Shown here piece by piece: positions 1 to 64,000 of a stretch of DNA of 64,000 nt. A program made the translations under genes and the position numbers. Each line of letters opens with the position of its first letter. Within the stretch, counting starts at the first letter, position 1. The notes under the pieces are model-generated. The model ran no database searches and was not told the origin of the DNA. It worked only from the letters and a program-made list of their open reading frames with translations. The DNA comes from a virus (taxonomy: Duplodnaviria > Caudoviricetes): IMG/VR virus record IMGVR_UViG_3300049574_000143, positions 4,358 to 68,357 of that record. The stretch is one strand, 5' to 3'.

Positions 1-26
1 ACCGGCCTTGAGTGAACTCAACAACC

Positions 27-55
27 GGGCACCCACTAGGGTGCCCCTTCTTTTT
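27..55 (+). terminator. Rho-independent terminator
   Basis: Stem GGGCACCC, loop ACTA, stem GGGTGCCC, followed by CTTCTTTTT. Confidence 0.75.
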
Positions 56-69
56 GGGGAGTGATCGTT

Positions 70-225
70 ATGGGTCCCGTCAAGGCGCTGCTTTGGGTAG
101 CTGCCCTAATCTTCGCTTTCACCGTGGCTGGTTGGGTCGGCCCGGTTGCACTGCTCATGGTCGGCGGCATGCTCTCCGGCCGGAAGTACCGTCACCGGCG
201 GGTGCACCGTGCGCGCCGCTACTAA
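70..225 (+). CDS. Small membrane protein (51 aa)
   Basis: Manual translation MGPVKALLWVAALIFAFTVAGWVGPVALLMVGGMLSGRKYRHRRVHRARRY; GGGGAG RBS; hydrophobic core plus basic tail; too short for the ORF track. Confidence 0.65.
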   Translation: MGPVKALLWVAALIFAFTVAGWVGPVALLMVGGMLSGRKYRHRRVHRARRY

Positions 226-239
226 CCCCGGACATGCGA

Positions 240-277
240 ATGCCCCGGCACCCACTCAGGGTGTCGGGGCATGTTTG
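240..277 (+). terminator. Hairpin or terminator after the small membrane gene
   Basis: ATGCCCCGGCACCC-ACTCA-GGGTGTCGGGGCAT followed by GTTTGT. Confidence 0.65.
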
Positions 278-289
278 TACCATGATCCG

Positions 290-363
290 GATGATCAAGG
301 TATCAAGATCGATGATCAAGGTATCAAGATCGACGATCAAGGTCGCAGATGATCAAGGTCGCA
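290..363 (+). repeat. Tandem iteron-like repeats, core GAYGATCAAGGT x4
   Basis: 21-bp unit GATGATCAAGGTATCAAGATC at 290 and 311; GAYGATCAAGGTCGCA at 332 and 348. Confidence 0.9.
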
Positions 364-372
364 TGATCATCG

Positions 373-620
373 CGGACCGTAAATTTGCGGACCGCGGGCG
401 CGCGCGCCGGCGGGGGGCGGACCATGGCGCGCGCCCGGCCGCCGGCGGACCGGACCATGCGCGCGTGGCCGCTTTCGGGCACAGCTGTGCCGCAAGAACA
501 TGATGCATCCGAAATGCACCATTTGTCAATACCCCCGGACCAAGATTTTTTAAGCGGACCGTTTCGGGGGCGGACCGGACCCTTTGCGCGGCAGCTCCAG
601 GATGTCCCAGCCGGCGGACC
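373..620 (+). repeat. Cluster of ten co-oriented CGGACC hexamers
   Basis: CGGACC at 373, 388, 418, 446, 451, 536, 555, 571, 576, 615. Confidence 0.75.
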
Positions 621-960
621 GACCGTAGCTGTCCAGGTGATACCAAGACAGCCGGCCTTCTCGCCTCCAGCGGTACAGGGTCTGTTTGTCAACGCCGGTG
701 TAGGACTCGGCGGCCTCGGTGTCCACCAGGCGCCGGCGAGTGTCGCCGCTCCTGCCGGTCTGCAACGCACGTATGTGGGCGACCAGGGCGGGAGTCTCGT
801 GGAACCAGTCGGAGATCTCATTCACGCGGGCATCGGCGAACTGTTCCCGTCGGTCTTTCGCCCTGCCTTCCTCGACCGCGAGGAACTCTCCGCCGGGAAC
901 TTCGTCGGCGTACTCGTCTGCGATGCGGATGCGGCAGCAGAATTTGTAGTAGTTGATCAT
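550..960 (-). CDS. Helix-turn-helix DNA-binding protein (MerR/excisionase-like HTH)
   Basis: C-terminal TEAAESYTGVDKQTLYRWRREGRL. Confidence 0.7.
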   Translation of the reverse strand: MINYYKFCCRIRIADEYADEVPGGEFLAVEEGRAKDRREQFADARVNEISDWFHETPALVAHIRALQTGRSGDTRRRLVDTEAAESYTGVDKQTLYRWRREGRLSWYHLDSYGRSAGWDILELPRKGSGPPPKRSA

Positions 961-1087
961 CCAGAAATCTTGGCCCTTCCGGGAGTGAGGGGGGTCAACA
1001 CACTCCCCGGCTAGTTTTTACCTAGGCGCAGAAATCTTGGCCCTTCCGGAACTCAAGGGGGTCGAAAGCCAGCCCGGCTAGTTTTTC
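961..1087 (-). repeat. Imperfect direct repeat, two ~66-bp units
   Basis: CAGAAATCTTGGCCCTTCCGG...GGGGGTC...CCCGGCTAGTTTTT occurs twice in tandem. Confidence 0.85.
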
Positions 1088-1528
1088 CCCTATGCCGTGC
1101 ACCTCGAAGAGCGTTTTAGCGTTGTGCTGACGTTTAGTCATAACCTCAAGGTGATCAGGGTTAACGCACTTCCTGTTGCGGCACGAATGATCCAGCTCCA
1201 GCTCCCCGAGCTGCACGCCGCACAGGAACTCCCAGCACCAACGGTGAGCCCTATAGGTACCTGCAAGGTCTCCGTGTCTAAGTCCCACGGAGAATCGGCC
1301 ATAGCCGTCGCGATCACAGTCGGCCGTCCAATCCCAGCACGGCCCCGAAGTGTCCACCTTCTCGAAGAAGTACTCCTCTGGTGGGCGGCGATAGCGTTTC
1401 ACCTCCAGGGCCCCAGACTTGCGTGCAGCCTGGTACTCACGACTGCATAGTCCGCGCGCGAGAACCGGGCGCCCGCAATCACACTTCACGTGCACTCCCC
1501 GCACAGGGCGTACGGGGTGCACATGCAT
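1022..1528 (-). CDS. HNH endonuclease
   Basis: AHRWCWE...LDHSCRNRKCVNPDHLEVMT HNH motif; N-terminal CDCG...GLC zinc-ribbon-like segment. Confidence 0.85.
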   Translation of the reverse strand: MHVHPVRPVRGVHVKCDCGRPVLARGLCSREYQAARKSGALEVKRYRRPPEEYFFEKVDTSGPCWDWTADCDRDGYGRFSVGLRHGDLAGTYRAHRWCWEFLCGVQLGELELDHSCRNRKCVNPDHLEVMTKRQHNAKTLFEVHGIGEKLAGLAFDPLEFRKGQDFCA

Positions 1529-1737
1529 TCCGGCCAGCAGTCGCAGTCAGCGACAGCGCGGGGGGCGACGACCACCGGGATGTCCTGCGTCCGACAGCTG
1601 CACACGGTATCGACGAGGTCATCCATCTCGTCCAGGCGCTCGACGAGCTGCCGCAAGATCCTGATGTACTCCTCGCAGACGAGGCCCCGCTCGATGTCGT
1701 CGATGATGGTCATGAGGTTGGCCTTGTCGCTGATCAC
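1486..1737 (-). CDS. Hypothetical Cys-rich protein
   Basis: GTG start after GGAGG; C-terminus CSC...CDC..ECMC...CGEC. Confidence 0.5.
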   Translation of the reverse strand: MISDKANLMTIIDDIERGLVCEEYIRILRQLVERLDEMDDLVDTVCSCRTQDIPVVVAPRAVADCDCWPECMCTPYALCGECT

Positions 1738-1822
1738 CGATGTGCCTCCCATGCGAGCAGCCCGAGGATGACGACGGCGGTGGACGCCGCGAGGAGCAGC
1801 GATCCGACGAACTTCCAGTGCT

Positions 1823-2512
1823 TCACCGCTTCTGCCTCTCGTACAGCTCCAGCCACTCGCTGGCCGGGTACTCCTCGCCGCAAGGCGCCTCCGTCGGTGT
1901 CCCGATGCAGCGGACGACGGCGTCCTCACCTTCGATGCGCGCCGGCGCCGTGAGCCCGCCCCCGCAGTTGCCGCAGACGGTGTCGCCGAACATGGCGTCG
2001 CCGACCTTCTGGTTGAGGGTGCGCCTGGCCATGTCGACCCACTTGTCAGTGAGGCCGGCGATCTTGCGCGCGATATCCGGCCGGCCGGATTCGATGATGT
2101 ACCTCAGCTGCACGGGCAGGCTGCCTACGACCACGCGTATGGGCTGCGACAGGAACGTGCGGTCGCGGCCGGCCTCCTCGAAAAGCCTGTCGAGGGACAT
2201 GTAGATGTCGCAGGTGATTTCGTCCAGGGTGAGGAATCCGTTGAGTTCCGGATTCAGTTTCGCTTTCTTCACCCGCGGAGCACCTCTTGCCGCTTTCGGT
2301 GAAAGGTCGGCGTCCCTGTTCTTGCTGTACGCCTCCAGCTGATCGAGGAGCCCTCGACGCTGGATATGGCGCACGCGGGTTTCAGGCTTCGGACCGTCGG
2401 GGTATTTCACCATGTCGACGTATTCGCTGCGTTCCCGGTATCCGGAAACGAGGAGTTTGCAGTTTTCGGCGACGGTGTCGTGGTATTTCTGTTCTTCACC
2501 CGTGAAGGCCAT
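1823..2512 (-). CDS. Hypothetical protein with C-terminal Zn-finger-like motif
   Basis: 229 aa, coding-like codon bias, CGNCGG...C...CG near the C-terminus. Confidence 0.7.
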   Translation of the reverse strand: MAFTGEEQKYHDTVAENCKLLVSGYRERSEYVDMVKYPDGPKPETRVRHIQRRGLLDQLEAYSKNRDADLSPKAARGAPRVKKAKLNPELNGFLTLDEITCDIYMSLDRLFEEAGRDRTFLSQPIRVVVGSLPVQLRYIIESGRPDIARKIAGLTDKWVDMARRTLNQKVGDAMFGDTVCGNCGGGLTAPARIEGEDAVVRCIGTPTEAPCGEEYPASEWLELYERQKR

Positions 2513-2703
2513 CTTCAGCCTTCCATGATGCGAGCGTCAGCTTTTCGGCGCACGAGCGGGCGGTTTCCGGCGGCAGGGCTATTCCCTGCAATACCGCGGA
2601 CACCTCACCATTCGCATCGAGTGCGCATATCTTGAGTTTGACGTAGGGGCCGTCGTGGTATATGACGACACCCGCGGTGTAAGGGCCATTTTCAGTTGTC
2701 ACG
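2496..2703 (-). CDS. Hypothetical protein
   Basis: Likely GTG start (MTTENGPY...) within ORF 2496..2786; overlaps neighbours. Confidence 0.5.
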
Positions 2704-3250
2704 GACACTCCATGTGGCACGCCCAGTGCCACGTTCCGAATTCGATTGAGTTGTAGTCCTCGCCGGGCTCGATTACGTGATCGCATATCGAGCAGCGGAA
2801 AGGCCTAGAAAGGAGGGGGGTCGCATGTGCGGCACGAGACGGGCGCTCCGGGGCCCCTGTAGCGCCGGCGGGGGCATTTGGATGGCGGCTGCCATCCCGA
2901 GGCCCTCCAGGCGTCACAGGGGCTGGGCAAGGGTCCGACGCCTTGGGCACCTCCACCAGCTGCTGCTCGCGGGCCAGGTGCCAGTGCTCGGCGTAAACGC
3001 GCTGTACGCCGATCTGAGCGCCGTTCGGCCCCCATTCCGGTCTCTGTCCCCGCTGGAAGGCTCCTGAGAGCTTCTGGGTGCCATTCTTTCCCGCCTTGAC
3101 CCAGAAGAGGCCGATACGCTCGACTATGCATTCGGCCAGACGCTGCTGAGTGACGGGAACGATGTCGACGGCCACGGCGACGGCATCACCGCCCAGGAGG
3201 GTGTACGCCTGGCAGCGCCGGCATTGGGCGAGTTTCAGGTCAGATCCCAC
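2699..3250 (-). CDS. Hypothetical protein with CxxC motifs
   Basis: CRRC near the N-terminus and CSIC...HWAC at the C-terminus; start trimmed to GTG at 3250. Confidence 0.55.
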   Translation of the reverse strand: MGSDLKLAQCRRCQAYTLLGGDAVAVAVDIVPVTQQRLAECIVERIGLFWVKAGKNGTQKLSGAFQRGQRPEWGPNGAQIGVQRVYAEHWHLAREQQLVEVPKASDPCPAPVTPGGPRDGSRHPNAPAGATGAPERPSRAAHATPLLSRPFRCSICDHVIEPGEDYNSIEFGTWHWACHMECP

Positions 3251-3408
3251 ATCGTCACCGATTCGTCCAGGGTCGCGGCGGACCCTGTAGCCGAGTCGAT
3301 CACAGCTACGGCGTGGGCTCTGATCTCGGGGATGTAGATCCTGTCCAGAGCGAAGCCATTCTCTGTGAGCATGTCGCGCATGGCCGTAGCCACCTCGGGC
3401 AGTGTCAT
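3235..3408 (-). CDS. Hypothetical protein
   Basis: MTLPEVATAMRDMLTENG..., in operon context. Confidence 0.5.
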   Translation of the reverse strand: MTLPEVATAMRDMLTENGFALDRIYIPEIRAHAVAVIDSATGSAATLDESVTMWDLT

Positions 3409-3504
3409 GCAGCAAGCCTCCAGGGCACGAGAAAGACCGCCCAGCAGATGCAAGGCGGCCTCAAGATCAATGTTGGTTTTCGTGGAGCCGGAGCCCGAAG
3501 GGCG

Positions 3505-3700
3505 TAGCGCTCCGCGCGTGTACGTAACTACCTGGGGTTAATACACCCACCCCAGTTGGGTGTAGAGCATCAATCGGGATGCTCGGGCGGTCCCGCTCGC
3601 TTGGGCTCCCGGGCCCCAGCGGGGGTTCGCCACCGACAACCGTCAGTGTCAATTTCAGCGTCAGCGACGAACTACCTATCAGTTTAGCATACGCCACCAA
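3505..3700 (-). promoter_or_regulatory. Conserved non-coding element downstream of the helicase (candidate origin or regulatory element)
   Basis: Contains TTGACAC, CTAAACTGAT, a hairpin TACACCCA..TGGGTGTA and AACCCCAGGTAGTTACGTACACGCGCG; these blocks recur at 28766-28955. Confidence 0.45.
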
Positions 3701-3753
3701 ATCGGTACATATGGTGCGCATAACTGGTCGATAGTGTTTGGTTGTGTTGGATC

Positions 3754-5094
3754 TCAGTCATATTCTGGGAGCTGCTGGTCGCTGGTCCGGATGTAGAGGG
3801 CCCCCACGCGGTCAAGGAAGATGGTGGAACCCTTCAACACCAGGCACCCCTTGCGGTGCAGCTGGGCGACAACGACACGGACATCGTCGGCGTCGGCGGA
3901 CAGCCTCTTCGCGAGTCCCGTGAGGGTGACACCGACCTCGCCGTACTCGGCGACAGCGCGCAGCAGCCCCTTGTCCTTGTCCGACAACGGCGGAAGGTCG
4001 GCCTCGGTCTGCCGATACCACTTCGGCCTCGGCTTCACCGCGAGAGCCTGGCCGGGGCCCGGGGTGACGAGGTCGAGCTCCATTTCGCGGGCTTCGGCAA
4101 GGTCTTTCTGGGCGCGGGTTTTCACCTTCACCGTCATATTCCGTTTATCGGCTTCCACTTCGAATTCAGCATCGAGTGCGCCGAGGATTGCAGTTGATCC
4201 CCGCGCACGCCCACCAGACGCCCCGGAGTGGTGTACCAGTGCCACGCACGCTCCGGTGACCTCTTTGAGGACATCCAGTGCAGCCACGACCACTCCCATT
4301 TCGGAGGCGCTGTTTTCTTCCAGACCGACGGTGCATCGAGCCTGGGTGTCCAGGATGATGAATTCAAATCCGCCGCGCTTAGCGGTCCGGATGAGGGTCG
4401 AAACGTCTTTCCGGTCTCCCAGCTGGACGGCTCTCTCATAGAAATGCACTCCGGTCATCGGGCGTTTGTTCTGGCATTCCCAGGCGCGTACTCGGCGTTT
4501 AATACCACGGACACCTTCGGCGACGACGTAGAGTACTTTCGACTGCACGGTGTGATTGCCGGCCCACTTTATCCCGGCGCCGACACATGCCGCCATGTCG
4601 AGCATCACGAACGACTTATAGGATTTCGGTGGCCCGTACAATCGGACAACCGATTCCTTTACCAGAAAGCCTTCGATAAGCGGGTCCGCTTCCGGCAATT
4701 CGTCCAGCTCCATGGACGAAAGCAGGCTGAAGGTGTCACCGTCGGCGTCGGCGGCACCGAAAAGCGCCTGGCGCTCCTCCTCGGCCATGGCGGCGGCGGC
4801 GTTCCGTGCCGCCCGGCGTTTCTCGACCTCATCCTCGGTGCGCCGGTCGAGCCGCGAGGCGGCCTCCGCCCCGCCGGTGGCCTGCTGAACCGCCAGCGCC
4901 ATGTCGAACTGCGCCTGGACCGCGGCATCGGCACCCAGCTGCTGCCGTATGGCGTCGGCGTTGCCGTCCCGCAGGGCGAGGGTGGCGGCGAGGCTGACGA
5001 GGGTGCTAGTCGCAGCGGATGCAGTATCCCTCGTCGTCCCAGACGGGGAGATGCCATCGCCGGACCCGTCGTTTGATGGCTGCGAGAAGACCAC
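3754..5094 (-). CDS. RepA/AAA_25-type replicative DNA helicase
   Basis: Walker A GPPKSYKS, Walker B IILDT, LVHHSG and RGSTAILGALD motifs; AAGGAG RBS before GTG. Confidence 0.88.
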   Translation of the reverse strand: MVFSQPSNDGSGDGISPSGTTRDTASAATSTLVSLAATLALRDGNADAIRQQLGADAAVQAQFDMALAVQQATGGAEAASRLDRRTEDEVEKRRAARNAAAAMAEEERQALFGAADADGDTFSLLSSMELDELPEADPLIEGFLVKESVVRLYGPPKSYKSFVMLDMAACVGAGIKWAGNHTVQSKVLYVVAEGVRGIKRRVRAWECQNKRPMTGVHFYERAVQLGDRKDVSTLIRTAKRGGFEFIILDTQARCTVGLEENSASEMGVVVAALDVLKEVTGACVALVHHSGASGGRARGSTAILGALDAEFEVEADKRNMTVKVKTRAQKDLAEAREMELDLVTPGPGQALAVKPRPKWYRQTEADLPPLSDKDKGLLRAVAEYGEVGVTLTGLAKRLSADADDVRVVVAQLHRKGCLVLKGSTIFLDRVGALYIRTSDQQLPEYD

Positions 5095-5701
5095 GCCGCT
5101 CCTTATTCAGTTGTGGGGACAGGCATTGCTGCTCGCCGACCGGCCCCGGGCAGTCCATCGCGTTGGCGCCGCACGCCGGCGGCGGCACCTCGCAGTACTC
5201 GTAGCAGGCGGTGCACGCGCATCCGCAGGCGCCGGCTGGGCCCCGGTCGACCTTGCCGCCGACGCGGCCGGCGAGGACGTCATCCTCGAACTTCCGTAGG
5301 TTGGCGTCGTACAGCCGGTGCGCCGGTACCTCCCGCAGGGCCTCCTCCGCGGTTTTCGGGCGCCCATGCAGCGGGCAGTCGCCGGAGATCAGCCAGGCCT
5401 CATCCTCGGCGGCATGATCTCGCAGGATGTTCGCCCAGGCTTTTGGCCGGCAGCGGCAGCCCATGGCGCCGTGAGGCTCCTGCACCGCCACCGTGCAGCC
5501 GCTGTAGAGGCAGTCGTAGCGCCGGTCGGCGGTCGGGTCAGCCCTGACGGTCTCCACCGGCATCGTTGACGTGCAGGCGGCCATCTGGAGGGCGGTCAGC
5601 TCCGCCTCCTGGTGGGTGCCGCCGTAGATGGCGTAGCGCCGGTACTCGTCGGTCTTCGGCGGGCGCTCCCGGGCGACACCGACGGTGATGTAGTGGATCA
5701 C
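5006..5701 (-). CDS. Hypothetical Cys-rich protein
   Basis: GTGA overlap with the upstream gene; CGCACTAC and other Cys clusters; 3' end overlaps the helicase start. Confidence 0.55.
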   Translation of the reverse strand: MIHYITVGVARERPPKTDEYRRYAIYGGTHQEAELTALQMAACTSTMPVETVRADPTADRRYDCLYSGCTVAVQEPHGAMGCRCRPKAWANILRDHAAEDEAWLISGDCPLHGRPKTAEEALREVPAHRLYDANLRKFEDDVLAGRVGGKVDRGPAGACGCACTACYEYCEVPPPACGANAMDCPGPVGEQQCLSPQLNKERRGLLAAIKRRVRRWHLPVWDDEGYCIRCD

Positions 5702-5937
5702 GGCAGCCAGTCCCGGGGGTATCCGTGCTCGTCGACCAGGTGTTCGGGCCAGATCTCGGTGCAGGTGTCGCAGTTGGGGGCTTCGTCGGGGGCCTCGATG
5801 CCGAGCAGCTCGGCGCCGCACACCGCCTTCATCCCGATGAACTTCTCGGGGTTGCAGACGGAGCAGGTGAGGTGCGCCGGCGGCTCGGTAAGGGTTTTGC
5901 CCGATTCGGTTAGTTTTTTGGTGAGAACGTTACTCAA
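5698..5937 (-). CDS. Hypothetical protein
   Basis: 79 aa, CSVC and CDTC motifs, coupled to the next gene. Confidence 0.6.
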   Translation of the reverse strand: MSNVLTKKLTESGKTLTEPPAHLTCSVCNPEKFIGMKAVCGAELLGIEAPDEAPNCDTCTEIWPEHLVDEHGYPRDWLP

Positions 5938-5980
5938 GTCACTCTTGTCCCGGTTCGTTGCATAGTGCTAACACGGATAC

Positions 5981-6397
5981 ATGGATTGGCGGACTCTGTA
6001 CGTAGCCCGGCGGGTGATGCCGGACGGACGGCTCGCGTATTCGAAACTCGACGAAGACGGGACCATGCAGTTCTGGCTCAAAGCGGGCTTCATTCACCCC
6101 GTCCTGGTCAGGGACATGGGGGCGCTGTCCAGTCAGATCGCCTACAGCGGATGCTTCGACCTGGACCCTTCGAGGGTCGGCATGAATCCGCTGTTCTCGG
6201 CGTGGATCGAACGGGTGCCGGGCGAAGACTGGCCGCCGGGTGTCGTCGTCCGCCCCAGAATCGGCGGAAAGGCGTTCTTCGAGATCCAGTGCCGCCAGGA
6301 CCTGATCCGCCCCGAGCTGGCCGCGGAGATGAACGAGCAGGCGCTACCGGCGGTGTCGGGGGCACTGGTGCCGCCGGCGCTGACGCCTAATCGATGA
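5981..6397 (+). CDS. Hypothetical protein (only plus-strand gene in the early arm)
   Basis: 138 aa globular-looking ORF filling the gap between minus-strand genes; high GC3. Confidence 0.7.
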   Translation: MDWRTLYVARRVMPDGRLAYSKLDEDGTMQFWLKAGFIHPVLVRDMGALSSQIAYSGCFDLDPSRVGMNPLFSAWIERVPGEDWPPGVVVRPRIGGKAFFEIQCRQDLIRPELAAEMNEQALPAVSGALVPPALTPNR

Positions 6398-6830
6398 GCT
6401 TCCAGCTCTCGTTGGTGAAGTGGTACTGATCCCTGACCACCCAGTTCATGGCCTGCCGCATGCCGTCCCGGCTCTTGCAGCGGAGCCGGCCGAAGGCCAC
6501 CTTCGCGCCATTCCCGTTGGTGCGGACGGCGTGCACGTAGAGCTCTTCCGTCCCCGGCTCCTGGATGTTCACGCTCCAGCCGGTCCGGCGCTCGTAGGTG
6601 CGGTCCTCCTCGAAGAACTCCGGGAGATGCTCGAAGTTCTCCCGGAAGTGGGCGATGCTCGTTGACAGTTCGTCACCCTTCAGCTCGTACAGGACGTGCT
6701 TCCTGCCGACGTAGGTGATGACGCGGGTCTGCTGGTCGTAGATGCCGGTGGTCTTGCCCCGGACCTTGTCGCCGGCCCTGAAGAACGGGGCCGCCTCCTC
6801 GATTTCGTTGTACGAGTAGAGCTTCGCCAT
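6387..6830 (-). CDS. Hypothetical protein
   Basis: 147 aa, strong coding bias. Confidence 0.75.
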   Translation of the reverse strand: MAKLYSYNEIEEAAPFFRAGDKVRGKTTGIYDQQTRVITYVGRKHVLYELKGDELSTSIAHFRENFEHLPEFFEEDRTYERRTGWSVNIQEPGTEELYVHAVRTNGNGAKVAFGRLRCKSRDGMRQAMNWVVRDQYHFTNESWKLID

Positions 6831-7157
6831 CTAGGTCCACCATCGCCTTATGTCGGCCCCGCGCATCCGCGCGTAGGTCTTGAACTCGACCATCCGGTCT
6901 ATGTCTTCGTGGGTGTTGCACGGCCACATGCGGTCCAGCCACCAGGTCTCCCAGGTGCGCAGGTCGTAGCCGTGCAGGTGCTCCAGCTTCGTCGCCACCT
7001 TGCATTCGCGCGGGTAGAAGCCGCTGTCTTTGATGAACAGCTGTGCCTGCCGGTAGAACGGCGCGATGACCATCCGGAAGGGGATGACGACGTCGGGATG
7101 ATGCCAGATCTCACGGGGCCGGCGAGACGACGACCCCGGCCTCTTCTGTGAAGCCAA
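6831..7157 (-). CDS. Hypothetical protein
   Basis: 108 aa, abuts the next gene; start uncertain. Confidence 0.6.
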   Translation of the reverse strand: MASQKRPGSSSRRPREIWHHPDVVIPFRMVIAPFYRQAQLFIKDSGFYPRECKVATKLEHLHGYDLRTWETWWLDRMWPCNTHEDIDRMVEFKTYARMRGADIRRWWT

Positions 7158-7383
7158 AGCGTTCCTTCAGTACTTCGCGGCAGATGCCGCACTTCGACTT
7201 GCCTTCCGCCTTGCCCGTGGACGGGAGGTCGCCGGCGTCCGCGCCCAACGTCGCCTCGCACACGCCCCGATGGGCGGTCCCGTAGGTCGTCACGCGGACG
7301 GCGTGGGCAAAAAAAGACGCCCGGTCGGATGACCAGACGTATTCGAACTTGTCGGAAGGGATGTGTGGGCCCATCCAGCTCAC
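7111..7383 (-). CDS. Hypothetical protein with C-terminal CxxC
   Basis: ATGA overlap; KCGICREVL. Confidence 0.65.
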   Translation of the reverse strand: MSWMGPHIPSDKFEYVWSSDRASFFAHAVRVTTYGTAHRGVCEATLGADAGDLPSTGKAEGKSKCGICREVLKERFGFTEEAGVVVSPAP

Positions 7384-7793
7384 AGGCGGGACTTGAGGAC
7401 GTAGGAGTGGTCGGGGAGCTTGCGGACGTAGATGGCGGGCCTACCGGCGAAAGGGATGTCTTCCCAGTCCAGAAACGCGTCACTCTGGACGTTCTTCGGT
7501 ACCGGCCACTCGCCGTCAGCGTAGGCCTCGGCACGGATGATCAGCATGTAGCTGCCGTCGGCGGCGACACCCAGGACGCGGTAATCGTCGCCTTCGCCGA
7601 GCGAGTAAGTGAGGATGTCGCCGGCCTGCGGCTCGAACGGCTCCTCGGTGTAGTTCTCGTTGTCCTTGCGGATGACGAACGGGTCGCGCTGCCCGTACAC
7701 CTTGTCGACGTAGTTGACCACGTAGTGGTCGTCCAGCTCGGCCTCGACCTTGACGAAATGGCCTCCGGCGGCCTTGAGAGTCTTTATGGTCAT
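7380..7793 (-). CDS. Hypothetical protein
   Basis: AAGGA RBS, MTIKTLKAAGG..., coding bias. Confidence 0.7.
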   Translation of the reverse strand: MTIKTLKAAGGHFVKVEAELDDHYVVNYVDKVYGQRDPFVIRKDNENYTEEPFEPQAGDILTYSLGEGDDYRVLGVAADGSYMLIIRAEAYADGEWPVPKNVQSDAFLDWEDIPFAGRPAIYVRKLPDHSYVLKSRL

Positions 7794-8248
7794 TCTGTGT
7801 TCCTTTTCAGGTAGTTGAGAGCTCTCTCTACGCGTTCCGCGGTGTCGCCAAGTCGCCCGATGGCGGCATTGCATCCCCGGCATAGAACTCCGCGCACCTT
7901 GCCGGTTTCGTGACAGTGGTCCACGCAGAGGTCGCCCTCCCGGTCGCAGATTTCGCATCTACCGTCAGCGGCTGCGATCATTTCGAGCCACCGGTCAAGG
8001 GTGATCCCGTACTTCTTTCGCAGTTCCCAGTCTCGGGCGTATCCTGTGCGTTCACGGAAGGACCGTTGATAGGCGTTTGCGGAATCACGGAAGGTCCCGT
8101 CGGCTTCCTTATTTTCACGCCAGCGTTCCCAGCGGACCTTCTGGCGCGCTGATTGACACTCCTTCTTCTTGCAGTAGATGTTCGTGGATCTGTATCGCTC
8201 GAACTCGCCCCCGCACTGGGCGCATTCGCCGCTTTGAGGCCAAGTCAT
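7790..8248 (-). CDS. Recombination endonuclease VII family protein
   Basis: KYGITL...CEIC...VDHCHETGKVRGVLCRGCNAAIG. Confidence 0.88.
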   Translation of the reverse strand: MTWPQSGECAQCGGEFERYRSTNIYCKKKECQSARQKVRWERWRENKEADGTFRDSANAYQRSFRERTGYARDWELRKKYGITLDRWLEMIAAADGRCEICDREGDLCVDHCHETGKVRGVLCRGCNAAIGRLGDTAERVERALNYLKRNTE

Positions 8249-8739
8249 GGGAGTCCTACCGCGCCATCCGGCCAGATGATCGTGTTGATCTCCGTGGTGT
8301 TCCGGACCTGACGAATGCACCCTTCGCAGGGTTCGCAAGAGACGTACATGGTGCCGCCCGTCATCAGGCCAGCACCACGCCTCTGGGCGTCAGCAAGTGC
8401 CGTCTGTTCCGCATGACTGGCGATGCAGGCACCCCTGCCGGTGTCGTACGACGAGCCGGGCGGGACGGCGTCCGGGCAGGGCCAGTCCCGACCACAGGCG
8501 CAGACGGGGCCGATCTTGTACTTGCTATTGAGGCCGCGCTCCACCAGCTTCCAGTGCCGCCCTCGCGGGCAGGCGCCCTCCAGGCAGCCCTTCTCGCCCG
8601 GCCGGGTGCCGTTGTAGCCGAGGCCGACGAATCGCTTGTCGACCACGATCAGGGCGCCGACCTTCCGGCGGGTGCAGTCGCCCATCCTCGCCAGCCAGTC
8701 GGCGCCGTCCAGGTGCCATTCGTCGCGGTCGGGCCTCAC
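8245..8739 (-). CDS. Deoxycytidylate (dCMP) deaminase
   Basis: CTRRKVGA, GYNG, HAEQ and PCEGC zinc-deaminase motifs; GTGA overlap start. Confidence 0.88.
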   Translation of the reverse strand: MRPDRDEWHLDGADWLARMGDCTRRKVGALIVVDKRFVGLGYNGTRPGEKGCLEGACPRGRHWKLVERGLNSKYKIGPVCACGRDWPCPDAVPPGSSYDTGRGACIASHAEQTALADAQRRGAGLMTGGTMYVSCEPCEGCIRQVRNTTEINTIIWPDGAVGLP

Positions 8740-8984
8740 GCCGCCACCCGGCCTTTCCCGTGGCATGTCGGGCAGTCGTGGACCGCGGGGAACGGGGCGT
8801 CCTTCCAGGTTCTCCCCCGGAGGGCTTCCCTCGCCGTGGTGTAGGAGACGCCGAATTCCGTCGACAGCTCCAGGATGCCGATCTCGCCTTCGGCGTACCA
8901 CTCGCGCATCTCGGCGACCTTCTTCGGGCTCAGCTTCGCGTGGTGGTGGGCGGTGCCCTTACGTGCTGGCATGCCCCACCTCAT
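8736..8984 (-). CDS. Small HTH DNA-binding protein (resembles the C-terminal DNA-binding part of HNH homing endonucleases)
   Basis: GTAHHHAKLSPKKVAEMR...LSTEFGVSYTTAREALRGRTWK. Confidence 0.6.
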   Translation of the reverse strand: MRWGMPARKGTAHHHAKLSPKKVAEMREWYAEGEIGILELSTEFGVSYTTAREALRGRTWKDAPFPAVHDCPTCHGKGRVAA

Positions 8985-9050
8985 TTAGTTGCATGGCGCA
9001 AATGTCATGCACACCATAGGATCCCGTGGGAGGACGATCTGAGGGCCCCC

Positions 9051-9398
9051 TCACTCGCCGGCCGCCTCGGCTCCCAGCTCCTTGAAGAGGAGGATGACGT
9101 CCTCGGCGGTCCGCTCGTCGGCGTTGTTCCACTCGACCAGGCAGTCAGGCACGGGTCCGCCGGGGTGATTGATCTCCCCGCGCAGCCGGAGCAGGCCTTC
9201 GGCCATGCGGCCCGCCTCGCCGACAAGCGGCCACTGATCCGGCTTGTCGTACCCGAGGTCCATGCCGTACCCGAGATGCCCCCCACTGGCCGCCCAGAGG
9301 GCGCCGAACGCGCAACGCTCCCCGGTGGGCTTGGTATTGACGTGCTTGCAGTGGCCGCTCTCCATGAGGATCTCGGCGGCTCGTTCGAAGATGTTCAC
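9051..9398 (-). CDS. Hypothetical protein (DUF6197-like)
   Basis: AAEIL...G.C......CA.GAL...WN....RT.EDVI; similar to 22898..23296. Confidence 0.6.
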   Translation of the reverse strand: MNIFERAAEILMESGHCKHVNTKPTGERCAFGALWAASGGHLGYGMDLGYDKPDQWPLVGEAGRMAEGLLRLRGEINHPGGPVPDCLVEWNNADERTAEDVILLFKELGAEAAGE

Positions 9399-10495
9399 AG
9401 CTTCCTCTTTCGTCGGTCGATGCCCGTGCCGGGCGGCGCCGGCCGGTTCTTCTTGGCTTCGATGGCCCGCTGCATGGCCGTCGGCTTCGGGGCCTTGACC
9501 AGCGACACCTTCTTCGGCTCGTCGAGGAAGGGGATGGGGGTGTTGGTGCTGATACTGAAGGTGAAAGAGGCACCCTGAAGCTGCGTCATAGCCGTCTGGA
9601 GCGCCTTCGAGGCGTCCTTGATGCTGGCGACCAGTCCCGATACGTCGACAGTCCTCGGCGCCTCCGGCTCGATACCGAGAGCGCTAAGGTCCGGTTTCGG
9701 GTGCGCGGCATACATCTCGTCCGGGCTGTCCCACAGCTTGACGCCGTACCTGCCGGCGACGTGGGACACCTTGTCCTCGATGACCTCGGCCTCGGACTTG
9801 ACGGTGAATTGCGGACTCATGTCCCGGTAGTTCCACACGTCCTCCGCCCTGATCCGCCCCCGCGGCGGCTTCCCCTCCCTCCAGTCCATGTCCCACGGGT
9901 CGTGGAACCTGTAGTAGGACACCCCAGAGGAGGGGCGAGGGCTACCCCAGAAGTCGTAATCGACGGCGCGCGGCACCGGCTTTTCTCCGTTACACCACAT
10001 GTGCTTCGCCCAGTCGACGGCCATTCCAGTGATGCGCATCTTCTCGGCACGGACGCCGAGCCTGCCCATGATGACCTTCCCCTGCACCTCGCATGCCGCG
10101 CGGACGATGACGAGATCATTGCCCCACTCCTCGTCGGCCAGGAAGTGCTTGCCGTAGTCGCGGCCCCACCAGATGCTCCTGTAGAAGTCGGTGGCCGGGT
10201 CATAGTGGGCATAGAACCCGCAGTGGCAGTTGACCTGGGGGGCGGGAGTGGAGTGCTTCGCCTCCTGGATGTAACGGCGCGCACCCACCGAGCATCGGGC
10301 CTCATGCACCTCGACGCCCGGGTGGTAGTCCTTCCGCATCGCCCGCCGGTACCGGTCGGAGGGGGAGCCTATCGCGCCCATCCGGAGGATGATGTTGTTG
10401 AAGGTGTCGACCAGGAAGTGCCGGTAGACGGTGAGGGATTGGGGGACGAGGGTGGTCTCCGAGTTGCTCGTCCCGTAGTCAGTCTGGTCGGGCAC
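9395..10495 (-). CDS. Hypothetical protein with HxxP...CxCGFYA motif
   Basis: 366 aa; HSTPAPQVNCHCGFYA and V.G.V...G.RAEK. Confidence 0.75.
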   Translation of the reverse strand: MPDQTDYGTSNSETTLVPQSLTVYRHFLVDTFNNIILRMGAIGSPSDRYRRAMRKDYHPGVEVHEARCSVGARRYIQEAKHSTPAPQVNCHCGFYAHYDPATDFYRSIWWGRDYGKHFLADEEWGNDLVIVRAACEVQGKVIMGRLGVRAEKMRITGMAVDWAKHMWCNGEKPVPRAVDYDFWGSPRPSSGVSYYRFHDPWDMDWREGKPPRGRIRAEDVWNYRDMSPQFTVKSEAEVIEDKVSHVAGRYGVKLWDSPDEMYAAHPKPDLSALGIEPEAPRTVDVSGLVASIKDASKALQTAMTQLQGASFTFSISTNTPIPFLDEPKKVSLVKAPKPTAMQRAIEAKKNRPAPPGTGIDRRKRKL

Positions 10496-10504
10496 GGGTG
10501 CTCC

Positions 10505-10621
10505 TTACGCGGGTACGGGCTCCGCCGGCGCCGGCGTCTCCGACGGTGTCTCGACGGGGGCGGTCTCGGGGATGGGCTCGAACTCCACGATCTTCGGGTT
10601 CTCTTCGCCGATGTCAGCCAC
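10505..10621 (-). CDS. Small acidic Pro-rich peptide (38 aa)
   Basis: GTG start after GAAAGG; ADIGEENPKIVEFEPIPETAPVETPSETPAPAEPVPA. Confidence 0.55.
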   Translation of the reverse strand: MADIGEENPKIVEFEPIPETAPVETPSETPAPAEPVPA

Positions 10622-10910
10622 GCTTCTTGCCTTTCTTGATGTGGTTGTTGATGGATTCCGAAAGGTCCATCTTTTGTCGTGCGTCGAGGTCGACCGTCGT
10701 GATCGACTCGTGGATATCAGCCCGGCCACCGAGAACCAGCTCCTCGTGCACGGCGAAGACACCGGCGCAATCTTCGATATGCTCTCGGGCGAACTCCCCG
10801 AAGGAGCGCCAGTGTTCGTGATCCATGGCACTGTCGGGGACGTTGTCGAAGATGAGAAGGAACTGCTTTGTCGGCAGAACGTAATGCCTCAGCCGAAGTT
10901 TCTTACCCAC
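10614..10910 (-). CDS. Hypothetical protein
   Basis: GTG start after AAGGGAAGAGG; coding bias. Confidence 0.6.
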   Translation of the reverse strand: MGKKLRLRHYVLPTKQFLLIFDNVPDSAMDHEHWRSFGEFAREHIEDCAGVFAVHEELVLGGRADIHESITTVDLDARQKMDLSESINNHIKKGKKRG

Positions 10911-11155
10911 GTCGCCTCTTCCCTTTGATGCTGGACGCCGAGGGCGAATGCCTCGGCCCAGGTGCGCCGGCCGTACCAGCCCTCCCCGTCGGACGGGACC
11001 CATTCGTCGGTCTCGCAGCCAAGGCAGGTCACGTACCAACGCCCGTCAATGAACTTGGACTTGTAGACCTTCACCTTGTGCCCGTCAATGAACTTGGACT
11101 TGTAGACCTTCACCTTGTGCACCGGGGCGCACCCAGGGCAGCGTTCTACGGCCAT
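10889..11155 (-). CDS. Hypothetical protein with internal 13-aa duplication
   Basis: AGGAG RBS; HKVKVYKSKFIDG twice. Confidence 0.65.
   Translation of the reverse strand: MAVERCPGCAPVHKVKVYKSKFIDGHKVKVYKSKFIDGRWYVTCLGCETDEWVPSDGEGWYGRRTWAEAFALGVQHQREEATWVRNFG
11041..11118. repeat. Perfect 39-bp tandem duplication
   Basis: GCCCGTCAATGAACTTGGACTTGTAGACCTTCACCTTGT x2. Confidence 0.95.
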
Positions 11156-11303
11156 TTGAATTCTCCTAGCCAGCAGTCGGAAGCATGCCGGATGAAACCG
11201 TCAACCTTCCGCGTCTTACAGGAGGGGCAACGGAACTTGAATGCGGCATGGGTTGGACAGCCGCGTTTGTGCTGCGTCTTTCGACCGCAGGTGCAGGTGA
11301 TTT

Positions 11304-11522
11304 TCAGAAGTTTCCTTCGTCCTCGACGACGGCACCGGTAGCGAGCACGGCCATGTCTGCGACGTCGACATTCACCAACCGACGTTGTACGCCGTACTTG
11401 TTGCGGACCCAGCAGCCGAACTCATCGAAACCCTCAAGGGTGTAGACGGCGCTGGAGATCGGCCAGTGCTCGGAGAAGATGACCTTGACCTTCTGGCCTA
11501 TCCAGTCGGGGTTCAGGTCCAT
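11304..11522 (-). CDS. Hypothetical protein
   Basis: MDLNPDWIGQKVKV..., AGAGG RBS. Confidence 0.65.
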   Translation of the reverse strand: MDLNPDWIGQKVKVIFSEHWPISSAVYTLEGFDEFGCWVRNKYGVQRRLVNVDVADMAVLATGAVVEDEGNF

Positions 11523-11818
11523 TCCTCTACCGCCCACATGTCGTCGTCGGGTTCCGGGTGCAGCCGATCGGGGCCGGGATTGATGACGGCGGCCCGCGTG
11601 ATGACCCGGATGATCTTCTTCATCGGGCCGGTGTAGTCGGAGCCGAGGGCGGTGACCGTGGCCGCCGCGCCCTCCTCCTGGACCTGGTTCGGGGGGATCT
11701 CGACCTTGTCCCCGACGGAGAGCGACTGCTCGCCGGCCAGGGGATCGAACTGCCAGGCGTACGTGTACGTCCTGGGGGCGCCGAGGATCTGAACCTGGAC
11801 GGTCTGCTCTATGACCAC
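11513..11818 (-). CDS. Hypothetical protein
   Basis: YTY...L.VGDKVEIP...ATV motif; coupled to neighbours. Confidence 0.65.
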   Translation of the reverse strand: MVIEQTVQVQILGAPRTYTYAWQFDPLAGEQSLSVGDKVEIPPNQVQEEGAAATVTALGSDYTGPMKKIIRVITRAAVINPGPDRLHPEPDDDMWAVEEWT

Positions 11819-12120
11819 GGCATGCCCACCCCGTACCAGCAGGCCAGCCAGCCGCCGACGAAGGCGGTAACGGCGAGGGCGACACTGCCGGTGACCCAGG
11901 CGGCGTCGGTCTCCCACCAGGAGAGGGCGGGGGGATCGTCCTCCCACACCTGGACTGGCGGGGTCTTCGGCGCCGGCCGGTCGACCTTCTCCAGGTCGAC
12001 GGCGGTGTAGCTACCGAGGCAAAGGCGGGCGGTTTCCTTCCTCTCATGCCCGTAGGTCTCGCCGTTGTTCGCGACCCGCACCCGGCGCTTGCAGTACACG
12101 CAGGTGACGCGCCCGATCAT
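11809..12120 (-). CDS. Membrane protein with CxxC
   Basis: TCVYCK; C-terminal hydrophobic helix. Confidence 0.6.
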   Translation of the reverse strand: MIGRVTCVYCKRRVRVANNGETYGHERKETARLCLGSYTAVDLEKVDRPAPKTPPVQVWEDDPPALSWWETDAAWVTGSVALAVTAFVGGWLACWYGVGMPWS

Positions 12121-12305
12121 GCCTTCTCCTTCATGATCCGCCACCCGGTGGGCTTCCCATCGGGGACGGTGATCTGCATCCCGGTGGGCGTCCAGGTCGT
12201 CGGCTTCCCGGTGTCGGCGATCCGCTCGATGAACTGAGCTGCCTCGTCCGGGTAGTTGGCCATCCCCATAACCTGACCCTTGTCGTTCATCGCGTAGTAC
12301 TTCAT
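12117..12305 (-). CDS. Hypothetical protein
   Basis: 62 aa, ATGA overlaps at both ends. Confidence 0.65.
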   Translation of the reverse strand: MKYYAMNDKGQVMGMANYPDEAAQFIERIADTGKPTTWTPTGMQITVPDGKPTGWRIMKEKA

Positions 12306-13282
12306 GAGTCTTCGGTCCTTTCGTAAAGGTCGGTCCAGAGGAGGTCGAGGCTGTCGGCCATGCGGAGACCGGCCTTGATGCGGGGGTCGTTAAGGCGTCG
12401 AAGCCACTTGGTAACCTGGCCGTGAGAGAAGCCGAGCTCCTCACACAGAGCGTTGGCGGAGAGGCCGCGACGGGCCATCTCCTCCTCCAGGACGTCAGCC
12501 TTGAAGCGGTAGCTGCGCGTGATGATGGCGCCCGCGCTGTTGTCCCTGTCGGCGCCGCCCCCGACGGTGACCCTGCACGGCTCACACATCGGGACGTCGT
12601 TGAGCTTGTGGGTGACGTAGCCCTCCAGCGTCCCGCAGTAGCCCGTCCAGTCAGGGATGGCATCGGGGTCACCGATGGTGTCCTCGTCCCAGCACTCCGG
12701 GGGAGCCCATCCGTTCTCCCGGGCGAGGCGCTTGGCCGCGCGCGAGTAGCCGGGTATCACCCCGTAGTCCAGGGGGTCGGCGTACTTCAGCTTGTCGTAC
12801 GTCCTGTCGACGTCGAGGGCCGTCGCCATGTAGGTGAATTTGACGCCCTTCCTGACGGTGACCCGCAGGGCGCTCGCATGCTTGTAACCGAGCATCGGGG
12901 CGAGGAAGTTCATAGGGAAGCCGAGAGCCACCAGGGCCCGCACCTTCCTGAGTGTGGCCGTGGGGTCCAGCTTGGCCCCCTGGTGGCGCGTCCGGCCGAC
13001 AGGGATGTCCGTAACGATCCTGAGCCTGAGGATCTTCTCGTAGGTGTCGCGGTGGATCGTCTTGACGTGACCACTCAGGCTCTGATTGATCGTGGTCCGG
13101 TCGAGGTCGATCTGATCACCGATCTGGGCGCATGTCATGCCGGCGAGGTGGGCGCGGTTGAGGATCTTCATCGCCCGCTCGAACTCGTGCGGGAGAACCC
13201 GTATCGGCTTACCCATGAGCCGGAGCTTCCGGGCCCGCATCCGGAGCATCCGCTGACGCTCGCGCTGCTCTTCTTCAGTCAC
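12302..13282 (-). CDS. Multi-HTH DNA-binding protein
   Basis: HTH-like segments (GMTCAQIGDQIDLDRTTI; LSANALCEELGFSHGQVTKW) and C..C motif. Confidence 0.75.
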   Translation of the reverse strand: MTEEEQRERQRMLRMRARKLRLMGKPIRVLPHEFERAMKILNRAHLAGMTCAQIGDQIDLDRTTINQSLSGHVKTIHRDTYEKILRLRIVTDIPVGRTRHQGAKLDPTATLRKVRALVALGFPMNFLAPMLGYKHASALRVTVRKGVKFTYMATALDVDRTYDKLKYADPLDYGVIPGYSRAAKRLARENGWAPPECWDEDTIGDPDAIPDWTGYCGTLEGYVTHKLNDVPMCEPCRVTVGGGADRDNSAGAIITRSYRFKADVLEEEMARRGLSANALCEELGFSHGQVTKWLRRLNDPRIKAGLRMADSLDLLWTDLYERTEDS

Positions 13283-13289
13283 GGGCGCC

Positions 13290-13715
13290 TCACAGCTGCT
13301 CGTCGATGAGGTCGGCGATCTGCTCGAACGACTGGGCCTCGTTGTCGTTGAGGTTGGTCAGCTGATTCCGGCTATCGTTGTCGAAGTCGACGGTGAGCTC
13401 GTCCCGGCGGACGCCGTACCACTCGGCCACCTTGCGGGGCAGACTCGACCAGGACTGGTCGTAGTACCCGTAGTCGTCAAGCTCTCCGGAGCGGAACATC
13501 CAGAAGCCGCTGTCGTCCCTGTGCCACCCGCCTTCGCCGGTCTCCTTGCGGTAGACCTCGCAGGCGACGCCCAGGCAGCAGTAGGCGTCGGCGCTGCCGT
13601 CCTCCTCGCGGCCGGAAACGCGCAGGGCCTCTTGCCCCTGCTCGTAGTCGCCGGAGCGGAGAGCGGTCGTCCACAGTTCCTTGCGTTCGGGGTGCATTTT
13701 GCTCTTGCGGTTCAC
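13290..13715 (-). CDS. Conserved phage hypothetical protein
   Basis: W..ALRSG.Y.QG...CCLGVACE...L..LND...F..IAD.I pattern. Confidence 0.75.
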   Translation of the reverse strand: MNRKSKMHPERKELWTTALRSGDYEQGQEALRVSGREEDGSADAYCCLGVACEVYRKETGEGGWHRDDSGFWMFRSGELDDYGYYDQSWSSLPRKVAEWYGVRRDELTVDFDNDSRNQLTNLNDNEAQSFEQIADLIDEQL

Positions 13716-14011
13716 GGGTTGTTCCTTTCGGCAAGATGCTCGATGAGCCACACGAAGGCACCGCCGGCGACGATGCGACCGGCCCGGCGGTGCCAGGGGG
13801 AGTGGGCGATGCCCAGCGCCTGCCGCAGGAAGTAACTCAGCGGCGCCTGGGGGTTGTTGGATTTGAGGGCGGCCTTCTCAGCGAGAGCGAAGTAGAGTGC
13901 CCAGCCTCCCCAGACGGCGGCCCAGCGCCAGTCAGGAGGGCTTTGCGGTGTAGGTGAAGGCAAGCGAAGCCACCTCCTTGGGGGTGCGCTTGGCGGGGGC
14001 GTCACCACCAC
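13712..14011 (-). CDS. Putative membrane protein
   Basis: Hydrophobic WAAVWGGWALYFAL and C-terminal helix; start uncertain. Confidence 0.45.
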   Translation of the reverse strand: MVVTPPPSAPPRRWLRLPSPTPQSPPDWRWAAVWGGWALYFALAEKAALKSNNPQAPLSYFLRQALGIAHSPWHRRAGRIVAGGAFVWLIEHLAERNNP

Positions 14012-14150
14012 CTGGGCACTCGGATTCGGACATGAGGGATCGATGCGAGTTGTGCTTCCACTTCAACCCCTGGTCGACCGCGACGATGAACTTGCAGTCG
14101 GTGCAATAACCCCACGCGTCGGGGTCGTTGAACTCGGCGGGCCCGATCAC
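13932..14150 (-). CDS. Hypothetical protein
   Basis: GTGA overlap; CTDC...H...C. Confidence 0.55.
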   Translation of the reverse strand: MIGPAEFNDPDAWGYCTDCKFIVAVDQGLKWKHNSHRSLMSESECPGGGDAPAKRTPKEVASLAFTYTAKPS

Positions 14151-14527
14151 GTGCGGATCAGCTGGGTGACGACGAGGTGTACGCCGTCGTCCTTGACGAT
14201 GCTGGAGTGGACCTCGCCGGTGACCGTCTTGTTGGGGGCGACGTTGAGCTCCGTCTGGGTGCCGGTGTTGAGGACGGCACCGTCGCTGTCACGTACGGCG
14301 TCCCACGTCCAGGTGTAGCTGTGGCTGTGACCGTCGCCGGCCAGGTTCTTGATCTTCCACTCCAGCCAGACCTGATTGCTGCCCAGGTGGTGAACCGACC
14401 GGTCGTCCATGCGGAAGTACAGAAGGTCGTTGGAGGGGTCGCCCTGCGTCCAGGCGGAGGCGACGCCGGCGGCGGCACCGATACCGAGGACGGCAGCGAC
14501 GGCGGCAGGGATGAGGCGCTTGATCAT
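14147..14527 (-). CDS. Secreted protein with Sec signal peptide
   Basis: MIKRLIPAAVAAVLGIGAAAGVASA then a beta-rich mature domain; AGGAG RBS. Confidence 0.75.
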   Translation of the reverse strand: MIKRLIPAAVAAVLGIGAAAGVASAWTQGDPSNDLLYFRMDDRSVHHLGSNQVWLEWKIKNLAGDGHSHSYTWTWDAVRDSDGAVLNTGTQTELNVAPNKTVTGEVHSSIVKDDGVHLVVTQLIRT

Positions 14528-14537
14528 GGTGGTTCTC

Positions 14538-14762
14538 CTATCGGGTGATGATGTTGTTTCGTCTGTGCTCGGCGGCGGCGTCGCACTGCGCACACAGGCG
14601 CATCTCCGCGGCCCTGTCGTACTCCTCCTGGGTTCCTGTGCCGTGCCACAGGTCCGGCCACTGGGGCGTCCTTCCACACATCGCGGAGTTGGGTTGGTTG
14701 GGGCTGAGAAGGTCGTCCAGGAGGTGAGCCGTGGTGCCGCCGGGGGTGTAGACCCGGGTCAC
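14538..14762 (-). CDS. Hypothetical protein
   Basis: H...CGR..W...CAQC pattern. Confidence 0.65.
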   Translation of the reverse strand: MTRVYTPGGTTAHLLDDLLSPNQPNSAMCGRTPQWPDLWHGTGTQEEYDRAAEMRLCAQCDAAAEHRRNNIITR

Positions 14763-14983
14763 TCCTCCGACCCCCTCACCCTCGTGACAAGGAAGGTCAG
14801 GATGGCCTCGATGGTGATCATGGGGAACCAGATCTGGAGGTACCCGAAGGCCGGGATCTGCGGCTGCACCGAATGCCAGAGGCTGAAGCCGACCATGATG
14901 AGTGCGGCGTAAAGGGCGCCGAACAGGACCATGACGGCCGTGCCCGCGACGCCGGCGAAGGCTAGAAGGAACGCGTTCTTCAC
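14759..14983 (-). CDS. Membrane protein
   Basis: Two hydrophobic helices; GTGA overlap. Confidence 0.65.
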   Translation of the reverse strand: MKNAFLLAFAGVAGTAVMVLFGALYAALIMVGFSLWHSVQPQIPAFGYLQIWFPMITIEAILTFLVTRVRGSEE

Positions 14984-15420
14984 TTCGCTTCCTCCTGGGC
15001 GCACTCGTAGCCGCAGCCGGCGTAGCCGGCCAGGTCCACCCAGCTGTCGCGCTTGCCGCGCGAGTGCATCAGCCGGGAGATCTTGATCAGCGGCACGATG
15101 ATCGCGATGTCGGAGGGGAGGATCTCGTTCTCCCCGCTGTGGTCCACACGCCGGTATCCGTACGCGTTGAGGGCGGCGGCGGCCCGCTGGAAGTCCTGTG
15201 TGGGCGGCCCGTACTGGGCGTTCCGGTCGCCAGTGATGAGGTCGATCGCCTCAGTCAGGGCCTCTGCCCGGGGCATCGGCTTGACCAGCGGGATGGCTGA
15301 CCTCTTGGGTGGCTGTACCTGTACCGCGACCTCGCACTTGGGGTGCATGTCGCAGGCGCTCATGTAGTCGTGCTCTCTGTCGTGGTAGAAGGCGATGTCC
15401 GGGTGCGTGTTCGCACGCAT
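14980..15420 (-). CDS. DUF6378-like protein
   Basis: AIDLITGDRNAQYGPP.QDF...KISR...DSWVDLAGYA. Confidence 0.75.
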   Translation of the reverse strand: MRANTHPDIAFYHDREHDYMSACDMHPKCEVAVQVQPPKRSAIPLVKPMPRAEALTEAIDLITGDRNAQYGPPTQDFQRAAAALNAYGYRRVDHSGENEILPSDIAIIVPLIKISRLMHSRGKRDSWVDLAGYAGCGYECAQEEAK

Positions 15421-15434
15421 GCGGGGCGCCGCCA

Positions 15435-15581
15435 TTACTGGCCGCTCCAGACGTCGTCGTAGACGTCCCACATGGTGTCGAGGTCGAGCGACTCGACTCG
15501 GGCGATGACGGCCGGCGCCAGCTTGTTGACGACCAGGTAGCCGATGGTGAACGAGACTGCGAAAGACAGGAGTTGCTTCAT
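15435..15581 (-). CDS. Small membrane protein (48 aa)
   Basis: Manual translation MKQLLSFAVSFTIGYLVVNKLAPAVIARVES...; AAGGA RBS. Confidence 0.55.
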   Translation of the reverse strand: MKQLLSFAVSFTIGYLVVNKLAPAVIARVESLDLDTMWDVYDDVWSGQ

Positions 15582-15587
15582 TGGTCC

Positions 15588-16202
15588 TTACCAGATCAGG
15601 CATGTGTAGGGGCCGGCGCGACCGACACCGACGGCGACACCGGCGGGTATGAGGGCCGGGTCGGGGTCACCGACGGACGCCAGGGAGCAGAGGTCACCTC
15701 TGACGACCCCGGTCTGTTGCATCGTCGAAGCGGCAGCGACAGCGGCCGGGCTGGTGTACCAGGTGGTCGGCGACGATTCCGGCGTCGCAGTCGGCGACGG
15801 AGACGCGGTCGTGGTGGGGCTTGGGCGTGGTGAAGATGATGTGGACTCCCTCACGGCGGAAGCCGACGGCCTCGCAGTCGCACGATTCGGGGTCGCAGAC
15901 GGCCGGGTAGCGGTCGCCACCAGGGTTGGCGTAGGCGATGAGCTCGCCGACCTTGCCCTGTGCGAGGTGCTCGTTGATCTCGTGGATGACGGCGTCGGGG
16001 TTGGCCATGTCGGGGGTCCGTGGGGGGTCAGGTCGGGCGACGATGCGACCGAAGGGGTTGTTGTAGAGGTAGTAACGGGCCTCGTCGATGACGGATCTCC
16101 GTTCGTGGCCCCGAAGGCGACGCCGGCTACGGCCAGGACGGCGAGGGCGCCGAGCAAGATGCCCCGGCGTCGCTTCGGCCGGGGAAGCCGGTGGTCACCC
16201 AT
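15588..16202 (-). CDS. Membrane-anchored Ser/Thr/Pro-rich protein with C-terminal Cys pair
   Basis: Basic N-terminus plus TM (RRRGILLGALAVLAVAGVAFG), S/T/P stalk, C..C end. Confidence 0.65.
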   Translation of the reverse strand: MGDHRLPRPKRRRGILLGALAVLAVAGVAFGATNGDPSSTRPVTTSTTTPSVASSPDLTPHGPPTWPTPTPSSTRSTSTSHRARSASSSPTPTLVATATRPSATPNRATARPSASAVRESTSSSPRPSPTTTASPSPTATPESSPTTWYTSPAAVAAASTMQQTGVVRGDLCSLASVGDPDPALIPAGVAVGVGRAGPYTCLIW

Positions 16203-16239
16203 TACCGCTTATTCCAGACCTTCTCGCAGGCTGGGGCCT

Positions 16240-16518
16240 TCACTTCAGGAGCCGCTCGACCTCGGCTACCTGGGCGTCGGCGAGGTCACTGAGGGCCCTT
16301 GCCACGGCGAGCGCCTCACCGAGCTCCTGGTTGCGGGGGTCACCCTTCTTACGGCGGGCCTCCCCGGTGGCGAGGACCCTGCTTACGCCGTACCCGTCCT
16401 CATGGGAGACGTCGGCCAGGGTGTTGGTGCCGTCATAGAACACCTTCACCGACAGGTTGATCTCACCCACAGAGATCGTGTCGCGGAGATACGGCTCGGT
16501 GCCGGGGGTGTCACTCAT
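16240..16518 (-). CDS. dsRBD-fold (DUF1876-like) protein
   Basis: GEARRKKGD..NQELGEALAVARAL. Confidence 0.6.
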   Translation of the reverse strand: MSDTPGTEPYLRDTISVGEINLSVKVFYDGTNTLADVSHEDGYGVSRVLATGEARRKKGDPRNQELGEALAVARALSDLADAQVAEVERLLK

Positions 16519-16525
16519 GAGTTCC

Positions 16526-17287
16526 TCACTTCACCTGTGTCTTGGTCATGCCGAGGTCGCGTTTCGTGCTGCGGCTCCAGGAGCCGCAGTCCTTGCACTG
16601 GTATTGCTGGAAGCGACCGACGCTCGTGCGGGCGAAGCCTCGCCGAATGAGCTGGCCGGAGCCGCAGTTGGGGCAGGAGTCCTCGATGCCGGAGTAGAGC
16701 CCGTGGTGCGGGTGGTCCTTGATCCAGGGTCGGACCTTGTCGTAGATCTCTTCGAGGAGCCTGACGTCCTGGATGTTGTAGCGCTTCATCTGCGCCCAGG
16801 CCTTCGGGTCGCCGGCCAGGCACTTGATCCACAGGTCATGGCCCTCGTGCTTGACCTTGCCGGCGAGGCCCAGCTGCTCCGAGATGTAGGCGAGCTTGTT
16901 GGAGGGGAACGCGAAGTTCCCTCGCATCACCTTGAGCAGGTCGATCGACTTGTAGGGCTCCGGTGGTGTGAGCCCGTTCAGGACGAACTCGGTGTTGAGG
17001 CGAGGCAGATCGAACTTGTCGCCGTTGTAGTGCATGACGACGTCCGCCTCGGACAGCAGCTGATGCGCGGCCTGGAACATGTCATCCGGACCGTGCTCGA
17101 ACTCGCTGTACCAGTGGACCTTGCGCTCGTCCATGAACTTGGCGCCGAAGCACATCGTGCGCGGCCGTTCAAGGATCTGGTTGATCGCGATGTTCTGTTT
17201 GAACAATCCCCACGCGTGGGCGACGACCGGGCTCGTTTCTATGTCCAAGGACAAGATCCGAGGGCCGCCTATTGAGTTGTTTGACAT
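16526..17287 (-). CDS. RNase H-like / DEDD-type 3'-5' exonuclease with Zn ribbon
   Basis: LDIET, YNGDKFD, IDL, YNIQDV motifs; CPNCG...CKDCG. Confidence 0.85.
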   Translation of the reverse strand: MSNNSIGGPRILSLDIETSPVVAHAWGLFKQNIAINQILERPRTMCFGAKFMDERKVHWYSEFEHGPDDMFQAAHQLLSEADVVMHYNGDKFDLPRLNTEFVLNGLTPPEPYKSIDLLKVMRGNFAFPSNKLAYISEQLGLAGKVKHEGHDLWIKCLAGDPKAWAQMKRYNIQDVRLLEEIYDKVRPWIKDHPHHGLYSGIEDSCPNCGSGQLIRRGFARTSVGRFQQYQCKDCGSWSRSTKRDLGMTKTQVK

Positions 17288-17290
17288 CCC

Positions 17291-17506
17291 TTAACCGATG
17301 TTCGAGCAGTAAAGGCAGGGCTCCTTGGCCGTACAGCGCCAGGGCTCCTGCCAGTCTGCGTAGATGATCGAATCCCACTTCCGTACGTCGCAGCGGTAGG
17401 CCGCCAGCTTCGCCAGCAATTCCGCCCTGGTCAGCTTATTGTCTCGGGCGATGGCTTCGGCGAGGGCGAAGATGTCGCGGTCACCGGGAAGGTAGATCGT
17501 CTCCAT
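17291..17506 (-). CDS. Hypothetical protein
   Basis: 71 aa; C-terminal CTAKEPCLYC. Confidence 0.55.
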   Translation of the reverse strand: METIYLPGDRDIFALAEAIARDNKLTRAELLAKLAAYRCDVRKWDSIIYADWQEPWRCTAKEPCLYCSNIG

Positions 17507-17696
17507 GGAGAATGCACGGCTCCTTCGCGGCAGCCAGGGTGCAGGTGCAGCTGGGGCCGTAACCGTTCTCTTCGGCGTAGCGGCCGGGTGACCAGTGGTC
17601 TATGTCCATCTGGATTTCGGCCACACGCTCGTCGGATACCGTGCAACACACCAACTTGCACTGGTTCTTGGGGGCTGCCTTCTTACGAGGCGGCAT
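17481..17696 (-). CDS. Hypothetical Cys-rich protein
   Basis: 71 aa; CTC...PC.LHG. Confidence 0.55.
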   Translation of the reverse strand: MPPRKKAAPKNQCKLVCCTVSDERVAEIQMDIDHWSPGRYAEENGYGPSCTCTLAAAKEPCILHGDDLPSR

Positions 17697-17889
17697 CTGA
17701 GCGGAGACCCATGAACAGGTTCTTGCAACCCGGCGGTGGCGTGGTCTTCCACCAGATGGTGTGACCGCGCCCGCAGTTACAGGTGATGATGGGGAACCGG
17801 AGCTTGGCGGAATCCCTAAGGGAGATGGCGCCGGCGATCGGATTCACCTTCGGCCGGACCCATGTCCATTCGTCGCGCTTAGCGCTCAT
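17683..17889 (-). CDS. Hypothetical protein
   Basis: MSAKRDEWTW...CNCG. Confidence 0.5.
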   Translation of the reverse strand: MSAKRDEWTWVRPKVNPIAGAISLRDSAKLRFPIITCNCGRGHTIWWKTTPPPGCKNLFMGLRSDAAS

Positions 17890-18064
17890 CCTCTGGGACA
17901 TCCTCCTCGTCGACGACCTCAACTCCCCAGGAGTACTCCTCGTTTACCAGGTCCTGGCCGATCTCTTTGAGGTCTCTCTCGCTGTATTCAGTTAGGGGGT
18001 CGAGTCGCTCGTAGACTTGCTCGTCTCCGTAGCGACCGGAGATGCTGACCCGGAGGTACTTCAC
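17879..18064 (-). CDS. Hypothetical acidic protein
   Basis: GTGA overlap, coding bias. Confidence 0.6.
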   Translation of the reverse strand: MKYLRVSISGRYGDEQVYERLDPLTEYSERDLKEIGQDLVNEEYSWGVEVVDEEDVPEDER

Positions 18065-18342
18065 TCGATCCAGCCCAGGTTCCTGCACAGAAAGCAGTCC
18101 GGCTGCTCGGCGATGTGATCCTTGAACCAGTTGTCCTTGGGTGCCTTGTCGGTGATGGTCGGCCCGACCGGGACCGGTATCGGCTTCTCACCCCGCGTGC
18201 GTGTCCACCGGAGAAGGAAGAAGCTAAGAATGCCGGCGACACCGTCACCGATACTCCAGGCGACGTTCTGCTGCTTGATCTCCATGGCCATGAGGCACAG
18301 CCACATGAACAGGAAGACCCATTCGATGCGAATCTTCTTCAT
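18061..18342 (-). CDS. Membrane protein
   Basis: Two hydrophobic segments; AAGGAG RBS. Confidence 0.65.
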   Translation of the reverse strand: MKKIRIEWVFLFMWLCLMAMEIKQQNVAWSIGDGVAGILSFFLLRWTRTRGEKPIPVPVGPTITDKAPKDNWFKDHIAEQPDCFLCRNLGWIE

Positions 18343-19220
18343 GGTTTTGCTCCTTGCAACCGGTACGCAGACCGGATCGTTGACAGCGCCTGCCGCTCAC
18401 CACCGTCAAGGCCACACTCCAGGGCGGCGGGGACGAGGTGCTCGGCGGCTACCTCTTCACTGGCGCCGTCCTCGCACATCGAACGAGCTGCCCAGAGAAG
18501 GCAGTTGTTCCGGTTCCCCTCCTGTGCGAAGCGGACGGCGTCAATCAGGCCTTGGTAACTGATGTGGCCAGGCTGAGAAAAGGTGCTCTTCACCCTGGTC
18601 GGCTTCGGCTTCTCTCGGCAGAGTTCGACGAGCCAAGCCGGACAGTCGGCGATGGGGGCGTCGTTCTCGACTACGTACGACCCTTTAGCAGTCGAAGAGC
18701 CAGCCGCCAGAACATACCCGCCTCTTTGGCCGCCGTTGCCGCGTACATCGAGAAGGCCAGGTACAGGCGAAGCCTGCGATGCCTGCACGCCCTCCGGCCA
18801 CCGGAAGTAGCGATGGGCTCCCATCGAAGCAGTGCAGACTCGATAGGTTCGCTCAAGAGCGTTGAAATCCTGAGAGAAACGTTCGCACATCGCTCGCAGA
18901 ACATCGTCTCCGTCGAGGAAAGGTCCGAGTCGCTCATGCAAATACTCCCACGGTCCGCCCTTCAGGATGTCGGGCTCCTTAGCGATGTCACTGTCCAGGA
19001 CCAGCAGCCCCGAGGGCTTGGCGGCGACGCCGACATTGGCGGTCGGCGAATACGTCCACCAGTCGATGACCCTGCCGAGATCATTGGTGGCGACCTCACC
19101 CCACCGGATCCGGTAGTCGGCATCCGGACGGATCCTGTGGGGCAGCTTGTCGCCCGGCTCGACCGGGAAGACATGGAACCCACGCGAGACCGCCTGGGCG
19201 GCGTGCGCGAGGTTGCTCAC
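18339..19220 (-). CDS. Bifunctional DNA primase/polymerase (prim-pol)
   Basis: GFHVFPV..GDK.P, NVGVA, LLVLDSD, G.H.YF, DVRG..GYVLAAGS; C-terminal GNRNNCL (PriCT-like). Confidence 0.9.
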   Translation of the reverse strand: MSNLAHAAQAVSRGFHVFPVEPGDKLPHRIRPDADYRIRWGEVATNDLGRVIDWWTYSPTANVGVAAKPSGLLVLDSDIAKEPDILKGGPWEYLHERLGPFLDGDDVLRAMCERFSQDFNALERTYRVCTASMGAHRYFRWPEGVQASQASPVPGLLDVRGNGGQRGGYVLAAGSSTAKGSYVVENDAPIADCPAWLVELCREKPKPTRVKSTFSQPGHISYQGLIDAVRFAQEGNRNNCLLWAARSMCEDGASEEVAAEHLVPAALECGLDGGERQALSTIRSAYRLQGAKP

Positions 19221-19459
19221 GTCCCTACGGAGGTATCGCCGGCGTACAGCCAGTTGGCCAGGATGAGGGCGTCAGCGGCGTCGACCTCGTAGGTGCCGGC
19301 GGAGCCGTCGCCTTCCGGGTTCCGGCGCCACCTCTTGGCGGCATCCGTAAGGAGCTGGTTGGCGATCTTCCAGGCGTCACGCCGCTCGGCCAGGGCGGTA
19401 AGGGCGTTGTGTTCGGAGCACTGGCAGTCCCGGCACTCCGGGTATGGCCGTTCGGCCAT
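19217..19459 (-). CDS. Hypothetical protein
   Basis: CRDCQC; AGAAGG RBS. Confidence 0.7.
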   Translation of the reverse strand: MAERPYPECRDCQCSEHNALTALAERRDAWKIANQLLTDAAKRWRRNPEGDGSAGTYEVDAADALILANWLYAGDTSVGT

Positions 19460-19575
19460 GGTTCACCTTCTTCAGTTGTGGGGGCCGGGGGCCGTTTGCG
19501 CCTGTCAGGTTGCGTAGTGACGGTCCCCGGCGAAGCAGACGAGCAAAGGGGCCCTATCCCGTCCGCGTTTTGGCA

Positions 19576-19646
19576 CCGGGGGCGGCGGCCGTCACCGCCA
19601 GGTGTCCGGGGTACTTCCCCGGGATCATGTTTTTTGCCGCCCCCGG
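19576..19646. other. Multi-stem structured intergenic element
   Basis: 11-bp outer inverted repeat (19576-86 / 19636-46) enclosing CCGGGG-TACTT-CCCCGG and an overlapping GGCGG..CCGCC stem. Confidence 0.5.
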
Positions 19647-19651
19647 CAGTC

Positions 19652-19915
19652 TCAGAACTCCTCGACGTCGTCCAGGGAGTCCGTGTCGGTGTTCAGGTCG
19701 GCGAGGGCGGCCTGAAGGGCGTCGTACGCCTCCGCCTCGGCCTGCTCCAGCTCGTCCTTGACGGCGGTCAGGGCGTTGGCCTTCTCGGAGGCGACGCGGG
19801 CCTTCTCCTCCAGGTCCACGGCCCGGGTGGCGGCCTTGCGGGCACGGTCGGCGGCGGCTTTCGCCTTCTTGTACTGAGTGAACGGGTTCGGGGTGCGGTT
19901 ACGGGTGTCGCTCAC
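19652..19915 (-). CDS. Coiled-coil hypothetical protein
   Basis: Ala/Lys/Glu-rich heptads. Confidence 0.7.
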   Translation of the reverse strand: MSDTRNRTPNPFTQYKKAKAAADRARKAATRAVDLEEKARVASEKANALTAVKDELEQAEAEAYDALQAALADLNTDTDSLDDVEEF

Positions 19916-19927
19916 GGGTTACGCCTT

Positions 19928-20245
19928 TCAGTTGCCGGTGTTCTCGACCCAGTTGTCGAAGGGGATTTGGTGGCCGGTCTTGGTCTCGACGAAGCAGCCC
20001 GAAAGGGCCTTGTAGCTGGTGGTGACATGCATGCGCTGGCCGCTCTGATGGCAGTCGGCCTGGTCGACAGTCGGCGCGATGTAGCCGACCCCGAAGCCGA
20101 TGAAGCCGAAGATGCCGACGAACATCAGCGCGAAGCTGAAGCCTTCGCCGACGCTGTCCCAGCGGAAGGCGTCCCAGCCGGCGACGATGGCGAGGATCAG
20201 GGACGGGACGGCCAGCCAGAACCAGATCTGGTAGTCACCCATCAC
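19928..20245 (-). CDS. Membrane protein
   Basis: Two TM helices plus C..C. Confidence 0.75.
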   Translation of the reverse strand: MMGDYQIWFWLAVPSLILAIVAGWDAFRWDSVGEGFSFALMFVGIFGFIGFGVGYIAPTVDQADCHQSGQRMHVTTSYKALSGCFVETKTGHQIPFDNWVENTGN

Positions 20246-21045
20246 TGGCCTGCCACGGATGCCCAGATGGCCTCGGCCTGCTGCTGCGTGGCGCCGGGCG
20301 GCAGGGTGATACCGCGCTGCTGGAGGGCCTGCACGAGTCCGGGGTCAACTGGCACCGCAGCAGCAGCCGGCTGGGGTGCGACAGCAGGCGCCCCCGATGG
20401 GGGCTGGGCAGCGGCAGGAGGGGCGTTCCACTGGGCCGCCGGTGCCGCCGGGGGCGGAGCTCCCACGGGGGCGTTCCAGGCAGGCTGGGAAGCCGCAGGA
20501 GTCGGGGGAGCAGCCGGCGAGGCCGCAGGGGGCTGCCACTGCTGCTGCGCAGGCGGGGAAGCAGGGGTCTGCGGGGTCGGGGCATAGCCCGCAGGGGTTC
20601 CCTGGGGGGAGGTCTGCTGCATGGGGTTCGGGGTCGGCCGGAACTGTCCCTGCTGATACGCCCTGTGCACCGGGTCCGCAGCAGCAGCGTCCTGGTCGTT
20701 GAAGTTCTCCAGGATCCATGGCGTGTTCCCGTTCGCGCTGGTGATCTGGTTCAGCCGGCCGAGCACCTGGCCGCCCAGCTCGTTGCGTACAGACCGGGCG
20801 AGATTGCCGAAGAGGCGGGCGCCACTGAAGAACAGCGGCCTGCCGTCGGGGCCCGCCTTGTCGACGACGACGATGTCCACGTCGGCGGCGTCGCTGAGGC
20901 CCTTGGTGGTCTTGATGTTCTCCTGGAAGACCTTCGGGTAGACCAGGAGGAGGCTGCCCTTGTGCTCGTGGGCCTCGAACTTGTCACCCGTGTTGGGTGC
21001 CGAAGGCTGCGAGAACTGGTTGTTGGGCTGTGGCGGGTATGTCAC
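20242..21045 (-). CDS. Putative single-stranded DNA-binding protein
   Basis: Compact beta-rich N-terminal domain plus long Pro/Ala/Gln tail; sits next to the Cas4-like nuclease. Confidence 0.55.
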   Translation of the reverse strand: MTYPPQPNNQFSQPSAPNTGDKFEAHEHKGSLLLVYPKVFQENIKTTKGLSDAADVDIVVVDKAGPDGRPLFFSGARLFGNLARSVRNELGGQVLGRLNQITSANGNTPWILENFNDQDAAAADPVHRAYQQGQFRPTPNPMQQTSPQGTPAGYAPTPQTPASPPAQQQWQPPAASPAAPPTPAASQPAWNAPVGAPPPAAPAAQWNAPPAAAQPPSGAPAVAPQPAAAAVPVDPGLVQALQQRGITLPPGATQQQAEAIWASVAGQ

Positions 21046-21067
21046 GTGACCTTCTATTCAGTTGTGG

Positions 21068-22447
21068 TTAGCGCTTCCCGTTACATCCGCGCGTGATGTC
21101 TCGGGCGTTGGGAAGGTAGAAGGGGCAGAAGCGGCAGTCGTCGGCGACATCGAAATCGGCGGCGACGCGGGCCTTGATCTCAAGGTCGAGTTCAGGCGAC
21201 GGTTCCCGGTCGAGGGAGTACGTCAGGTGCATCTCCGCCTTCCCGGCCTCGACCTGGCCGGCGATTATGTTGACCCGGTCGAAGGCCTCGTCGGCGATGG
21301 CGGGGTTGTAGGGCTCGGTGAAGACGTAGAGGTCGTCCAGGGTGGCTTCATCCCGGGGCCAGGAGATGATCGCTATGTGTTCGATGCGCTCGCCCTTGGC
21401 TCGGGCGCCCTTGGCATACACATGAGCCTGGACCCGGTAAGTAGGAGACGGGCCGGAGGACTTGAGCTTGTTGCGGCTCCAGCGACCCTGGCATTTGTGA
21501 TCGTCCAGCATGAACAGTGTACGGTCAATCAGGTCGGCGGTCCCTTTCGGGACGTACTTGCTGTCGAACTGGAGACGGGTTTCTGTAGCGAAACGACCAG
21601 TGCCAGCGTTAGCCCACAGGAACATCTGCTCCAGGCCTGCGTGTATGCATGTTCCGACGAACGCCGCCCAGCCGTCACCGCCGGGATTGACAGGGGGCAT
21701 CCGCATGAGGGACAGGGCGAGCCGCCGATCACACGGCGTACCCATTTCCGAAGGCCCCATTGTTGCTTGGGCGGATCGGTTGTCCTCTGTCCTTCGGTTG
21801 TCATAGGCGTAGAACAGCTCCTTGAGCCTGGCCGTGAGCTCCTTGCCGAGGTCGGTCATGGGCTCCGCCGGAGCCTCGGACTTCCTGCCCGCTGGCTGAG
21901 AAAAGGCCTGCGCCATAGGCAGGTTGCCCATGTAGTGCCCGCAGCCCTCACCCGGACACTCCGACCCGTCATCCAGGTGGAAGCGTCCAGGCTGGCTAAA
22001 AAGCGTGGGCTCTTCGTACTGAAGATCATTTGGCTGGGAGAACGGGGTCAGGTTAGCCTCAACCTGGGCCTTGAATCTGGCCTGTTGCTCCGCCGACATC
22101 GCGTCGAGCACCGTCGCGTACTCCGTCACTCCCGGGATTACAGGAGGGGCAGAGGCAGTCGAGACACCGTCCGCCGGTGCCGGCGAGGAGGGGGAAGAGG
22201 GCGTCGAAGTAGTCGCAGACGGTGCAGGGTCCGTCGCATCGGCCGGCGATGACTTCGCACATTCCGCAGTCTGGGATGTCGCAGTCTGTTGGGTTGATCC
22301 GCATCCGGCCTCCTGGGGCACGACGGTCTGGCCGTAGTCGCACCAGTCGTCCGTGTGATCGTTCTTGTGTTTCCGGTACTTCTCCGGCTTGGTGGTGTTG
22401 CGCTTCAACTGCTTCTTGCAGCCGGGGCAGCCGATGTAGTCACTCAT
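21068..22447 (-). CDS. Cas4-like PD-(D/E)xK exonuclease with long N-terminal extension
   Basis: PSEMGTPCDRR, GTCIH, GTAD..D, DHK, QAHVY, CRFCPF. Confidence 0.8.
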   Translation of the reverse strand: MSDYIGCPGCKKQLKRNTTKPEKYRKHKNDHTDDWCDYGQTVVPQEAGCGSTQQTATSQTAECAKSSPADATDPAPSATTSTPSSPSSPAPADGVSTASAPPVIPGVTEYATVLDAMSAEQQARFKAQVEANLTPFSQPNDLQYEEPTLFSQPGRFHLDDGSECPGEGCGHYMGNLPMAQAFSQPAGRKSEAPAEPMTDLGKELTARLKELFYAYDNRRTEDNRSAQATMGPSEMGTPCDRRLALSLMRMPPVNPGGDGWAAFVGTCIHAGLEQMFLWANAGTGRFATETRLQFDSKYVPKGTADLIDRTLFMLDDHKCQGRWSRNKLKSSGPSPTYRVQAHVYAKGARAKGERIEHIAIISWPRDEATLDDLYVFTEPYNPAIADEAFDRVNIIAGQVEAGKAEMHLTYSLDREPSPELDLEIKARVAADFDVADDCRFCPFYLPNARDITRGCNGKR

Positions 22448-22886
22448 GGGGCGGCCACCCCCCGAGTTCCTTCTTCATGCGCCGGAAGGGCGGCAGCCTC
22501 AGATACCAGATGCAGCGGAGGAAGAAGAGGGCCTTGTCGCGGGCGTGACCGAGTAGAGAGTTACATGGGCGGCATAGCAGACCGCGCACCTCCCCCGTCG
22601 CGTGGTCATGGTCGACAGAGAGGCGACGGCTCGCGCCTGTAGCACGACGGCACAGGGCGCACAAACCGCCTTGGAATTCGTAGAGTTGAGCATATTCGCC
22701 CTTCTCCAGCCCGTACGTCTGCTGTACGCGCTTCTCGTGATTGGCAGCCTTCCGGCGCCGCACCTCGCCGCGCCAGTGTGTTGTGCACCGCGGCCCGGGG
22801 TTGTTCGCGGGCCGCTTCGGGAGCTTGACGATCGTGCCGTTAGCCAGTTCGGCAAGGCACTCCCGGCAACGCTTTTCAGTTGTCAC
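22440..22886 (-). CDS. Recombination endonuclease VII family protein
   Basis: TYGL...Y..L...Q.GLCALC...LSVDHDHATGEVRGLLCRPCNSLLG. Confidence 0.9.
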   Translation of the reverse strand: MTTEKRCRECLAELANGTIVKLPKRPANNPGPRCTTHWRGEVRRRKAANHEKRVQQTYGLEKGEYAQLYEFQGGLCALCRRATGASRRLSVDHDHATGEVRGLLCRPCNSLLGHARDKALFFLRCIWYLRLPPFRRMKKELGGWPPHE

Positions 22887-22897
22887 GCAGGTAACTC

Positions 22898-23296
22898 CTA
22901 CAGGCCGGCCGCCCTCTTCATGGAGAGGATCATGTCCTCACCGGTGGTCTTGGGGTTGTCGTTGGCCGTGATGATGGCGTGGAAGTCGTCGCTGTCGCCG
23001 GCCATTCCGTCGATCCTCAGCTGCCGGGCGAGGAGTGAGGCCGCCTGGTCGATGAGCAGCCGTACCTCGTTCCGGATGAAGGTGCCGGTCTCGTCGTACG
23101 AGTCGACCAGGTTGGCGTACCTGCAGTGCCTGCCTCCGGTGGCGGCGAGGGTCATGGCGCCGTAGGCGCAGACGGACCCTGCCTCGCCGGCCCAGCGAGT
23201 GTTCGAGTGCCCCTCGGGGATCACGAATGCGCCGGTCGCCTTACCTCGCTCCGACATCGTCTCGGCTGCCTTGATCAGCAGTTCCTGGGGATTCAT
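22898..23296 (-). CDS. Hypothetical protein (DUF6197-like)
   Basis: KAAETM..RG...G.VCAYGAM...ND...T.EDMI; paralogue of 9051..9398. Confidence 0.6.
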   Translation of the reverse strand: MNPQELLIKAAETMSERGKATGAFVIPEGHSNTRWAGEAGSVCAYGAMTLAATGGRHCRYANLVDSYDETGTFIRNEVRLLIDQAASLLARQLRIDGMAGDSDDFHAIITANDNPKTTGEDMILSMKRAAGL

Positions 23297-23400
23297 TTCG
23301 TGTAGCTCCCTTTCGGCTTGTGGCGGCAGTCGCAGCCGCAGTTCTTCGGATGGTTCTTGCGCTTGCCGTCGGCGGCGTCCGCGCACTTCTTGCAGATCAC
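23293..23400 (-). CDS. Small Cys-rich protein
   Basis: ICKKC...H...CGCDCRH; GTGA overlap. Confidence 0.55.
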   Translation of the reverse strand: MICKKCADAADGKRKNHPKNCGCDCRHKPKGSYTK

Positions 23401-23819
23401 GGTGCGCCCTGCTCCCTGGCGAGCTGGGCGATCTCCCGCTCCAGCTCCTCGATCCGGCGTTCCGTCTTCGGCTTCCCGACCTTGGCGATGTCCGGGTTGC
23501 AGTAGCCGACGAGCAGGTTCCACGCCCGGCGGATGGCGATTCCGAGGGGGATGAACTCCCACAGGAACGCCACCATCAGCTGCGTACCGCAGTCGCATTT
23601 GCCGTAGTACGTCCCCTTTAGGGGTCGACTGCTGAGGTCATCGTAGGAGTAGTAGTCGACTCTCGCCTCTTTGCCGCTACAGAAGGAGCCGTGCGCCCCC
23701 GGGGCCGGCCGGCGATCCCTGCGAGCCAACTCGTTGCGAATGTGGAACATGCGCACAGTCTTGAAGAAGCCGGCGAAGTGCAGGGCGATGATGACGGGAG
23801 GGAGGACGGCCGCTATCAC
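23397..23819 (-). CDS. Membrane protein
   Basis: Hydrophobic ends, CDCG, C-terminal coiled coil. Confidence 0.6.
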   Translation of the reverse strand: MIAAVLPPVIIALHFAGFFKTVRMFHIRNELARRDRRPAPGAHGSFCSGKEARVDYYSYDDLSSRPLKGTYYGKCDCGTQLMVAFLWEFIPLGIAIRRAWNLLVGYCNPDIAKVGKPKTERRIEELEREIAQLAREQGAP

Positions 23820-24115
23820 GAGTGGTCATCCCCCTTCAGCCGATTCGAGGCGTACAGCTCCCTCATCAGCGACAGGTTCTGGCCGGTGATCGTCCAGTCG
23901 GTGTCCATAAGCGGGGCGAGGCGCTTCCCGTGGTGGTGGCAGAGCGCCAGCTCCAGTTCCGCCTTCCGCAGATGCTGAAGCAGGTAAAGGGCGCCGGCGG
24001 AGCAGCGGTCGCAGCGGTCGGCGGCCGTGAGGACGTCCGGGATATCCGACGCTTCCACTTCCGCCAGCTCCTTACCGGACGGGTGACGGGCGATGGCGGA
24101 TTCAGTGGCGTTCAT
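23816..24115 (-). CDS. Zn-finger-like hypothetical protein
   Basis: LTAADRCDRCSAGA...LCHHH. Confidence 0.7.
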   Translation of the reverse strand: MNATESAIARHPSGKELAEVEASDIPDVLTAADRCDRCSAGALYLLQHLRKAELELALCHHHGKRLAPLMDTDWTITGQNLSLMRELYASNRLKGDDHS

Positions 24116-24117
24116 GG

Positions 24118-24342
24118 TCAGCTCCAGACGGGGATGCATTCACGGGAGTCGTACCGATTCCCCCCGGGGTCGACCCACGGGCGAAAGGAATGGTGGCCCT
24201 TCGGGCGGGGCCGAAACTTTACGCTGACGCCGGTCTCTTCGGCGATGATGACGGCGCCCTTGGCGGCGGCACGGACCAGTGACTGCGTCCACTGCCGGCC
24301 CTTCTTGCCGGTTATGAAATTGGGTACCTTGCACTGACCCAT
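24118..24342 (-). CDS. Hypothetical basic protein
   Basis: TGATG overlap with the upstream gene. Confidence 0.5.
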   Translation of the reverse strand: MGQCKVPNFITGKKGRQWTQSLVRAAAKGAVIIAEETGVSVKFRPRPKGHHSFRPWVDPGGNRYDSRECIPVWS

Positions 24343-24608
24343 CAGTCTCGCCACCAGAGTTCGTCGTCGTCGGTACGGTCCATGTGGCCACCGGTATTCC
24401 ACAGCACGGTGACCACCCTCTTCTGTTTCGGGTTGACGGCGAGGGTGAGGCGCCCCCGCGACCAGAGCTCGACGTCTGGATTGGTGGAGTCGCAGGTCTT
24501 CTTCCTGCCCTCCGGATCTGCCAGGGTCAAACCTATGAGCTCACCATCAACTGCCATATCGAGGGCGCGATGTATGGCATGCTGCGTCATTTCCCAGCCG
24601 TCGAGCAT
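24342..24608 (-). CDS. DUF4258/RelE-like small protein
   Basis: MTQHAIHRALD...L.LAVN....VVTVL pattern. Confidence 0.5.
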   Translation of the reverse strand: MLDGWEMTQHAIHRALDMAVDGELIGLTLADPEGRKKTCDSTNPDVELWSRGRLTLAVNPKQKRVVTVLWNTGGHMDRTDDDELWWRD

Positions 24609-24609
24609 G

Positions 24610-24750
24610 TCAATGCCTCGCTGCCTCGAACTCGGCATGATGGCCGCGGCACTTGTATTCGTCATCCCCGCTCGAAGGGGCCGGAAATGACGTGCGCTCA
24701 CGATGCTCCCGAGCAGCCTGAACAACCTTCTCGAACTCGGCATCAGTCAT
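24610..24750 (-). CDS. Small hypothetical protein (46 aa)
   Basis: Manual translation MTDAEFEKVVQAAREH...HAEFEAARH; ATGA overlap. Confidence 0.5.
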   Translation of the reverse strand: MTDAEFEKVVQAAREHRERTSFPAPSSGDDEYKCRGHHAEFEAARH

Positions 24751-24932
24751 GACGGCCCGACCTCCTCAGAGATAGGAGTGATGGATTCGCGACGGACACC
24801 ACGAAGAGTTTCGCCGTCCCAGTTAACAAGGACGAATCGACCGTCCTCCATGACGTCATCCACGATGTATTCCTCGTGCATGTCGACGATAGAGCCGTGG
24901 TATTTGACCAGGCTTGCGATGGGAACGTCCAT
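24747..24932 (-). CDS. Hypothetical protein
   Basis: MDVPIASLVKYHGS..., SH3-like beta pattern. Confidence 0.55.
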   Translation of the reverse strand: MDVPIASLVKYHGSIVDMHEEYIVDDVMEDGRFVLVNWDGETLRGVRRESITPISEEVGPS

Positions 24933-25450
24933 GCCAACTCCAAGTGACAGGGGGGTGGGGATTGAGCGGAGGAAGGAGAGCCCCGGTCCGGTATCAAGGC
25001 GCACGGGATTGTGCAGAGTGTCCAGCTCTTCCCTTGGTGAGGACCGGGGCAGTATTTGGCCCCCGGCGCCGCAAACCATCCAAGAAGGCGGCGCCGGGGG
25101 TTGGCCGCTGCAACTCCAGCCGTCACAGCAGGAGGAGCGGCTATTTCCCCGGCCAGGTAGGAGCCGGGGAGTCTACGTTCTGCCGGTCGGGTTGTTCACG
25201 GGTACTCCGACCCCTGTCTCGGGGCTCCTGAACAGTGGCCTTCCGGCACGCCGAAGCTCCTCAACGGCGTGAGCACGCATAAGGTCCGCTGCAACCTCTA
25301 CGATGATCGGTCGTTGATCACAGCGTGTTGATGTACGATGTCCTGCGAAACCGCAGGTCAGAGGGGCTAACAATTACTTCCGGCATGTCAGCATCCGGCG
25401 TAGTATGTCCGCATCTGTCCTGCTTTGCCCTGGACAGAGAGTGACGAACG

Positions 25451-26446
25451 ATGCCGAGACGCTCACCTACCGTTGCCGACGTTGGCTGGGACTTCATGGA
25501 AGCCCTTCAGCGGGCCGGATCACCCCAGAACACGTACCGGGTCTACCGCTCCAACTGGTCATCCATGCTCGATGAGTTGGGCGGTAGGGCGATCACCAGC
25601 ATCACCCCGGCAGATCTGGGAAGGTACTGCGACGGAGGCGGATCCGAGGCGACCAGGAAGATGCGCCGACGGATCGCCAACCACGTCATGCGCCACGCCT
25701 ACCGACGGGGCGACGTGCGGTCTGTAGTACTCGTCCCTGAGCCCTCGTACAAACCGCGCACAAAGCAGAACGCGGAGTGGACTCGGTACAGCAGCGAGCA
25801 ACTCAGACGACTCATCCTATCGGCGCCCTGCCCGAGAAGTAGGGCCGCTATCGCTATCGGCGTTTACACGGCCATGCGGATAGAGGACATACGTCTCCTG
25901 CGAGCGCCTTCCCCTGACCTCGCGGATGGCTGGCTGGCAGCCTTTATCCACAAGACCAAAGTCTATGATTTCAAAGTGATTTCGGGGGGATTGGATGAGG
26001 AGATACGGCTTTATCTGTCGTGGCTCTACAGTCACGGTCCGACCAGGGCCGAGGACTATCTGATACCGGGTTATCCACCGTCCAACAGGGGTGATGGTTA
26101 CCTGGACGGTATCGATCTTAGCCGGCCCATCTCGAAGCACGCGCTGTATACGCGATATGCCGAAGCGAGGGACAGGGCCGAACTGCCGTACATGAAACAG
26201 GAGAAGTGGCACACCGTACGCCGCTCGTCGGCTCGACTGTTTTTCGAGTTGGCATCCGACCGGGGGTACGACATGGCACTCAGGATGACTCAGGCGTTCC
26301 TGAACCATAAATCTGTGCAGACGACCGAGCGGTACATAGGTATCGACTCAGCGTATGCGATGCGAGATGACTTCCTCCGTGAGCACGACTTGCTGGGTGC
26401 TCAGGGGGACGTTGTGACCCTACGGGGGCGGGAAGCGGGTCGATAG
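25451..26446 (+). CDS. int: Tyrosine recombinase/integrase (XerC/D-like architecture)
   Basis: YTAMR (Arg), HKTK, HTVRR (HxxR), LNHKSVQTTERY (His, Tyr); N-terminal SAM-like core-binding region. Confidence 0.9.
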   Translation: MPRRSPTVADVGWDFMEALQRAGSPQNTYRVYRSNWSSMLDELGGRAITSITPADLGRYCDGGGSEATRKMRRRIANHVMRHAYRRGDVRSVVLVPEPSYKPRTKQNAEWTRYSSEQLRRLILSAPCPRSRAAIAIGVYTAMRIEDIRLLRAPSPDLADGWLAAFIHKTKVYDFKVISGGLDEEIRLYLSWLYSHGPTRAEDYLIPGYPPSNRGDGYLDGIDLSRPISKHALYTRYAEARDRAELPYMKQEKWHTVRRSSARLFFELASDRGYDMALRMTQAFLNHKSVQTTERYIGIDSAYAMRDDFLREHDLLGAQGDVVTLRGREAGR

Positions 26447-26639
26447 GCGCAAGGCCCGGGGCCGCATGTCCCGCCCCCGAGGGAGTGTTGGTTGAAGCTC
26501 GTCCGCTCGCTCTCCGCCCGATCTTGAGGCTGGGTCGTTGCGGCGTCCAACGCGCTTCATGTCTCACGGCTAGTTCTTGTGTTTACGAGCAGCCCACCGT
26601 GAAGAGCTGTATCTCCGCATTGTGACAAGGCCGCGAGCC

Positions 26640-26830
26640 TCGCCCCGCTCTGTCCCGGGACCCTTGCCCCTTCGGGGGGCCAGTCCTGACGTTCTGTCCC
26701 GGTTTGCCCTGAGGCAAGTTGTCCCGGTTCGTTCCGTCTGAGTCGATATTGCACCTTCGTCTGCCCCCGCGCAACCCTTGCATGCCAGAAAGATTCAAGA
26801 TCTTTTTATCTGGAGGTAACCCCCACACTT
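26640..26830. promoter_or_regulatory. Control region between recombinase and repressor with three TGTCCCGG motifs
   Basis: TGTCCCGG near 26651, 26695 and 26720; AT-rich stretch around 26780-26855. Confidence 0.45.
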
Positions 26831-27016
26831 ACGCAACCTTGTTGAAAAAAACTTCCACGGACAACACCCCTTGCTCCACGGCCAGTTGCCGCGCTGAGCA
26901 GGGATACCCCAACCTCACCCCTTGACTCTCGTGCAGGACGGAGGAGGATCGGTTACGTGAAGCACGACCGGTTGCATCCGACCTGGTGAGAACCCGCCTA
27001 GGAGAGAAGCTGAAAC

Positions 27017-27421
27017 ATGATGTCCCTCCCCGCAAACCAGTCCGGAGAAGGCCTGAGCCGCAGGCAACAGAAGGACTACTTCGCTGAGTGGCTGAGGCGC
27101 ACCATGGCCAACAGCGGCGTCTCCGGTGGAGAGGTAGCGCGAGCTCTGAACGTCAACGACTCGGCCGTCAGTCGGTGGCGGAGCGGTAAGGCGACACCTG
27201 GACTTGAATCAGTCCAGAGCCTTGCGGAATTCCTTAACGTCGACCCAATCCGCCTGGCGGTGACAGCGGGCCTGTTGAAGCCCGAAGTAGTAAAATCGGA
27301 GATGCTTCCACTTCCGCCCGACACGGCGCAACGACAATTCGTCCGAGAGCAAATCTCCAAGATCCCCGGACTTACGGATGAGGAGAAAGCCAGACTTCTG
27401 GAGGCCTACGACGATGAGTGA
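27017..27421 (+). CDS. XRE-family immunity repressor
   Basis: HTH VSGGEVARALNVNDSAVSRWRSGKATP; AGGAG RBS; adjacent to the recombinase. Confidence 0.85.
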   Translation: MMSLPANQSGEGLSRRQQKDYFAEWLRRTMANSGVSGGEVARALNVNDSAVSRWRSGKATPGLESVQSLAEFLNVDPIRLAVTAGLLKPEVVKSEMLPLPPDTAQRQFVREQISKIPGLTDEEKARLLEAYDDE

Positions 27422-27809
27422 AGATCGCATAATCCGGGACTGGATACCCGAAAAGGTTCGCCGGCCACTGGCTCTACTGTTCCAGTGGGGTGGATGGCTC
27501 GGATGCCTTGGTATAGGGGTATGGGCGACGAATACCTACGACCCCAACAAGGGTCAATTCGCTCCCCCGTGGGTGAGCTTCACCTTCATCTTCCTTATGG
27601 GTATCGCTATCGGCGGCACCACGGCGCGTTCCCGGATGCGCCTAACCGATGCGATAGTTCACGCCTTCAAGGCCGGACAACTTGTAGCCGGTGAGAATTT
27701 CGGTTTGCGTGATTCGAATGAACCCGACCGGGGAACAACCGAGTCAACTCCGGTAAACGGAGAGCGCAATACAGAAATAGGCAACGGAACGGCAAGGGCG
27801 AAGCGATGA
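27414..27809 (+). CDS. Membrane protein
   Basis: Two TM helices; start overlaps the repressor 3' end. Confidence 0.75.
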   Translation: MSEDRIIRDWIPEKVRRPLALLFQWGGWLGCLGIGVWATNTYDPNKGQFAPPWVSFTFIFLMGIAIGGTTARSRMRLTDAIVHAFKAGQLVAGENFGLRDSNEPDRGTTESTPVNGERNTEIGNGTARAKR

Positions 27810-28153
27810 GCAAGACTCAGCAGCAGTGGCAGACCTGGAACAACACCGGCACCCCCCAGCCGCCGGCCGAAACCCCAACCGCGGCGGCGGCACCCACCGC
27901 GCGGCCGAAGAAGCGTCGGTGGTTCATGTGGACTTTCCTGGCGATTCAGGCCCTCTTCCTGATCTGGGTGATCGCCGGCGCCAGGTCCGGGGCAGGAACG
28001 CCCGACGACTGCGGCACCCTGAGTCAGCAGTCGTGCAACGACGCACAGAACACCGGCACCGCGATAGGTGTCGGACTGGTGATCCTGCTGTGGGCGATCA
28101 CAGACATCATCCTCGGCATCACCTACGCAATCATCCGAGTCGCCCGGAGGTAA
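27806..28153 (+). CDS. Membrane protein (possible superinfection exclusion)
   Basis: Two TM helices flanking a C..C loop; ATGA overlap. Confidence 0.75.
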   Translation: MSKTQQQWQTWNNTGTPQPPAETPTAAAAPTARPKKRRWFMWTFLAIQALFLIWVIAGARSGAGTPDDCGTLSQQSCNDAQNTGTAIGVGLVILLWAITDIILGITYAIIRVARR

Positions 28154-28176
28154 TGAGCGGCCACCCCCGGGTCACT

Positions 28177-28213
28177 GCCCCCCGGTCCCCCTCTCCAGGG
28201 TCGGGGGGCTTTA
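28177..28213 (+). terminator. Terminator of the repressor operon
   Basis: GCCCCCCG..CCC-loop-GGG..CGGGGGGC followed by TTT. Confidence 0.6.
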
Positions 28214-28223
28214 CTGTGCCCTC

Positions 28224-28448
28224 ATGCATGCGACATGGACGCTGATGCTCACGCAGGGGCCGCTCGTCGGCGAGGCGGAGGTGAAGGACGCCGCCGGCGC
28301 CGTGCAGGCCGTCAGGGGCGAGCTGGTGGACGCTCTCGGCGACCGCTTCGGCCAGGACCATGAGGAGGCTCTCCGCCGACTGGAGGGAGCCCTGCGGGGC
28401 GGACAGAAGAGCTGGAGGAGTGCCGGAGTTTGGGTGACGCTCGAATGA
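28224..28448 (+). CDS. Hypothetical protein
   Basis: 74 aa, coding bias. Confidence 0.55.
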   Translation: MHATWTLMLTQGPLVGEAEVKDAAGAVQAVRGELVDALGDRFGQDHEEALRRLEGALRGGQKSWRSAGVWVTLE

Positions 28449-28470
28449 TCAGAGGCCTACACTCTCTGTC

Positions 28471-28743
28471 ATGTCTCGTTACAAGGTGACGCAGCTACCC
28501 GACCAGTCGCGCTGGGTGATCCTCGACAAAGAGCTCTACGGCTACTGCACGCTGCCCGACGGCAACGGCAACCTCCTGCCGCTGGAATGGAAGGGCGAGC
28601 CGGCCGCGGAAGCCTGGCTCCAGAGCTGCTTCCGGATCTGGTCGAACGGCATCGTTCCGGCGCCTGCGGGATGGCAGCCTCACACCGTCCAGGTGTCTCC
28701 GTGGGACCCGTCTTGGTCGGACGCCCAGCACGACGAGATGTGA
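28471..28743 (+). CDS. Hypothetical protein
   Basis: 90 aa, strong GC3 bias. Confidence 0.7.
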   Translation: MSRYKVTQLPDQSRWVILDKELYGYCTLPDGNGNLLPLEWKGEPAAEAWLQSCFRIWSNGIVPAPAGWQPHTVQVSPWDPSWSDAQHDEM

Positions 28744-28765
28744 CGGATGTCGCACCTGTCTACTA

Positions 28766-28794
28766 TTGACACTTTTGCCGTCGGTTCCTAAACT
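28766..28794 (+). promoter_or_regulatory. Sigma70/HrdB-type promoter
   Basis: TTGACA, 17-bp spacer, TAAACT. Confidence 0.65.
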
Positions 28795-29029
28795 GATCTT
28801 GTCCGTAAGGGGAACCGTACGCCGCTAGGTGCGGGTCCACGGGCCTGAAAACCCCGTCGCGGGGCCGGAGTTTACGTAGGCCCCCCGCAGATATAGTGGT
28901 ACATAAGCCACTTGGGGTTTCGTAGTAAACCTCAGGTAGTACGCGCACGCGCGAGTGAAGATCGCTAAAGCGACTTCACGCGAAGTGGCACTGACGGGTG
29001 GCGCCCCAAAGTCACTGGACGGTAAACGC

Positions 29030-29067
29030 AAAAAATCGCCCCCCAAGGCCGAAGCCAAGGGGGGCGA
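29030..29067 (-). terminator. Late-operon terminator
   Basis: TCGCCCCCC..GGGGGGCGA stem followed by six T on the minus strand, downstream of the holin. Confidence 0.8.
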
Positions 29068-29113
29068 AGTCATGCCGGGCGCGACCCGGCGCGAGACCGG
29101 ATCACCTCCTGGG

Positions 29114-29290
29114 TCAGCCCTTGTTGGGCACGACGTACGTGACGCCCAGGGCGCCCAGTACGGCAAGGACGACGGTGACGACGTCACCGGTCGACAGGGA
29201 GCCGTCGGCGGTCGCCGTCAGGAGCGTGCCGGTGGCGGCAGCGGCTGCGGCGACGACGGCCTTGGCCATCGAGGAGAGCTTGACGAGCAT
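29114..29290 (-). CDS. Holin (58 aa, two TM)
   Basis: Manual translation MLVKLSSMAKAVVAAAAAATGTLLTATADGSLSTGDVVTVVLAVLGALGVTYVVPNKG; directly after the endolysin. Confidence 0.8.
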   Translation of the reverse strand: MLVKLSSMAKAVVAAAAAATGTLLTATADGSLSTGDVVTVVLAVLGALGVTYVVPNKG

Positions 29291-29309
29291 TTAGTTGTGA
29301 TCCTTTCGC

Positions 29310-30080
29310 TTACCGCGGGACCTTGAGCTTGTCCCACGTGGTCTTGCCCGGCCACCCGTCGGCGTCCGAGCCACTGAAGCCGCACTTCCGCTGCCAGGCG
29401 GCGTACGACTCCCTGTCGACGTCGGTCCACTGGGGACCGGGGCCGACCTTGTACTTGCCGCACTTCTCGGCGACAAGCCGCTGTCCCATGTGCTCGATCA
29501 CGGGCGCGTTCGGCTTCCGCTGGAACCACGCGGTGCCGGGGAACGCCTGGAATGTGCCCTGGGACGTCTTGACGGGCGCAGAGCTGGGCGCCGGAGCACT
29601 GGTCGATGCCCCGGTGTACGCCGGCCGCCCGAAGCCGGCGATGTCGTGCACGTAGCGCACCTTGCGGGCGCAGACGTTGCCGATGTTGCCTTCGATGGTG
29701 TAGACGGTGGCGCCGTCGGTGCCGGTGACGACTCCGACGTGATCGATCGCGCCGATGGACGAGGAGCCGTCCCAGTCGAAGAAGACGACGTCGCCCCTAC
29801 GGATACCGCTGGCGACGACGCCGTTCGTCATCGCGTGCCACTCGCCGCGAGACTGGAAGGCCTGGGCGTGGGCGACGGTGTAGGCGTACTTCGCGTTGAA
29901 GCACACCGGACCCTGGACGCCGGCGTGGTACGCCCAGTAGGTGACGGCCTGGTCGCACCAGGGCTCACCGTTGAGGCCGTACCACTCGGTGATGTAGTTG
30001 ACGTTGTCGCCGTTGTGCTCACCGACACCGAGGGACTTCTCGGCCTGGGCGATGAACGCTTCGATCTGCGCGTTGCTCAC
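29310..30080 (-). CDS. Endolysin: CHAP domain plus C-terminal peptidoglycan-binding domain
   Basis: WCDQAV (Cys), GDVVFFDW, HVGVV (His), TIEGN; C-terminal WQRKCG..G..ADGWPGKTTW. Confidence 0.9.
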   Translation of the reverse strand: MSNAQIEAFIAQAEKSLGVGEHNGDNVNYITEWYGLNGEPWCDQAVTYWAYHAGVQGPVCFNAKYAYTVAHAQAFQSRGEWHAMTNGVVASGIRRGDVVFFDWDGSSSIGAIDHVGVVTGTDGATVYTIEGNIGNVCARKVRYVHDIAGFGRPAYTGASTSAPAPSSAPVKTSQGTFQAFPGTAWFQRKPNAPVIEHMGQRLVAEKCGKYKVGPGPQWTDVDRESYAAWQRKCGFSGSDADGWPGKTTWDKLKVPR

Positions 30081-30352
30081 GCCGACACCCCCTCGATGTG
30101 CGGGGCGTACACGCCCTTGACGGGCGCACCGAAGGCTTCGGTGAGCCTCTCTTCCTCGTCGGCCGCCGTGGGCGGCGTACGGGGCTCCCAGCCGGCCGGC
30201 GGGTTGAACTCCTGCTGGCCGGTATCGGGGTCCCTGACGCACTGCGTGCCCTTCGGGGGCATGTCGGACGGCGGCTCGACGGTCTCGGCGTCGTGCTCCC
30301 CGAACACCTTCTCGATGAGGCTCTCGCCCTCTTCCGCGTGCTTTCCGCTCAC
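30077..30352 (-). CDS. Small acidic hypothetical protein
   Basis: GAAGGGAAG RBS; coupled to both neighbours; LxExFG twice. Confidence 0.7.
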   Translation of the reverse strand: MSGKHAEEGESLIEKVFGEHDAETVEPPSDMPPKGTQCVRDPDTGQQEFNPPAGWEPRTPPTAADEEERLTEAFGAPVKGVYAPHIEGVSA

Positions 30353-30882
30353 GAGAGCTTCCCTTCGAACTCGGCGAGCGCCTTGGTGAGCGCCTCGCGC
30401 ACGGTCTGGCCGGCGTTGGTGAGCTGGTTCAGGGCGGCCTGGACCTGCCCGTGGCGGGACTCCAGGTCGTCGAGCGCCTTCTGCTTGTCGGCCAGTCCCT
30501 GCGTGCGTATCTGCTGCGCCTCCAGGACGGCCTGACCCTTGATGCCCTCGGCCTGTGTGGTGGCGTCGGCGACGATGCCGGCGGCCTGGCTCTTGGCGTC
30601 CGCGACGTGCTTGTCCGCGGTCTCCTGCGCCAGCGTGAGGATCTTCTCGGCGGAGCCGGCCGGTGAAGCGCTGGTGACGAGCGGGAGCTGCGTCGTGGGC
30701 GCCTCGGTCGGCCGGCTCTCCAGGATCCGGATACGGTCCTGGGCGGCGTTGTACTGCTGCTCCAGGACCGCGAGCTGGTCCGCCACCTGGTCCAGGAAGT
30801 CGTCGACCTCATCCTGGTCGTATCCCTCACGGAGCCTGGTGGTGGCGAACCGCTTCTTGTTGATGTCGGCGGGTGTCAACAT
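30349..30882 (-). CDS. divIVA: DivIVA/Wag31 family protein
   Basis: MLTPADINKKRFATTRLREGYDQDEVDDFLDQV is the actinobacterial DivIVA N-terminal signature; second coiled coil SAEKILTLAQETAD...A. Confidence 0.9.
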   Translation of the reverse strand: MLTPADINKKRFATTRLREGYDQDEVDDFLDQVADQLAVLEQQYNAAQDRIRILESRPTEAPTTQLPLVTSASPAGSAEKILTLAQETADKHVADAKSQAAGIVADATTQAEGIKGQAVLEAQQIRTQGLADKQKALDDLESRHGQVQAALNQLTNAGQTVREALTKALAEFEGKLS

Positions 30883-30892
30883 CGATTACTCC

Positions 30893-32248
30893 TTACTTCC
30901 AGTGGTGGTGGCCCCAGTGGTGGTGCCGGTGGTGGTGGTGCGCGACGGAACCCGTCGGCAGCCTCAGCACCTGGCCAGGGAAGATGAGGTCGGGGTTGTC
31001 ACCGACGACGTCCCTGTTTGCGGCGTAGAGGGCCGGCCACCCGCCGGGAACGTTGTGCTCCCTGGCGATCTTGTCGAGGTAGTCACCGACGACGACCGTG
31101 TAGGTACCGTCCGTGCTACTAACCGGGGGCGGAGTAGTAGTTCCATCGCCACCGCCGGTCGACGGGGGCGGCGTGGTGCTGCCACCGTCCGAGGGCGGGG
31201 GCGTGGTCGTTCCGCCATCCGACGGGGGCGGGTTGGTATCGCCGGTGTTACCACCAGTGGCGCTACCATCCGCGGGGACGAACGGCGCCGGCCGGACCAT
31301 GGCGGTACGGGCGGAGGGGCCGCGGCCGGAGCGCTCATCCATGAACGACCAGTTGACGTTCGGGCGCGCGGGGTGCCGGCTGTTCGTCTCGATCAGGTCT
31401 TCGCCGTTCGGCCCGATGGGTCCGACGTACAGCGCGACGTGACCTCCCTCGAACCCGTCGTAGGTGACGAGGTCACCCGGGAGCAGGTTGGCTGTCGAGG
31501 TGACCAGCGTGGCCTGGGGGCCGACGTTGGACGGGACCTCCTGGGAGTAGGAGTCACGGGCCGACTCGGTGAAGTCGACGCCGCCAGCCTTCCAGGCCTG
31601 CGAGGTGAGCCCCGAGCAGTCCCATCCGCCGTCCTGCGGGCCGTTGCCGCCGTAGACGTACGGAAGGTTGTAGCCGATCGCTGCGATGGCGTACTTGACC
31701 GCCAGGTCGGCCGGGGAGCCTTCCTTCGGCTTCGGCACGGTGGCGCCGGTGATCGGGTCGAGGGTTCCCGTGCTCGCCGGCGTGGTGGCCGGCGGAGTGG
31801 TAGTGGTCGTAGTTCCCGGGGCCGTACCTGGGTTGCCGGGGTTGGCATCCGCCTTGGTCAGGAGACCCTGGCAGGAGCCGTTCGAGAGGTCGCCGGTGTT
31901 GAACGTGATGGTCGACCAGGCATCCGGCCCCTGGTCTGCGAGCACCTTCTCGGCGATCGCTATCTGCTGAGCCTTCGTGGCCTGCTCCGCGCTGGGCGCG
32001 TAAGCAGTGCCTCCATATGCCGCCCACGTGGACGGGATGATCTGAAGCCCGCCGCCGCCAGGCGCATTCCAGTTTCCGGACGACTCACATGAAGCGAGCT
32101 GGTCCCACTGGGATTCGGTGGCGGCAGAAGCGGAACTGGCGAAGGTCGCGGGAACAGCGACAGCTCCAAGCCCAACGGTTGCACCGAGGGCTATCTTCTT
32201 CATCGTCGTCGTGTTGGTCGGCTGGCGGTGGCGTCCGTGCGTCACCAT
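30893..32248 (-). CDS. Secreted Rpf-like transglycosylase, NlpC/P60 peptidase and LysM protein
   Basis: GRHR plus signal peptide; [17 protein letters not shown]...TW..YGG...[14 protein letters not shown]; PYVYGG..DCSGL..GHVALY; [12 protein letters not shown]...[11 protein letters not shown]. Confidence 0.92.
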
Positions 32249-32249
32249 T

Positions 32250-32510
32250 TCACCTTCCTATCACACTGTAAATCGTCACTCCCGCGCTAACTAGCGCACC
32301 CAGAAAGCTGGTTGGGAGCATGTAGCGCCAACGCTCAAGAGAACGCAGTCGGTTCTCATGGTCTTCGCGCTGCTTTGCATCCGCTTCTCTGTCGTCGCGA
32401 ATGCCTTTGAGGGTGGTCTCGATACGCGCCAGCCTTTCGGCGACGAGAATCATCCAGCCCTCAGTACTAGGGACCGCCGGTATTCCCTGCGGTGGAGTCT
32501 CGTCACTCAT
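32250..32510 (-). CDS. Coiled-coil protein with C-terminal TM (holin-like or lysis accessory)
   Basis: [21 protein letters not shown] plus hydrophobic C-terminus; first gene of the lysis block. Confidence 0.7.
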
Positions 32511-32520
32511 GAGGCTGCGA

Positions 32521-32733
32521 TCAGGGCAGTTCAGTGATCGAGATGATGAAGGGCGATACGTCGAGTCGACCGACCGAATAGCCCTCGTACGGGCCGCCGG
32601 TTCCGATCTGAGACTTCGTCCAGGTGATGCTGTCCAGGATTGCCTGCTGCTCCGATATGTCGCCGTCGGAGTACTCGCTCACCGTGGTGAAGTTGGTCCC
32701 ATCGTTTATCGCCAGGTCGTACCTGTACCTCAT
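32521..32733 (-). CDS. Hypothetical protein
   Basis: AGGAGG RBS; follows the tail genes. Confidence 0.7.
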   Translation of the reverse strand: MRYRYDLAINDGTNFTTVSEYSDGDISEQQAILDSITWTKSQIGTGGPYEGYSVGRLDVSPFIISITELP

Positions 32734-32743
32734 TGCCGTCCTC

Positions 32744-33643
32744 CTACAGGTAGTAGCTAACCCCGTTCAGGGAAATCCAGGTTGGGTTGTTCACGTTGTG
32801 CTGGTGGGAGCCGCCGGAATTCGAAGTACCGGCCGCTTCGCCAGAACCAGAACCACCCACACCGACGCTGAAACCGTGGGTGTGATTGGTACCGGTACTT
32901 GCGCCGCCGGTGGTGCTCGAACCACTGGCGCTTACGCCGACGTCGACACCGATATCCACGAAGTGGGTGTGACTTCCAGCGGATGCCGGCGAGGTCAGGC
33001 CGCCGACCAGGGTCGCTTTACCGTCGGACGTGAAGTCGATCTGGGCGACGTTCGATCCACCCTGGACGTCACGGGCAACAAGCACTGAGCGTTTGGAGGT
33101 TGGGCGATAGTCGGGGTCCAGGGCGGCGATTATGTTCGTCCCGGATACGTTCCAGCCACCCCGCCATTCCATCTGCCAGGAACCGTGGTTGAGGATTCGC
33201 CGGTAGTAGATGTCGCCGTTGCCGTTACCGCCGTGGGAGCCGGCGGCGAGAGTCGCCCTCTTCCATCCGGTATCGACGGGGCCGACTTCCGTTCCACCGG
33301 AAGCTGCCACAGCGCCCAGGATGAGGATCTCCGACTTCTGCTTTGCCAGCAGAACCGTCTGACCCACAAGTGGCGTGTAGTTGTTCATCATCCGGACTTC
33401 GTCGACCGAAGTCTGAGTATCGCCCGAGATGTTGAGGCTCACCGTCGGTGGGACGGTGAGCGCGTTCACCTGGGTGATGGTCGCCTTGCGGATGGTGAAT
33501 CCGGCAGACACGGCCTTATCCACCATGTTGCCCATAGTGGTTGCCAGGTCGCGGAGTTGAATGTCGAGGGCGGTGCTAAGGGCGGCGCTCTCACTGCCGT
33601 CTACCGATCCGGTTGGAGTTGTGACAACTATGTCGTCGCTCAC
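32744..33643 (-). CDS. Minor tail / fibre protein
   Basis: Position after tail hub genes; Gly/Ser/Thr-rich with HTH.V repeats. Confidence 0.7.
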   Translation of the reverse strand: MSDDIVVTTPTGSVDGSESAALSTALDIQLRDLATTMGNMVDKAVSAGFTIRKATITQVNALTVPPTVSLNISGDTQTSVDEVRMMNNYTPLVGQTVLLAKQKSEILILGAVAASGGTEVGPVDTGWKRATLAAGSHGGNGNGDIYYRRILNHGSWQMEWRGGWNVSGTNIIAALDPDYRPTSKRSVLVARDVQGGSNVAQIDFTSDGKATLVGGLTSPASAGSHTHFVDIGVDVGVSASGSSTTGGASTGTNHTHGFSVGVGGSGSGEAAGTSNSGGSHQHNVNNPTWISLNGVSYYL

Positions 33644-34800
33644 GAGATAGCCAGCCTCTCGCGCATTGTCAGGGTCTGGGTATTCGTGCCGCTACCGGCG
33701 CCGCCCATAGCGCCCGTAGTGAGGGGCACGGTGAACGCGTCCATTACGTAAAGCCCCTGAACCCCGGATGCGATCCGCTGTACCGCCACCACATCGCCGC
33801 CCTCGTATGAGGGATTGACTACGGTGGTGAGCGTCAACTGCGAGGTGTAGCCCAGGAGTAGGGCCAGCTGGGACTGGGCGAGCGTCTGCGCATCCTCTAC
33901 GGTCTTGACGTTCTGGTCCTGGACGAAGGTGGGCACCTCGCCGTAAGGGCCGTAGCGGTATGTAGGGGAGGCGGGATTCTCATCCCACGCCTCACCGCGG
34001 ACCGGAGGCTCCTCGTCGCCGACGGATTCCCCTACGACGATCACGCCGTTGAATCCCGGATCGTCCGTGAATACCCGGGTCATGTCGAGCATCGAGCAGT
34101 TCTGACCCTCGACGTAGGAGAAGTCGGGAGCAGGAAGGGCGTGGATATCCGGGGGAGGGGAGATGGCGACGCGACCGAGGACGTCGAAATAGATCTCGCA
34201 GCCCATGGACTTCGCCAGGGCCGTCACGGCGTCCCAGGGGTCGTCCCCGGCGTCGAACAGCTGCGGCGCCGTGATGGTGAGATCGGTGTCGATGGCGTCG
34301 TACTCGGCGTCCGGGAAGGTCCGGACGATGATGTCCTTGATCGCTTGGAGGCAGTTGGTGCCGGCAGCGATGGTGTAGGGAACGGTGAACTTGTCCCTGG
34401 AGACCGTCCGGGAACGGTCGTAGCCCTCCAGCTGGATGTTCACCGTTCCCTGGATGCCGGCGGTGATGGTGCACATAGACAGCCGGAAGACGCCCAGGGG
34501 GGCGAGCTCCTCGGTGCCGGCCCGGGGGCCGGAGGTGTAGCGGACGCCGCGGTAGGCCCTGAGCTCCGAGCCGTACGGGGTGAGAACCTCTCCGGTCGCC
34601 CGGGGCGTCAGGGTGCCGCTGGAGTCGGTGGCGGAACAGGTGATGTGGCGCCGGTACTGGGCCGTTCGATCCACATCAACCGTTCCGTCAGTCGCTTCGA
34701 GCCGGATGATCTCCAGGTCGGGGGTGACCAGGTCGACATACGAGATAGCGGTATGGCTGATCGATATCTCGTTGTAGAAGTCGTCCGTCATTCCACCCAT
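33640..34800 (-). CDS. Minor tail (hub/Tal-like, DUF5047-like) protein
   Basis: P.G.ELRAYRG..Y...E.APLGVFR, DRSR.V, FNGVIV.GE; position after the large minor tail gene. Confidence 0.75.
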   Translation of the reverse strand: MGGMTDDFYNEISISHTAISYVDLVTPDLEIIRLEATDGTVDVDRTAQYRRHITCSATDSSGTLTPRATGEVLTPYGSELRAYRGVRYTSGPRAGTEELAPLGVFRLSMCTITAGIQGTVNIQLEGYDRSRTVSRDKFTVPYTIAAGTNCLQAIKDIIVRTFPDAEYDAIDTDLTITAPQLFDAGDDPWDAVTALAKSMGCEIYFDVLGRVAISPPPDIHALPAPDFSYVEGQNCSMLDMTRVFTDDPGFNGVIVVGESVGDEEPPVRGEAWDENPASPTYRYGPYGEVPTFVQDQNVKTVEDAQTLAQSQLALLLGYTSQLTLTTVVNPSYEGGDVVAVQRIASGVQGLYVMDAFTVPLTTGAMGGAGSGTNTQTLTMRERLAIS

Positions 34801-34810
34801 GGGGGCCCTC

Positions 34811-37800
34811 CTAACTAAGCGGGGCCACCTCCTGGAATGTGACCTTTACGTAGCGACGGGGGCGGGATTGCCGCTGGCTCGTCGCGAGGATGGAATTCTG
34901 GATATCGCCCACCGGGCGCACCCACCACGTCTTGTCGATGTCCGACTGAAGGATGAGCGTTCGTCCAGACTTGAGCAGATCCATAAGCTGCGGGAACTCC
35001 GCTTGCTCACAGTGGATTTCGATCTCCACGCTGTCCGACTTCACGCCGTCGGTGACGACGATCGGGAAGTCGTTGCCGAGCGGCTGGAAAAGCTGAGCCG
35101 TGTTGGCGGTGGTGACGTCCATGTCCTTCCACTTGACCGAGATCTGCATGCTGTTATCGAAATTCTGAAGGTCTTTCAGCCACCAGGAATTGGGCTCGAA
35201 GATGACCTCACTGGAGGCTGGGCCGAAGCCCGACGAGAAGGTGTCACCCTTGAGACCGAAGGAGATCGTCGCCACTCGGTACCGCCTGGAATTCAGGGGG
35301 GCGATGGTGTGGTCGACGTAGAACATCTGGCCGGTGGCCAGGTCATACTGCGGAGGCTGGATACTCTGGCCGAGCAGAGGCTTCCAATCCCCGTAGCCGT
35401 TCCCGTTGTTCTCCTGGTATTCGATGATCGGAGTGGACCAGACCGGGTGCTCGGCCCTCGACGTACCCGGCTGCCAGGCAGGTTCCTGACTGGGGTCGGC
35501 CAGCGCTCCGAGGAGGACACCGATCTTGTCGAACTGGACGGTGTCGCCGACGCTCCGCCCGAGAGCGGACACGACCGGCTGGATCCTCGTGGTCCCCTCG
35601 GGGATGTCGAACACGCCCCAACTCTTCGTCCAGGCTGACGCGTTGAACGCCTGCCCGGCCGCAGACTCACTGCCGATGAGCTGGTTTGCCCGGTAGAACT
35701 GAAGGGTCAGCGTCGGGGTGCCGGCGCTGGACCCCAGGAAGCTCGACACCATCGTGACCTTCTGACGCGCCAGCGCGAGCGCCAGCGGGTTCAGGCTTCC
35801 GATGTCGATCATCGAGCTGGTGTGGGCGGCGACGGTGCCGCCGGCAGTCGACGCCGCCGGCTTGATGATGCCGATCCATGACGCCATCGAGTTGATCGTG
35901 GCGCCGGCCGACTGACCGTAGACCGAGGTGTTGCCGGCCGGGATGACCCCGTTGGAGTCGTACACCGCGGTGGCGAGCCAGGGGGTCGTCGAGCCGTTGT
36001 CGTTGTCGACACGCTCCGTCTCGTTGGCGCCCGGCGAGGGGGCCGAGGAGAGCGGCTTCAGCATGGCGATCCATCCGAGGACAGACCAGGCCGAGTCGTC
36101 GTCCAGGCGGGCGGACCGGGAGGTGTTACCGGTACCGACAGGGCCGTTCGAGTCCGAGAACTGCATGGTGCAGTCCGGGAAGCCCGACGCGTTGGTGCTG
36201 TCGTCGGTGCGCTCCGATACGTCACCCCCGCTCCACGAGTCACCGAAGGCTGTCGTGGACGCGAAGAGGCACAGCCTCCATGCCTTCGAGTTGGTGTTGT
36301 TGATCGTTGCCGTGGTGATCGACGACCTGTTGGTGTCGGTGTTGACGTCCTCGGCGACGAATTGACTCGAAGCGAGATCGCAGTTCCTGTAGGCGACAGC
36401 CTGCGAGATCTTCGGCTGCCCCCAGTCGGTGTGCGTGCTCGACCAGGAGTTCGGCTCCGAGGCGCCGGCCGTCCGCTTGAAGATCGCGGTCGTCAGGTCA
36501 CCCGAGTGGGCCGTTCCGTCGCCGGCCGAGATGTGCGTCCGGCGGACCAGCGTCCACCCCGAGGGTGGCGTCACCGAAGTGACGTTGCCGGAGAAGGACA
36601 CCGCGGCCACCATCAGGTCGCCGCTGACCACGTTGGCCGGCTTGTTGATCGTGTAGCTGTTGGTGTCGGAGGTGGTGTACCACCTCGTTGCCTTGCCGAC
36701 ATAGCTGATCGGGGGAGCTGCGGAGGGCGCCGACGTGTTCGCCGTGAAGCTGCCGCCAGAGGTCGCCTCATTCGAGGCGAAGGCGCACACCCGCCAGGCG
36801 TTCGCGTCGGTGTTGAACACCTGCGCCGTCTGGATGAAGGTGTTGCTGTCCGAGCTCGTGGCGACCGCGTCAGCGATGAACTGGTCATCCGAATGGGCAG
36901 CACCCGAGTAGGCCACCACGACCGCCGTACGGCGGTTAGAGGAGGTGCTGACGGTGCCCGTGGTCCAGGTGGCGGGGTCGGAGGCCAGTCCGGTCCGCTT
37001 GAGGATCCACAGGGATGTGTCGGTCGACGCGTCGTCGATGGACGCCGTGTTCACCGTGGTCCAGCCGTCCGGAGGACTGATGGTCCCGGACTCGGTGGAG
37101 GTGACGAACGCGATCATCAGGTCGTTGTCGGCCAGGCCGGCGGGCTTGTTCAGGGTGAAGTTGGTGCCGGCCGTCGGAGTCGTGAAGACCGATCCCGCTG
37201 CCCTGAACCCGATCGACGGAGACACACCGATGTAGCTCATCTGGTTGGTCTTCGCGCCGTTGGAGCCCGTACCGGTGGCCGCCACGATCTGCGTGGTGGA
37301 AGCCGCGTTGGCGCTCACCCAACTGTCGACCGCGGACTGGGGGTCGTCGCCTGTCGCCAGGAACGAGGTCAGCATGTTCCTGGACGTGTGACCACCGTCC
37401 GACCAGGCGGTGTTGGTGCCGTACATCAGGCCCACGTGGTCTACGTAGTGCACCTCACCGTTGGCCGCGCCGACGACCTCCAGGACGACGTGGACGTACT
37501 GAGTGCCGGCCGGCGAGGTGCCGGTCGCAACGACCTCAGTCCAGGTGTCGGAAGCGTCGGTGCCGGAGGCGGTCATGAAGCTGCCGAGCTGGGTCAGCTC
37601 CGAGTCGTAGAACAGGGCGTAGACGTTCACCGTGCGCCCGGTAGCCCCGGCCAGGAACTGGCAGCGGAGCGTGAGCGGCTGGTTCTCGGCGATCTCGAAC
37701 CGGTTGGCTGTGGCGTTGATGGTCGCCGCCGACGTCGCCGTCAGCTTCATCGAGGCGACACCGTCACCGAAGGCGTGCAGGGTGTCGCGCGCCAGGGTGC

Positions 37801-38800
37801 AGTTGGAGCCGCCGTAGCCGAGAGGATCGGAGGCTATCTCGAAGTCCGCCTGCTGGACGCTCAGGAGGTTCGAGGTGTCCTGCATACGGATGGCCGCCGA
37901 CGAGGTGAAGTTGTCGGGGACGACCGTCGGGATGCCGATGCCGGGGACGCCGGAGATGCCGGCGTTGTTGTCTCCGGGAACGCCTGGCGATGGCGCGTTG
38001 ACGGTGAACTGCTTGTTCGCCCATGAACTCGTGCAGCCGAACTGGGACTTGGCCCGCACGTAGATCATGTAGTCGTCGCCGTTCAGGGCGGTCGGCAGCG
38101 TGAAGCTGTTCGACTCGCCATCCACCGTCGCCTGGAACACCGGCGCGGCAGTGTTCGGGTCGAAGGTGGAGGCGGACGCATCGGTCAGGGTGAAGATCTT
38201 GTACTCGGCGCTCTTCTGCGGCTCACCCTCCTGCTGCTGATACGTCCAGGAGATGACCGGCGAGGGGGTGGTGACCGTACCCGTCGGGGACGTGATGGTC
38301 ACCGAGGGCTTGACGTGGTAGTTGACCTGGAGCTCCAGGCCGTACAGGCGTACCGAGTCGAAGAGGTTGTTGTACGAGAAGAGACGGCAGCGCAGCTTGT
38401 TGAGCCGGCTGACGTCCCACGCAAGACCGAGCGGGTCCTTGGTGTAGGTGGCCACGGTCTTGGTCTGGATCGTGCTCGTCGCGTAGATCGTCCGCGTGGT
38501 GTAGCGCGAACGGTTGTCGCTGGAAAGCACGTTGACTGTGACCGAACGCGGGCCGGAGCCCGAGTTGCTCTTCAGTCGGATGAGGATCGAGACCGAGTCG
38601 ATGATCGCCCCGTCGGGGAGGTCGGTGACATCGGTCGGGAACGAGACCTCCGCGCCACCGCGGTACGACGGGCACCGGATGTGACAGTCGTCCTTGAAGG
38701 CGCGGAGTACCTCGTAGATCTTCGTATAGGTAGCCGCTACGATCGTCCACCCGTCATTGGATTCGTCCCCAGACGGGAATACGGGGAAAGACAGCGTCAT
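34811..38800 (-). CDS. Large multidomain minor tail protein
   Basis: 1329 aa after the tape measure; Ig/FN3-like and CBM-like segments, two copies of the KP..GD..PxGW module. Confidence 0.85.
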   Translation of the reverse strand: MTLSFPVFPSGDESNDGWTIVAATYTKIYEVLRAFKDDCHIRCPSYRGGAEVSFPTDVTDLPDGAIIDSVSILIRLKSNSGSGPRSVTVNVLSSDNRSRYTTRTIYATSTIQTKTVATYTKDPLGLAWDVSRLNKLRCRLFSYNNLFDSVRLYGLELQVNYHVKPSVTITSPTGTVTTPSPVISWTYQQQEGEPQKSAEYKIFTLTDASASTFDPNTAAPVFQATVDGESNSFTLPTALNGDDYMIYVRAKSQFGCTSSWANKQFTVNAPSPGVPGDNNAGISGVPGIGIPTVVPDNFTSSAAIRMQDTSNLLSVQQADFEIASDPLGYGGSNCTLARDTLHAFGDGVASMKLTATSAATINATANRFEIAENQPLTLRCQFLAGATGRTVNVYALFYDSELTQLGSFMTASGTDASDTWTEVVATGTSPAGTQYVHVVLEVVGAANGEVHYVDHVGLMYGTNTAWSDGGHTSRNMLTSFLATGDDPQSAVDSWVSANAASTTQIVAATGTGSNGAKTNQMSYIGVSPSIGFRAAGSVFTTPTAGTNFTLNKPAGLADNDLMIAFVTSTESGTISPPDGWTTVNTASIDDASTDTSLWILKRTGLASDPATWTTGTVSTSSNRRTAVVVAYSGAAHSDDQFIADAVATSSDSNTFIQTAQVFNTDANAWRVCAFASNEATSGGSFTANTSAPSAAPPISYVGKATRWYTTSDTNSYTINKPANVVSGDLMVAAVSFSGNVTSVTPPSGWTLVRRTHISAGDGTAHSGDLTTAIFKRTAGASEPNSWSSTHTDWGQPKISQAVAYRNCDLASSQFVAEDVNTDTNRSSITTATINNTNSKAWRLCLFASTTAFGDSWSGGDVSERTDDSTNASGFPDCTMQFSDSNGPVGTGNTSRSARLDDDSAWSVLGWIAMLKPLSSAPSPGANETERVDNDNGSTTPWLATAVYDSNGVIPAGNTSVYGQSAGATINSMASWIGIIKPAASTAGGTVAAHTSSMIDIGSLNPLALALARQKVTMVSSFLGSSAGTPTLTLQFYRANQLIGSESAAGQAFNASAWTKSWGVFDIPEGTTRIQPVVSALGRSVGDTVQFDKIGVLLGALADPSQEPAWQPGTSRAEHPVWSTPIIEYQENNGNGYGDWKPLLGQSIQPPQYDLATGQMFYVDHTIAPLNSRRYRVATISFGLKGDTFSSGFGPASSEVIFEPNSWWLKDLQNFDNSMQISVKWKDMDVTTANTAQLFQPLGNDFPIVVTDGVKSDSVEIEIHCEQAEFPQLMDLLKSGRTLILQSDIDKTWWVRPVGDIQNSILATSQRQSRPRRYVKVTFQEVAPLS

Positions 38801-38810
38801 ACCTATTTCC

Positions 38811-41800
38811 TTATGTAAGACGTGAACCAGTGCCCTTGCTGAGCATGATGCGCAGCTTCGGAATTACCTCGCTGTCGAGCTTCTCCACAGCGGCCTTATC
38901 GAGATTGCCCGCCACAGAGATGGGCATCGAGACATGGACGCCGCCACCGTGGCCGCCGCCACGAATAGCCTTGGAGAGTTCGTGATTGCTGTCGATTCCT
39001 TCGCCGCCCCGGAAATTGATCATTTCCGGACCCTGCTCGCCGACGAGCGCCCAGCCTGAGGTGGCGCCGGCGGTGCCGCTCGCGTAGGCAGCACCGGTCG
39101 GGACCCGGCCGCCGTAAACGGCTCGAATGTAGGCCGCGGCAGCAGCCATATTCGCAAGCGGGTCAAGGATGTTGTTGGAAGTTCCAGCAACGTGGTACTT
39201 CGAGAAGTTGGGCGGAATGATCTGCATCAGACCCTGGGACGGGATACCGTTCTTGGCGTTGATGTCCCAGGTGTTGATGGCGTTCGGATTACCACTCGAC
39301 TCGATCTGCATTCGCAGAAGGAATGCATCGATCTGCGACGGGTCGATACCACCCATCTTCATCGCCTGAATGGCCAGAGCGCGCCATGCCTGTACCGACT
39401 GGGCGCCGGCCACGGCGTGAGACTCGTAACTGGCCTTGGCCTCGGAGTCCTTTTTCGCGAACCAGTCGATCGCCGACTTGGCGACCTTCTTGGCTGCCGC
39501 GACAGGGATCTTGCCGACGTCGCCGCCCTGGTTGAAGGCGTTCAGCGGGCCGAGCAGGGCGTTGATCGCCGTCTCGAAGGCCGCCCGGCCGATGAAGCCG
39601 AGCACCGCGCCGCCCAGGTCGCCGACACCGGGGATACCGATGCCGGACAGGCCGGCCGAGCTGGAGGTGCCGGCGCCGCCGGGGTTCTTGCCCGGGGTCT
39701 GGCCCACCGTGCCCGACGTCTGGCCGGGGTGGCTCGGGTCGGGTGCCGGGATCTCGGACGGCAGGACGCCACCCGCGGCGAAGGACCAGCCCGGGTTGGG
39801 GCCGGACCGGTGCCAGGCCTCCACTCCGCCCAGGCCGGAGACGATGCCGCCGGCCGCGAAGCCGGGGAGCATGTCACTGAAGCCGGCCTTTCCGCCACGA
39901 CCGTTGGAGAAGTGGTAGTTGGCCGCGTGGACGAAGCCGGCGCCCAGACCGGCGACAGCCTCGGGAACGAGGATGCCTTCGCCGGGGGACAGTGCCGCGG
40001 TGACGGTGTCGTTACCGGGCGAGTAGCCGCCCAGGACGCCGCCGCCCTCGAACTGGTTGATCCCGCCGCCGACGATGCCGCCCTTGGCGAAGCCGCCGCC
40101 GGGCGTCGTGCCGCCGGGGGCGGTGCTACCGCCGCCGCCTCCGCCACCACCGCCGCCGCCTACGTGCGGCACCGGGTTCTTGCCCCAGAGGTGAAGACCG
40201 ACCTTTTCGGCGATCGACTCGATGCCGTTGGCGATTCCGTTGATGACGTCGATGACCGCGTTGACGGCATCGGTGACGATGCTCTTGATCTTGTCCCAGG
40301 CGCTGCTGGCGACCTTGCCGAGCCCGTCCCAGAAGTCGCTCCAGAGCTTCTTCACGGTCGAACTGAAGGTGTCCCAGATCGACTTGACGCCGTCCAGGAA
40401 TGTCTGCCAGAGCTTCTTGATCCCGTCCCAGACCGTCTGAGCGGCCGACTTGATGGCGTTCCAGAAGGTCTGCCAGGCTGACTTCAGTGCGTTCGAGACG
40501 GTGTTCCAGATCGTGCGGACGCCATTCAGGAAGGTCTGCCACGCCGTTTTCATGGCGTTCCAGACCGTCTGAGCGGCCGTCTTCAGAGCGTTCCAGAACG
40601 TCTGCCAAGCCGTCTTCAGCGCGTTCGAGACCGTTGTCCAGACGGTCTTCACCGCGTTGAGGAACGCGTCCCACGCCGTTTTCATGGCGTTCCAGACCGT
40701 CTGAGCGGCCGTCTTCAGCGCGTTCCAGAACGTCTGCCAGGCAGTCGTCAGTGCAGAACTGACGGTCTGCCAGACCTGCTGGAGCCCCTGGATGAATGTC
40801 TGCCAGGCGGTCTTCAGCGCGTTCCATACAGCCTCAGCCGCAGTCTTCAGCGCATTCCAGAAGGCGCTCCAGGCGGCAGTGAGGGCGCCGGAGACCGCCT
40901 GCCACGCCGTGGTGAAGGCGGTAGCTACCGCCTGCCACGCCGTCTTCAGCGCGTTCCAGACAGCCTCGGCAGCCGTCTTCAGTCCGTTCCAGGTGGCGTT
41001 CCAGGCGGTGGTGATCGCGCTGGCCGTCGCACTCCAGGCCGTAGCGAAGGCGCTGGCGACAGCGCCCCACGCGACCTTCAGCGCGTTCCAGACAGCCTCG
41101 CCGGCGGTCTTCAGTCCGTTCCAGGTGGCGTTCCAGGCGGTGACCATCGCGCTGGATACGGCCTGCCATGCTGTACTCAGGGCGGACACCGTGGCCTGCC
41201 AGGCAACCTGGAGGGCCTGCCAGACGGCCTCGGCGGCCGTCTTCATGGCGCCCCACACCGTGGACCAGTGCGTGACCAGCTCGTAGATGCCGATAGCGAC
41301 AGCGGCCAGGGCGAGGACGACGAGACCGATGGTGGCGATGAGCGGAAGCGCCGCGGCATCTACGCCGAGCAGCGAGGCCGCGAAGGCGGTCATGCCGCCG
41401 CCGCCAGTGAAGGCCGCCATGCCGGCGGCTTCGCACGCCGCCGAGAGGGCTGCGATGCCGCTGCTGATCGCCTGGACGATCATCATGCCCTGCATGGCGG
41501 ACTTCCAGAGCAGCCATGCGTCAGCGATCGCTTGAATGACCCCCGGAGGCATTGCCCCGATGATCTGGAGGAGGGCAGTCGACAGAAGGAGCGCCTGGGG
41601 CGCCATTCCGGAGAAGGCCGATCCCACGCTCTTCAGGGCGCCCCCGAGGGCGCTGAAGAAGTCCTTGATGGCAGGGCCGTTGTCGTGGACGTATTGCAGG
41701 AACTTCTGAAAACCCCCACCGTCGGCCCACGCCTTCAGGTTCGAGGAGCCCTCGGCAAGCACCTTGATGAGTTGCTGCCCGAGAGGCAGGAAGGCGCGGA

Positions 41801-42575
41801 AGCCGTCACCGAGAACGGTTGCAACGTTCTTGCCGATGGTTATGAATTCCTGAAGCGCCGGGACGCCGTTTGACTTCAGTAGATTGATCCAGCCATCGAG
41901 CTTTGTATCGACCCAATGCTGAAAAGCTGTGGCAAGACCGTTGGCGAGAGGGGTAACCGCAGAAACGAGGGGGGCCAGCTTACCCACACCCTCGGCCAGG
42001 GCGTTTATGAACCTGGCAGCGACACTAAGGGTTTGGCCCTGAGTTGCACCAATGAATTTGCCCCAGGCGGTAGTTAGATTCTGTGTCGCATCAAGGAAGG
42101 CCTTTTGAGCCGGAGTTGCATTGGCTACGACGTGGTTGTACTCGTCTTGCAGCTTGTTGACTTCCTTCAGCTGCTTGCCGTACTGGTCGGTTCCTGGCGT
42201 CATTTCAGCCAGGACCTTCTTCGCCTCGCCCAGCTGCTGAGAGAGGCCAACGAGTCCGGTGTTCGTGTTATCTATGGCCTGGACGGCACCCCTCAGGGCG
42301 ACACCCCACACGCCGGCCGCGCCTGCTGCTGCGGCGGATGAGGCCGCGAGGCCACCCGCAACGGCTACCAGCCCCGCGCCAAGGGGGACCAGAGCCGGGC
42401 CGAAGGAGGTGGCAGCCGCTACAGCCAGCTCGATGCGCCCGGACCAGGAGTTGAGGTTGTTGGTGCTCCTCTTGGTGCTGTTGTCGAAGTCGTCGATGTC
42501 GCGGCGAGCCCGGCGGAGGCCACCACCGTCATACCTGGAGAAGATCTGGAATGTCAGGCTGGTGATGGTGGCCAT
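38811..42575 (-). CDS. Tape measure protein with C-terminal SLT lytic transglycosylase
   Basis: 1254 aa, Ala-rich, Trp-periodic repeats; IESSGNPNA...GLMQ..DPLANMAAA..YI...YG. Confidence 0.95.
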   Translation of the reverse strand: MATITSLTFQIFSRYDGGGLRRARRDIDDFDNSTKRSTNNLNSWSGRIELAVAAATSFGPALVPLGAGLVAVAGGLAASSAAAAGAAGVWGVALRGAVQAIDNTNTGLVGLSQQLGEAKKVLAEMTPGTDQYGKQLKEVNKLQDEYNHVVANATPAQKAFLDATQNLTTAWGKFIGATQGQTLSVAARFINALAEGVGKLAPLVSAVTPLANGLATAFQHWVDTKLDGWINLLKSNGVPALQEFITIGKNVATVLGDGFRAFLPLGQQLIKVLAEGSSNLKAWADGGGFQKFLQYVHDNGPAIKDFFSALGGALKSVGSAFSGMAPQALLLSTALLQIIGAMPPGVIQAIADAWLLWKSAMQGMMIVQAISSGIAALSAACEAAGMAAFTGGGGMTAFAASLLGVDAAALPLIATIGLVVLALAAVAIGIYELVTHWSTVWGAMKTAAEAVWQALQVAWQATVSALSTAWQAVSSAMVTAWNATWNGLKTAGEAVWNALKVAWGAVASAFATAWSATASAITTAWNATWNGLKTAAEAVWNALKTAWQAVATAFTTAWQAVSGALTAAWSAFWNALKTAAEAVWNALKTAWQTFIQGLQQVWQTVSSALTTAWQTFWNALKTAAQTVWNAMKTAWDAFLNAVKTVWTTVSNALKTAWQTFWNALKTAAQTVWNAMKTAWQTFLNGVRTIWNTVSNALKSAWQTFWNAIKSAAQTVWDGIKKLWQTFLDGVKSIWDTFSSTVKKLWSDFWDGLGKVASSAWDKIKSIVTDAVNAVIDVINGIANGIESIAEKVGLHLWGKNPVPHVGGGGGGGGGGGSTAPGGTTPGGGFAKGGIVGGGINQFEGGGVLGGYSPGNDTVTAALSPGEGILVPEAVAGLGAGFVHAANYHFSNGRGGKAGFSDMLPGFAAGGIVSGLGGVEAWHRSGPNPGWSFAAGGVLPSEIPAPDPSHPGQTSGTVGQTPGKNPGGAGTSSSAGLSGIGIPGVGDLGGAVLGFIGRAAFETAINALLGPLNAFNQGGDVGKIPVAAAKKVAKSAIDWFAKKDSEAKASYESHAVAGAQSVQAWRALAIQAMKMGGIDPSQIDAFLLRMQIESSGNPNAINTWDINAKNGIPSQGLMQIIPPNFSKYHVAGTSNNILDPLANMAAAAAYIRAVYGGRVPTGAAYASGTAGATSGWALVGEQGPEMINFRGGEGIDSNHELSKAIRGGGHGGGVHVSMPISVAGNLDKAAVEKLDSEVIPKLRIMLSKGTGSRLT
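40430..41260 (-). repeat. 11/22-aa Trp-periodic repeats in the tape measure
   Basis: ALKTAWQTFWN / AAEAVWN / AAQTVWN units with near-identical DNA. Confidence 0.85.
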
Positions 42576-42601
42576 TCCGCGCCCCTTCCGCTATTCAGTT
42601 T

Positions 42602-43014
42602 TTAGAAATGAGTGGTTGGGCGCCGGTCGCCGCCATTGCATTGACAATCCGGCGGGCACGTCCCCTCCTGCGGGGCTATCCATTCCTCGCTGAAGTCGAG
42701 ATCCCTTTCGGGCTTTTCCTCGGGGACGTCGTACGGGCGGGGATAACGTATGGGCTTTCCTACCGGACCCTGCTCTTCGTCTTCCTTGACGAAGTTGGCC
42801 TGACTGAACATGTAGGCGAGGAGCTGGAGTTCCTCCTGGATGCTCGCCATCACCTCGAAGTGGTGGCGGCTGTCGAGGTATCCATGGACCTTCTCGTAAG
42901 CAATCCAATGGGCGTACTCACGGGAATCCATCGTCGCCAGCATTTGCTTGACAGTCAGGCCAAGCATCGCTGCTAGTCGGTGCTTGAATCCGAGTCGGTA
43001 GTCTCGTCGAAATC
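42602..43014 (-). CDS. Tail assembly chaperone, -1 frameshift extension (gpGT-like)
   Basis: RLAAMLGLTVKQMLATMDSREYAHWIAYE in the -1 frame overlapping the chaperone stop. Confidence 0.75.
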
Positions 43015-43407
43015 CTCGGCCAGCTCCTCGATGTCTTCCTCCGTGAAGCCGTTCAGCTCCTGGCACTTCTGGAAGAGGAAGTCGAGGGCCTTCGCTGATT
43101 TATTGCCGAGCCGGGCGACGTCACCCGACTTGAAGATGAGCTCACCGTCCTTGTTGACGATGCAGCGCGCGACCAGGCGGGCGCGCAGGTTGGCGATGTT
43201 GGGACGCTGCTTGCCCCGCTTCATCTCCACGGTGGAAGCCTCGAACTCGTCACGCTCGGCGGCGCTCATGACGCGGAGGCGAACCTTGCGGTTGTTCCAC
43301 ATCGGGACGGTGACGACTTCGACTTTCCGGTCTTCGATGCCCCACAGATCGAACGGGTCATCGATGAACTCGTCGTTGACCTCGGGGACTTCCTGGTTCT
43401 GGCTCAT
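42973..43407 (-). CDS. Tail assembly chaperone (gpG-like)
   Basis: VRLRVMSAAERDEFEAS...RARLVARC...LNGFTEEDIEEL; between the major tail gene and the tape measure. Confidence 0.85.
   Translation of the reverse strand: MSQNQEVPEVNDEFIDDPFDLWGIEDRKVEVVTVPMWNNRKVRLRVMSAAERDEFEASTVEMKRGKQRPNIANLRARLVARCIVNKDGELIFKSGDVARLGNKSAKALDFLFQKCQELNGFTEEDIEELAEDFDETTDSDSSTD
43009..43015 (-). other. Candidate -1 slippery site G GAT TTC
   Basis: In-frame GAG GAT TTC where the two frames overlap. Confidence 0.55.
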
Positions 43408-43491
43408 GTTCAGTTGTCCTTCTTTGCGGGATGCGGGTTTAAGGACCGGACGAGGGCACCCGCGAACACCTCGTCCGATCCAGTCAGTTGG

Positions 43492-43953
43492 CTAACCGAT
43501 GTCGCTAGCCGTGTTATCGAGCGTCCTGCTCAGGCGGTCCTCGAAATCCTTCTCGCCGTTCTCGAACGTCTCGCGAAACCAGGAGCCGCCCTCGTTCCGG
43601 TACCAGTGATGCCGGTTACCGAAAAGGGGGTGAGTCCATCCCTCTGGCCGGTCAAGCCCGAGCGGGATGTTCCGCTCGTCGAACTTGTCCATACCGGAGT
43701 TGACTTCGACCCCATCAGCTGATTCCGAAACCTCCACACCGGCGGCGACTCGCTCGCGCAGGCCCGTATGCTTGGACCCGTGAACCGGAAGGGAGCGGAC
43801 CTTGTTTCGGGCCTCCTCGGCTTTCGCCTCGGCTTCCTCCCGGAGGTCAGCTCTGAACTTGTCGGGGAGCTCAAGTTCGGCCTTTTCCAATTCAAGCGCG
43901 GCCTTTTTCCACTCCGGGCCTACGATGATTACGAGCTCCTCACCACCGGCCAT
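43492..43953 (-). CDS. Tail completion / HK97 gp10-like protein
   Basis: A.E..N.V...PV...HTGLR..V...HPLFGN..W..WFR.F pattern. Confidence 0.6.
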   Translation of the reverse strand: MAGGEELVIIVGPEWKKAALELEKAELELPDKFRADLREEAEAKAEEARNKVRSLPVHGSKHTGLRERVAAGVEVSESADGVEVNSGMDKFDERNIPLGLDRPEGWTHPLFGNRHHWYRNEGGSWFRETFENGEKDFEDRLSRTLDNTASDIG

Positions 43954-43955
43954 GG

Positions 43956-44372
43956 TCAGGAGGTGGCGCGAGCGATACCGGAGCGCTGGGCGTGGATCTT
44001 GACCTTGGTGTCGGACAGCTCGCCGACCTTGCCGGCCAGCGGCTGGTAGTCGAGCAGGATGCAGGTCGCGCTGTACTCGGGGTTGCTCGCCGAGGTCGCG
44101 GCCGAGGTGGGTCGCACCTTGACAGTGAACTCCGTCTCCAGGTCCCACAGGGGGTACAGGATCGCGTCGACCGAGCCGGCCGAGTAGTCCTGCTGGAAGG
44201 TGATGGTGAACATGTCGTCCTTGAGGCCCGCGGCACGCTCACGGCCGTCACCACCGAAGTTGGTGGTGTTGATCTCATCCTTCTTGAGCTCGATCTCGAC
44301 CGAGGACACGTGCGAGGACAGCGGGTTTCCGTCGACCTCGATGTAGCAGTCCCGGAGAACTACTTTCGCCAT
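43956..44372 (-). CDS. Major tail protein
   Basis: AKVVLRDCYIEVDG..LSSHV.SV...AGLKD...FQQD; tandem motif plus AAGGAG RBS. Confidence 0.85.
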   Translation of the reverse strand: MAKVVLRDCYIEVDGNPLSSHVSSVEIELKKDEINTTNFGGDGRERAAGLKDDMFTITFQQDYSAGSVDAILYPLWDLETEFTVKVRPTSAATSASNPEYSATCILLDYQPLAGKVGELSDTKVKIHAQRSGIARATS

Positions 44373-44422
44373 TTGGCTTTCTCCTTGTTCAGTTGTTATT
44401 CAGTTGTGGGCTGCTTTTGAGG

Positions 44423-44770
44423 TCAGCCGGTCTGGATGACCGCGGCGGTAACGCTGGTCGCAAGGCTGACGGTTACGGTGCAGCGACCGACGCCGGCGTT
44501 CGCGGAGTCGACATACTCCTTGCGGAGCGGAAGCCATACCTCGTCGCCGGCGGCGACCGCGAAGGTCGGGTCAGGGGTGGGCTGCCCGTAGCTGGTGTTG
44601 CCCGGCACGGTGATGCCGACGTTCACGGATGCGCCGGAGCCGTTCCTGACGACGACGAAGGTGTTGTGGCCGTTTCCGACTTCAGCGGTGTTGCTGGTGC
44701 CGACGGTGTCCAGGCCGAAGTCAGGGGCAGTGCCCGCGTCCACGACCTTCTGAGTGGTAAGGTCTGCCAT
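44423..44770 (-). CDS. Virion structural protein
   Basis: 115 aa beta-rich protein in the connector/tail block. Confidence 0.65.
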   Translation of the reverse strand: MADLTTQKVVDAGTAPDFGLDTVGTSNTAEVGNGHNTFVVVRNGSGASVNVGITVPGNTSYGQPTPDPTFAVAAGDEVWLPLRKEYVDSANAGVGRCTVTVSLATSVTAAVIQTG

Positions 44771-44787
44771 TTCCGGCGGAATCCTTT

Positions 44788-45210
44788 CTAGATGACGGAC
44801 CCATCTGTGTGGATCTCTAGCTTGAGAACTGCGCCTACGTGTTTCGTTCTGGCTGTCTCGAAGCCACCGCCGTAGGCCTTCACTCCGCGCACGAACACCG
44901 AAGTGTCGTCCAGGAGCTGATAGTTGTCTTCGATCGCCGCCCTTACCGCACTCAGTCCGCTGCCACTGACAAAGTCGTCCAGTAGTTCAGCGGCGTTGGC
45001 GATATCGGCGCGGCCGACGAGGATGAAGAGGTCGAACTTCCACACGTCATCCCCGCGCGACATAGCGCCGGCGAAATCTGCACCGTCCGGGCGGATTATC
45101 GCCGCCGGGAACTGGAAGACGTCCGGGATGTTCTGATAGACGTTCAGCTCTTCTATCTCGTCGTCGATGACGTTTGCCAGGGCTATCCTGATATTCGCGA
45201 GTGAAGACAT
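44788..45210 (-). CDS. Tail terminator / minor tail protein
   Basis: Y..IPD...PAAII.P...FDLFILV pattern; position. Confidence 0.7.
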   Translation of the reverse strand: MSSLANIRIALANVIDDEIEELNVYQNIPDVFQFPAAIIRPDGADFAGAMSRGDDVWKFDLFILVGRADIANAAELLDDFVSGSGLSAVRAAIEDNYQLLDDTSVFVRGVKAYGGGFETARTKHVGAVLKLEIHTDGSVI

Positions 45211-45211
45211 C

Positions 45212-45862
45212 TCAGGCCACCTGGATCCGGTTGCGGGCATAGCGGGAGAGCTTCAGGCGTGCCTGAGTTCCAGCACCGCTGGACGGCCCGGAAGGTCGAA
45301 GGGTCACTCCGTACTGGTCGGCCATGACGCCGTACGGGCTGTCCTTCTGCTGGTAGGTATCCGCGGCGAGAATCATCGTCGCCGCAAGGACGTCGGCGGG
45401 GACGCTTTCCCATCCCCACTTTGCGGTTACGCGAAGGCGTGCCCACCGGGGGAACATCGCCCAGGTGTTGCGGATCTGTACCTTGTTGTACGGCCAGCCT
45501 GGGGTTCCGTCGACAACCCCATTCAGGGGGAATACCTCGTAGTCGATGGGGTCGACCGTCTGGAAGTTTCCACTACCGTCGGGGTCGAATTCGACAGTAA
45601 GGCCGGCCAGGTCGTAGAAGTCATCGACATGGAAGACGATGCCCCGGAAGGGGTTCGGCCTGCGATGAGTGTTCTCGATCTGGTATAGCCTGGCCGTCGC
45701 CGAATCCGCCTTGTTGAATTGGCGGTTACATATGCGCTCGACTTCCCTACTGGCCGAGGAGCACGCCGTTACGAGGGTTTCCTCGTTACTGATCTTGTTC
45801 GGCTTGATCCCGAGGTATTCCTTCAGGTCGTCCGACTCGACGTAGTTGTCACCGAGCGCCAT
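45212..45862 (-). CDS. Head-tail connector (gp6/gp15-like)
   Basis: YV...LKEYL...SASREVERICNR.F...VTAKWGW..VP.DV..AT. Confidence 0.8.
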   Translation of the reverse strand: MALGDNYVESDDLKEYLGIKPNKISNEETLVTACSSASREVERICNRQFNKADSATARLYQIENTHRRPNPFRGIVFHVDDFYDLAGLTVEFDPDGSGNFQTVDPIDYEVFPLNGVVDGTPGWPYNKVQIRNTWAMFPRWARLRVTAKWGWESVPADVLAATMILAADTYQQKDSPYGVMADQYGVTLRPSGPSSGAGTQARLKLSRYARNRIQVA

Positions 45863-45878
45863 CTAACCTCCAAAGGGA

Positions 45879-45904
45879 GAGGCCCCCGCCGGAACGGGGG
45901 CCTC
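45879..45904 (-). terminator. Hairpin after the major capsid gene
   Basis: GAGGCCCCCG-loop-CGGGGGCCTC followed by TCCCTTT on the minus strand. Confidence 0.65.
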
Positions 45905-45918
45905 AATTAGCGGGTTGA

Positions 45919-47421
45919 TCAGGCGGTGTTGTCGCCGACGATCAGGCGCCGGAAGGCGTTCGGGATGAGGATCTTCGAGTTGTTCATCCAGTACGTGTAG
46001 ACACCACGCTGACCGGTCGGGCGACCGGTGGTGGGGTCGAGCACGGTCGGGACCATCTCGACGGACATGCCGATGCGGTCGACGATGAGGAACTGCTTGA
46101 AGTCACCGAAGATCGCCAGACCCGCCGGCGCACCGAAGCCGTCGGAGTCCGCGGTGGCGGAAGCGACGGACGGCATCGCCGTGGAGCGGTAGGTCGGGTA
46201 GTCCAGCAGGCGGCGCGGGGTGGCGTTGGCCAGGTTCTCCGAGAACAGGTTGTTCATGGAGCCGCCGGTGCCGTCGGTGGCCAGCTGGCGCACCTTGTTG
46301 TAGAAGCTCTTGTGCGCGAGCCAGGAGGCGTTGCCTTCCCAGCGGGCGTCCAGGGCCTCTTCGAGGTTGTACAGGTCGAGGGCGGTGACGCCGGAGGCCG
46401 CGACCGCCAGCTCGACGTCGGAGGCGCCGGCCGCCGTGGTGCCGGGAAGGGAGCCGTTGACGCCGCCGGGGGCGGTGCCGGAGCCGTTGCCGGTGATGAA
46501 GGAGTTCTCCTCCTGGCCCTTGGCGTCGACCAGCATCCGGGTGATCTCCGAGCGGAGGGCGCTCCAGCTCAGGTCGATCTCGATCGAGAAGACCGTGTAA
46601 CCCTGGACCCGGTTGGTCCGCAGGGTCGGCTGGGCCAGCGTGAAGCTGGCGTCCGGGGCGACGTCGGTCTCAGCGCCACGGGACACCGAGGTACCCGAGG
46701 ACGTGACACCCTGCCACTCCTTGCCCACGATCGTCTCGACCCGGGCGAGCTCACGGATCGGGTTGACGACGCCGGCCGAGGTCAGCATGACCGTCGGGTC
46801 GAGCTGGAACGGCACCGCGTAGCCACCGCCGGTGTCGGAGCCGCCCACGCCCAGGTGCTGGGCGCGAAGCAGTGCCTGGCGCTCCTCCTGGGTGCACCAG
46901 GCGTCGGAGCCGTGGCGCAGCACCTTGGTGAAGGCGCGCTCGTAGTCGCTGCCGCCGGTGAGCAGCATGCGCTTGGCCAGCTCGCGACCGGAGTTGTCGA
47001 CGGTGAGCAGCAGCTCCTCCGCGCGCTCCTGGGCCGCCTCCTTGTCCTTCACGCCGAAGGAGGCACGCTCGATGGCGCGCTTGGCGTTCTCGGTGCAGCG
47101 CTCCAGGAAGTCGTCGCCGGAGTACGACATCTTGCGGATGTCGTCCAGGTCGAAGATCTCCTCGCCGCGGGAGGTGTGGACGGCGGGGGCGCCCTTGTCG
47201 GAGCCCTTCTCCTTGGTGCCGGCCTCGCCGAGGTCGCCGACCAGCTTCATGCGGGCTTCGGCGCGCTCGATGTCCTTGAGCAGGGTCGCGCGCTCTTCGG
47301 CCTTCGCGTCCCACTCGGCCTGACGCTCTTCGGAGAGCGCGGCGTCGCCGGCCTCGTCGTGCATCGCCCGGAGCTCCTGAATGAGCTCAGCCAGGCGGGC
47401 CTTCATCTCTTCGAGATTCAC
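45919..47421 (-). CDS. Major capsid protein, HK97 fold with N-terminal delta domain
   Basis: Coiled-coil N-terminus, GGYAVP, IFGDFKQFLIVDRIG, PNAFRRL. Confidence 0.95.
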   Translation of the reverse strand: MNLEEMKARLAELIQELRAMHDEAGDAALSEERQAEWDAKAEERATLLKDIERAEARMKLVGDLGEAGTKEKGSDKGAPAVHTSRGEEIFDLDDIRKMSYSGDDFLERCTENAKRAIERASFGVKDKEAAQERAEELLLTVDNSGRELAKRMLLTGGSDYERAFTKVLRHGSDAWCTQEERQALLRAQHLGVGGSDTGGGYAVPFQLDPTVMLTSAGVVNPIRELARVETIVGKEWQGVTSSGTSVSRGAETDVAPDASFTLAQPTLRTNRVQGYTVFSIEIDLSWSALRSEITRMLVDAKGQEENSFITGNGSGTAPGGVNGSLPGTTAAGASDVELAVAASGVTALDLYNLEEALDARWEGNASWLAHKSFYNKVRQLATDGTGGSMNNLFSENLANATPRRLLDYPTYRSTAMPSVASATADSDGFGAPAGLAIFGDFKQFLIVDRIGMSVEMVPTVLDPTTGRPTGQRGVYTYWMNNSKILIPNAFRRLIVGDNTA

Positions 47422-47451
47422 TTTTCAGTTGTCCTTTTTCGGTTGTTTTGC

Positions 47452-48348
47452 TCAGATGCCGTTGAGCGCCATCCAGCGCTCCCTGGCGTTTTGGGACATG
47501 CCCGTCGAGGTGCCCGCCTGGGCGGCGTCGTCCGGGCCTTCTTCGCGGGATTCGCCGGCGTCCTCGGCCCCGTCGGGCTGCTCGGAGGTGGCGTCCTCGC
47601 TGGTCCGCTCCCCGTCGGGAGCGGAAGTCTGGTGGGGGTTACCGAGACAGCGGCAGCTCTCGGAGCCGTCGCACTCGTCGTCGGCCAGGTTGCGGCCGAC
47701 GTATTCCATGACCTGCTCGGCGGTGTAGCCCGACTCTTCGAGCTGGTCGACCGCGGAACGAAGGCCAACAGAGGTCTGCGTGTAGGCAGGGAAGACGACC
47801 GGGCCGGCCTCGATCATCCGGACCTCTTTGATGGTCCGCTGGAGTGGCCCGCGCTCCTCGCCGTTCACGTCCTTGGTGTCGCCCCAGAGCATGTCCTGAA
47901 GCTCACGCTTCGACGTGATCTCCTTGCCGTTCTTGTCGGTCCAGGAGTCGCGAACGACACCGAACTTGATCGACATGCCGGAGACGGCGCCGGACTCGAT
48001 GGCCTGGCGAATCGGTTCTGCATGATCGAACAGCTCGCCCTCGACGTAGAGGCCCTGAGGGTCCTCGCGGAGAGTGGTGTAGTTGCCGATCGGCAGGGAG
48101 CCGAAACGGGCGTCGCGGCCGTGGTCGAACTGCATGACCGGCTTGCGCTCGGCCAGGGTCTTCGTGAAGGCGCCGGGCGCCATGCGCTCGGTGAAGGAGC
48201 CCTCCCAGGACCTGATCTGCGTGTCCTGATTGAAGACGGCGGCATACCCGACCAGCTTCTTGCCGGTGCCCTCTCCGTCTGCACGCTCTTCGAAGGTGAA
48301 GTCGACCGTCCTCGAAACGAGGCCGTCGAATAGCTTCCTCTTGGTCAT
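47452..48348 (-). CDS. HK97-family prohead protease
   Basis: LVGYAAVFN, F.E..APGAF, FDH, D..GLYVE, MSIKF, EAGPVVFPAY. Confidence 0.93.
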   Translation of the reverse strand: MTKRKLFDGLVSRTVDFTFEERADGEGTGKKLVGYAAVFNQDTQIRSWEGSFTERMAPGAFTKTLAERKPVMQFDHGRDARFGSLPIGNYTTLREDPQGLYVEGELFDHAEPIRQAIESGAVSGMSIKFGVVRDSWTDKNGKEITSKRELQDMLWGDTKDVNGEERGPLQRTIKEVRMIEAGPVVFPAYTQTSVGLRSAVDQLEESGYTAEQVMEYVGRNLADDECDGSESCRCLGNPHQTSAPDGERTSEDATSEQPDGAEDAGESREEGPDDAAQAGTSTGMSQNARERWMALNGI

Positions 48349-48358
48349 CGCAACCTCC

Positions 48359-49894
48359 TTAAGTGGTCGGCTTCTTGGGGGCTGCGGCCTTCTTCGCGGC
48401 AGCGGCCTTCTGCTGGTTCTGGAGTGGGGTCGCCTTGGCGCCAGTGGTGCCGCCTACCGGCTTCTGGTTCTGGCCACCGGCCGGCCGACCCTTCGCGAGG
48501 TTGGGCGGGGTGTTCGGGTTCTGCTTGGCCGGCGTGCCTGCCGCGGTCGTCTTCGGCGCCCCGTAGTCGGGCTGATCCGGAAGTGGCGGCTGGAGCTGGA
48601 CGCTGAACAGGCCGGTGTGCTTGAGATCCGCCCAGTTGCGCGTCTTGAGGAAGGTGATGATCGATTCCGGCGTGTAGCCGTCCTGGATCAGCTTCGTCGC
48701 GATGGTGGCTTCCTCGGAGAGCACCTTCACGCGCGACGTCTCGTCGTCCTGGAGGAAGGCAACGTTCTTGTCGTCGTACCAAAGCCGCTTGCTGGCAGGG
48801 ACGTTGAGGAGTGATTCGTAGGCCGCGGCGACGGTGCGCCACATCGGCCGCATCCGGATGTCACCAAAGGCCTTGATCGCCGACTTGAAGTTGCCGGCGT
48901 TCAGGGAGGAGCCCTGCATACCTTCGGACAGGCCGACAACGACGGGGTGAATGCCGGCCGCGGCGGCGATACGGGTTTCGCCGGCGCCCTGCGTCTTCTT
49001 GAAGTCGAGCTGGGCGAAGTCGTGGCTGAGCGGGGTGACGTCCGCGCCACCGCCGAGGTACAGGGTCGAGTAGGCGTTGTCGACGCCGGCGTGACCCTCC
49101 TCCAGAGCGGAGACGAAGTCTTTGAACTGGTCGGCGGTGACGGTCTCCTTGAAGGAGACGGCCATGTTCGGGGTCGCGCCGTTCTCGAAGAACTTCAGCT
49201 TGTGAGTGGTGGCGGCACCGTCGGCCTGGATCTCGCGGAGTACCGGAGTTATCCAGCTCATGCCGCGGTACTGGGCCTCGGGGTCGGGGATCGGCGCCCA
49301 GTGCGCGATCTTCCCGTTCTCACCGGTGACCGGGTAGATGGCCCACTGCTTGCGGTCCTCGGTGTTGCCCGGCTTGTAGATGTAGCCGACGACGTCCGAC
49401 TGAACGGCCAGCGTGGGGTCGGCACTGAGGATGATGTCCACCCAGTCCGGGCGGAGCCGGCGCAGACGCTTACCCTCGCGGACGACGTAGTGATTGCCGG
49501 CCAGGTCGGCATCCTGGATCGCCCGGGACAGAAGGTCACCGGTCGTGCCGTTCGGCCAGGGGGTTTCGAGGATGGAGAGCTCGTCGGTCCAGTCGAGGTC
49601 TTCCTGCGGAGACCCCTTCGCCATGGTCTGCCACATGAAGCGGGCCTCGGTGAAGACCATCTGGCGGGCCACGCAGCAGGAGAAGACGACCGAGTTGGAT
49701 TTGAACGCCCCCTGGACATAGCCCATGAAGTCGTTCTCGATCCGCTCCATCCTCCCGCTGTTGCCGAAGCTGTTGATGCGGAACGGTACGAGCTGGTTGT
49801 CGAACTTGAAGTAGGACGCCCACTCATCCATGGAGAGGCGCTGTTCTTCGACTTCCTTCTTGCCGAAGATTGTCGACCAGAGGTTAGCCATCAT
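48359..49894 (-). CDS. Portal protein (HK97 family)
   Basis: NSVVFSC, GN.Y, LRPD.V, FFENGATP, RIAAAAGIHP. Confidence 0.93.
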   Translation of the reverse strand: MMANLWSTIFGKKEVEEQRLSMDEWASYFKFDNQLVPFRINSFGNSGRMERIENDFMGYVQGAFKSNSVVFSCCVARQMVFTEARFMWQTMAKGSPQEDLDWTDELSILETPWPNGTTGDLLSRAIQDADLAGNHYVVREGKRLRRLRPDWVDIILSADPTLAVQSDVVGYIYKPGNTEDRKQWAIYPVTGENGKIAHWAPIPDPEAQYRGMSWITPVLREIQADGAATTHKLKFFENGATPNMAVSFKETVTADQFKDFVSALEEGHAGVDNAYSTLYLGGGADVTPLSHDFAQLDFKKTQGAGETRIAAAAGIHPVVVGLSEGMQGSSLNAGNFKSAIKAFGDIRMRPMWRTVAAAYESLLNVPASKRLWYDDKNVAFLQDDETSRVKVLSEEATIATKLIQDGYTPESIITFLKTRNWADLKHTGLFSVQLQPPLPDQPDYGAPKTTAAGTPAKQNPNTPPNLAKGRPAGGQNQKPVGGTTGAKATPLQNQQKAAAAKKAAAPKKPTT

Positions 49895-50060
49895 CGCCTC
49901 CCTTCTCGATGTCTATGAAGCCGGCGAGCAGAATTCCGAGGCCGCCGCCGGTATAAAGCCCTATCGGACCGAATTGCCAGGTGACGCCCGTCATTGCGAG
50001 CAGATAGAAGAGGACTTGCAGGAGAAGAACCTGCGCCTTGCTCACTCTTACCTCCTGTAA
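49884..50060 (-). CDS. Small membrane protein between TerL and portal
   Basis: Hydrophobic LLLQVLFYLLAMTGV...GILLAGFI; GTG start near 50060 after GGAGG. Confidence 0.5.
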   Translation of the reverse strand, partial: LQEVRVSKAQVLLLQVLFYLLAMTGVTWQFGPIGLYTGGGLGILLAGFIDIEKGGDDG

Positions 50061-51625
50061 ACCCACGGGGCTGACGCAGGCTGCTCGTTGTTCAGCTTGC
50101 GATATCCCCATGCGGCGAGAGTGGCGCTCACGAGAGGGGAGATTTGAGATGTGGAGTTCTTCTTGTCCCACACCCATTTGCTGTCACCCAGGTCGCGCTT
50201 ATCCGCGCCGGAGACGGCAGTGGAAAGCGACTTCTGGCCGATGTGAACGATCTTCGGGACTTCCCCTTTTCGCGGCACCACGCCGACGTGGAATTCACCG
50301 CAGGAGACCGCGTACTCGTTCGCCTTTGGCGAGAGCACGGTGATGCCGAAGTTCTCCAGCTCCTCTATGAACGAAGAGGCCTGGTCGGTCTGGCTGATGA
50401 TGACCGCGCTCGGCTTGAGCGACGTCCAGAGCTGACGGATCCGGGAGGTCACCCAGTCGGTGCCCTGCCGGTAGTCCTCGGTCCAGACGCCGGCGCTATT
50501 CTCGCTGCCCGTCACCTCGACGTGGAGCATGCCCTCGTCGTTGATGCCGGCCGCGGTGATGCAGGACCACTTCCGGTCCTGGGAGACGTCCACAGCGAGC
50601 GTCCAGATGTTCTTCCGGCCGCCCATGAGGATCTGGCTCTCGGGCTGCTCCTGGCGCTGCCAGCTGGCCTCGTCGATGACGCTCCAGGCGTCACCCTCGA
50701 CCGGCCACCGGCCGACCGACAGGCGCTCGACCTTGAAGGCGTCCTCAGACATGGCCCGGCGCTCGTTGGCCACCGTGTCGTACGAGATGCGGATCCCGTA
50801 GCCGGGGTTGGCCTTGGCCCAGGTCTCCTCGTCGTCCAGGTCGTCGTGCTCTTCGCAGCCGGGGAGGCACATGTCGTCGCACGCGTCGGCCGACCATTCC
50901 GCGAAGAAGAGGAAGGGGTCGAGCTCGCCGCTGAGACCCTTCATGGCCCGGCTGCGTACGCGGCCGAACTCGAAGGCGTCCTCCAGGCCGGCGGAGCCGG
51001 TGTACCAGATCTGGGGGTTCGGCTGGGCGGACAGCGTCGGCCGCAGCGCCATCATCGACTCCTCGTCGAGGAACATCGCCTCGTCGAGGACGACCAGCTG
51101 CGGGCTGAAGCCACGTCCGAGCTTCTTGGTACGGGTCTTGAAGAGGAGGCGCGCACCGTTCTTGAGCTCGATGCGCTCCTTGCCGTTCGCCTCGTAGCAG
51201 CCCTTGAGCTCCTTGTTGAGGCTCGGCGTGTCCTGGATTAGCGAGGCGACGCGCCGGAAGTGCTCACCGGAGGTGGCGAAGTCCTGGGCGGAGTGAATGA
51301 TGGTCTTCTCGCCGAAAAGGAAAAGGCCCGCCAGTTGGCGAGCCTCCAGGATCGATCCCTTTCCGTTCTGTCTTGCTACCACCAGGCCCACATCCCTGGC
51401 GGCCCACATCCGTTCGTACTCCTTCGTGAACGGGTTGTGGTAGGTCTCGCTCCGCTGCGAGCAAGCCTGCTCCAGTACCCACTGCTGCCAGGGGTCCAGA
51501 TTCAGACCGGCCATTGCGGCGAGGTCTATCGCCTCACGACCCAGAGTTGAAATTCCCATAGCCGGGGGGTGATTGATCCGGGGCCGCTGGTGCCCGAGAC
51601 GCCTTCCGTTGCCGTATGCGCTCAA
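50048..51625 (-). CDS. terL: Terminase large subunit
   Basis: VARQNGKG Walker A, LVVLDEA Walker B, YTGSAG, ANPG, LAVDVS, ISPLVSATLA. Confidence 0.95.
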   Translation of the reverse strand: MSAYGNGRRLGHQRPRINHPPAMGISTLGREAIDLAAMAGLNLDPWQQWVLEQACSQRSETYHNPFTKEYERMWAARDVGLVVARQNGKGSILEARQLAGLFLFGEKTIIHSAQDFATSGEHFRRVASLIQDTPSLNKELKGCYEANGKERIELKNGARLLFKTRTKKLGRGFSPQLVVLDEAMFLDEESMMALRPTLSAQPNPQIWYTGSAGLEDAFEFGRVRSRAMKGLSGELDPFLFFAEWSADACDDMCLPGCEEHDDLDDEETWAKANPGYGIRISYDTVANERRAMSEDAFKVERLSVGRWPVEGDAWSVIDEASWQRQEQPESQILMGGRKNIWTLAVDVSQDRKWSCITAAGINDEGMLHVEVTGSENSAGVWTEDYRQGTDWVTSRIRQLWTSLKPSAVIISQTDQASSFIEELENFGITVLSPKANEYAVSCGEFHVGVVPRKGEVPKIVHIGQKSLSTAVSGADKRDLGDSKWVWDKKNSTSQISPLVSATLAAWGYRKLNNEQPASAPWVYRR

Positions 51626-51875
51626 GATCGTTCACCTCCCCTGAATTCGGATCCGGGATCGCCTCGATGTCGTCCAGAAGCGTCTTCAGGCGCAGGACGA
51701 GGGAAGCTGTATCGCCAGTGCGGAGCTGCGACATGCGGCATGTCTTGCAGCGATGACCTTCGAGCTCGTGGGCGACGAAATCCCGCAAGGCGATGAGCTT
51801 GTCGCGGTAGTCGCCCTTCTTCATCGCCTGCTCGACGCTCTCGCGTTCGGCGAAGTACTCGGCTTCGTCGTTCAC
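51534..51875 (-). CDS. terS: Terminase small subunit
   Basis: Immediately upstream of and overlapping terL; AGGAGG RBS; A.L..RL..LL..IE...EVNDLERIRQRK. Confidence 0.7.
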   Translation of the reverse strand: MNDEAEYFAERESVEQAMKKGDYRDKLIALRDFVAHELEGHRCKTCRMSQLRTGDTASLVLRLKTLLDDIEAIPDPNSGEVNDLERIRQRKASRAPAAPDQSPPGYGNFNSGS

Positions 51876-51883
51876 TTGACCTC

Positions 51884-52606
51884 CTAGAAGGCGACCAGGA
51901 CGCCGCAAGAGTCGTAAGTACTGGGTGCCGCAAACGGGGGTTGGAGAAGGCCGGTCCAGGCGGCCTTGGTCCCAACTGTTCCGCCACCGGTCGTGGTGGC
52001 CGCACCCGAGGTTCCGCCAGACGCGTTGACGGTTCCGTTGGAGTCGACAGTCGCCCCGATCGGGCGATAGGTGTCAGAGTTTCTGGCGTCAGCGACGCGC
52101 TGGGTGTCGGCTGGACTATATGAACCGAAGGTGTAAACGGCCGAGTTGACGGTATGCCCCGCGAAGAATGAAACCCGCCACAACCCACTGGTCGAGTCCG
52201 TAAGGGTGGCCGAAGTAGCCGTTCCGCCGCCTGTTGTAACCCCTGATTGCCCGTGCTGTACGAACGGGGTGGTGGTGTCGGTGCCACGGTAAGCTGAGCA
52301 GAGATAGAGGCTACTGCCGGTTGTATTCGAGTCGGCGGTGACGCTGTAGGTACTCTCGCCGGCCGCAACAATGTGCCAACGGACCTCGTAGCCCATATTG
52401 CCGCTACTGCCGCCATGATCAGCGTCCAGGAGTGTCCAGCCGGAAGGCCAGGTAAATGAACCGGCACTGACCGCCGTCGACTTGGTGGACATCACCATGG
52501 CCACGAGGAGGTCCCCGGTGGTCGCCGAAGTTGGCTTAGTGATGGTTACGGCGCTGGAGTTGAGGACAGTCGCTGAGGTTGATGTTGCAGGAAAGGAGAT
52601 GGCCAT
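51884..52606 (-). CDS. Virion appendage protein (one KP..GD..PxGW module)
   Basis: MAISF...ITKP...TGDLLVA...WPSGWTLL. Confidence 0.75.
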   Translation of the reverse strand: MAISFPATSTSATVLNSSAVTITKPTSATTGDLLVAMVMSTKSTAVSAGSFTWPSGWTLLDADHGGSSGNMGYEVRWHIVAAGESTYSVTADSNTTGSSLYLCSAYRGTDTTTPFVQHGQSGVTTGGGTATSATLTDSTSGLWRVSFFAGHTVNSAVYTFGSYSPADTQRVADARNSDTYRPIGATVDSNGTVNASGGTSGAATTTGGGTVGTKAAWTGLLQPPFAAPSTYDSCGVLVAF

Positions 52607-52609
52607 CGA

Positions 52610-54175
52610 CTACCGCCAGACCCCGACGTAGTCCGTGGTGAACGTGAAGGCCGAGCCTGAGGGCTGCGGGTGGTAATACCCGTCGCTCAGGCTCAGGTTG
52701 AGGTTGATGTAGGCCAGGAAGTCCGACCCGACGCCCTCGCCGTCCTGATAGACGCGCGCGCCGTTGACGTACCAGTCGCAGGACGTCTCACCGAGGAGCG
52801 TGCCGATCGTCACCCACGTGTCGTGGGCTATCGCGCCGGAGTCGGTGTAGTCGGTACCCGACTCGTTGACGTGGTTCGACAGCTCCAGGAGGTGAGCGTT
52901 GTCCGGGTGGTACTCGAAGATGTCGACCTCGCCGTGGCCGCCCAGACTGCCCGACCCCCACGTCCAGAGCGCAGGCCATGCGCCGGACGCCGCGGGGAGC
53001 TTGAAGCGCCCCTCCAGGTAGTCGCCGGTCTGGACCTGGAAGCCGCCGCCGGTGACGCCCTCGGTGGTCAGGAAGGCCGTGTACCAGGCCTCCTTGGTGC
53101 CACCCTGTGGGAATCCGGAGATGGTGAAGCCGGCGTCCTGGGCGGTGAACACGCAGTTGCCGCCGGACGAGGCGACCTGGCCGGTGTGGAAGTAGTCCAC
53201 CTTGTGGTCGCCCGGGTTGTCCGGGCCGTTGTTCGGGAACGAGCTGGTGTTATTGATCCGCCATTTCGTGGTGTCGATCGTCGTCGCGAAGTCGTCATAG
53301 AAGACGTTCGACTTGCCCAGTCGGGTGTCACTGCCGGTGCCCGAGGCGCTTACCGCGACATGCCCCAGCGTCGCCGCCAGTGACCCGGAGGCCTCGGTTC
53401 CGCCGCCCGAGCACTGGGCGCCCAGGATGCAGGAGAAGGAGCCGGTGACGCTGTCGCCCTCGCTGCCGGCCAGGCTGGCGGTAACGTGGTTCAGGGTGCA
53501 GCCGAAGCTGCCGGACGCCGCGGTACCGCCGGAGGCAGCGGCCAGGACGAGGGTGAGCTCGGAGACCTCGGACGAGTGGTTGACGGTCATGTTGCCGCTG
53601 GCGGTCGACGTGGAGTCCGAGAGCGCCATGCCGGCGCCGTAGTCGGACGAGCCGGCCGAGGCGTAGAAGGACGCCACCCGGGAGGTGCCCGGCATCGTGA
53701 TCGTCAGGCTGGCAGTGCCGGAATCCGGCCTGGCGCCGCCGATCATGACGCTCACGCCGCCGGTGGCGATGCCGGTGGGGGCGGCGACGGCCTTCGAGGT
53801 GACGTTTGACGCCGTCGTGCTGCCGGTGTTCGTGATCGGGCTGGTGTTGTCGACGCCGGTATACCGGGCGATCAGCGCGGTGATGTCGTCGATGGTCGGG
53901 CTGAAGGAGAGCGAGTAGCTGGAGCCCTCGCTGCTCGCGATCTTGTACCAGACCCACAGGGCTGAGCCCGTGCTGCCCACGTAGGGCGAGCCCGAGACCG
54001 CGGTCCAGCCGGACGGTGCGGTGACCGTGGGGCCGGACTGGGAGGTCGGCGAAGTCTCTACCGCGAGGATGAGGAGGTCGCCGTTGGCGGTAGAGGCCGG
54101 CTTGTTGATGCTCAGCGAGCCGACATAGGTATTCGAATGACTCGCCGTGCTTGACGTGCCGAACGCTACGGCCAT
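52610..54175 (-). CDS. Appendage protein with C-terminal GH16 glycoside hydrolase
   Basis: N-terminal module; E.RFKLP...WPALW..G...GEVDIFEY (ExDxxE). Confidence 0.85.
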   Translation of the reverse strand: MAVAFGTSSTASHSNTYVGSLSINKPASTANGDLLILAVETSPTSQSGPTVTAPSGWTAVSGSPYVGSTGSALWVWYKIASSEGSSYSLSFSPTIDDITALIARYTGVDNTSPITNTGSTTASNVTSKAVAAPTGIATGGVSVMIGGARPDSGTASLTITMPGTSRVASFYASAGSSDYGAGMALSDSTSTASGNMTVNHSSEVSELTLVLAAASGGTAASGSFGCTLNHVTASLAGSEGDSVTGSFSCILGAQCSGGGTEASGSLAATLGHVAVSASGTGSDTRLGKSNVFYDDFATTIDTTKWRINNTSSFPNNGPDNPGDHKVDYFHTGQVASSGGNCVFTAQDAGFTISGFPQGGTKEAWYTAFLTTEGVTGGGFQVQTGDYLEGRFKLPAASGAWPALWTWGSGSLGGHGEVDIFEYHPDNAHLLELSNHVNESGTDYTDSGAIAHDTWVTIGTLLGETSCDWYVNGARVYQDGEGVGSDFLAYINLNLSLSDGYYHPQPSGSAFTFTTDYVGVWR

Positions 54176-54183
54176 GGAAACTC

Positions 54184-54567
54184 CTAAGTGACGTTCGCCC
54201 AGAAGGTCACAGACATGTCCGAGGGCGTGGTTCCGACGGCCGTGACGTTGACGGTGAGGGTGTCGCCGGCGGCCAGTGACAGGCTCTGTGTCGTGTGCCC
54301 GGAGGACGTGGTGACGTTGAGCGTGGAACCGTCCGAGCTACCGCCGTTCTTCGACGGCCGGATGGTCGTGGTGCCGCTGCCGGCGTTGAGGATCGCGTAC
54401 ATGTCGACGACGGTCATCGCCACCGGGGCGACGAACTTGGGCAGCTTGACGCCGGTGGTGACAGTGCTCGACAGGAAGAACGGGATGGCGACCGAGTTGG
54501 TAAGGTCAGCCTTCCTGACCAGGTCGGTAGAGCCGCTCGCCGCGGGCCCAAGTGACTTCATGGCCAT
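54184..54567 (-). CDS. Small beta-sandwich structural protein
   Basis: Thr/Ser-rich, L.AGD.L.V.V..VG pattern; in the structural block. Confidence 0.7.
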   Translation of the reverse strand: MAMKSLGPAASGSTDLVRKADLTNSVAIPFFLSSTVTTGVKLPKFVAPVAMTVVDMYAILNAGSGTTTIRPSKNGGSSDGSTLNVTTSSGHTTQSLSLAAGDTLTVNVTAVGTTPSDMSVTFWANVT

Positions 54568-54581
54568 GCGGGTTGGGCTCC

Positions 54582-55706
54582 TTAGCCGATGACGGTTGCG
54601 CGTATCGCGTTGGACGCCGGCGCGGTCGCGAAGGTGAGAGTGACGTTGTTCGAGTCGGTGGCGACCCAGTCCGTGATGAACGCCGAGTCGTCCGCGGTGA
54701 GCCGGAGCGTGACGCTGACGTCCTTGGTGCCGAGGTTGTGGTTGACCGTGATCGAGGTCGATGAGCCGTTGCCGTAGGTCTGCGAGAACTTCCGGGCGAC
54801 AACCGAGGTGTCGACCTTCAGACCACTGGCCGAGTTGGACAGGCCGGAGCCGGTGTCGAGCTTGACGGACAGGGCCGAGCCGCCGCCGCCCTGGAGGCCG
54901 TTACCGGCTGCCGCTGCGGCGATCCGCAGGGCGTCGCTGGAGACTTCCAGGCCCGTCGCGGAAGCCGTACCAGTCTGGACGTCCAGGACGCCGGAGGTGA
55001 GGGCCAGGGCGGCGCCGGCCACCTGTGAGGCGAGGGAGACGGCGTCAGCCGAGACGGTGATGGAGCCGTCCGTGTTGCCGACGGCCAGAGCGGAGCCGCC
55101 GCCGCCGGTGAGGCCATTCCCGGCCGCGGCGGTGGCGATCCGGACGTTGCCGCCAGAGACCTCCAGGCCGGTCGCGGAGGCGGTACCCGTGGAGACGTTG
55201 AAGGTGTTGGCCGGCGACTCGGTCAGGCCGCTGCCGGCCGTGTAGGTCGATCCGGCGCCACCGAACTGCACCCAGTTCTGGGCGGTGGTGCCCAGGGTGG
55301 CGACCTCGGCGGTCTGCGTGAAAGCCTTGTCGCCGCCGGCGGATCCCTCCGTGACGAACACGGTCGCCGACTTGCACTCGGCCGCGGTGTCCATGTCCCC
55401 GGCGCGCGTCAGGGCCACGGCGGAGCCGTTGAAGACGTAGATGCCGTTCTCGGCCGCGGTCGTCTGGTTCTTCAGAAGGATGCGGTCGTTTGCCGAGATC
55501 GTGACCGTGTCGAAGGTCGCGGTGCCCGGGTTGGAGACCGTGACGTTCGCCGTAGACGCGACACGCACCGGCTGCTTCCAGGCCAGGCCCTGGAGGTTGT
55601 TATCGACGTACGCCTTGGTGGCGAGGTCACTCGAAGACGATGGGTCGGCCGCGTTCTGCGCCCGCTGACCCTGAAGGTCTATGCCGTTACCGAACTTCTG
55701 AGCCAT
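54582..55706 (-). CDS. Fibre-like structural protein
   Basis: KF.NGIDL..ADP...ATKAYVD, WK.PVRVAST, AG.GL repeats, C-terminal HNLG module. Confidence 0.8.
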   Translation of the reverse strand: MAQKFGNGIDLQGQRAQNAADPSSSSDLATKAYVDNNLQGLAWKQPVRVASTANVTVSNPGTATFDTVTISANDRILLKNQTTAAENGIYVFNGSAVALTRAGDMDTAAECKSATVFVTEGSAGGDKAFTQTAEVATLGTTAQNWVQFGGAGSTYTAGSGLTESPANTFNVSTGTASATGLEVSGGNVRIATAAAGNGLTGGGGSALAVGNTDGSITVSADAVSLASQVAGAALALTSGVLDVQTGTASATGLEVSSDALRIAAAAAGNGLQGGGGSALSVKLDTGSGLSNSASGLKVDTSVVARKFSQTYGNGSSTSITVNHNLGTKDVSVTLRLTADDSAFITDWVATDSNNVTLTFATAPASNAIRATVIG

Positions 55707-56038
55707 TAGCTAATAACCGCCTTTCCCGATGTCGGGGTCGCAAAAGTTATGGACACCGTGTTCGGGTCCGACTGGTCTGTATCTGAGATGATTTCGTCAC
55801 CGGAGTCGTCTACAACGCGTACGAAGGCAATCCGGTTCAGGTTGTGCGTGATGGTCCAGGTGGCGGCCGGCACTGACTGCGTGTGCTCGATTACCGAACC
55901 GCCGGCGGCCCCGGGAACACCCTGCGGCCCCTGAATTCCCTGGGGGCCGGCGGCCGTCAAAGTAAGACCGCTGCTTACCTTGGTGACTACGACCTTTGTG
56001 TCTTCCTGGACGACGACGAGCTCTTCGGGCTCGCTCAC
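55706..56038 (-). CDS. Structural protein with short collagen repeat and HNL module
   Basis: GPQGIQGPQGVPG; QSVPAATWTITHNLN...ITFATP.SG.A. Confidence 0.75.
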   Translation of the reverse strand: MSEPEELVVVQEDTKVVVTKVSSGLTLTAAGPQGIQGPQGVPGAAGGSVIEHTQSVPAATWTITHNLNRIAFVRVVDDSGDEIISDTDQSDPNTVSITFATPTSGKAVIS

Positions 56039-56394
56039 CGGGTCACCCCCAGCGAAACCGAGGCCTTGCCCTCCAGGAGCCGGGTCACCTCGCCGCCGGG
56101 GGATTCCACCGTGAGATCCCAGTCGGCGGCCTTGAAGACGAGCGGAGAGGTCACCGACGGGGCCAGCTTGATGCTGATGACGCCGCTGCCATCCAGGGTG
56201 CCGATCGTCTCGCCTGTCGCCAGGTTGTCGGAGTCGAAATCGACCAGGGTTGACGCCGATTCCGCGGTCTGTCGGACCTGGAAGCGCACCCGGAAACCCG
56301 TAAGGTCGATCGGGTTCCCGTCGGGGTCGTTCCAGGTGACATACAGGGGGAAGGTGGCCCCCTGCTCGATTACGATGTTGTGCTTGGCAGCCAC
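56035..56394 (-). CDS. LtfC/BppU-like fibre-attachment protein
   Basis: IEQGATF...W.DPDGNPIDLTG...QVR...RLLEGK..VS. Confidence 0.7.
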   Translation of the reverse strand: MAAKHNIVIEQGATFPLYVTWNDPDGNPIDLTGFRVRFQVRQTAESASTLVDFDSDNLATGETIGTLDGSGVISIKLAPSVTSPLVFKAADWDLTVESPGGEVTRLLEGKASVSLGVTR

Positions 56395-56413
56395 CCTTTC
56401 ACCCTTTCCGCTA

Positions 56414-56779
56414 CTAGACGCCGGGCGCGAGGAAGATGAGGACGGTGCCGGGAACCGGGTCGTGGAGCGGACCTTCCTCGCCCTCGCCGGGGAAGAAGTA
56501 ATTGATAACCACTTCGCCCCCCTCGGTTTCGGCGACGGTGAAGTTCACTACCGCCGGATCGACGCCCAGCACCGCTACACCCTGAACCGAATCGCCCGGG
56601 TAGTGAACGGTGAGGCTGTGCTCCTCGTGCGACGGGTCCGTGAAGCTCACGTAGTTCGTCTGAACGGTCAGGGCCGGACCTGCCGGGCCGTCAGCTCCGG
56701 CGGGGCCGGTCGCGCCGGCCGGGCCGGTATCGCCCTGCGGGCCCTTGAAGTACTCGACGACGTAGTCAATAAAGCCCAC
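56414..56779 (-). CDS. Structural protein with collagen-like repeat
   Basis: GPQGDTGPAGATGPAGADGPAGP. Confidence 0.7.
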   Translation of the reverse strand: MGFIDYVVEYFKGPQGDTGPAGATGPAGADGPAGPALTVQTNYVSFTDPSHEEHSLTVHYPGDSVQGVAVLGVDPAVVNFTVAETEGGEVVINYFFPGEGEEGPLHDPVPGTVLIFLAPGV

Positions 56780-56792
56780 GGATTACTCTCCC

Positions 56793-59432
56793 TTATGTCG
56801 ATTGAGACAGGTTCGATTGGGTGCTGGATTCGAAGGCCTGAACTACCGTGCCGGAGATACTGATTGCACTGGCCACGGTGGAGCTGAACCCGTGAATCAT
56901 GTTCCCGAGGAATACGTTTCCGGTTGCGTTAGAGCCCTCTTGCTTGAAGGCCTGGGCAGCTTCCGTGCCACTTCCCTCGGTGCAGATCGTGTTGGCCATC
57001 ACCACGTTGCCCGTATTGCCAGCTGCGCCGGAAATGGCGATTGCGGCGTTCGTACCAGAAGTGCCACGGGCACCCTTGACGAAGTTACCAACGATCTGAT
57101 TCTGAGCGGCGCCACCGCTGACATAGAACGCGCGGTCGCCGGCTCTGCGAATGTTGTTTCCGGAGAAGACGTTGTAACTGGCTCCAACTGCGATGTCGAT
57201 GCCCCTACCGGCCGCGTCCACGATGGTATTTCCGTGGACGGAGCCCCCCTGTACGTACGACAGTGAAATGCCGTACTCGGGTGCATTCCTGATGACGTTT
57301 CCGGTGATGGTCGGGTTATTCACTAGGCCGGTGGATTCACCGAATACGCGAATCGCCGCCACGCCACCCGTCGTGCCGGTCGCCATCTCGAAGGTGTTCC
57401 CGGTGATGGTCAGGTTCCAGATGTCCTGAGTGGCGCCAGTCTGCACACCGGTACGGGTTAGGGTGTTTGTGGTTGTCCCGGTGTCCGTCCAGATCGGGCG
57501 CACCTCGACACCCCATCCGCCTACGAAGTGGTTGTCGGAGATGATGGAGTTGTTCCAGCTATACCCCCGGACGCCCTTCTCGATCGTCTCCACATAATTC
57601 CCGGTGAACCGGATGCTGTCGTGAGCCGTAGTGGTCCCGATGGTTCCGTTGTGCGACCCGATGGCGCGATTCCATGCGGTAGTGCCAGGCATGTACGACT
57701 GGACGAAGCTGCACGAGCGGACCGTGATGTCCTTGCATGGCGTGTCGTCGTACGGCCCGAAACTGCCGAAGACTCCGGAATCCTTCGCCAGGTCGAGCTG
57801 AATGCACTCCGAGTGGCGTGCGTTGTACTGAACCGTGCCGGCGAACCGGCAGTTGTCGAACAGCACCTTTCGGCAGGCGTTGATCTCTACGCAGTGCTGG
57901 TTCTGAGAGACGTCCCGGACCTCAACGTCGCGGAAGGTGATGCTGTGGCCGTGGCCGAAGCTGAAGGCGCCACCCGAACTGGCCGTACCCCACGACATCG
58001 GGGTGTCGAAGGCCCCGAGCCTGGCCGTGGTGTCCTTGACGATGATTCCGGCCTTGGTCGCCTGGTAGTTGAAGGCGTCCGTGAAATCGTGCGTCAGCGT
58101 CGTACCGACATAGCCCCGGATCTCCTTGCCCATGACCTGGACCTGGAGCACGTTGCCCGACGCAACAGCCTGCGTCGCGGTGGGAGTCATCGCCGTGTCG
58201 ACGCCAGCAACTACCTTGCCCAGACGGGCGTTTCCATCCGTGTGGCGGACGAAGTACCAGTAGTTGCTGCTGTCGACGTAGCGGAAGACCAGGCCGGCGT
58301 TCCCGGCCGTAGACATCGTCACCGTCGGGTTGCAGTCCTGGATGACGTCGACCGTGGAGATGTTCGTACCGGCACCCGGGGCGTACGCCAGGTTCGTATT
58401 GATGCCCAGGGTGCCGGAGCGCGAGGTCCAGGGGTAGTTCGAGCTCGTCGTGCCGAGCGAGGTCGAGCTGTTGGACCGGGTGAAGCTGTCCGCCCAGATC
58501 GAGGCCGACGAGGAGAAGTTGTCCAGGCGTGCCGTGGTGTCGAAGACCACCAGGCCCACCTTGCGGTTGGCGGTGAAGCCCGCCAGGTCCGCGGTGTCGT
58601 GCGTCAGGGTCGTGCCGACGTACGCCCGGATCCGGTTGCCGAAGAAGACCACCGTGAGGGTGTTGCCGGCCGAGACCGCCTGAGTCGCCGTCGGCGCCAC
58701 CACGGTCTCCACGCCGCGCACCCAGTAGCTGAGGCGCGCGTTTCCGTCGGTGTGCCGGACGTACTGCCAGTAGTTCTGGCCGTCCGCGAGGCGGAAGACG
58801 AGGCCGGCGTTCCCGACGGTGGGGATCGTGCAGGACAGCGTCCCGTTCGGCCAGGACTTCACGGTGGAGATGTTCGTGCCGGCCGCGGCTGCGGACACCG
58901 TGTTGGAGGTGATCCCGAGGCAGCCGGCGGTCGAGGTGCCGTCATCCCGCATGGATTCGTCGATCCACGTCTGGCCGGTGTCCATGACGCCCAGAGTGTG
59001 CGGCGCCGAGGTGTTGGACCGGGTGAAGGTGTCGGTGGCCAGGCTGACCGTCGAGGTGGAGCAGCGCAGGTCCCACACGCCGCCCTCGATGACGATGTTG
59101 CCGTGACCGGTGTAGCCGGCCCGGTTCTGGCCGCTGTCGCCGTTCCAGGCCATCGAGACGCCACCGGTGTCGTTGTACCGGTGGATCTCGGCGCCCGGGA
59201 GCAGGGTCAGCCGCACGTTGGACCGGATCTTGAAGGGTGGGTCCATGTGCCGGTAGATCCCCTTGGGTACGATGACCTGGCCCCCGCCGGCGTTGAAGGC
59301 GGCGTCCAGGGCTGCCTGGATGTAGGGGCTGTCGTTGGTGCTGTCGTCGCCCTTGGCGGCGTACTGCTTGACGTTGAAAACAGCCGGGGAGGACTCCCCG
59401 GTGTTCGTTATGGGTGCAACGAACTTGGGCAC
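56793..59432 (-). CDS. Tailspike-like right-handed beta-helix protein (pectate-lyase-like) with duplicated lectin-like insert
   Basis: FNVKQYAAKGDDSTNDSPYIQAALDA...GG.VIVP.GIY; ITGN/FSGN/IVGN helix turns; two ~170-aa DxFTRSN domains. Confidence 0.85.
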   Translation of the reverse strand: MPKFVAPITNTGESSPAVFNVKQYAAKGDDSTNDSPYIQAALDAAFNAGGGQVIVPKGIYRHMDPPFKIRSNVRLTLLPGAEIHRYNDTGGVSMAWNGDSGQNRAGYTGHGNIVIEGGVWDLRCSTSTVSLATDTFTRSNTSAPHTLGVMDTGQTWIDESMRDDGTSTAGCLGITSNTVSAAAAGTNISTVKSWPNGTLSCTIPTVGNAGLVFRLADGQNYWQYVRHTDGNARLSYWVRGVETVVAPTATQAVSAGNTLTVVFFGNRIRAYVGTTLTHDTADLAGFTANRKVGLVVFDTTARLDNFSSSASIWADSFTRSNSSTSLGTTSSNYPWTSRSGTLGINTNLAYAPGAGTNISTVDVIQDCNPTVTMSTAGNAGLVFRYVDSSNYWYFVRHTDGNARLGKVVAGVDTAMTPTATQAVASGNVLQVQVMGKEIRGYVGTTLTHDFTDAFNYQATKAGIIVKDTTARLGAFDTPMSWGTASSGGAFSFGHGHSITFRDVEVRDVSQNQHCVEINACRKVLFDNCRFAGTVQYNARHSECIQLDLAKDSGVFGSFGPYDDTPCKDITVRSCSFVQSYMPGTTAWNRAIGSHNGTIGTTTAHDSIRFTGNYVETIEKGVRGYSWNNSIISDNHFVGGWGVEVRPIWTDTGTTTNTLTRTGVQTGATQDIWNLTITGNTFEMATGTTGGVAAIRVFGESTGLVNNPTITGNVIRNAPEYGISLSYVQGGSVHGNTIVDAAGRGIDIAVGASYNVFSGNNIRRAGDRAFYVSGGAAQNQIVGNFVKGARGTSGTNAAIAISGAAGNTGNVVMANTICTEGSGTEAAQAFKQEGSNATGNVFLGNMIHGFSSTVASAISISGTVVQAFESSTQSNLSQST

Positions 59433-59441
59433 AAGTCCTCC

Positions 59442-61697
59442 TTACGAGCTGTAGAGCACGACGACGCGGTACGAGAGGGATGCGGGAGCCGAAGTGAAGC
59501 CCACGGTCACCGTGTTGAGGGTCGAGTGCGTGATATCCGCCTCGACTTCCTGGAAGGTGGTGTTGTCGTAGACAGTCACCGAGACATCGCGCGAACCGAA
59601 GTTGTGCGAGACGGTGTAGGACGTGTTCGTCCCGTCACCGATATCGGTTACGAACTTCAAGAGATCGTCCCCTCCCACGGGTCCGGCGCCCGTCAGGGCG
59701 AGGAGTGCCAGAGTGATTGCCGCGCGGGGACTGCTCGCCGCGAGATCGAAGGTGCTCGACCCGACGAAACGGGGCGAAGGGCAGTTTCCGGTGTAGACGA
59801 AGAAGCCGCCGCCGGTGCCGTCCGTGAAACCGTTGTCTGCGCGCTCTGTCAGGTTGTCCAGAGCCCCGACATTGGTGTCCAGGGCCGCCTCCGCGGAGGC
59901 AGAATCGATGCCGTGAGAGCCGATGTAGACGACCATCTCGCCGCGGCCCTGAGTCGAAATCGAGGGCATCGTGACGAGGGTGTCGCTGACATTGCTCGCG
60001 GAGCCGCCCTCGACGTCGATCGGGTCGGTTTCGCTGATGTCACAGCCCCGGAAGGCGTGAATCTGGGCGCCGACATGGTCCCCGGAGAAGGAAATCGTCG
60101 GCGCAGCCTCGGATCCGGTGAAAACCGACCAGAAAACGCTCAATTTCGTGTCTTGCGAGCCAGCAGAGGTTGCCTGAGGGCTCGAAACGACCGGAGTCCA
60201 CCCATCGGGGGCCGAAACGGTGTCCGAGGGCCCGGATTCGGCTATCAGGAGCCAAACATCGCCCGGAAGGCGCCCGGAAGGCAGATTTACCGTCAAATCC
60301 GAGGTTCCGGAGGCAAAATCGCCATTTCCGGCCCAAATTACGTCCTGATACCCCTCAAAATCGGGGTTCAGGGACGGAAGTGTCATCCCGAGAGGCCCGC
60401 CCTGCACTGCATCCGAGGTGCCGGTCAGGGTTGCATCCACCCTGGGAAGGCGGGCGTCCAGGGTGACGAGAGGCTCTATCGCCCCGGCTAGCTGCGAGGT
60501 GATCGCCGGGAGGCCTATCTGGACCTGACTCGGAATGCCGCCCTCGCTGAACATGAGGCAATCCAGCTTCGGCAGCTTGTACTTGTTCACGCCGACGACG
60601 CCACCGAAGAACAGGGACACCTGCTTTGCATAGATGTCCGTCATGTCGTCCTGCGAGATGCGGAAGGCCCGCTTCTCGTCCTCGATGACGATGACGTTGT
60701 CCCCGTGTGGCCGGGTCTCGACCTCGAAGAGCGACGTAAGTTTCGGCAGGGTGCAGCTGATCGGGCCCGTCGGGTTCACGTATGCCGTGACGCTCGACAC
60801 CAACGGGTGGGGCAGTGTCGACGAGACGCCGCCACCCGGAGCACTGGATGCGGCGAGCGCCGAAGTCAGGCTCGGAAGGTGGGCGCCGATGCTTCCGGAC
60901 GGAGGCGCGGCCGTTCCCGTGAACTGGCCGGCGACCGGGTGCGGCAGGGTCACGCCGACCGGGCCTGACGGGATCATCCTCGTCGCCGCGAAGGTGGCCC
61001 TGACGGACGGTAGCGTGGAGCCGACATCGCCGATCGCGGGAGTGCCCAGGGTCTTGAGGACAACCGTGCGCTCGATCGAGCCGGTCAGGGAGAGGCTGGA
61101 GGCGAAGGAGGCGCCAGAGTGCGCCCCGATGCTCAACTCCCCGTTCGAATCGGCCGATTCAACGAAGTACTGAGTGGAGTTGCCGCGGTTGGACGAGGCC
61201 TGACGGGGGGTACCGCCGCCACCGACGGTGAAATTGCCCTCGGAGTTTACGGTCGACGTCCTGCCCGTACGGAACCAGACGAACCAGCCAGCGGCCGTGG
61301 ACGTGGCACTCGGGGCCGAAGAGGACGTAGTGCCAGCCGTCTGCGCCTCGGTGTGCACGTCGATCGGGTTGGCCGTGTCCACACCCCTGTAGGCGACTAT
61401 CTGCACGCACATCGGCGTGAGGTCGCCGCCGTCGTCCGTAAAGGTGTACGACGTGCCTTCCGAGGCGGCCACCTTGTAGAAGATGGAGCTCGTGAGCACC
61501 GCCCCGGTGTTCTGGTACCGAGAGAGCAGCGTCCAGCCGGCAGGGGCCGAGTGCGTTACGTTGCCGGACTGGCAATAGGCGAGCATGACATCGCCGTTGG
61601 CTACGCCAGTCGGCTTCGCGCAGGAGACGCTGGAAGTGTTGTTGGAGCTGCCGGTCCATGCCGGGGAGCGAGTCGAGGCGACGAACGAGATGGCCAT
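59442..61697 (-). CDS. Multimodular appendage protein
   Basis: Two KP/LP..GD..PxGW modules, xLPxV linker repeats, C-terminal HNFG module. Confidence 0.8.
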   Translation of the reverse strand: MAISFVASTRSPAWTGSSNNTSSVSCAKPTGVANGDVMLAYCQSGNVTHSAPAGWTLLSRYQNTGAVLTSSIFYKVAASEGTSYTFTDDGGDLTPMCVQIVAYRGVDTANPIDVHTEAQTAGTTSSSAPSATSTAAGWFVWFRTGRTSTVNSEGNFTVGGGGTPRQASSNRGNSTQYFVESADSNGELSIGAHSGASFASSLSLTGSIERTVVLKTLGTPAIGDVGSTLPSVRATFAATRMIPSGPVGVTLPHPVAGQFTGTAAPPSGSIGAHLPSLTSALAASSAPGGGVSSTLPHPLVSSVTAYVNPTGPISCTLPKLTSLFEVETRPHGDNVIVIEDEKRAFRISQDDMTDIYAKQVSLFFGGVVGVNKYKLPKLDCLMFSEGGIPSQVQIGLPAITSQLAGAIEPLVTLDARLPRVDATLTGTSDAVQGGPLGMTLPSLNPDFEGYQDVIWAGNGDFASGTSDLTVNLPSGRLPGDVWLLIAESGPSDTVSAPDGWTPVVSSPQATSAGSQDTKLSVFWSVFTGSEAAPTISFSGDHVGAQIHAFRGCDISETDPIDVEGGSASNVSDTLVTMPSISTQGRGEMVVYIGSHGIDSASAEAALDTNVGALDNLTERADNGFTDGTGGGFFVYTGNCPSPRFVGSSTFDLAASSPRAAITLALLALTGAGPVGGDDLLKFVTDIGDGTNTSYTVSHNFGSRDVSVTVYDNTTFQEVEADITHSTLNTVTVGFTSAPASLSYRVVVLYSS

Positions 61698-62701
61698 CAG
61701 TCGTCAAGCCCCCTCGACTGGACGATGATTCGGCGCGAATCGTCGAATTCGACCGCGATAACGCGGACACCGAAGACGCGTGTCTCGCCCTGAATTTTGA
61801 TCGTCGGCAGCACCGCTATCGACATGGCGCCCCTGGCGACCGTCGCGCCGGCTATGGCCGAGGACATCTTCGGCAGGGTCGAGGTGATTCCACCTGAAGC
61901 CGCAGCAGGCTGGCCTGCGCCCACACCCACAAAGGCGACCGACGGCAGAGTGACGGACAGGGTGGAGTCATTGTGCGGCTCGCCGGCGAAGTCGGACGAG
62001 ACCACCGGAAGGGCGGAGACTACATTTCCCGAGACCGGTGTCGCCGCCGACTTCAGGGCGATCGTCGCCTCAAGGTTGTCGGACTCGGCTTGCGAACAGC
62101 TGACGGCGAGGCCGGCCTTACTGCCCGAGGTGGTGAAGTCGGCGTTGTCGGTGTACTGCGAATTCGAGTAGCAAACGGAACCGCCGGAGTAGACGCCGAC
62201 GTCGACAACCTCGGTGACGCCGCCATTCGCCGTCGAGAACGTGGGGACCGTGCTGCCCACGTAACGGCAGGCCCGAATATAGACCAATCGGCCGTCCGTG
62301 ACGGCAACGGTAGCTGTGGGGCCGGTGTGGGGTTCCGAAAGGGAACCCGACATGAGCTGCGCGTAATTGGTCCCGATCGGGGTCGTGTTATCCACGCCAG
62401 ACCAGGCTGAGAGCGACAGCACTAGCGGGAAGGCTGATGGAACGCTGAAGGTGTAGCTGGTTGGCTCGGAGGCGCCGGCAACCTTGTAATACACGCCGGT
62501 CGACCAAGAGTCGCCGGTAGTTCCAGACGCATTGACGTAGAAGAGCTGCGTCCAACCCGAAGGACGCGTCACCGTCTGGTTATTATTAGTAAAGACGGCG
62601 AGCAGGAGGTCTCCGGAAATTACCCCGGCCGGCTTGTTTGCCGTTACCGATGTCCCGCTCGCCGCCGTCGCGGTTGCTGCCGTGCCGCGAAGGGCGACCA
62701 T
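61697..62701 (-). CDS. Appendage protein (one module plus LP repeats)
   Basis: ANKPAGVISGDLLLAVF..RPSGWTQL; SALPVV, VTLPSV, STLPKM. Confidence 0.8.
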   Translation of the reverse strand: MVALRGTAATATAASGTSVTANKPAGVISGDLLLAVFTNNNQTVTRPSGWTQLFYVNASGTTGDSWSTGVYYKVAGASEPTSYTFSVPSAFPLVLSLSAWSGVDNTTPIGTNYAQLMSGSLSEPHTGPTATVAVTDGRLVYIRACRYVGSTVPTFSTANGGVTEVVDVGVYSGGSVCYSNSQYTDNADFTTSGSKAGLAVSCSQAESDNLEATIALKSAATPVSGNVVSALPVVSSDFAGEPHNDSTLSVTLPSVAFVGVGAGQPAAASGGITSTLPKMSSAIAGATVARGAMSIAVLPTIKIQGETRVFGVRVIAVEFDDSRRIIVQSRGLDD

Positions 62702-62742
62702 GTCTCCCGACCTCCTAAATCAGCGGCATGGCAAGGTCGTTA

Positions 62743-63057
62743 TCAGACCTCGGGGTTGAGGTAATTCATGACGACATCCCGCTCGTAGACAGAGTCATCG
62801 ACCGCCTCACAGATCAGGCGGAGCACTGCCTGAATCGGCCCCGACGTCTCGTCCGTACTGAGCTCCCAATACCACCGGTTCCGCACGGAATAGGTCTCAT
62901 CAGCCTGCGGGTAACAACCGTTGACCCTCACGGTGTCGGGCACCTGAAAGCCGCCACTGACTGCTCGATATCCGGGCGGTACGTCGATGTAGAACTGCTC
63001 ACTTGACGCAGGGGTGCTCACGTTGACAACGGACGTAATTATGACGCGATTCTGCAT
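62743..63057 (-). CDS. Hypothetical structural protein
   Basis: PPGYRAVSGGF..V..YP pattern; AAGGAG RBS. Confidence 0.65.
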   Translation of the reverse strand: MQNRVIITSVVNVSTPASSEQFYIDVPPGYRAVSGGFQVPDTVRVNGCYPQADETYSVRNRWYWELSTDETSGPIQAVLRLICEAVDDSVYERDVVMNYLNPEV

Positions 63058-63081
63058 GGATTCTCCTTCTCATTACCCGTA

Positions 63082-63504
63082 TCAGCTGGTCGGCATCGTC
63101 ACCGTGCCGGAGGTGATAGTCACGTTGACGCCTGAAGTGATCGAGGTCGTGTTCAGGTTCAGCTGCTGGCCGGACGTACCGACCGACCCCTGGAGGACCA
63201 CCGTGGTTCCGTCCGACTTGAGCAGCCGGAAGTACACGGCGGTTCCGGTCGTGCTGGCCGGAACGGTCAGGGGCACGCCCGCCGTACCGCCGGCCATGTC
63301 GATGACTCCGCCGGACGCCGACCCGAAGGCACTTGCGCCGAGAGTGAAGGTGGCCAGGGCGCTGCCGGTCGCGGCCGTGTCAGCGGTCGCCGGCTCCGAG
63401 ACTCCGGTTCCGCCGTAGATGACGATCTTTCCGCCGGAACCGACGGTCGTGTTGACAGCGTTGGCCAGGGCGTTCGCCGTGGCCGTGGCGAGCTTCGTTG
63501 CCAT
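63082..63504 (-). CDS. Conserved phage structural protein
   Basis: IYGGT..PATAD...LATFTL...GTA.YFRL..DG..VLQG.VG.SG..LNLNTTSI. Confidence 0.75.
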   Translation of the reverse strand: MATKLATATANALANAVNTTVGSGGKIVIYGGTGVSEPATADTAATGSALATFTLGASAFGSASGGVIDMAGGTAGVPLTVPASTTGTAVYFRLLKSDGTTVVLQGSVGTSGQQLNLNTTSITSGVNVTITSGTVTMPTS

Positions 63505-63522
63505 GGTTAATTCCCTATTCAG

Positions 63523-63801
63523 TTATCGCTGCGTACAGCGGAGAGTGAAGGAGCGATCGTCTATTCGACCGTCCGAAGTGGTGATCCGATTGGTCACCCG
63601 ATAGACCTGACTCTCGGAACCCCCGGAAAGCCAGACGGTCGCAGTTCGCTGGGTATGCCCGAACGACTCAACGACAATTCCGGGGTCCACTATGAATTCC
63701 GTGTCGGTAATCGTCTCGAATTCACCCAGCCACAGCGACCAGTCGAAGATCCAATCGAGCGTGGCGTCGGGGTCTTTCTTGTGGTCCTTGAATACAGCCA
63801 T
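63523..63801 (-). CDS. Putative fibre-tail adaptor protein
   Basis: KDPDATLDW.FDW..WL...TVWLSGG...Y.VTNRITT.DGR..DRSF.L; AGGAGG RBS. Confidence 0.7.
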   Translation of the reverse strand: MAVFKDHKKDPDATLDWIFDWSLWLGEFETITDTEFIVDPGIVVESFGHTQRTATVWLSGGSESQVYRVTNRITTSDGRIDDRSFTLRCTQR

Positions 63802-64000
63802 CTATTCAACCTCCTTTTCGGCTGAATAGCGACCTACAAGCTGGGACCTGAGCCGGCCAGGGACCTCGGGGAGCTGCGTGCTCGACCCTCTTCGCGCCCC
63901 TGGCCGGAGTTTCTTTCGAGTGAAAGCTCTTTACCTGGAGTTTTTCCGGGGAAAGCTTGATCAACTCGTAAAATTTGCTGCGGGGAGAGAAAAGTTCGAC

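Follow-up and report, generated by a model that had tools for sequence, protein, structure and literature searches.

The window, by which we mean the whole stretch of 64,000 nucleotides that was analysed, carries a gene for a predicted exported cell wall hydrolase in which an Rpf domain, an NlpC/P60 endopeptidase domain and a LysM domain are combined in a single polypeptide, and this gene family appears to be widespread and essentially phage-specific. We propose, with a confidence slightly better than even, that the protein is an exported accessory lysin transcribed together with the late genes for tail and lysis. The window belongs to a temperate siphophage of Streptomyces type and includes terminase, portal, capsid, tape measure, integrase and repressor genes, the temperate lifestyle being assigned on the basis of the integrase (25451-26446) and the HTH repressor (27017-27421). 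The gene under study lies in the late operon, after the tail genes and before a DivIVA-like gene, an endolysin gene and a holin gene.

Based on the list of open reading frames and on three Pfam domains (Transglycosylas/Rpf, NLPC_P60 and LysM, all exceeding the curated cut-offs), the gene (30893..32248, minus strand) encodes 451 aa arranged as leader, Rpf domain, linker, NlpC/P60 domain, second linker, LysM domain and His-rich tail. The triple-domain architecture proposed in an earlier note on this DNA was thus borne out by profile search, with the catalytic residues intact; a loop deletion and a displaced Cys in the Rpf domain, as well as the His-rich tail, were absent from that note. Translation starts at the ATG at 32248, preceded by a GGAAGG ribosome binding site, and a single base separates this ATG from the stop codon of the upstream gene (32250..32510, minus strand), which is predicted to be translationally coupled to it. 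The upstream gene encodes a coiled-coil protein of 86 aa with a membrane helix at its C-terminus (phrog_5225 at 1.8e-11, and a weak match to DUF2951). Base composition was uninformative as to a recent capture of the gene, its GC content being 0.68 versus 0.64 for the window, and its GC3 being lower in the Rpf part than in the NlpC/P60 part (0.77 versus 0.90).

The N-terminus (aa 1-42; 32123..32248, minus strand) reads as a Sec-type signal peptide, with a basic n-region (GRHRQP), a hydrophobic core of approximately 19 residues and an ASA cleavage motif followed by A. This rule-based reading of the sequence (charge, hydrophobic core and A-x-A, no trained predictor) agrees with the GRHR-type N-terminus and Sec signal reported previously. 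Of 39 distinct relatives borne by phages (33-100% identity to the protein), 38 have an A-x-A cleavage site directly before the Rpf domain, and the export signal therefore looks selected. The H-[RK] leader motif is present in 33 of these 39, and a GRHR-type motif is the hallmark of cellular Streptomyces Rpf leaders (93 of 98 distinct ones). Concerning the earlier proposal of holin-independent export beside a CHAP endolysin, the gene is indeed additional to a separate, leaderless CHAP-like endolysin, and the conservation of the leader argues for holin-independent export; from this we infer that the protein is secreted and its leader cleaved. A Tat signal was rejected, as the n-region reads R-H-R without a twin arginine and Tat consensus and corresponds to the motif usual in cellular Rpf leaders, and so was a lipoprotein signal, since the leader has no lipobox and Cys is absent from the cleavage site and its vicinity. 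Because Gly, Ala and Thr abound in the hydrophobic core, we considered an uncleaved anchor of the SAR type, which is less likely given the conservation of A-x-A.

The Rpf (transglycosylase-like) domain spans aa 42-113 (31910..32125, minus strand; PF06737, E 7.6e-24, 84.6 bits versus a cut-off of 27) and aligns to the solved RpfC, RpfB and RpfE domains of M. tuberculosis in the PDB (E 1e-14 to 5e-10). Its catalytic Glu55, located as previously claimed in a CES motif, is invariant across 30 aligned relatives. The alignment to the PDB domains reveals a 4-residue deletion in the GNGxYGG substrate-groove loop; moreover, the canonical position of the second Cys reads WSTI and the next Cys lies ∼12 residues further on, such that the Cys pair is not intact. 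As the loop is four residues short and the disulfide partner is missing from its canonical place, the activity of this domain could be reduced. The Rpf module is also the least conserved and freely exchanged part of the protein. In one contig, identity is just 10-62% across the Rpf part, against 96-100% in the remainder of the gene, and this step in DNA identity marks a recombination breakpoint near aa 150-155 (about 31785-31800), inside linker 1. The module has thus been exchanged by recombination between near-identical phages, and such exchange of a glycan-cutting module suggests selection by host wall variation.

Linker 1 (aa 116-176; 31721..31903, minus strand) is Pro/Thr/Gly-rich, with a conserved GTLDPITGA segment at its end. 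In the AlphaFold2 model, confidence is high for NlpC/P60 and LysM, and pLDDT falls below 50 over aa 111-156. The NlpC/P60 endopeptidase domain (aa 177-330; 31259..31720, minus strand; PF00877 at aa 196-276, E 5e-10, 39.7 bits versus a cut-off of 23) is modelled with a pLDDT of 80-95, and Foldseek ranks NlpC/P60 endopeptidases first, RipA and RipB among them (probability 1.00, TM-score by target 0.7-0.8). The earlier reading of an intact Cys and His holds, as Cys211 (in DCSGL) and His270 (in GHV) are invariant together with both motifs in the aligned relatives; the third catalytic position, Glu287, aligns with E or D in all relatives and sits 17 residues past His270, the canonical spacing of 12 being extended by an insertion of 5 residues. 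This domain would cleave the gamma-D-Glu-diaminopimelate bond. Linker 2 (aa 331-380; 31109..31258, minus strand) contains repeated GG(S/T)TTPPPS units and has a pLDDT below 50. It is followed by the LysM peptidoglycan-binding domain (aa 383-431; 30956..31102, minus strand; PF01476, E 3e-6, 27.6 bits versus a cut-off of 20.9), modelled as a beta-alpha-alpha-beta fold (strand 381-384, helices 391-397 and 403-410, strand 427-430) with a pLDDT of ∼90. The C-terminal tail (aa 433-451; 30896..30952, minus strand) is recognised from its sequence, in which 11 of the 19 residues are His; of the relatives, only the closest (P0002-P0004) share it, and P0006-P0008 have related His-rich stretches inside the protein.

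Directly downstream lies the gene for a DivIVA-domain protein of 177 aa (30349..30882, minus strand; Pfam DivIVA, E 9.4e-16). A DivIVA-like gene follows in all eight contigs with close relatives of the hydrolase gene, although in two of them the contig breaks off after the start of the DivIVA-like gene: a homologue is found in L003, L005, L006, L007 and L090, and its first codons in L091 and L092. Next in the cassette is an open reading frame with a GC3 of 0.91 for a 91-aa acidic protein (30077..30352, minus strand), for which a family search gave no match; a 92-aa gene occupies the same place in L003. The leaderless endolysin of 256 aa, which starts from a GTG at 30080 (29310..30080, minus strand), has a CHAP/NlpC-like N-terminal domain and matches PHROG endolysin families (E 5e-27), with weak Amidase_6 and NLPC_P60 matches, and its DNA is similar to that of Streptomyces phage endolysins. 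A 58-aa holin-like protein, whose translation has two hydrophobic segments (29114..29290, minus strand), is 82% identical to the product of a 57-aa gene after the CHAP endolysin in a Streptomyces prophage (L090), and the same position holds r1t-type holins in L005 and L007. The late operon is closed by a terminator-like hairpin with a T-run (29039..29062, minus strand). Between 35000 and this hairpin, a consensus scan restricted to sigma-70-type sites detected no promoter- or terminator-like sites on the minus strand, and accordingly no moron with its own promoter or flanking terminators. There are no tRNA genes near the lysis cassette. The rpfA gene of cellular Streptomyces is under riboswitch control; similar control was rejected here, as a search of the whole window returned neither a ydaO-type riboswitch nor any other Rfam match.

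The order small membrane protein, hydrolase, DivIVA-like protein, endolysin and holin is found in the window, in three contigs (L003, L005, L007) and in prophage L090. Proteins related to the 86-aa coiled-coil protein are encoded upstream in L003, L007 and L090 (51-80% identity) and, weakly, in L005 (28%), and the upstream gene of L006 is not recognisably related to it. In this last contig (for a few lower-GC loci, L006 among them, we used the gene calls supplied with the locus), the hydrolase-DivIVA pair lies beside PrimPol and WhiB genes and not lysis genes. In approximately 21 IMG/VR relatives with 33-38% identity, the gene has a GerE-type HTH gene on one side and the gene for the large terminase on the other, with no DivIVA neighbour. 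Considering these placements, together with that in Rhodococcus phage REQ1 discussed below, the linkage of the family to lysis genes is not universal. Some relatives add M23, PG_binding_1, CAP or DPBB domains. Relatives are integrated in Streptomyces genomes, and all Rpf-NlpC/P60-LysM genes whose surroundings were examined lie in phage or prophage contexts. Among the best 80 reference-genome loci, only two have the Rpf-NlpC/P60-LysM order, both of them showing synteny to viral contigs, which led us to reject a cellular origin of the fused architecture. A tblastn search of ∼50,000 isolated phage genomes, a collection that may not include records of the genome of the window, with the protein and a distant relative as queries, detected no gene with all three domains, the matches being single-domain or split over two genes. 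Neither a direct report of a phage-encoded Rpf fusion or resuscitation factor nor a functional study of the family emerged from our literature searches.

The multi-catalytic design, the placement in the late operon, the adjacent holin and endolysin and the DivIVA-like partner together point to an accessory role in lysis or wall attack, and the extra M23, PG_binding_1, CAP and DPBB domains of relatives make the design lysin-like, resembling modular multi-catalytic endolysins, mycobacteriophage LysA among them. We propose that the precursor would enter the host Sec system via its leader of host Rpf type and be cleaved after ASA, the mature enzyme being held on peptidoglycan by LysM and perhaps also by the His-rich tail. 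The Rpf domain would cut the glycan strand and the NlpC/P60 domain the stem peptide at gamma-D-Glu-diaminopimelate, i.e., neighbouring bonds, and the protein would thereby be a covalent fusion of activities that are synergistic as RpfB and RipA in mycobacteria. It would load the wall from outside ahead of holin firing, probably restrained until the membrane is depolarised, as is Lys44 of phage fOg44, and would then aid the cytoplasmic CHAP-like endolysin in breaking the thick hyphal wall, while the DivIVA-like protein encoded beside it may have a part in directing or sensitising growth zones. An exported hydrolase with two activities risks premature lysis unless restrained, and the sequence shows no evident restraint. 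The bond specificities, the timing and the contribution to lysis given here are those we infer.

It is unlikely, in our view, that the enzyme would rather serve, once secreted or released by lysis, to germinate nearby dormant spores or resting hyphae and so make them infectable. Such a role would be in line with the presence of the Rpf catalytic Glu, the leader of cellular Rpf type and the conserved export signal, with a gene unlinked to lysis genes in several lineages, and with the recurrence of Rpf-bearing genes in phages of dormancy-capable actinobacteria (Rhodococcus, Mycobacterium and Streptomyces); the cellular Rpf proteins of Streptomyces and its relatives promote germination and resuscitation, according to two reports (PMC9966590, PMC12011840). 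Yet the added endopeptidase, and M23 in relatives, suit destruction over a mild signal, LysM and the other binding modules would tend to retain the enzyme on the wall of its producer, and the Rpf module is the very part that is least conserved and freely exchanged. A more specific version, which we regard as rather doubtful, would have a phage-made resuscitation factor act around the lysing hypha and enlarge the pool of hosts, the rapid swapping of Rpf modules tracking differences between host spore walls. Neither the waking of spores nor the weakening of cross-walls for spread along hyphae is favoured by the data presented here. The constant DivIVA-like gene could also be taken to mean that the pair takes over the host by destabilising or reprogramming its polar growth zones, apart from final lysis, and this pairing is indeed found in eight contigs (two with the gene start only), including L006, where the neighbours of the pair are not lysis genes; in Kitasatospora, a minimised DivIVA resulted in thicker walls and frequent tip bursting (PMC12585849). 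We find this improbable, considering that the approximately 21 more distant relatives have no DivIVA neighbour, that the two proteins would be on opposite sides of the membrane and that the pair directly precedes endolysin and holin in most close relatives. In this reading, the zones concerned would be tips, branch sites and cross-walls, on which the DivIVA-like protein would act from the cytoplasm and the exported hydrolase from the wall.

The position directly after the tail genes, and domain-level matches to PHROG families of minor tail, virion structural and tape measure proteins, raise the question of a virion-associated lysin that would open the wall locally at the tail tip for DNA injection, all the more as Rpf motifs occur in tape measure proteins, where a related hydrolase motif helps to infect stationary-phase cells (PMC1796659). 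We give this the least credence: a leader with A-x-A in 38 of 39 relatives is hard to square with cytoplasmic virion assembly, the tape measure protein of this phage already carries its own SLT domain, and other lineages place the gene beside terminase or replication genes and not tail genes. As the phage is temperate, relatives are integrated in Streptomyces genomes and the leader is host-like, expression from the prophage might provide the lysogen with an extra growth or germination factor of Rpf type. This is very unlikely for a gene that lies within the late operon, one base away from the gene upstream, has no promoter-like site or terminators of its own in the sigma-70-type consensus scan, and lacks a ydaO-type riboswitch or other Rfam element. 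An exported accessory lysin thus remains the reading that we prefer.

The lysis of filamentous, tip-growing and spore-forming actinomycetes by phages is poorly understood. The protein described here defines a large family of predicted exported multi-catalytic wall hydrolases, being a natural covalent fusion of two enzyme types that are synergistic in mycobacteria, and in its closest clade a phage DivIVA-like gene goes with it. Should the protein contribute to lysis, it would be useful as a model of two-lysin systems in hyphal Gram-positive hosts and as a supply of enzymes that attack the Streptomyces wall; if it wakes spores, it would represent a new route for the manipulation of host dormancy by viruses.

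The nearest protein of an isolated phage is gp63 of Rhodococcus phage REQ1, annotated as a lysin or transglycosylase, for which we found no functional study. Both proteins have a comparable leader (GKHRK-type in gp63), with Rpf at the N-terminus, a peptidase in the middle and LysM towards the C-terminus, and REQ1 also has a separate endolysin (gp83) and a similar layout of the tail module (tape measure, a protein of ∼1330 aa and a DUF5047 tail protein). However, the central peptidase of gp63 is an M23 metallopeptidase instead of NlpC/P60, and its gene lies between primase/polymerase and terminase genes, far from the endolysin and with no DivIVA-like neighbour. Lys44 of Oenococcus phage fOg44 is, like the predicted enzyme studied here, a phage muralytic enzyme with a signal peptide (read by rule in the present case), which is cleavable and allows export without holin, accumulation in the wall and activation by holin-driven depolarisation (PMC6116005). 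Yet Lys44 is the sole endolysin of fOg44, whereas the phage in the window also has a leaderless endolysin (29310-30080) adjoining the holin; the present protein moreover has two catalytic domains of actinobacterial type, and for it control by membrane potential is assumed.

Its two catalytic domain families are those of the interacting enzymes RpfB/RpfE and RipA of M. tuberculosis, and RipA and RpfB hydrolyse peptidoglycan synergistically, including that of Streptomyces (PMC2262848). The Cys-His-Glu spacing equals that of RipA after allowing for the 5-residue insertion, but the mycobacterial enzymes are separate host proteins meeting at septa, whereas here a single phage polypeptide also includes LysM and lacks the accessory domains of RpfB (DUF348, G5) and the coiled-coil pro-region of RipA. 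Cellular Streptomyces proteins of the RpfA-like Rpf-LysM type have a GRHR-type leader, Rpf and LysM in common with it, and RpfD has the architecture Rpf-LysM-LytM. In the best 80 reference-genome loci, the cellular forms are Rpf-LysM or Rpf alone; the only cellular case with NlpC/P60 is in Kitasatospora, with the order Rpf-LysM-NlpC/P60 and no GRHR motif. Unlike the housekeeping Rpf genes of Streptomyces, the present gene has a phage context and no Rfam riboswitch match in the window.

To our knowledge, mycobacteriophage LysA endolysins lack a leader. Host-type Rpf and RipA-like domains have been borrowed by mycobacteriophages as well, with Rpf motifs in tape measure proteins, where the related motif serves stationary-phase infection (PMC1796659), and RpfA-like and RipA-like modules in LysA endolysins (PMC3314691), but there they form part of LysA or of tail proteins that are assembled in the cytoplasm, and the present protein is free-standing with an export leader. 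It also differs from virion-associated lysins in general by this conserved leader and by the location of the gene away from tail genes in other lineages. The same domain set occurs in Streptomyces phages pSt2308 and BRock as adjacent NlpC/P60 and Rpf-LysM genes near an endolysin; in pSt2308 these are two small genes (150 and 189 aa), whereas the phage in the window encodes one fused protein.

The 451-residue ORF at 30893-32248 (minus strand) carries the three domains that the earlier note had read from the sequence, each matching Pfam above the curated cut-off: an Rpf-type transglycosylase-like domain (aa 42-113, E 7.6e-24), an NlpC/P60 domain (aa 196-276, E 5e-10), and a LysM domain (aa 383-431, E 3e-6). 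The catalytic residues proposed there are also in place: in an alignment of 30 relatives, the Rpf Glu55 (CES motif) is invariant, as are the DCSGL motif (Cys211) and His270 of the NlpC/P60 domain. In addition, Glu287, an acidic residue, falls where the triad would have its third member, given a 5-residue insertion. The Rpf part can be aligned to RpfC, RpfB, and RpfE domains of known structure from M. tuberculosis (E 1e-14 to 5e-10). Relative to these, its GNGxY loop is four residues shorter and the canonical second Cys has shifted position, details absent from the first reading. So is a C-terminal tail of 19 residues (30896-30952, minus strand) with 11 His plus Trp and Arg, which the three closest relatives also have; in relatives P0006-P0008, similar His/Trp-rich stretches occur within linker 2. 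This tail could serve in metal binding or in pH-dependent wall binding. In an AlphaFold2 model, the NlpC/P60 and LysM domains are confident (pLDDT 80-95) and the Rpf domain moderately so, with the leader and two Pro/Thr/Gly linkers disordered; the best Foldseek matches are NlpC/P60 endopeptidases, RipA and RipB among them.

The start codon at 32248 has GGAAGG ahead of it, and a gap of one base separates it from the stop codon that closes the upstream gene. Judged by rules for n-region, core, and A-x-A site, the protein begins with the GRHR-type N-terminus and Sec-type leader previously claimed: a basic n-region with GRHRQP, ∼19 residues of hydrophobic core, and an ASA motif with A as the next residue; neither a twin-arginine motif nor a lipobox Cys was read in this leader. 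Among 39 distinct phage-borne N-termini (down to 33% identity), 38 have an A-x-A site at most 12 residues from the first tryptophan of the Rpf domain; the His-Arg/Lys motif persists in 33. This conservation argues that export has been selected in the phage lineage. The leader is of the host Rpf type, because this motif also occurs, as G-[RK]-H-R-[RK], in cellular Rpf proteins from reference actinomycete genomes (93 of 98 distinct leaders, loci L095-L172; e.g., RGRHRRYQPNR, GKGKHRRPSK), a degree of conservation well beyond what a signal-peptide n-region requires.

A search of ∼5.8 billion proteins returned 601 matches. Among the best 120 of these, all but one contain both Rpf and NlpC/P60, most also LysM, many an added M23 peptidase, and a few PG_binding_1, CAP, or DPBB. 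The lone exception (NlpC/P60-LysM) comes from a full-length gene that was annotated too short: in a Streptomyces prophage locus (L090:9506-10894), NCBI lists the homolog as a 297-aa NlpC/P60 family protein with an internal start, and its intact frame of 462 aa comprises leader, Rpf, NlpC/P60, LysM, and PG_binding_1. Two metagenome relatives, P0050 and P0058, are five- to six-domain enzymes of 750-774 aa, in which PG_binding_1, a DPBB-like or CAP domain, and an M23 peptidase follow the LysM. All Rpf-NlpC/P60-LysM genes with examined surroundings lie in phage or prophage DNA. In a set with one genome per species (185,579 species), the best 80 loci show Rpf-LysM (80 ORFs) and Rpf alone (14 ORFs) as cellular types; Kitasatospora has four Rpf-LysM-NlpC/P60 ORFs, without the G-[RK]-H-R-[RK] leader motif and in a non-phage context where examined (L004), and the two Rpf-NlpC/P60-LysM ORFs are both syntenic with viral contigs.

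Per-domain identities between the target and relative P0002 reach 99-100% in NlpC/P60, linker 2, LysM, and tail versus 44% in the Rpf domain, and P0003 and P0004 show the same mosaic. The DNA of contig L091 matches the window at 96-100% identity beyond about aa 155, through the gene end and on into the DivIVA-like gene, versus 10-62% over aa 40-155. Distant relatives share ∼60-68% identity with the target in Rpf and ∼25-35% in NlpC/P60. Since identity is thus mosaic and the close relatives have four or more Rpf subtypes (the catalytic Glu being kept in all in the alignment), the glycan-cutting Rpf module has been swapped as a cassette, which suggests that variable host walls or host countermeasures may select for its exchange.

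The window is a portion of a 68-kb IMG/VR virus record. Its minus strand encodes a large terminase (50048-51625), portal (48359-49894), major capsid protein (45919-47421), tape measure protein (38811-42575), and DUF5047 tail protein (33640-34800); a tyrosine integrase (25451-26446) and an HTH repressor (27017-27421) lie on the plus strand. Past the tail genes, the minus strand continues with a coiled-coil protein of 86 aa that has a membrane helix at its C-terminus (32250-32510) and is translationally coupled to the target gene, then the target, a 177-aa DivIVA-domain protein (30349-30882, E 9.4e-16), a 91-aa acidic protein, a leaderless CHAP-like endolysin, a two-helix holin of 58 aa, and a terminator-like hairpin. 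The separate endolysin gene in the same run bears out the view that the enzyme is additional to a CHAP endolysin. No promoter-like sites of the sigma-70 consensus type and no terminator-like sites were found from the tail genes to the hairpin, and no Rfam elements across the window. Relatives of the 86-aa protein, possibly an anchor or a further holin-like component, precede the hydrolase gene in loci L003, L007, and L090, with weak similarity in L005. A near-consensus sigma-70-type promoter (TTGACA, 17-nt spacer, TAAACT; 28766-28794, plus strand) is directed from the lysogeny side toward the late-operon end, with no convincing ORF downstream.

In all eight contigs with close relatives (42-85% identity; the window, L003, L005, L006, L007, L090, L091, and L092), a DivIVA-domain gene follows the hydrolase gene, L091 and L092 ending after its first 72 and 26 codons, respectively. 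The partners (L003:11354-11887, L005:11125-11664, L006:11331-11876, L007:11920-12471, L090:10922-11536) are 177-204 aa long with a well conserved N-terminal segment of the membrane-binding type. The usual flanks are a small membrane protein before and endolysin and holin after; in L006 the pair adjoins PrimPol and WhiB genes instead of lysis genes. No DivIVA neighbor was found beside more distant IMG/VR relatives (33-38% identity), where a large terminase lies at most three genes downstream in 21 loci and a GerE-type HTH protein upstream in 13. Because L006 and the distant relatives have other neighbors, the link to lysis genes is strong in the clade of the target phage but does not extend to the family as a whole. 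The large terminases beside distant relatives measure 680-815 aa (L013:4088-6292, L050:9230-11599, L028:9168-11201, L021:9066-11513, L039:9660-11921), and Hint domain matches in five of the scanned set suggest inteins inside them. In Streptomyces sp. NPDC059009, a prophage-like region has a gene of the SsgA family (L008:2116-2526; a sporulation/cell-division regulator family) ∼8 kb upstream of its Rpf-NlpC/P60-LysM gene. On the 77-kb JGI phage contig with P0062, the portal gene is followed by one for a 641-aa protein that bears a domain of the ADP-ribosyltransferase exotoxin type, and DNA-modification genes, Tet/JBP among them, are also present. Streptomyces is the most likely host, since Streptomyces sp. 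NPDC002754 holds a syntenic prophage (L090) with the same cassette and the window endolysin DNA is similar to that of Streptomyces phages.

The target is best explained as a putative exported accessory lysin, given its multi-catalytic, endolysin-like design and its position next to endolysin and holin in its own clade. RipA and RpfB act synergistically on peptidoglycan, including that of Streptomyces (PMC2262848), and phage endolysins that are exported by Sec and stay in the wall for the holin to depolarize the membrane (PMC6116005) provide a precedent. A tail-associated lysin is unlikely, as the cleavable-type leader is conserved, the gene lies away from tail genes in other lineages, and the tape measure protein already contains an SLT lytic transglycosylase domain (aa 1068-1167), which would give the virion its own wall-opening activity. 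Nor do we favor an independently expressed lysogenic-conversion gene, the target being tightly embedded in the late operon.

Two further roles may be considered alongside that of accessory lysin. For this clade, it is plausible that the enzyme and the DivIVA-like protein act together on growth zones, as the two genes are adjacent and a minimized DivIVA leads to tip bursting in Kitasatospora (PMC12585849). A function in waking spores is compatible with the Rpf domain and the predicted export, but no result favors it over the other readings.

Known already are the domains themselves, exported lysins of phages, phage Rpf motifs, and RipA-RpfB synergy. No single gene with all three domains occurs in a collection of 50,697 isolated-phage records, where the nearest cases are gp63 of Rhodococcus phage REQ1, a leader-Rpf-M23-LysM protein coexisting with a separate endolysin (gp83), and the Streptomyces phages pSt2308 and BRock, which encode NlpC/P60 and Rpf-LysM as adjacent separate genes. 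Compared with these, the fused leader-Rpf-NlpC/P60-LysM enzyme as an essentially phage-specific family is new, as are its coexistence with a canonical endolysin, the DivIVA-like gene that invariably accompanies it in one clade, and the cassette-like exchange of the Rpf module.

Follow-up and report, generated by a model that had tools for sequence, protein, structure and literature searches.

Several phages carry a three-part fiber system in which dimeric beads are threaded on a rope and held by an Ig-like collar (PMC12609058, PMC13730344, PMC10811340). These papers describe the rope as a protein of its own for GP4 and as joined to the collar for Bas63. The collar/whisker system of Bas63 is mounted on the head-to-tail connector (PMC12609058), and according to the same source the GP4 system hangs from an Ig-like collar. 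For the Ralstonia podophage GP4 (PDB 8JOU), Fiber I gp80, a rope, and the fiber-tail adaptor gp77 are described as components. The Bas63 rope (PDB 9MT4) is the collar's own N-terminal extension, with two dimers only and no extra domains; the myophage Sf14 (PDB 9C39) also has a collar-whisker complex. In podophage A1002 (PDB 44NX), gp40/gp41 dimers sit on the nozzle-rope gp39, many of them docking on its repeats by beta-sheet augmentation; this rope belongs to the nozzle, and the fiber is wound around the short tail. Dimers of the garland or connector type (7-7-1 gp014, Milano gp125/gp127, A511 gp105, T4 gp8) belong to myophage baseplates or to the distal ends of folded fibers and lack a Gp77 collar. 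A left-end tail gene was already remarked on for Cluster CF (PMC13313380), and such genes are also in print for Cluster A and Arthrobacter Cluster AQ (PMC13313380, PMC5513430), but these papers draw no connection to collar, rope, or bead systems.

We analyzed a window of 64,000 nt that represents the final 64 kb of the 68,357-bp genome of a temperate, Streptomyces-type phage. The preliminary description had noticed thirteen co-oriented genes before terS, and 13 minus-strand ORFs (g01-g13) indeed filled the ~12 kb from 63801 to 51884 exactly. Their intergenic spacing was -4 to +41 nt, their GC3 was 0.69-0.92, and a ribosome site of the GGAGG/AAGGAG type was visible 5' of most of them. The genes for TerS and then TerL adjoined the 3' end, and no credible promoter or terminator was found between the block and terS. 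At the other end, the leader combined with the initial ~730-1050 bp of the genome into a divergent intergenic region before g01, and in five prophages the opposite strand upstream of g01 carried homologs of the genes from the other end. The late operon starts with the block and reads out of this divergent non-coding region. The boundaries and the first five genes were as follows:

63802..64000, no strand: non-coding leader at the assembly end, without a high-GC3 ORF and with reduced GC
63523..63801, minus strand: g01, 92 aa, Gp77-type Ig-like fiber-tail adaptor (collar subunit), Pfam PF23148 Gp77 (1.7e-28)
63082..63504, minus strand: g02, 140 aa, small "bead" protein (whisker/Fiber-I/garland family)
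62743..63057, minus strand: g03, 104 aa, ORF with a ribosome site, GC3 0.72
61697..62701, minus strand: g04, 334 aa, beta-sandwich module (1-221), four LP pseudo-repeats, C-terminal motif; candidate rope
61742..62038, minus strand: repeat region of g04, residues ~222-320, LP spacing 21, 24, and 22 residues
59442..61697, minus strand: g05, 751 aa, module, five repeats, ETR-like motif, four repeats, second module, C-terminal knob domain
51534..51908, minus strand: terS, the downstream cassette boundary (phrog_1459, 1.7e-5)

The most likely product of the 12-kb block is a set of additional fibers of the "beads on a rope" kind that bind and cut sugars, and we consider it probable that it is the exchangeable host-adhesion cassette of this lineage, with a collar-rope-bead fiber system as its core. 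The term "adaptor-like" fitted g01, which, besides its Pfam match, aligned over its full length with the GP4 adaptor (8jou_D, 2.7e-4) and was the only block gene kept in all relatives examined (47-64% identity). The predicted structure of g02 was a beta-sandwich after an N-terminal helix. It matched A1002 gp40 by sequence over the full length (1.8e-4), whereas for GP4 gp80 phmmer found no sequence similarity and the fold alone matched. The start of g02 was preceded by a motif that is common to the capsid, tail-tube, and TMP genes. For g03 there was no match in Pfam, no credible match in PHROG, and no homolog in the relatives L005 and L016-L020.

LP repeats with a spacing of 19-24 residues were present in g04 (four units), g05 (five plus four), and g12 (three), and these proteins, with their tandem repeats of ~22 residues, are candidate ropes. 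For comparison, we estimated ~24 residues per dimer in A1002 from the published domain limits. The LP cores of g04 were at residues 231, 252, 276, and 298. AF2 gave a pLDDT above 90 for residues 1-221 and below 50 for residues 222-334. Among 29 g04 homologs, the C-terminal motif (ETRxFGxRV...D.SR) was near-invariant, and the number of repeats varied. In g05, the modules begin at residues 1 and 466, the LP cores are at residues 229-317 and 375-440, and the last 70 aa match phrog_2647/16122 and the C-terminus of g10. Repeat autocorrelation was weak for g04 (z 2.0) and z ~0 for g05, and the repeats of these two proteins could instead form a trimeric beta-spiral shaft. Three other cases independently link repeats of ~21 residues to collar-rope-bead systems: the natural fusion P0170 carries period-21 repeats (z 9.4) immediately ahead of a Gp77 domain, L008 has a repeat ORF of 636 aa adjoining Gp77, and Carcharodon gp22 (period 21, z 11.3) is encoded two genes away from a g02 homolog. 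P0170 also illustrates that a fused collar-rope form occurs naturally.

In such a system, the exchangeable cassette would head the late operon, g01 would form the Ig-like Gp77 collar or adaptor, and g02 would supply dimeric beads. The ropes would be g04, g05, and probably g12, with repeats that lack a fold on their own and would gain order once threaded through the beads. The conserved motif at the rope C-terminus would lock into the collar, and the far end would display the N-terminal beta-sandwich modules together with the GH16 and knob domains. By homology with Bas63 and Sf14, and with the collar-type adaptor of GP4, the likeliest mount would be the head-to-tail connector; besides a plain tail tip, the phage would therefore possess adhesion organs at its neck. 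The distal tail is another possible mount. The preliminary description had proposed a collar or whiskers among other appendages, and this is a live and arguably the leading reading, because the core is homologous to the systems of Bas63 on the connector and of GP4 on its Ig-like collar.

GP4 is a podophage, while the phage studied here is a siphophage with a long tail and an actinobacterial host; the single rope of GP4 contrasts with several candidate ropes here, each joined to a beta-sandwich module of ~200 aa, with GH16 as a further fusion partner in g12. Unlike in the myophage Bas63, rope and collar are encoded separately and large distal domains are attached to the ropes, and a siphophage has no nozzle of the A1002 type.

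The module of ~190-200 aa was common to g04, g05, g12, and g13, and it also occurred in the first gene past the tape measure:

34811..38800, minus strand: t1329, two copies of the beta-sandwich module of the block
52610..54175, minus strand: g12, 521 aa, module, three repeats, C-terminal GH16-like glycoside hydrolase domain (~292-521)
52913..52930, minus strand: GH16 catalytic strip E-V-D-I-F-E of g12, aligned with GEIDILE of 5wut_A and GEIDIME of 4dfs_A
51884..52606, minus strand: g13, 240 aa, module and a short Thr/Gly-rich tail, module match to g04, g05, g12, and t1329

The repeats of g12 (residues 228, 251, and 270) had an autocorrelation of z 7.9. For the GH16 label, Pfam gave no match to this domain, but phmmer against PDB retrieved GH16 laminarinases (9.7e-7 for 5wut_A to 0.01). 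WPALW (residue 400) and GEVDIFE (E416, D418, E421) of g12 align with two strips of laminarinases such as 5WUT, 4DFS, and 3AZX, namely the conserved WPA(F/L)W and the catalytic GEIDI(L/M)E. The g12 domain terminates a phage repeat protein and has diverged too far for Pfam. The C-terminal lock motif was missing from g12 and g13. In L005, a g13-like gene was located immediately 5' of terS.

A conventional module was confirmed separately from the block at ~32.7-51.6 kb, head genes included; it comprised portal, protease, capsid, connectors, major tail protein, chaperone, TMP, and three distal tail genes, with 30-70% identity to Rhodococcus Cluster CF phages. The module copies of t1329 (about residues 541-700 and 709-920) matched g04, g05, g12, and g13 by blastp with E 1e-5 to 5.6e-9. 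The block had been called self-contained. It has its own adaptors, the Gp77-type g01 and the LtfC-like g08, but its independence is doubtful because its module is also present in this tail protein.

The strongest competing view, which we regard as the less likely one, is that the block holds plain displaced minor-tail genes, with all thirteen products being ordinary side fibers, spikes, and receptor-binding proteins docked at the baseplate (t1329/t386/t299). The phage would have no other receptor-binding set and would encode this one upstream of terS rather than after the tape measure, with the repeats as a trimeric shaft and g02 as a baseplate garland or connector. The shared module speaks for this view, as does the lack of any detected fiber or spike in the conventional tail module. 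It also agrees with the gene order, since the order is kept in all relatives, where the genes are annotated "minor tail protein", and left-end tail genes are known from the Cluster CF, A, and AQ literature. The slot upstream of terS was occupied in all relatives examined, namely four Rhodococcus CF phages, five Streptomyces prophages, and three of five close IMG/VR contigs, the remaining two having almost no sequence upstream of terS. The position is therefore no one-off and not peculiar to this phage, and with the CF report the gene order is to some extent a widely conserved one, as the preliminary description had considered. The terS gene itself (42-68% identity among relatives) was always directly 3' of the variable block.

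The CF phages (Jflix2, Shagrat, REQ1, and Madraxi) share the backbone (TerL 48%, portal 55%, and t1329 44% identical; 43-45% for t1329 over the full length) and the order Gp77 homolog, variable genes, terS, TerL. Their slot is ~4.4-6 kb (roughly 5-7 genes) versus 13 genes and 12 kb here, the bead was not detectable, and the shared module was found in one gene only. In the five prophages, adjacent g01 and g02 were followed by at least two module/repeat proteins directly upstream of terS. Adjacency of g01 and g02 was constant in the prophage and contig slots, and the other genes were shuffled. As Gp77 was present but an adjacent bead was not detectable in Rhodococcus CF phages and Cluster L mycobacteriophages, Gp77 does not require a g02-type bead.

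Homologs of Gp77 and g02 sit among canonical tail genes in mycobacteriophage Clusters L, N, and R, which, like the module shared with t1329, leans toward a tail mount. Against displaced tail genes, the Gp77-type collar is on the connector in Bas63, its GP4 equivalent counts as a collar in the literature consulted, and a baseplate-mounted Gp77-type collar was not found there. The Gp77 homolog is missing from the solved Cluster L baseplates (Claus and Douge), and the P0170 fusion and the rope polarity agree with a collar.

The collar-rope-bead cassette would include a second sub-module, optional and movable, that adds further fibers and a glycan-cutting spike: the LtfC-like adaptor g08, the fibers g09 and g10 with the same knob, g11, the beta-helix spike g06, and g07.

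56793..59432, minus strand: g06, 879 aa, right-handed beta-helix tailspike (phrog_2234 tail spike, 3.5e-75)
56414..56779, minus strand: g07, 121 aa, short collagen-like protein, G-X-Y run at residues 13-36
56035..56394, minus strand: g08, 119 aa, LtfC/p132-like Ig-type beta-sandwich, candidate second adaptor (phrog_1084, 1.7e-23)
55706..56038, minus strand: g09, 110 aa, collagen-like stalk (G-X-Y run at residues 31-48) and C-terminal knob domain
54582..55706, minus strand: g10, 374 aa, fiber with N-terminal domain, repeat stalk, and C-terminal knob as in g09
54184..54567, minus strand: g11, 127 aa, kept 3' of g10 in L005 (39% identity; phrog_38418, 6.5e-7)

The spike named in the preliminary description is g06, which also matched Pfam Beta_helix (1.9e-10) with a Pect-lyase N-terminus and contained an internally duplicated insert of ~140 aa (56% identity, E 9e-48). 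The collagen runs were likewise recovered, in g07 and g09; for g07, collagen/tail-fiber PHROG matches were limited to this run. Together with GH16, the beta-sandwich modules, and the knobs, the spike supports the presence of several carbohydrate-active or carbohydrate-binding tips. Of "LtfC/BppU-like", the first half stood: g08 matched phrog_3304 "L-shaped tail fiber protein assembly" (1.2e-8) and, by profile and near full length, 26dk_M (4.7e-5) and LtfC of DT57C (8hqz_Q, E 0.0086), while BppU had no match anywhere within the block. Like the T5-like LtfC/p132 collar (8HQZ, 7QG9), g08 is a ~120-aa beta-sandwich followed by fiber genes, but the similarity is weak (Pfam LtfC 18.4 bits, under the cut-off; T5 p132 E 0.44), and the fibers after g08 are short, collagen-containing, and knobbed, unrelated to pb1/LtfA.

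The C-terminal domain of g09 matched phrog_30556 (2.5e-13), and g09 was kept 3' of g08 in L005, L019, and L020. It is improbable that g08-g11, above all g10, are capsid head fibers ("capsid hair") instead of tail or neck proteins. True, g10 matches phrog_2647 "head decoration" (8.9e-62), its two end domains align with 9nx3_A, deposited as "Capsid decoration protein" (4.2e-15), and homologs from Cluster C have been labeled head decoration; however, the family is annotated as tail fiber in phage E3 and cyanophages, and the neighbors of g10 form a fiber module, as it was invariably 3' of the LtfC-like g08 and a collagen fiber gene, with a spike next in L019 and L020. The g08-g10(-spike) unit was present, missing, or moved among relatives.

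Non-virion morons, i.e., secreted or lysogeny-expressed glycan enzymes or adhesins located before terS by chance, are very improbable: GH16 and beta-helix enzymes can be secreted and the cassette is hypervariable like moron slots, but no signal peptides were seen by eye in the translations, the block is co-oriented with and translationally coupled to the late operon without its own promoter or terminator signal, and 7 of the 13 genes have counterparts among virion protein families or structurally solved virion chains.

The thirteen genes g01–g13, numbered in order of transcription, belong to a phage genome recovered as a single contig of 68,357 bp, the final 64,000 bases of which make up the window. 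The genome has a G+C content of about 64% and the minus strand holds nearly all genes, in the following order.

Order of genes on the minus strand
leader of about 200 nt, first, ahead of g01
63801-51884, minus strand, block genes g01–g13 (thirteen genes), after the leader
after the block: terS, TerL, portal, protease, major capsid protein and connectors
after the connectors: major tail protein, chaperone, tape measure, the distal tail genes t1329, t386 and t299, then the lysis genes
t386, distal tail gene with DUF5047 and a match to phrog_1887 "tail protein"

The preliminary description had counted thirteen co-oriented genes before terS, and this was borne out. The ORFs of the block are spaced by -4 to +41 nt, ribosome binding sites were visible for most of them, and GC3 values were 0.69–0.92. 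A scan for promoters or terminators that would split the block from terS gave no signal above that of shuffled sequences. For the putative ORF g00 (63806-64000), GC3 argued against coding. Seven of the thirteen products matched either a virion protein family or a solved virion chain, and the block is a real virion-appendage cassette. When the longest ORFs were taken, terS (51534-51908) overlapped g13 by 25 nt and TerL (50048-51625) overlapped terS by 92 nt; both genes probably start further downstream.

Neither a terminal repeat nor an ORF across the assembly ends was found in the phage assembly. Outside the window, genome positions 1-4,580 carry genes on the opposite strand, behind a non-coding stretch of lower G+C content of about 730–1,050 bp. 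In five of five Streptomyces prophages, opposite-strand homologs of these genes from the other end of the assembly were found upstream of g01. The ends of the assembly thus lie in an intergenic region between divergent genes, and the late operon begins with the block. The non-coding stretch between the divergent genes (56%–58% G+C) comprises genome positions 1-1050 together with 63802-64000 of the window, and the late promoter is likely located there, as are the packaging site or the genome ends.

A megablast search against deposited phages returned no close DNA relative. The nearest deposited phages were those of Rhodococcus equi Cluster CF (Madraxi, Shagrat, Jflix2 and REQ1), with identities of 48% for TerL, 55% for the portal and 44% for t1329. 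All four have a Gp77 homolog, about 4.4–6 kb of variable genes, some of them labelled "minor tail protein", followed by terS and TerL. At the edges of the block, only g01 and terS are kept, and the interior is replaced. The slot was organised likewise in closer relatives from IMG/VR (TerL 70%–78%). One of them (L005) harbors g02, two g04/g05-like genes, g08, g09, g10, g11 and a g13-like gene before terS but has neither the spike nor g07 nor the GH16 gene; in another one (L008), a 636-aa repeat protein is followed by Gp77 and terS with no gene in between. A search for prophage relatives by TerL in GTDB genomes yielded none. By alignment of g02, five Streptomyces chromosomal loci (L016–L020) were recovered, all with the block immediately upstream of terS, which indicates a Streptomyces-type host. 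In each of the five, g01 adjoins g02, and the pair is followed by at least two proteins that combine the module described below with repeats. The position upstream of terS, previously considered unusual, is therefore the norm of the lineage, and this cautions against interpreting gene position alone. The survey of relatives proposed in the preliminary description showed that the slot before terS recurs, while its interior genes are swapped. As a separate observation, protease (298 aa) and major capsid protein (500 aa) are each encoded by a gene of their own (window 45919-48348), and in the CF relatives both are joined as one "major capsid and protease fusion protein".

The first gene of the block, described earlier as adaptor-like, encodes an Ig-like Gp77 collar or fibre-tail adaptor (PF23148, E 1.7e-28, 99 bits at a cut-off of 27) and also matched PDB chain 8jou_D (2.7e-4). 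Some of the Streptomyces loci contain an extra Gp77 copy, or fragments of one, directly before terS (L017:18067-18324, L018:17066-17323, L016:16397-16528 and 18389-18505) besides the g01 homolog heading the block. The second Gp77 points to a mixed ring or to two kinds of collar in these prophages.

The g02 protein (140 aa) matched over its full length 9rkv_A (2.5e-9) and 44nx_B (1.8e-4). Among the components of 9RKV, the tail-fibre model of myophage 7-7-1, are small homodimeric "garland" proteins that sit on the distal fibres; 44nx_B is gp40, "fiber dimer I" of podophage A1002, with 147 residues. In the AF2 model of g02, predicted as a single chain (pLDDT 85), a helix at the N-terminus leads into a beta-sandwich, which is the fold of the bead proteins. 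The model aligned with the following chains.

Alignments of the g02 AF2 model (chain, value)
7-7-1 tail-fibre chain, 12.1
Sf14 neck chain, 9.4
Bas63 connector chain, 9.4
A511 gp105, 7.3
phi812 arm, 7.1
GP4 Fiber I, 6.2

The solved proteins resembling g02 have in common that they are dimeric beads with the extended chain of another protein running through. In A511 they are described as "beads on a string" (PMC10811340), and in A1002 the rope carries 11 dimers via beta-sheet augmentation (PMC13730344). For Bas63 and Sf14, the rope is formed by the N-terminal extension of a connector-mounted Ig-like collar protein, and the whisker dimers are wrapped around it (PMC12609058; PMC11821841). According to the Bas63 authors, this collar-whisker complex is homologous to the GP4 complex of fibre-tail adaptor (gp77), rope and Fiber-1, and the GP4 rope is a separate protein with five dimers (PMC12609058). 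With g01 as collar and g02 as bead, two of the three parts of a collar-rope-bead system are present in the block. A conserved pair of Gp77 and g02 in mycobacteriophages of Clusters N and L was tried and rejected (BLAST E 2.9 and 0.42; hhalign probability <1%), and the idea that gene 3 of the CF phages encodes a g02-like bead was rejected at the sensitivity used.

For an exchangeable adhesion cassette with such a core, we rate the chances of mounting at the neck as roughly even. The Ig-like collar of Bas63 sits on the connector (PMC12609058), the homologous whiskers of Sf14 hang off the neck adapter (PMC11821841), GP4 gp77 is classed among the collar proteins, and the solved Cluster L baseplates are devoid of their Gp77 homolog. 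Attachment to the tail is the alternative. It is favored by Gp77 and g02 homologs among the canonical tail genes of Clusters L, N and R, by the use of the bead fold also at baseplates and on distal fibres, and by a conventional tail module in which no fibre or spike of its own was detected. It is also favored by the all-against-all comparison, in which a module of about 190 aa from the block occurred in two copies within t1329, which follows the tape measure. Neither t1329 nor t386 matched PDB sequences, and t299 gave weak Atlas leads to BppU or baseplate-V types and nothing else. The lead to Bxb1 gp6 gave nothing useful. The unmodelled tail-tip protein of Douge was discarded as a Gp77 homolog; the authors propose gp82.

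In the block, the same comparison located the module at the N-termini of g04, g05, g12 and g13, with a second copy within g05. Folding of g04 with 29 homologs predicted a two-lobed beta-sandwich for residues 1-221 (pLDDT >90) and disorder for residues 222-334 in the monomer model. Foldseek with the g04 module model revealed no convincing solved counterpart, and the LamG/ConA identity of the module, a lead from the ESM Atlas, was not upheld by the g04 model or Foldseek. C-terminal to the module, g04, g05 and g12 have pseudo-repeats, each centred on Leu-Pro (or Leu-Asn/Gly), with 19–24 residues from one core to the next. There are four such units in g04, two groups of five and four in g05, and three in g12. 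Among g04 homologs, entire repeat units were gained or lost, and the C-terminal ETRxFGxRV...D.SR was nearly invariant. A C-terminal knob domain of about 70 aa is common to g05, g09 and g10.

We consider g04, g05 and g12 candidate ropes of the system. The repeat region is unfolded in the monomer model, its period of 19–24 residues is near the value of about 24 residues per dimer that we estimated from the domain limits of A1002, and the polarity is as in Bas63, with the N-terminus at the distal end and the C-terminus at the collar end. Furthermore, three independent cases tie tandem repeats of about 21 residues to the system. P0170, a metagenome protein of 696 aa, is a natural single-chain version composed of a globular domain, 21-residue repeats, an SGNH hydrolase (PF13472), repeats and Gp77; about nine repeats with a period of 21 (z 9.4) lie between the hydrolase and the C-terminal Gp77 domain. 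The repeat ORF abutting Gp77 in L008 reached z 9.6. Carcharodon gp22 (L014:7387-8604), a "minor tail protein" of a Cluster N Mycobacterium phage, consists of about nine tandem repeats of 21 residues (z 11.3) and a C-terminal half rich in glycine, and lies two genes upstream of gp24, a "virion structural protein" of the g02 type; rope-and-bead fibres may thus also occur in mycobacteriophages. Alternatively, the repeats of g04, g05 and g12 could form a trimeric shaft instead of a rope. Autocorrelation was clear for g12 (z 7.9), but the periodicity of g04 and g05 was weak (z about 2 and 0), which speaks against a rope role of these two. The case for a rope system is also weakened by the absence of the C-terminal motif from g12 and g13, and by CF and Cluster L phages, in which Gp77 occurs but no bead was detected.

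The C-terminus of g12 matched GH16 laminarinases in the PDB by phmmer (9.7e-7 to 0.01) over 60–130 residues only. The strip E416-V-D418-I-F-E421 aligned with the catalytic GEIDILE/GEIDIME of the solved laminarinases, and a WPALW strip was also aligned. Pfam assigned no family at E ≤ 0.01, the curated GH16 model included. Because of this and the short alignments, we call the domain GH16-like, as judged from its sequence; the earlier label GH16 agrees with the laminarinase matches and the catalytic strip, and Pfam makes no such call. The gene g06 was correctly named a spike: it encodes a right-handed beta-helix tailspike (phrog_2234, 3.5e-75; Pfam Beta_helix, 41 bits at a cut-off of 25.9) with further Pfam matches to NosD and the N-terminus of Pect-lyase. 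Ahead of the beta-helix, g06 (56793-59432) has a tandem duplication of about 140 aa (residues ~166-306 and ~336-475; 56% identity, E 9e-48), possibly a lectin-like pair. Collagen-containing products were found as described (g07 and g09), and no BppU-type protein was found within the block, contrary to the earlier labels.

The order g08-g09-g10(-g11) was kept in L005, L019 and L020. This sub-module follows the module proteins in L020 and precedes g01 in L019, and a g06-like spike follows it in both. LtfC/p132 is the collar holding the lateral fibres on the distal tail of T5 and DT57C. A possible LtfC-like nature of g08, in line with one of the earlier labels, was supported by phrog_3304 (1.2e-8); the score against Pfam LtfC PF23926 was 18.4 bits, under the cut-off of 27. 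A profile of four sequences matched 8hqz_Q (DT57C LtfC, E 0.0086) and 26dk_M (4.7e-5), and the single g08 sequence gave E 0.44 with T5 p132. A location of g08–g11 on the capsid has a low probability: g10 is homologous as a whole protein to phrog_2647 "head decoration" (8.9e-62) and to the solved "capsid decoration protein" 9nx3_A (4.2e-15; N-terminal residues 32-180 and C-terminal residues 283-374 aligned), but members of the g10 family are elsewhere labelled tail fibre, so that annotations conflict. The Douge and Jabs papers were ruled out as the source of PDB 9NX3.

The most far-reaching reading of the exchangeable cassette is that of an actinobacterial siphophage that has a plain tail tip as one adsorption organ and, spatially apart from it, a neck crown of varied "armed whiskers" as the other; we regard it as rather unlikely that all these elements hold jointly. 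Its bead-stiffened ropes, unequal in length, would present knob domains, lectin-like modules and a GH16 glycanase. Such a crown would be the first to touch the glycan layers of Streptomyces hyphae, or would open the way through them, and the cassette would be the main host-range switch of the lineage, recombined between the conserved collar gene and terS.

The conserved position upstream of terS has already been remarked in print. Collar-rope-bead fibres were solved recently and described for podophages (GP4, VP1, A1002) and myophages (Bas63, Sf14). Relative to the literature consulted, what appears to be new is the occurrence of this kit in the Gp77-to-terS slot of actinobacterial siphophages, and the presence of several ropes per cassette that are fused to binding modules and a GH16-like enzyme. 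In contrast to the podophage and myophage systems, several ropes would be encoded side by side here, and fused to binding modules and an enzyme. If this is true, the kit functions in temperate Streptomyces siphophages as well. It would account for a considerable fraction of the genes that precede the terminase in many actinophages and are unannotated, being listed as "minor tail" or hypothetical, and give them a concrete architecture, and the Gp77-to-terS interval would be the place to seek or swap host-range determinants in Streptomyces phages.

The nonamer ACAACTGAA was observed 19 times (≤1 mismatch) versus 5.7 expected, almost always on the coding strand.

Sites of ACAACTGAA
window 2691-63526, minus strand, span of the sites
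for example 47424-47432, 44388-44407, 43409-43417 and 63518-63526, minus strand

It occurs shortly before the capsid, tail-tube, chaperone and tape measure genes and several early genes, and could be a translation or RNA-processing signal. A copy with one mismatch is located immediately before g02, which hints at a bead made in large amounts.
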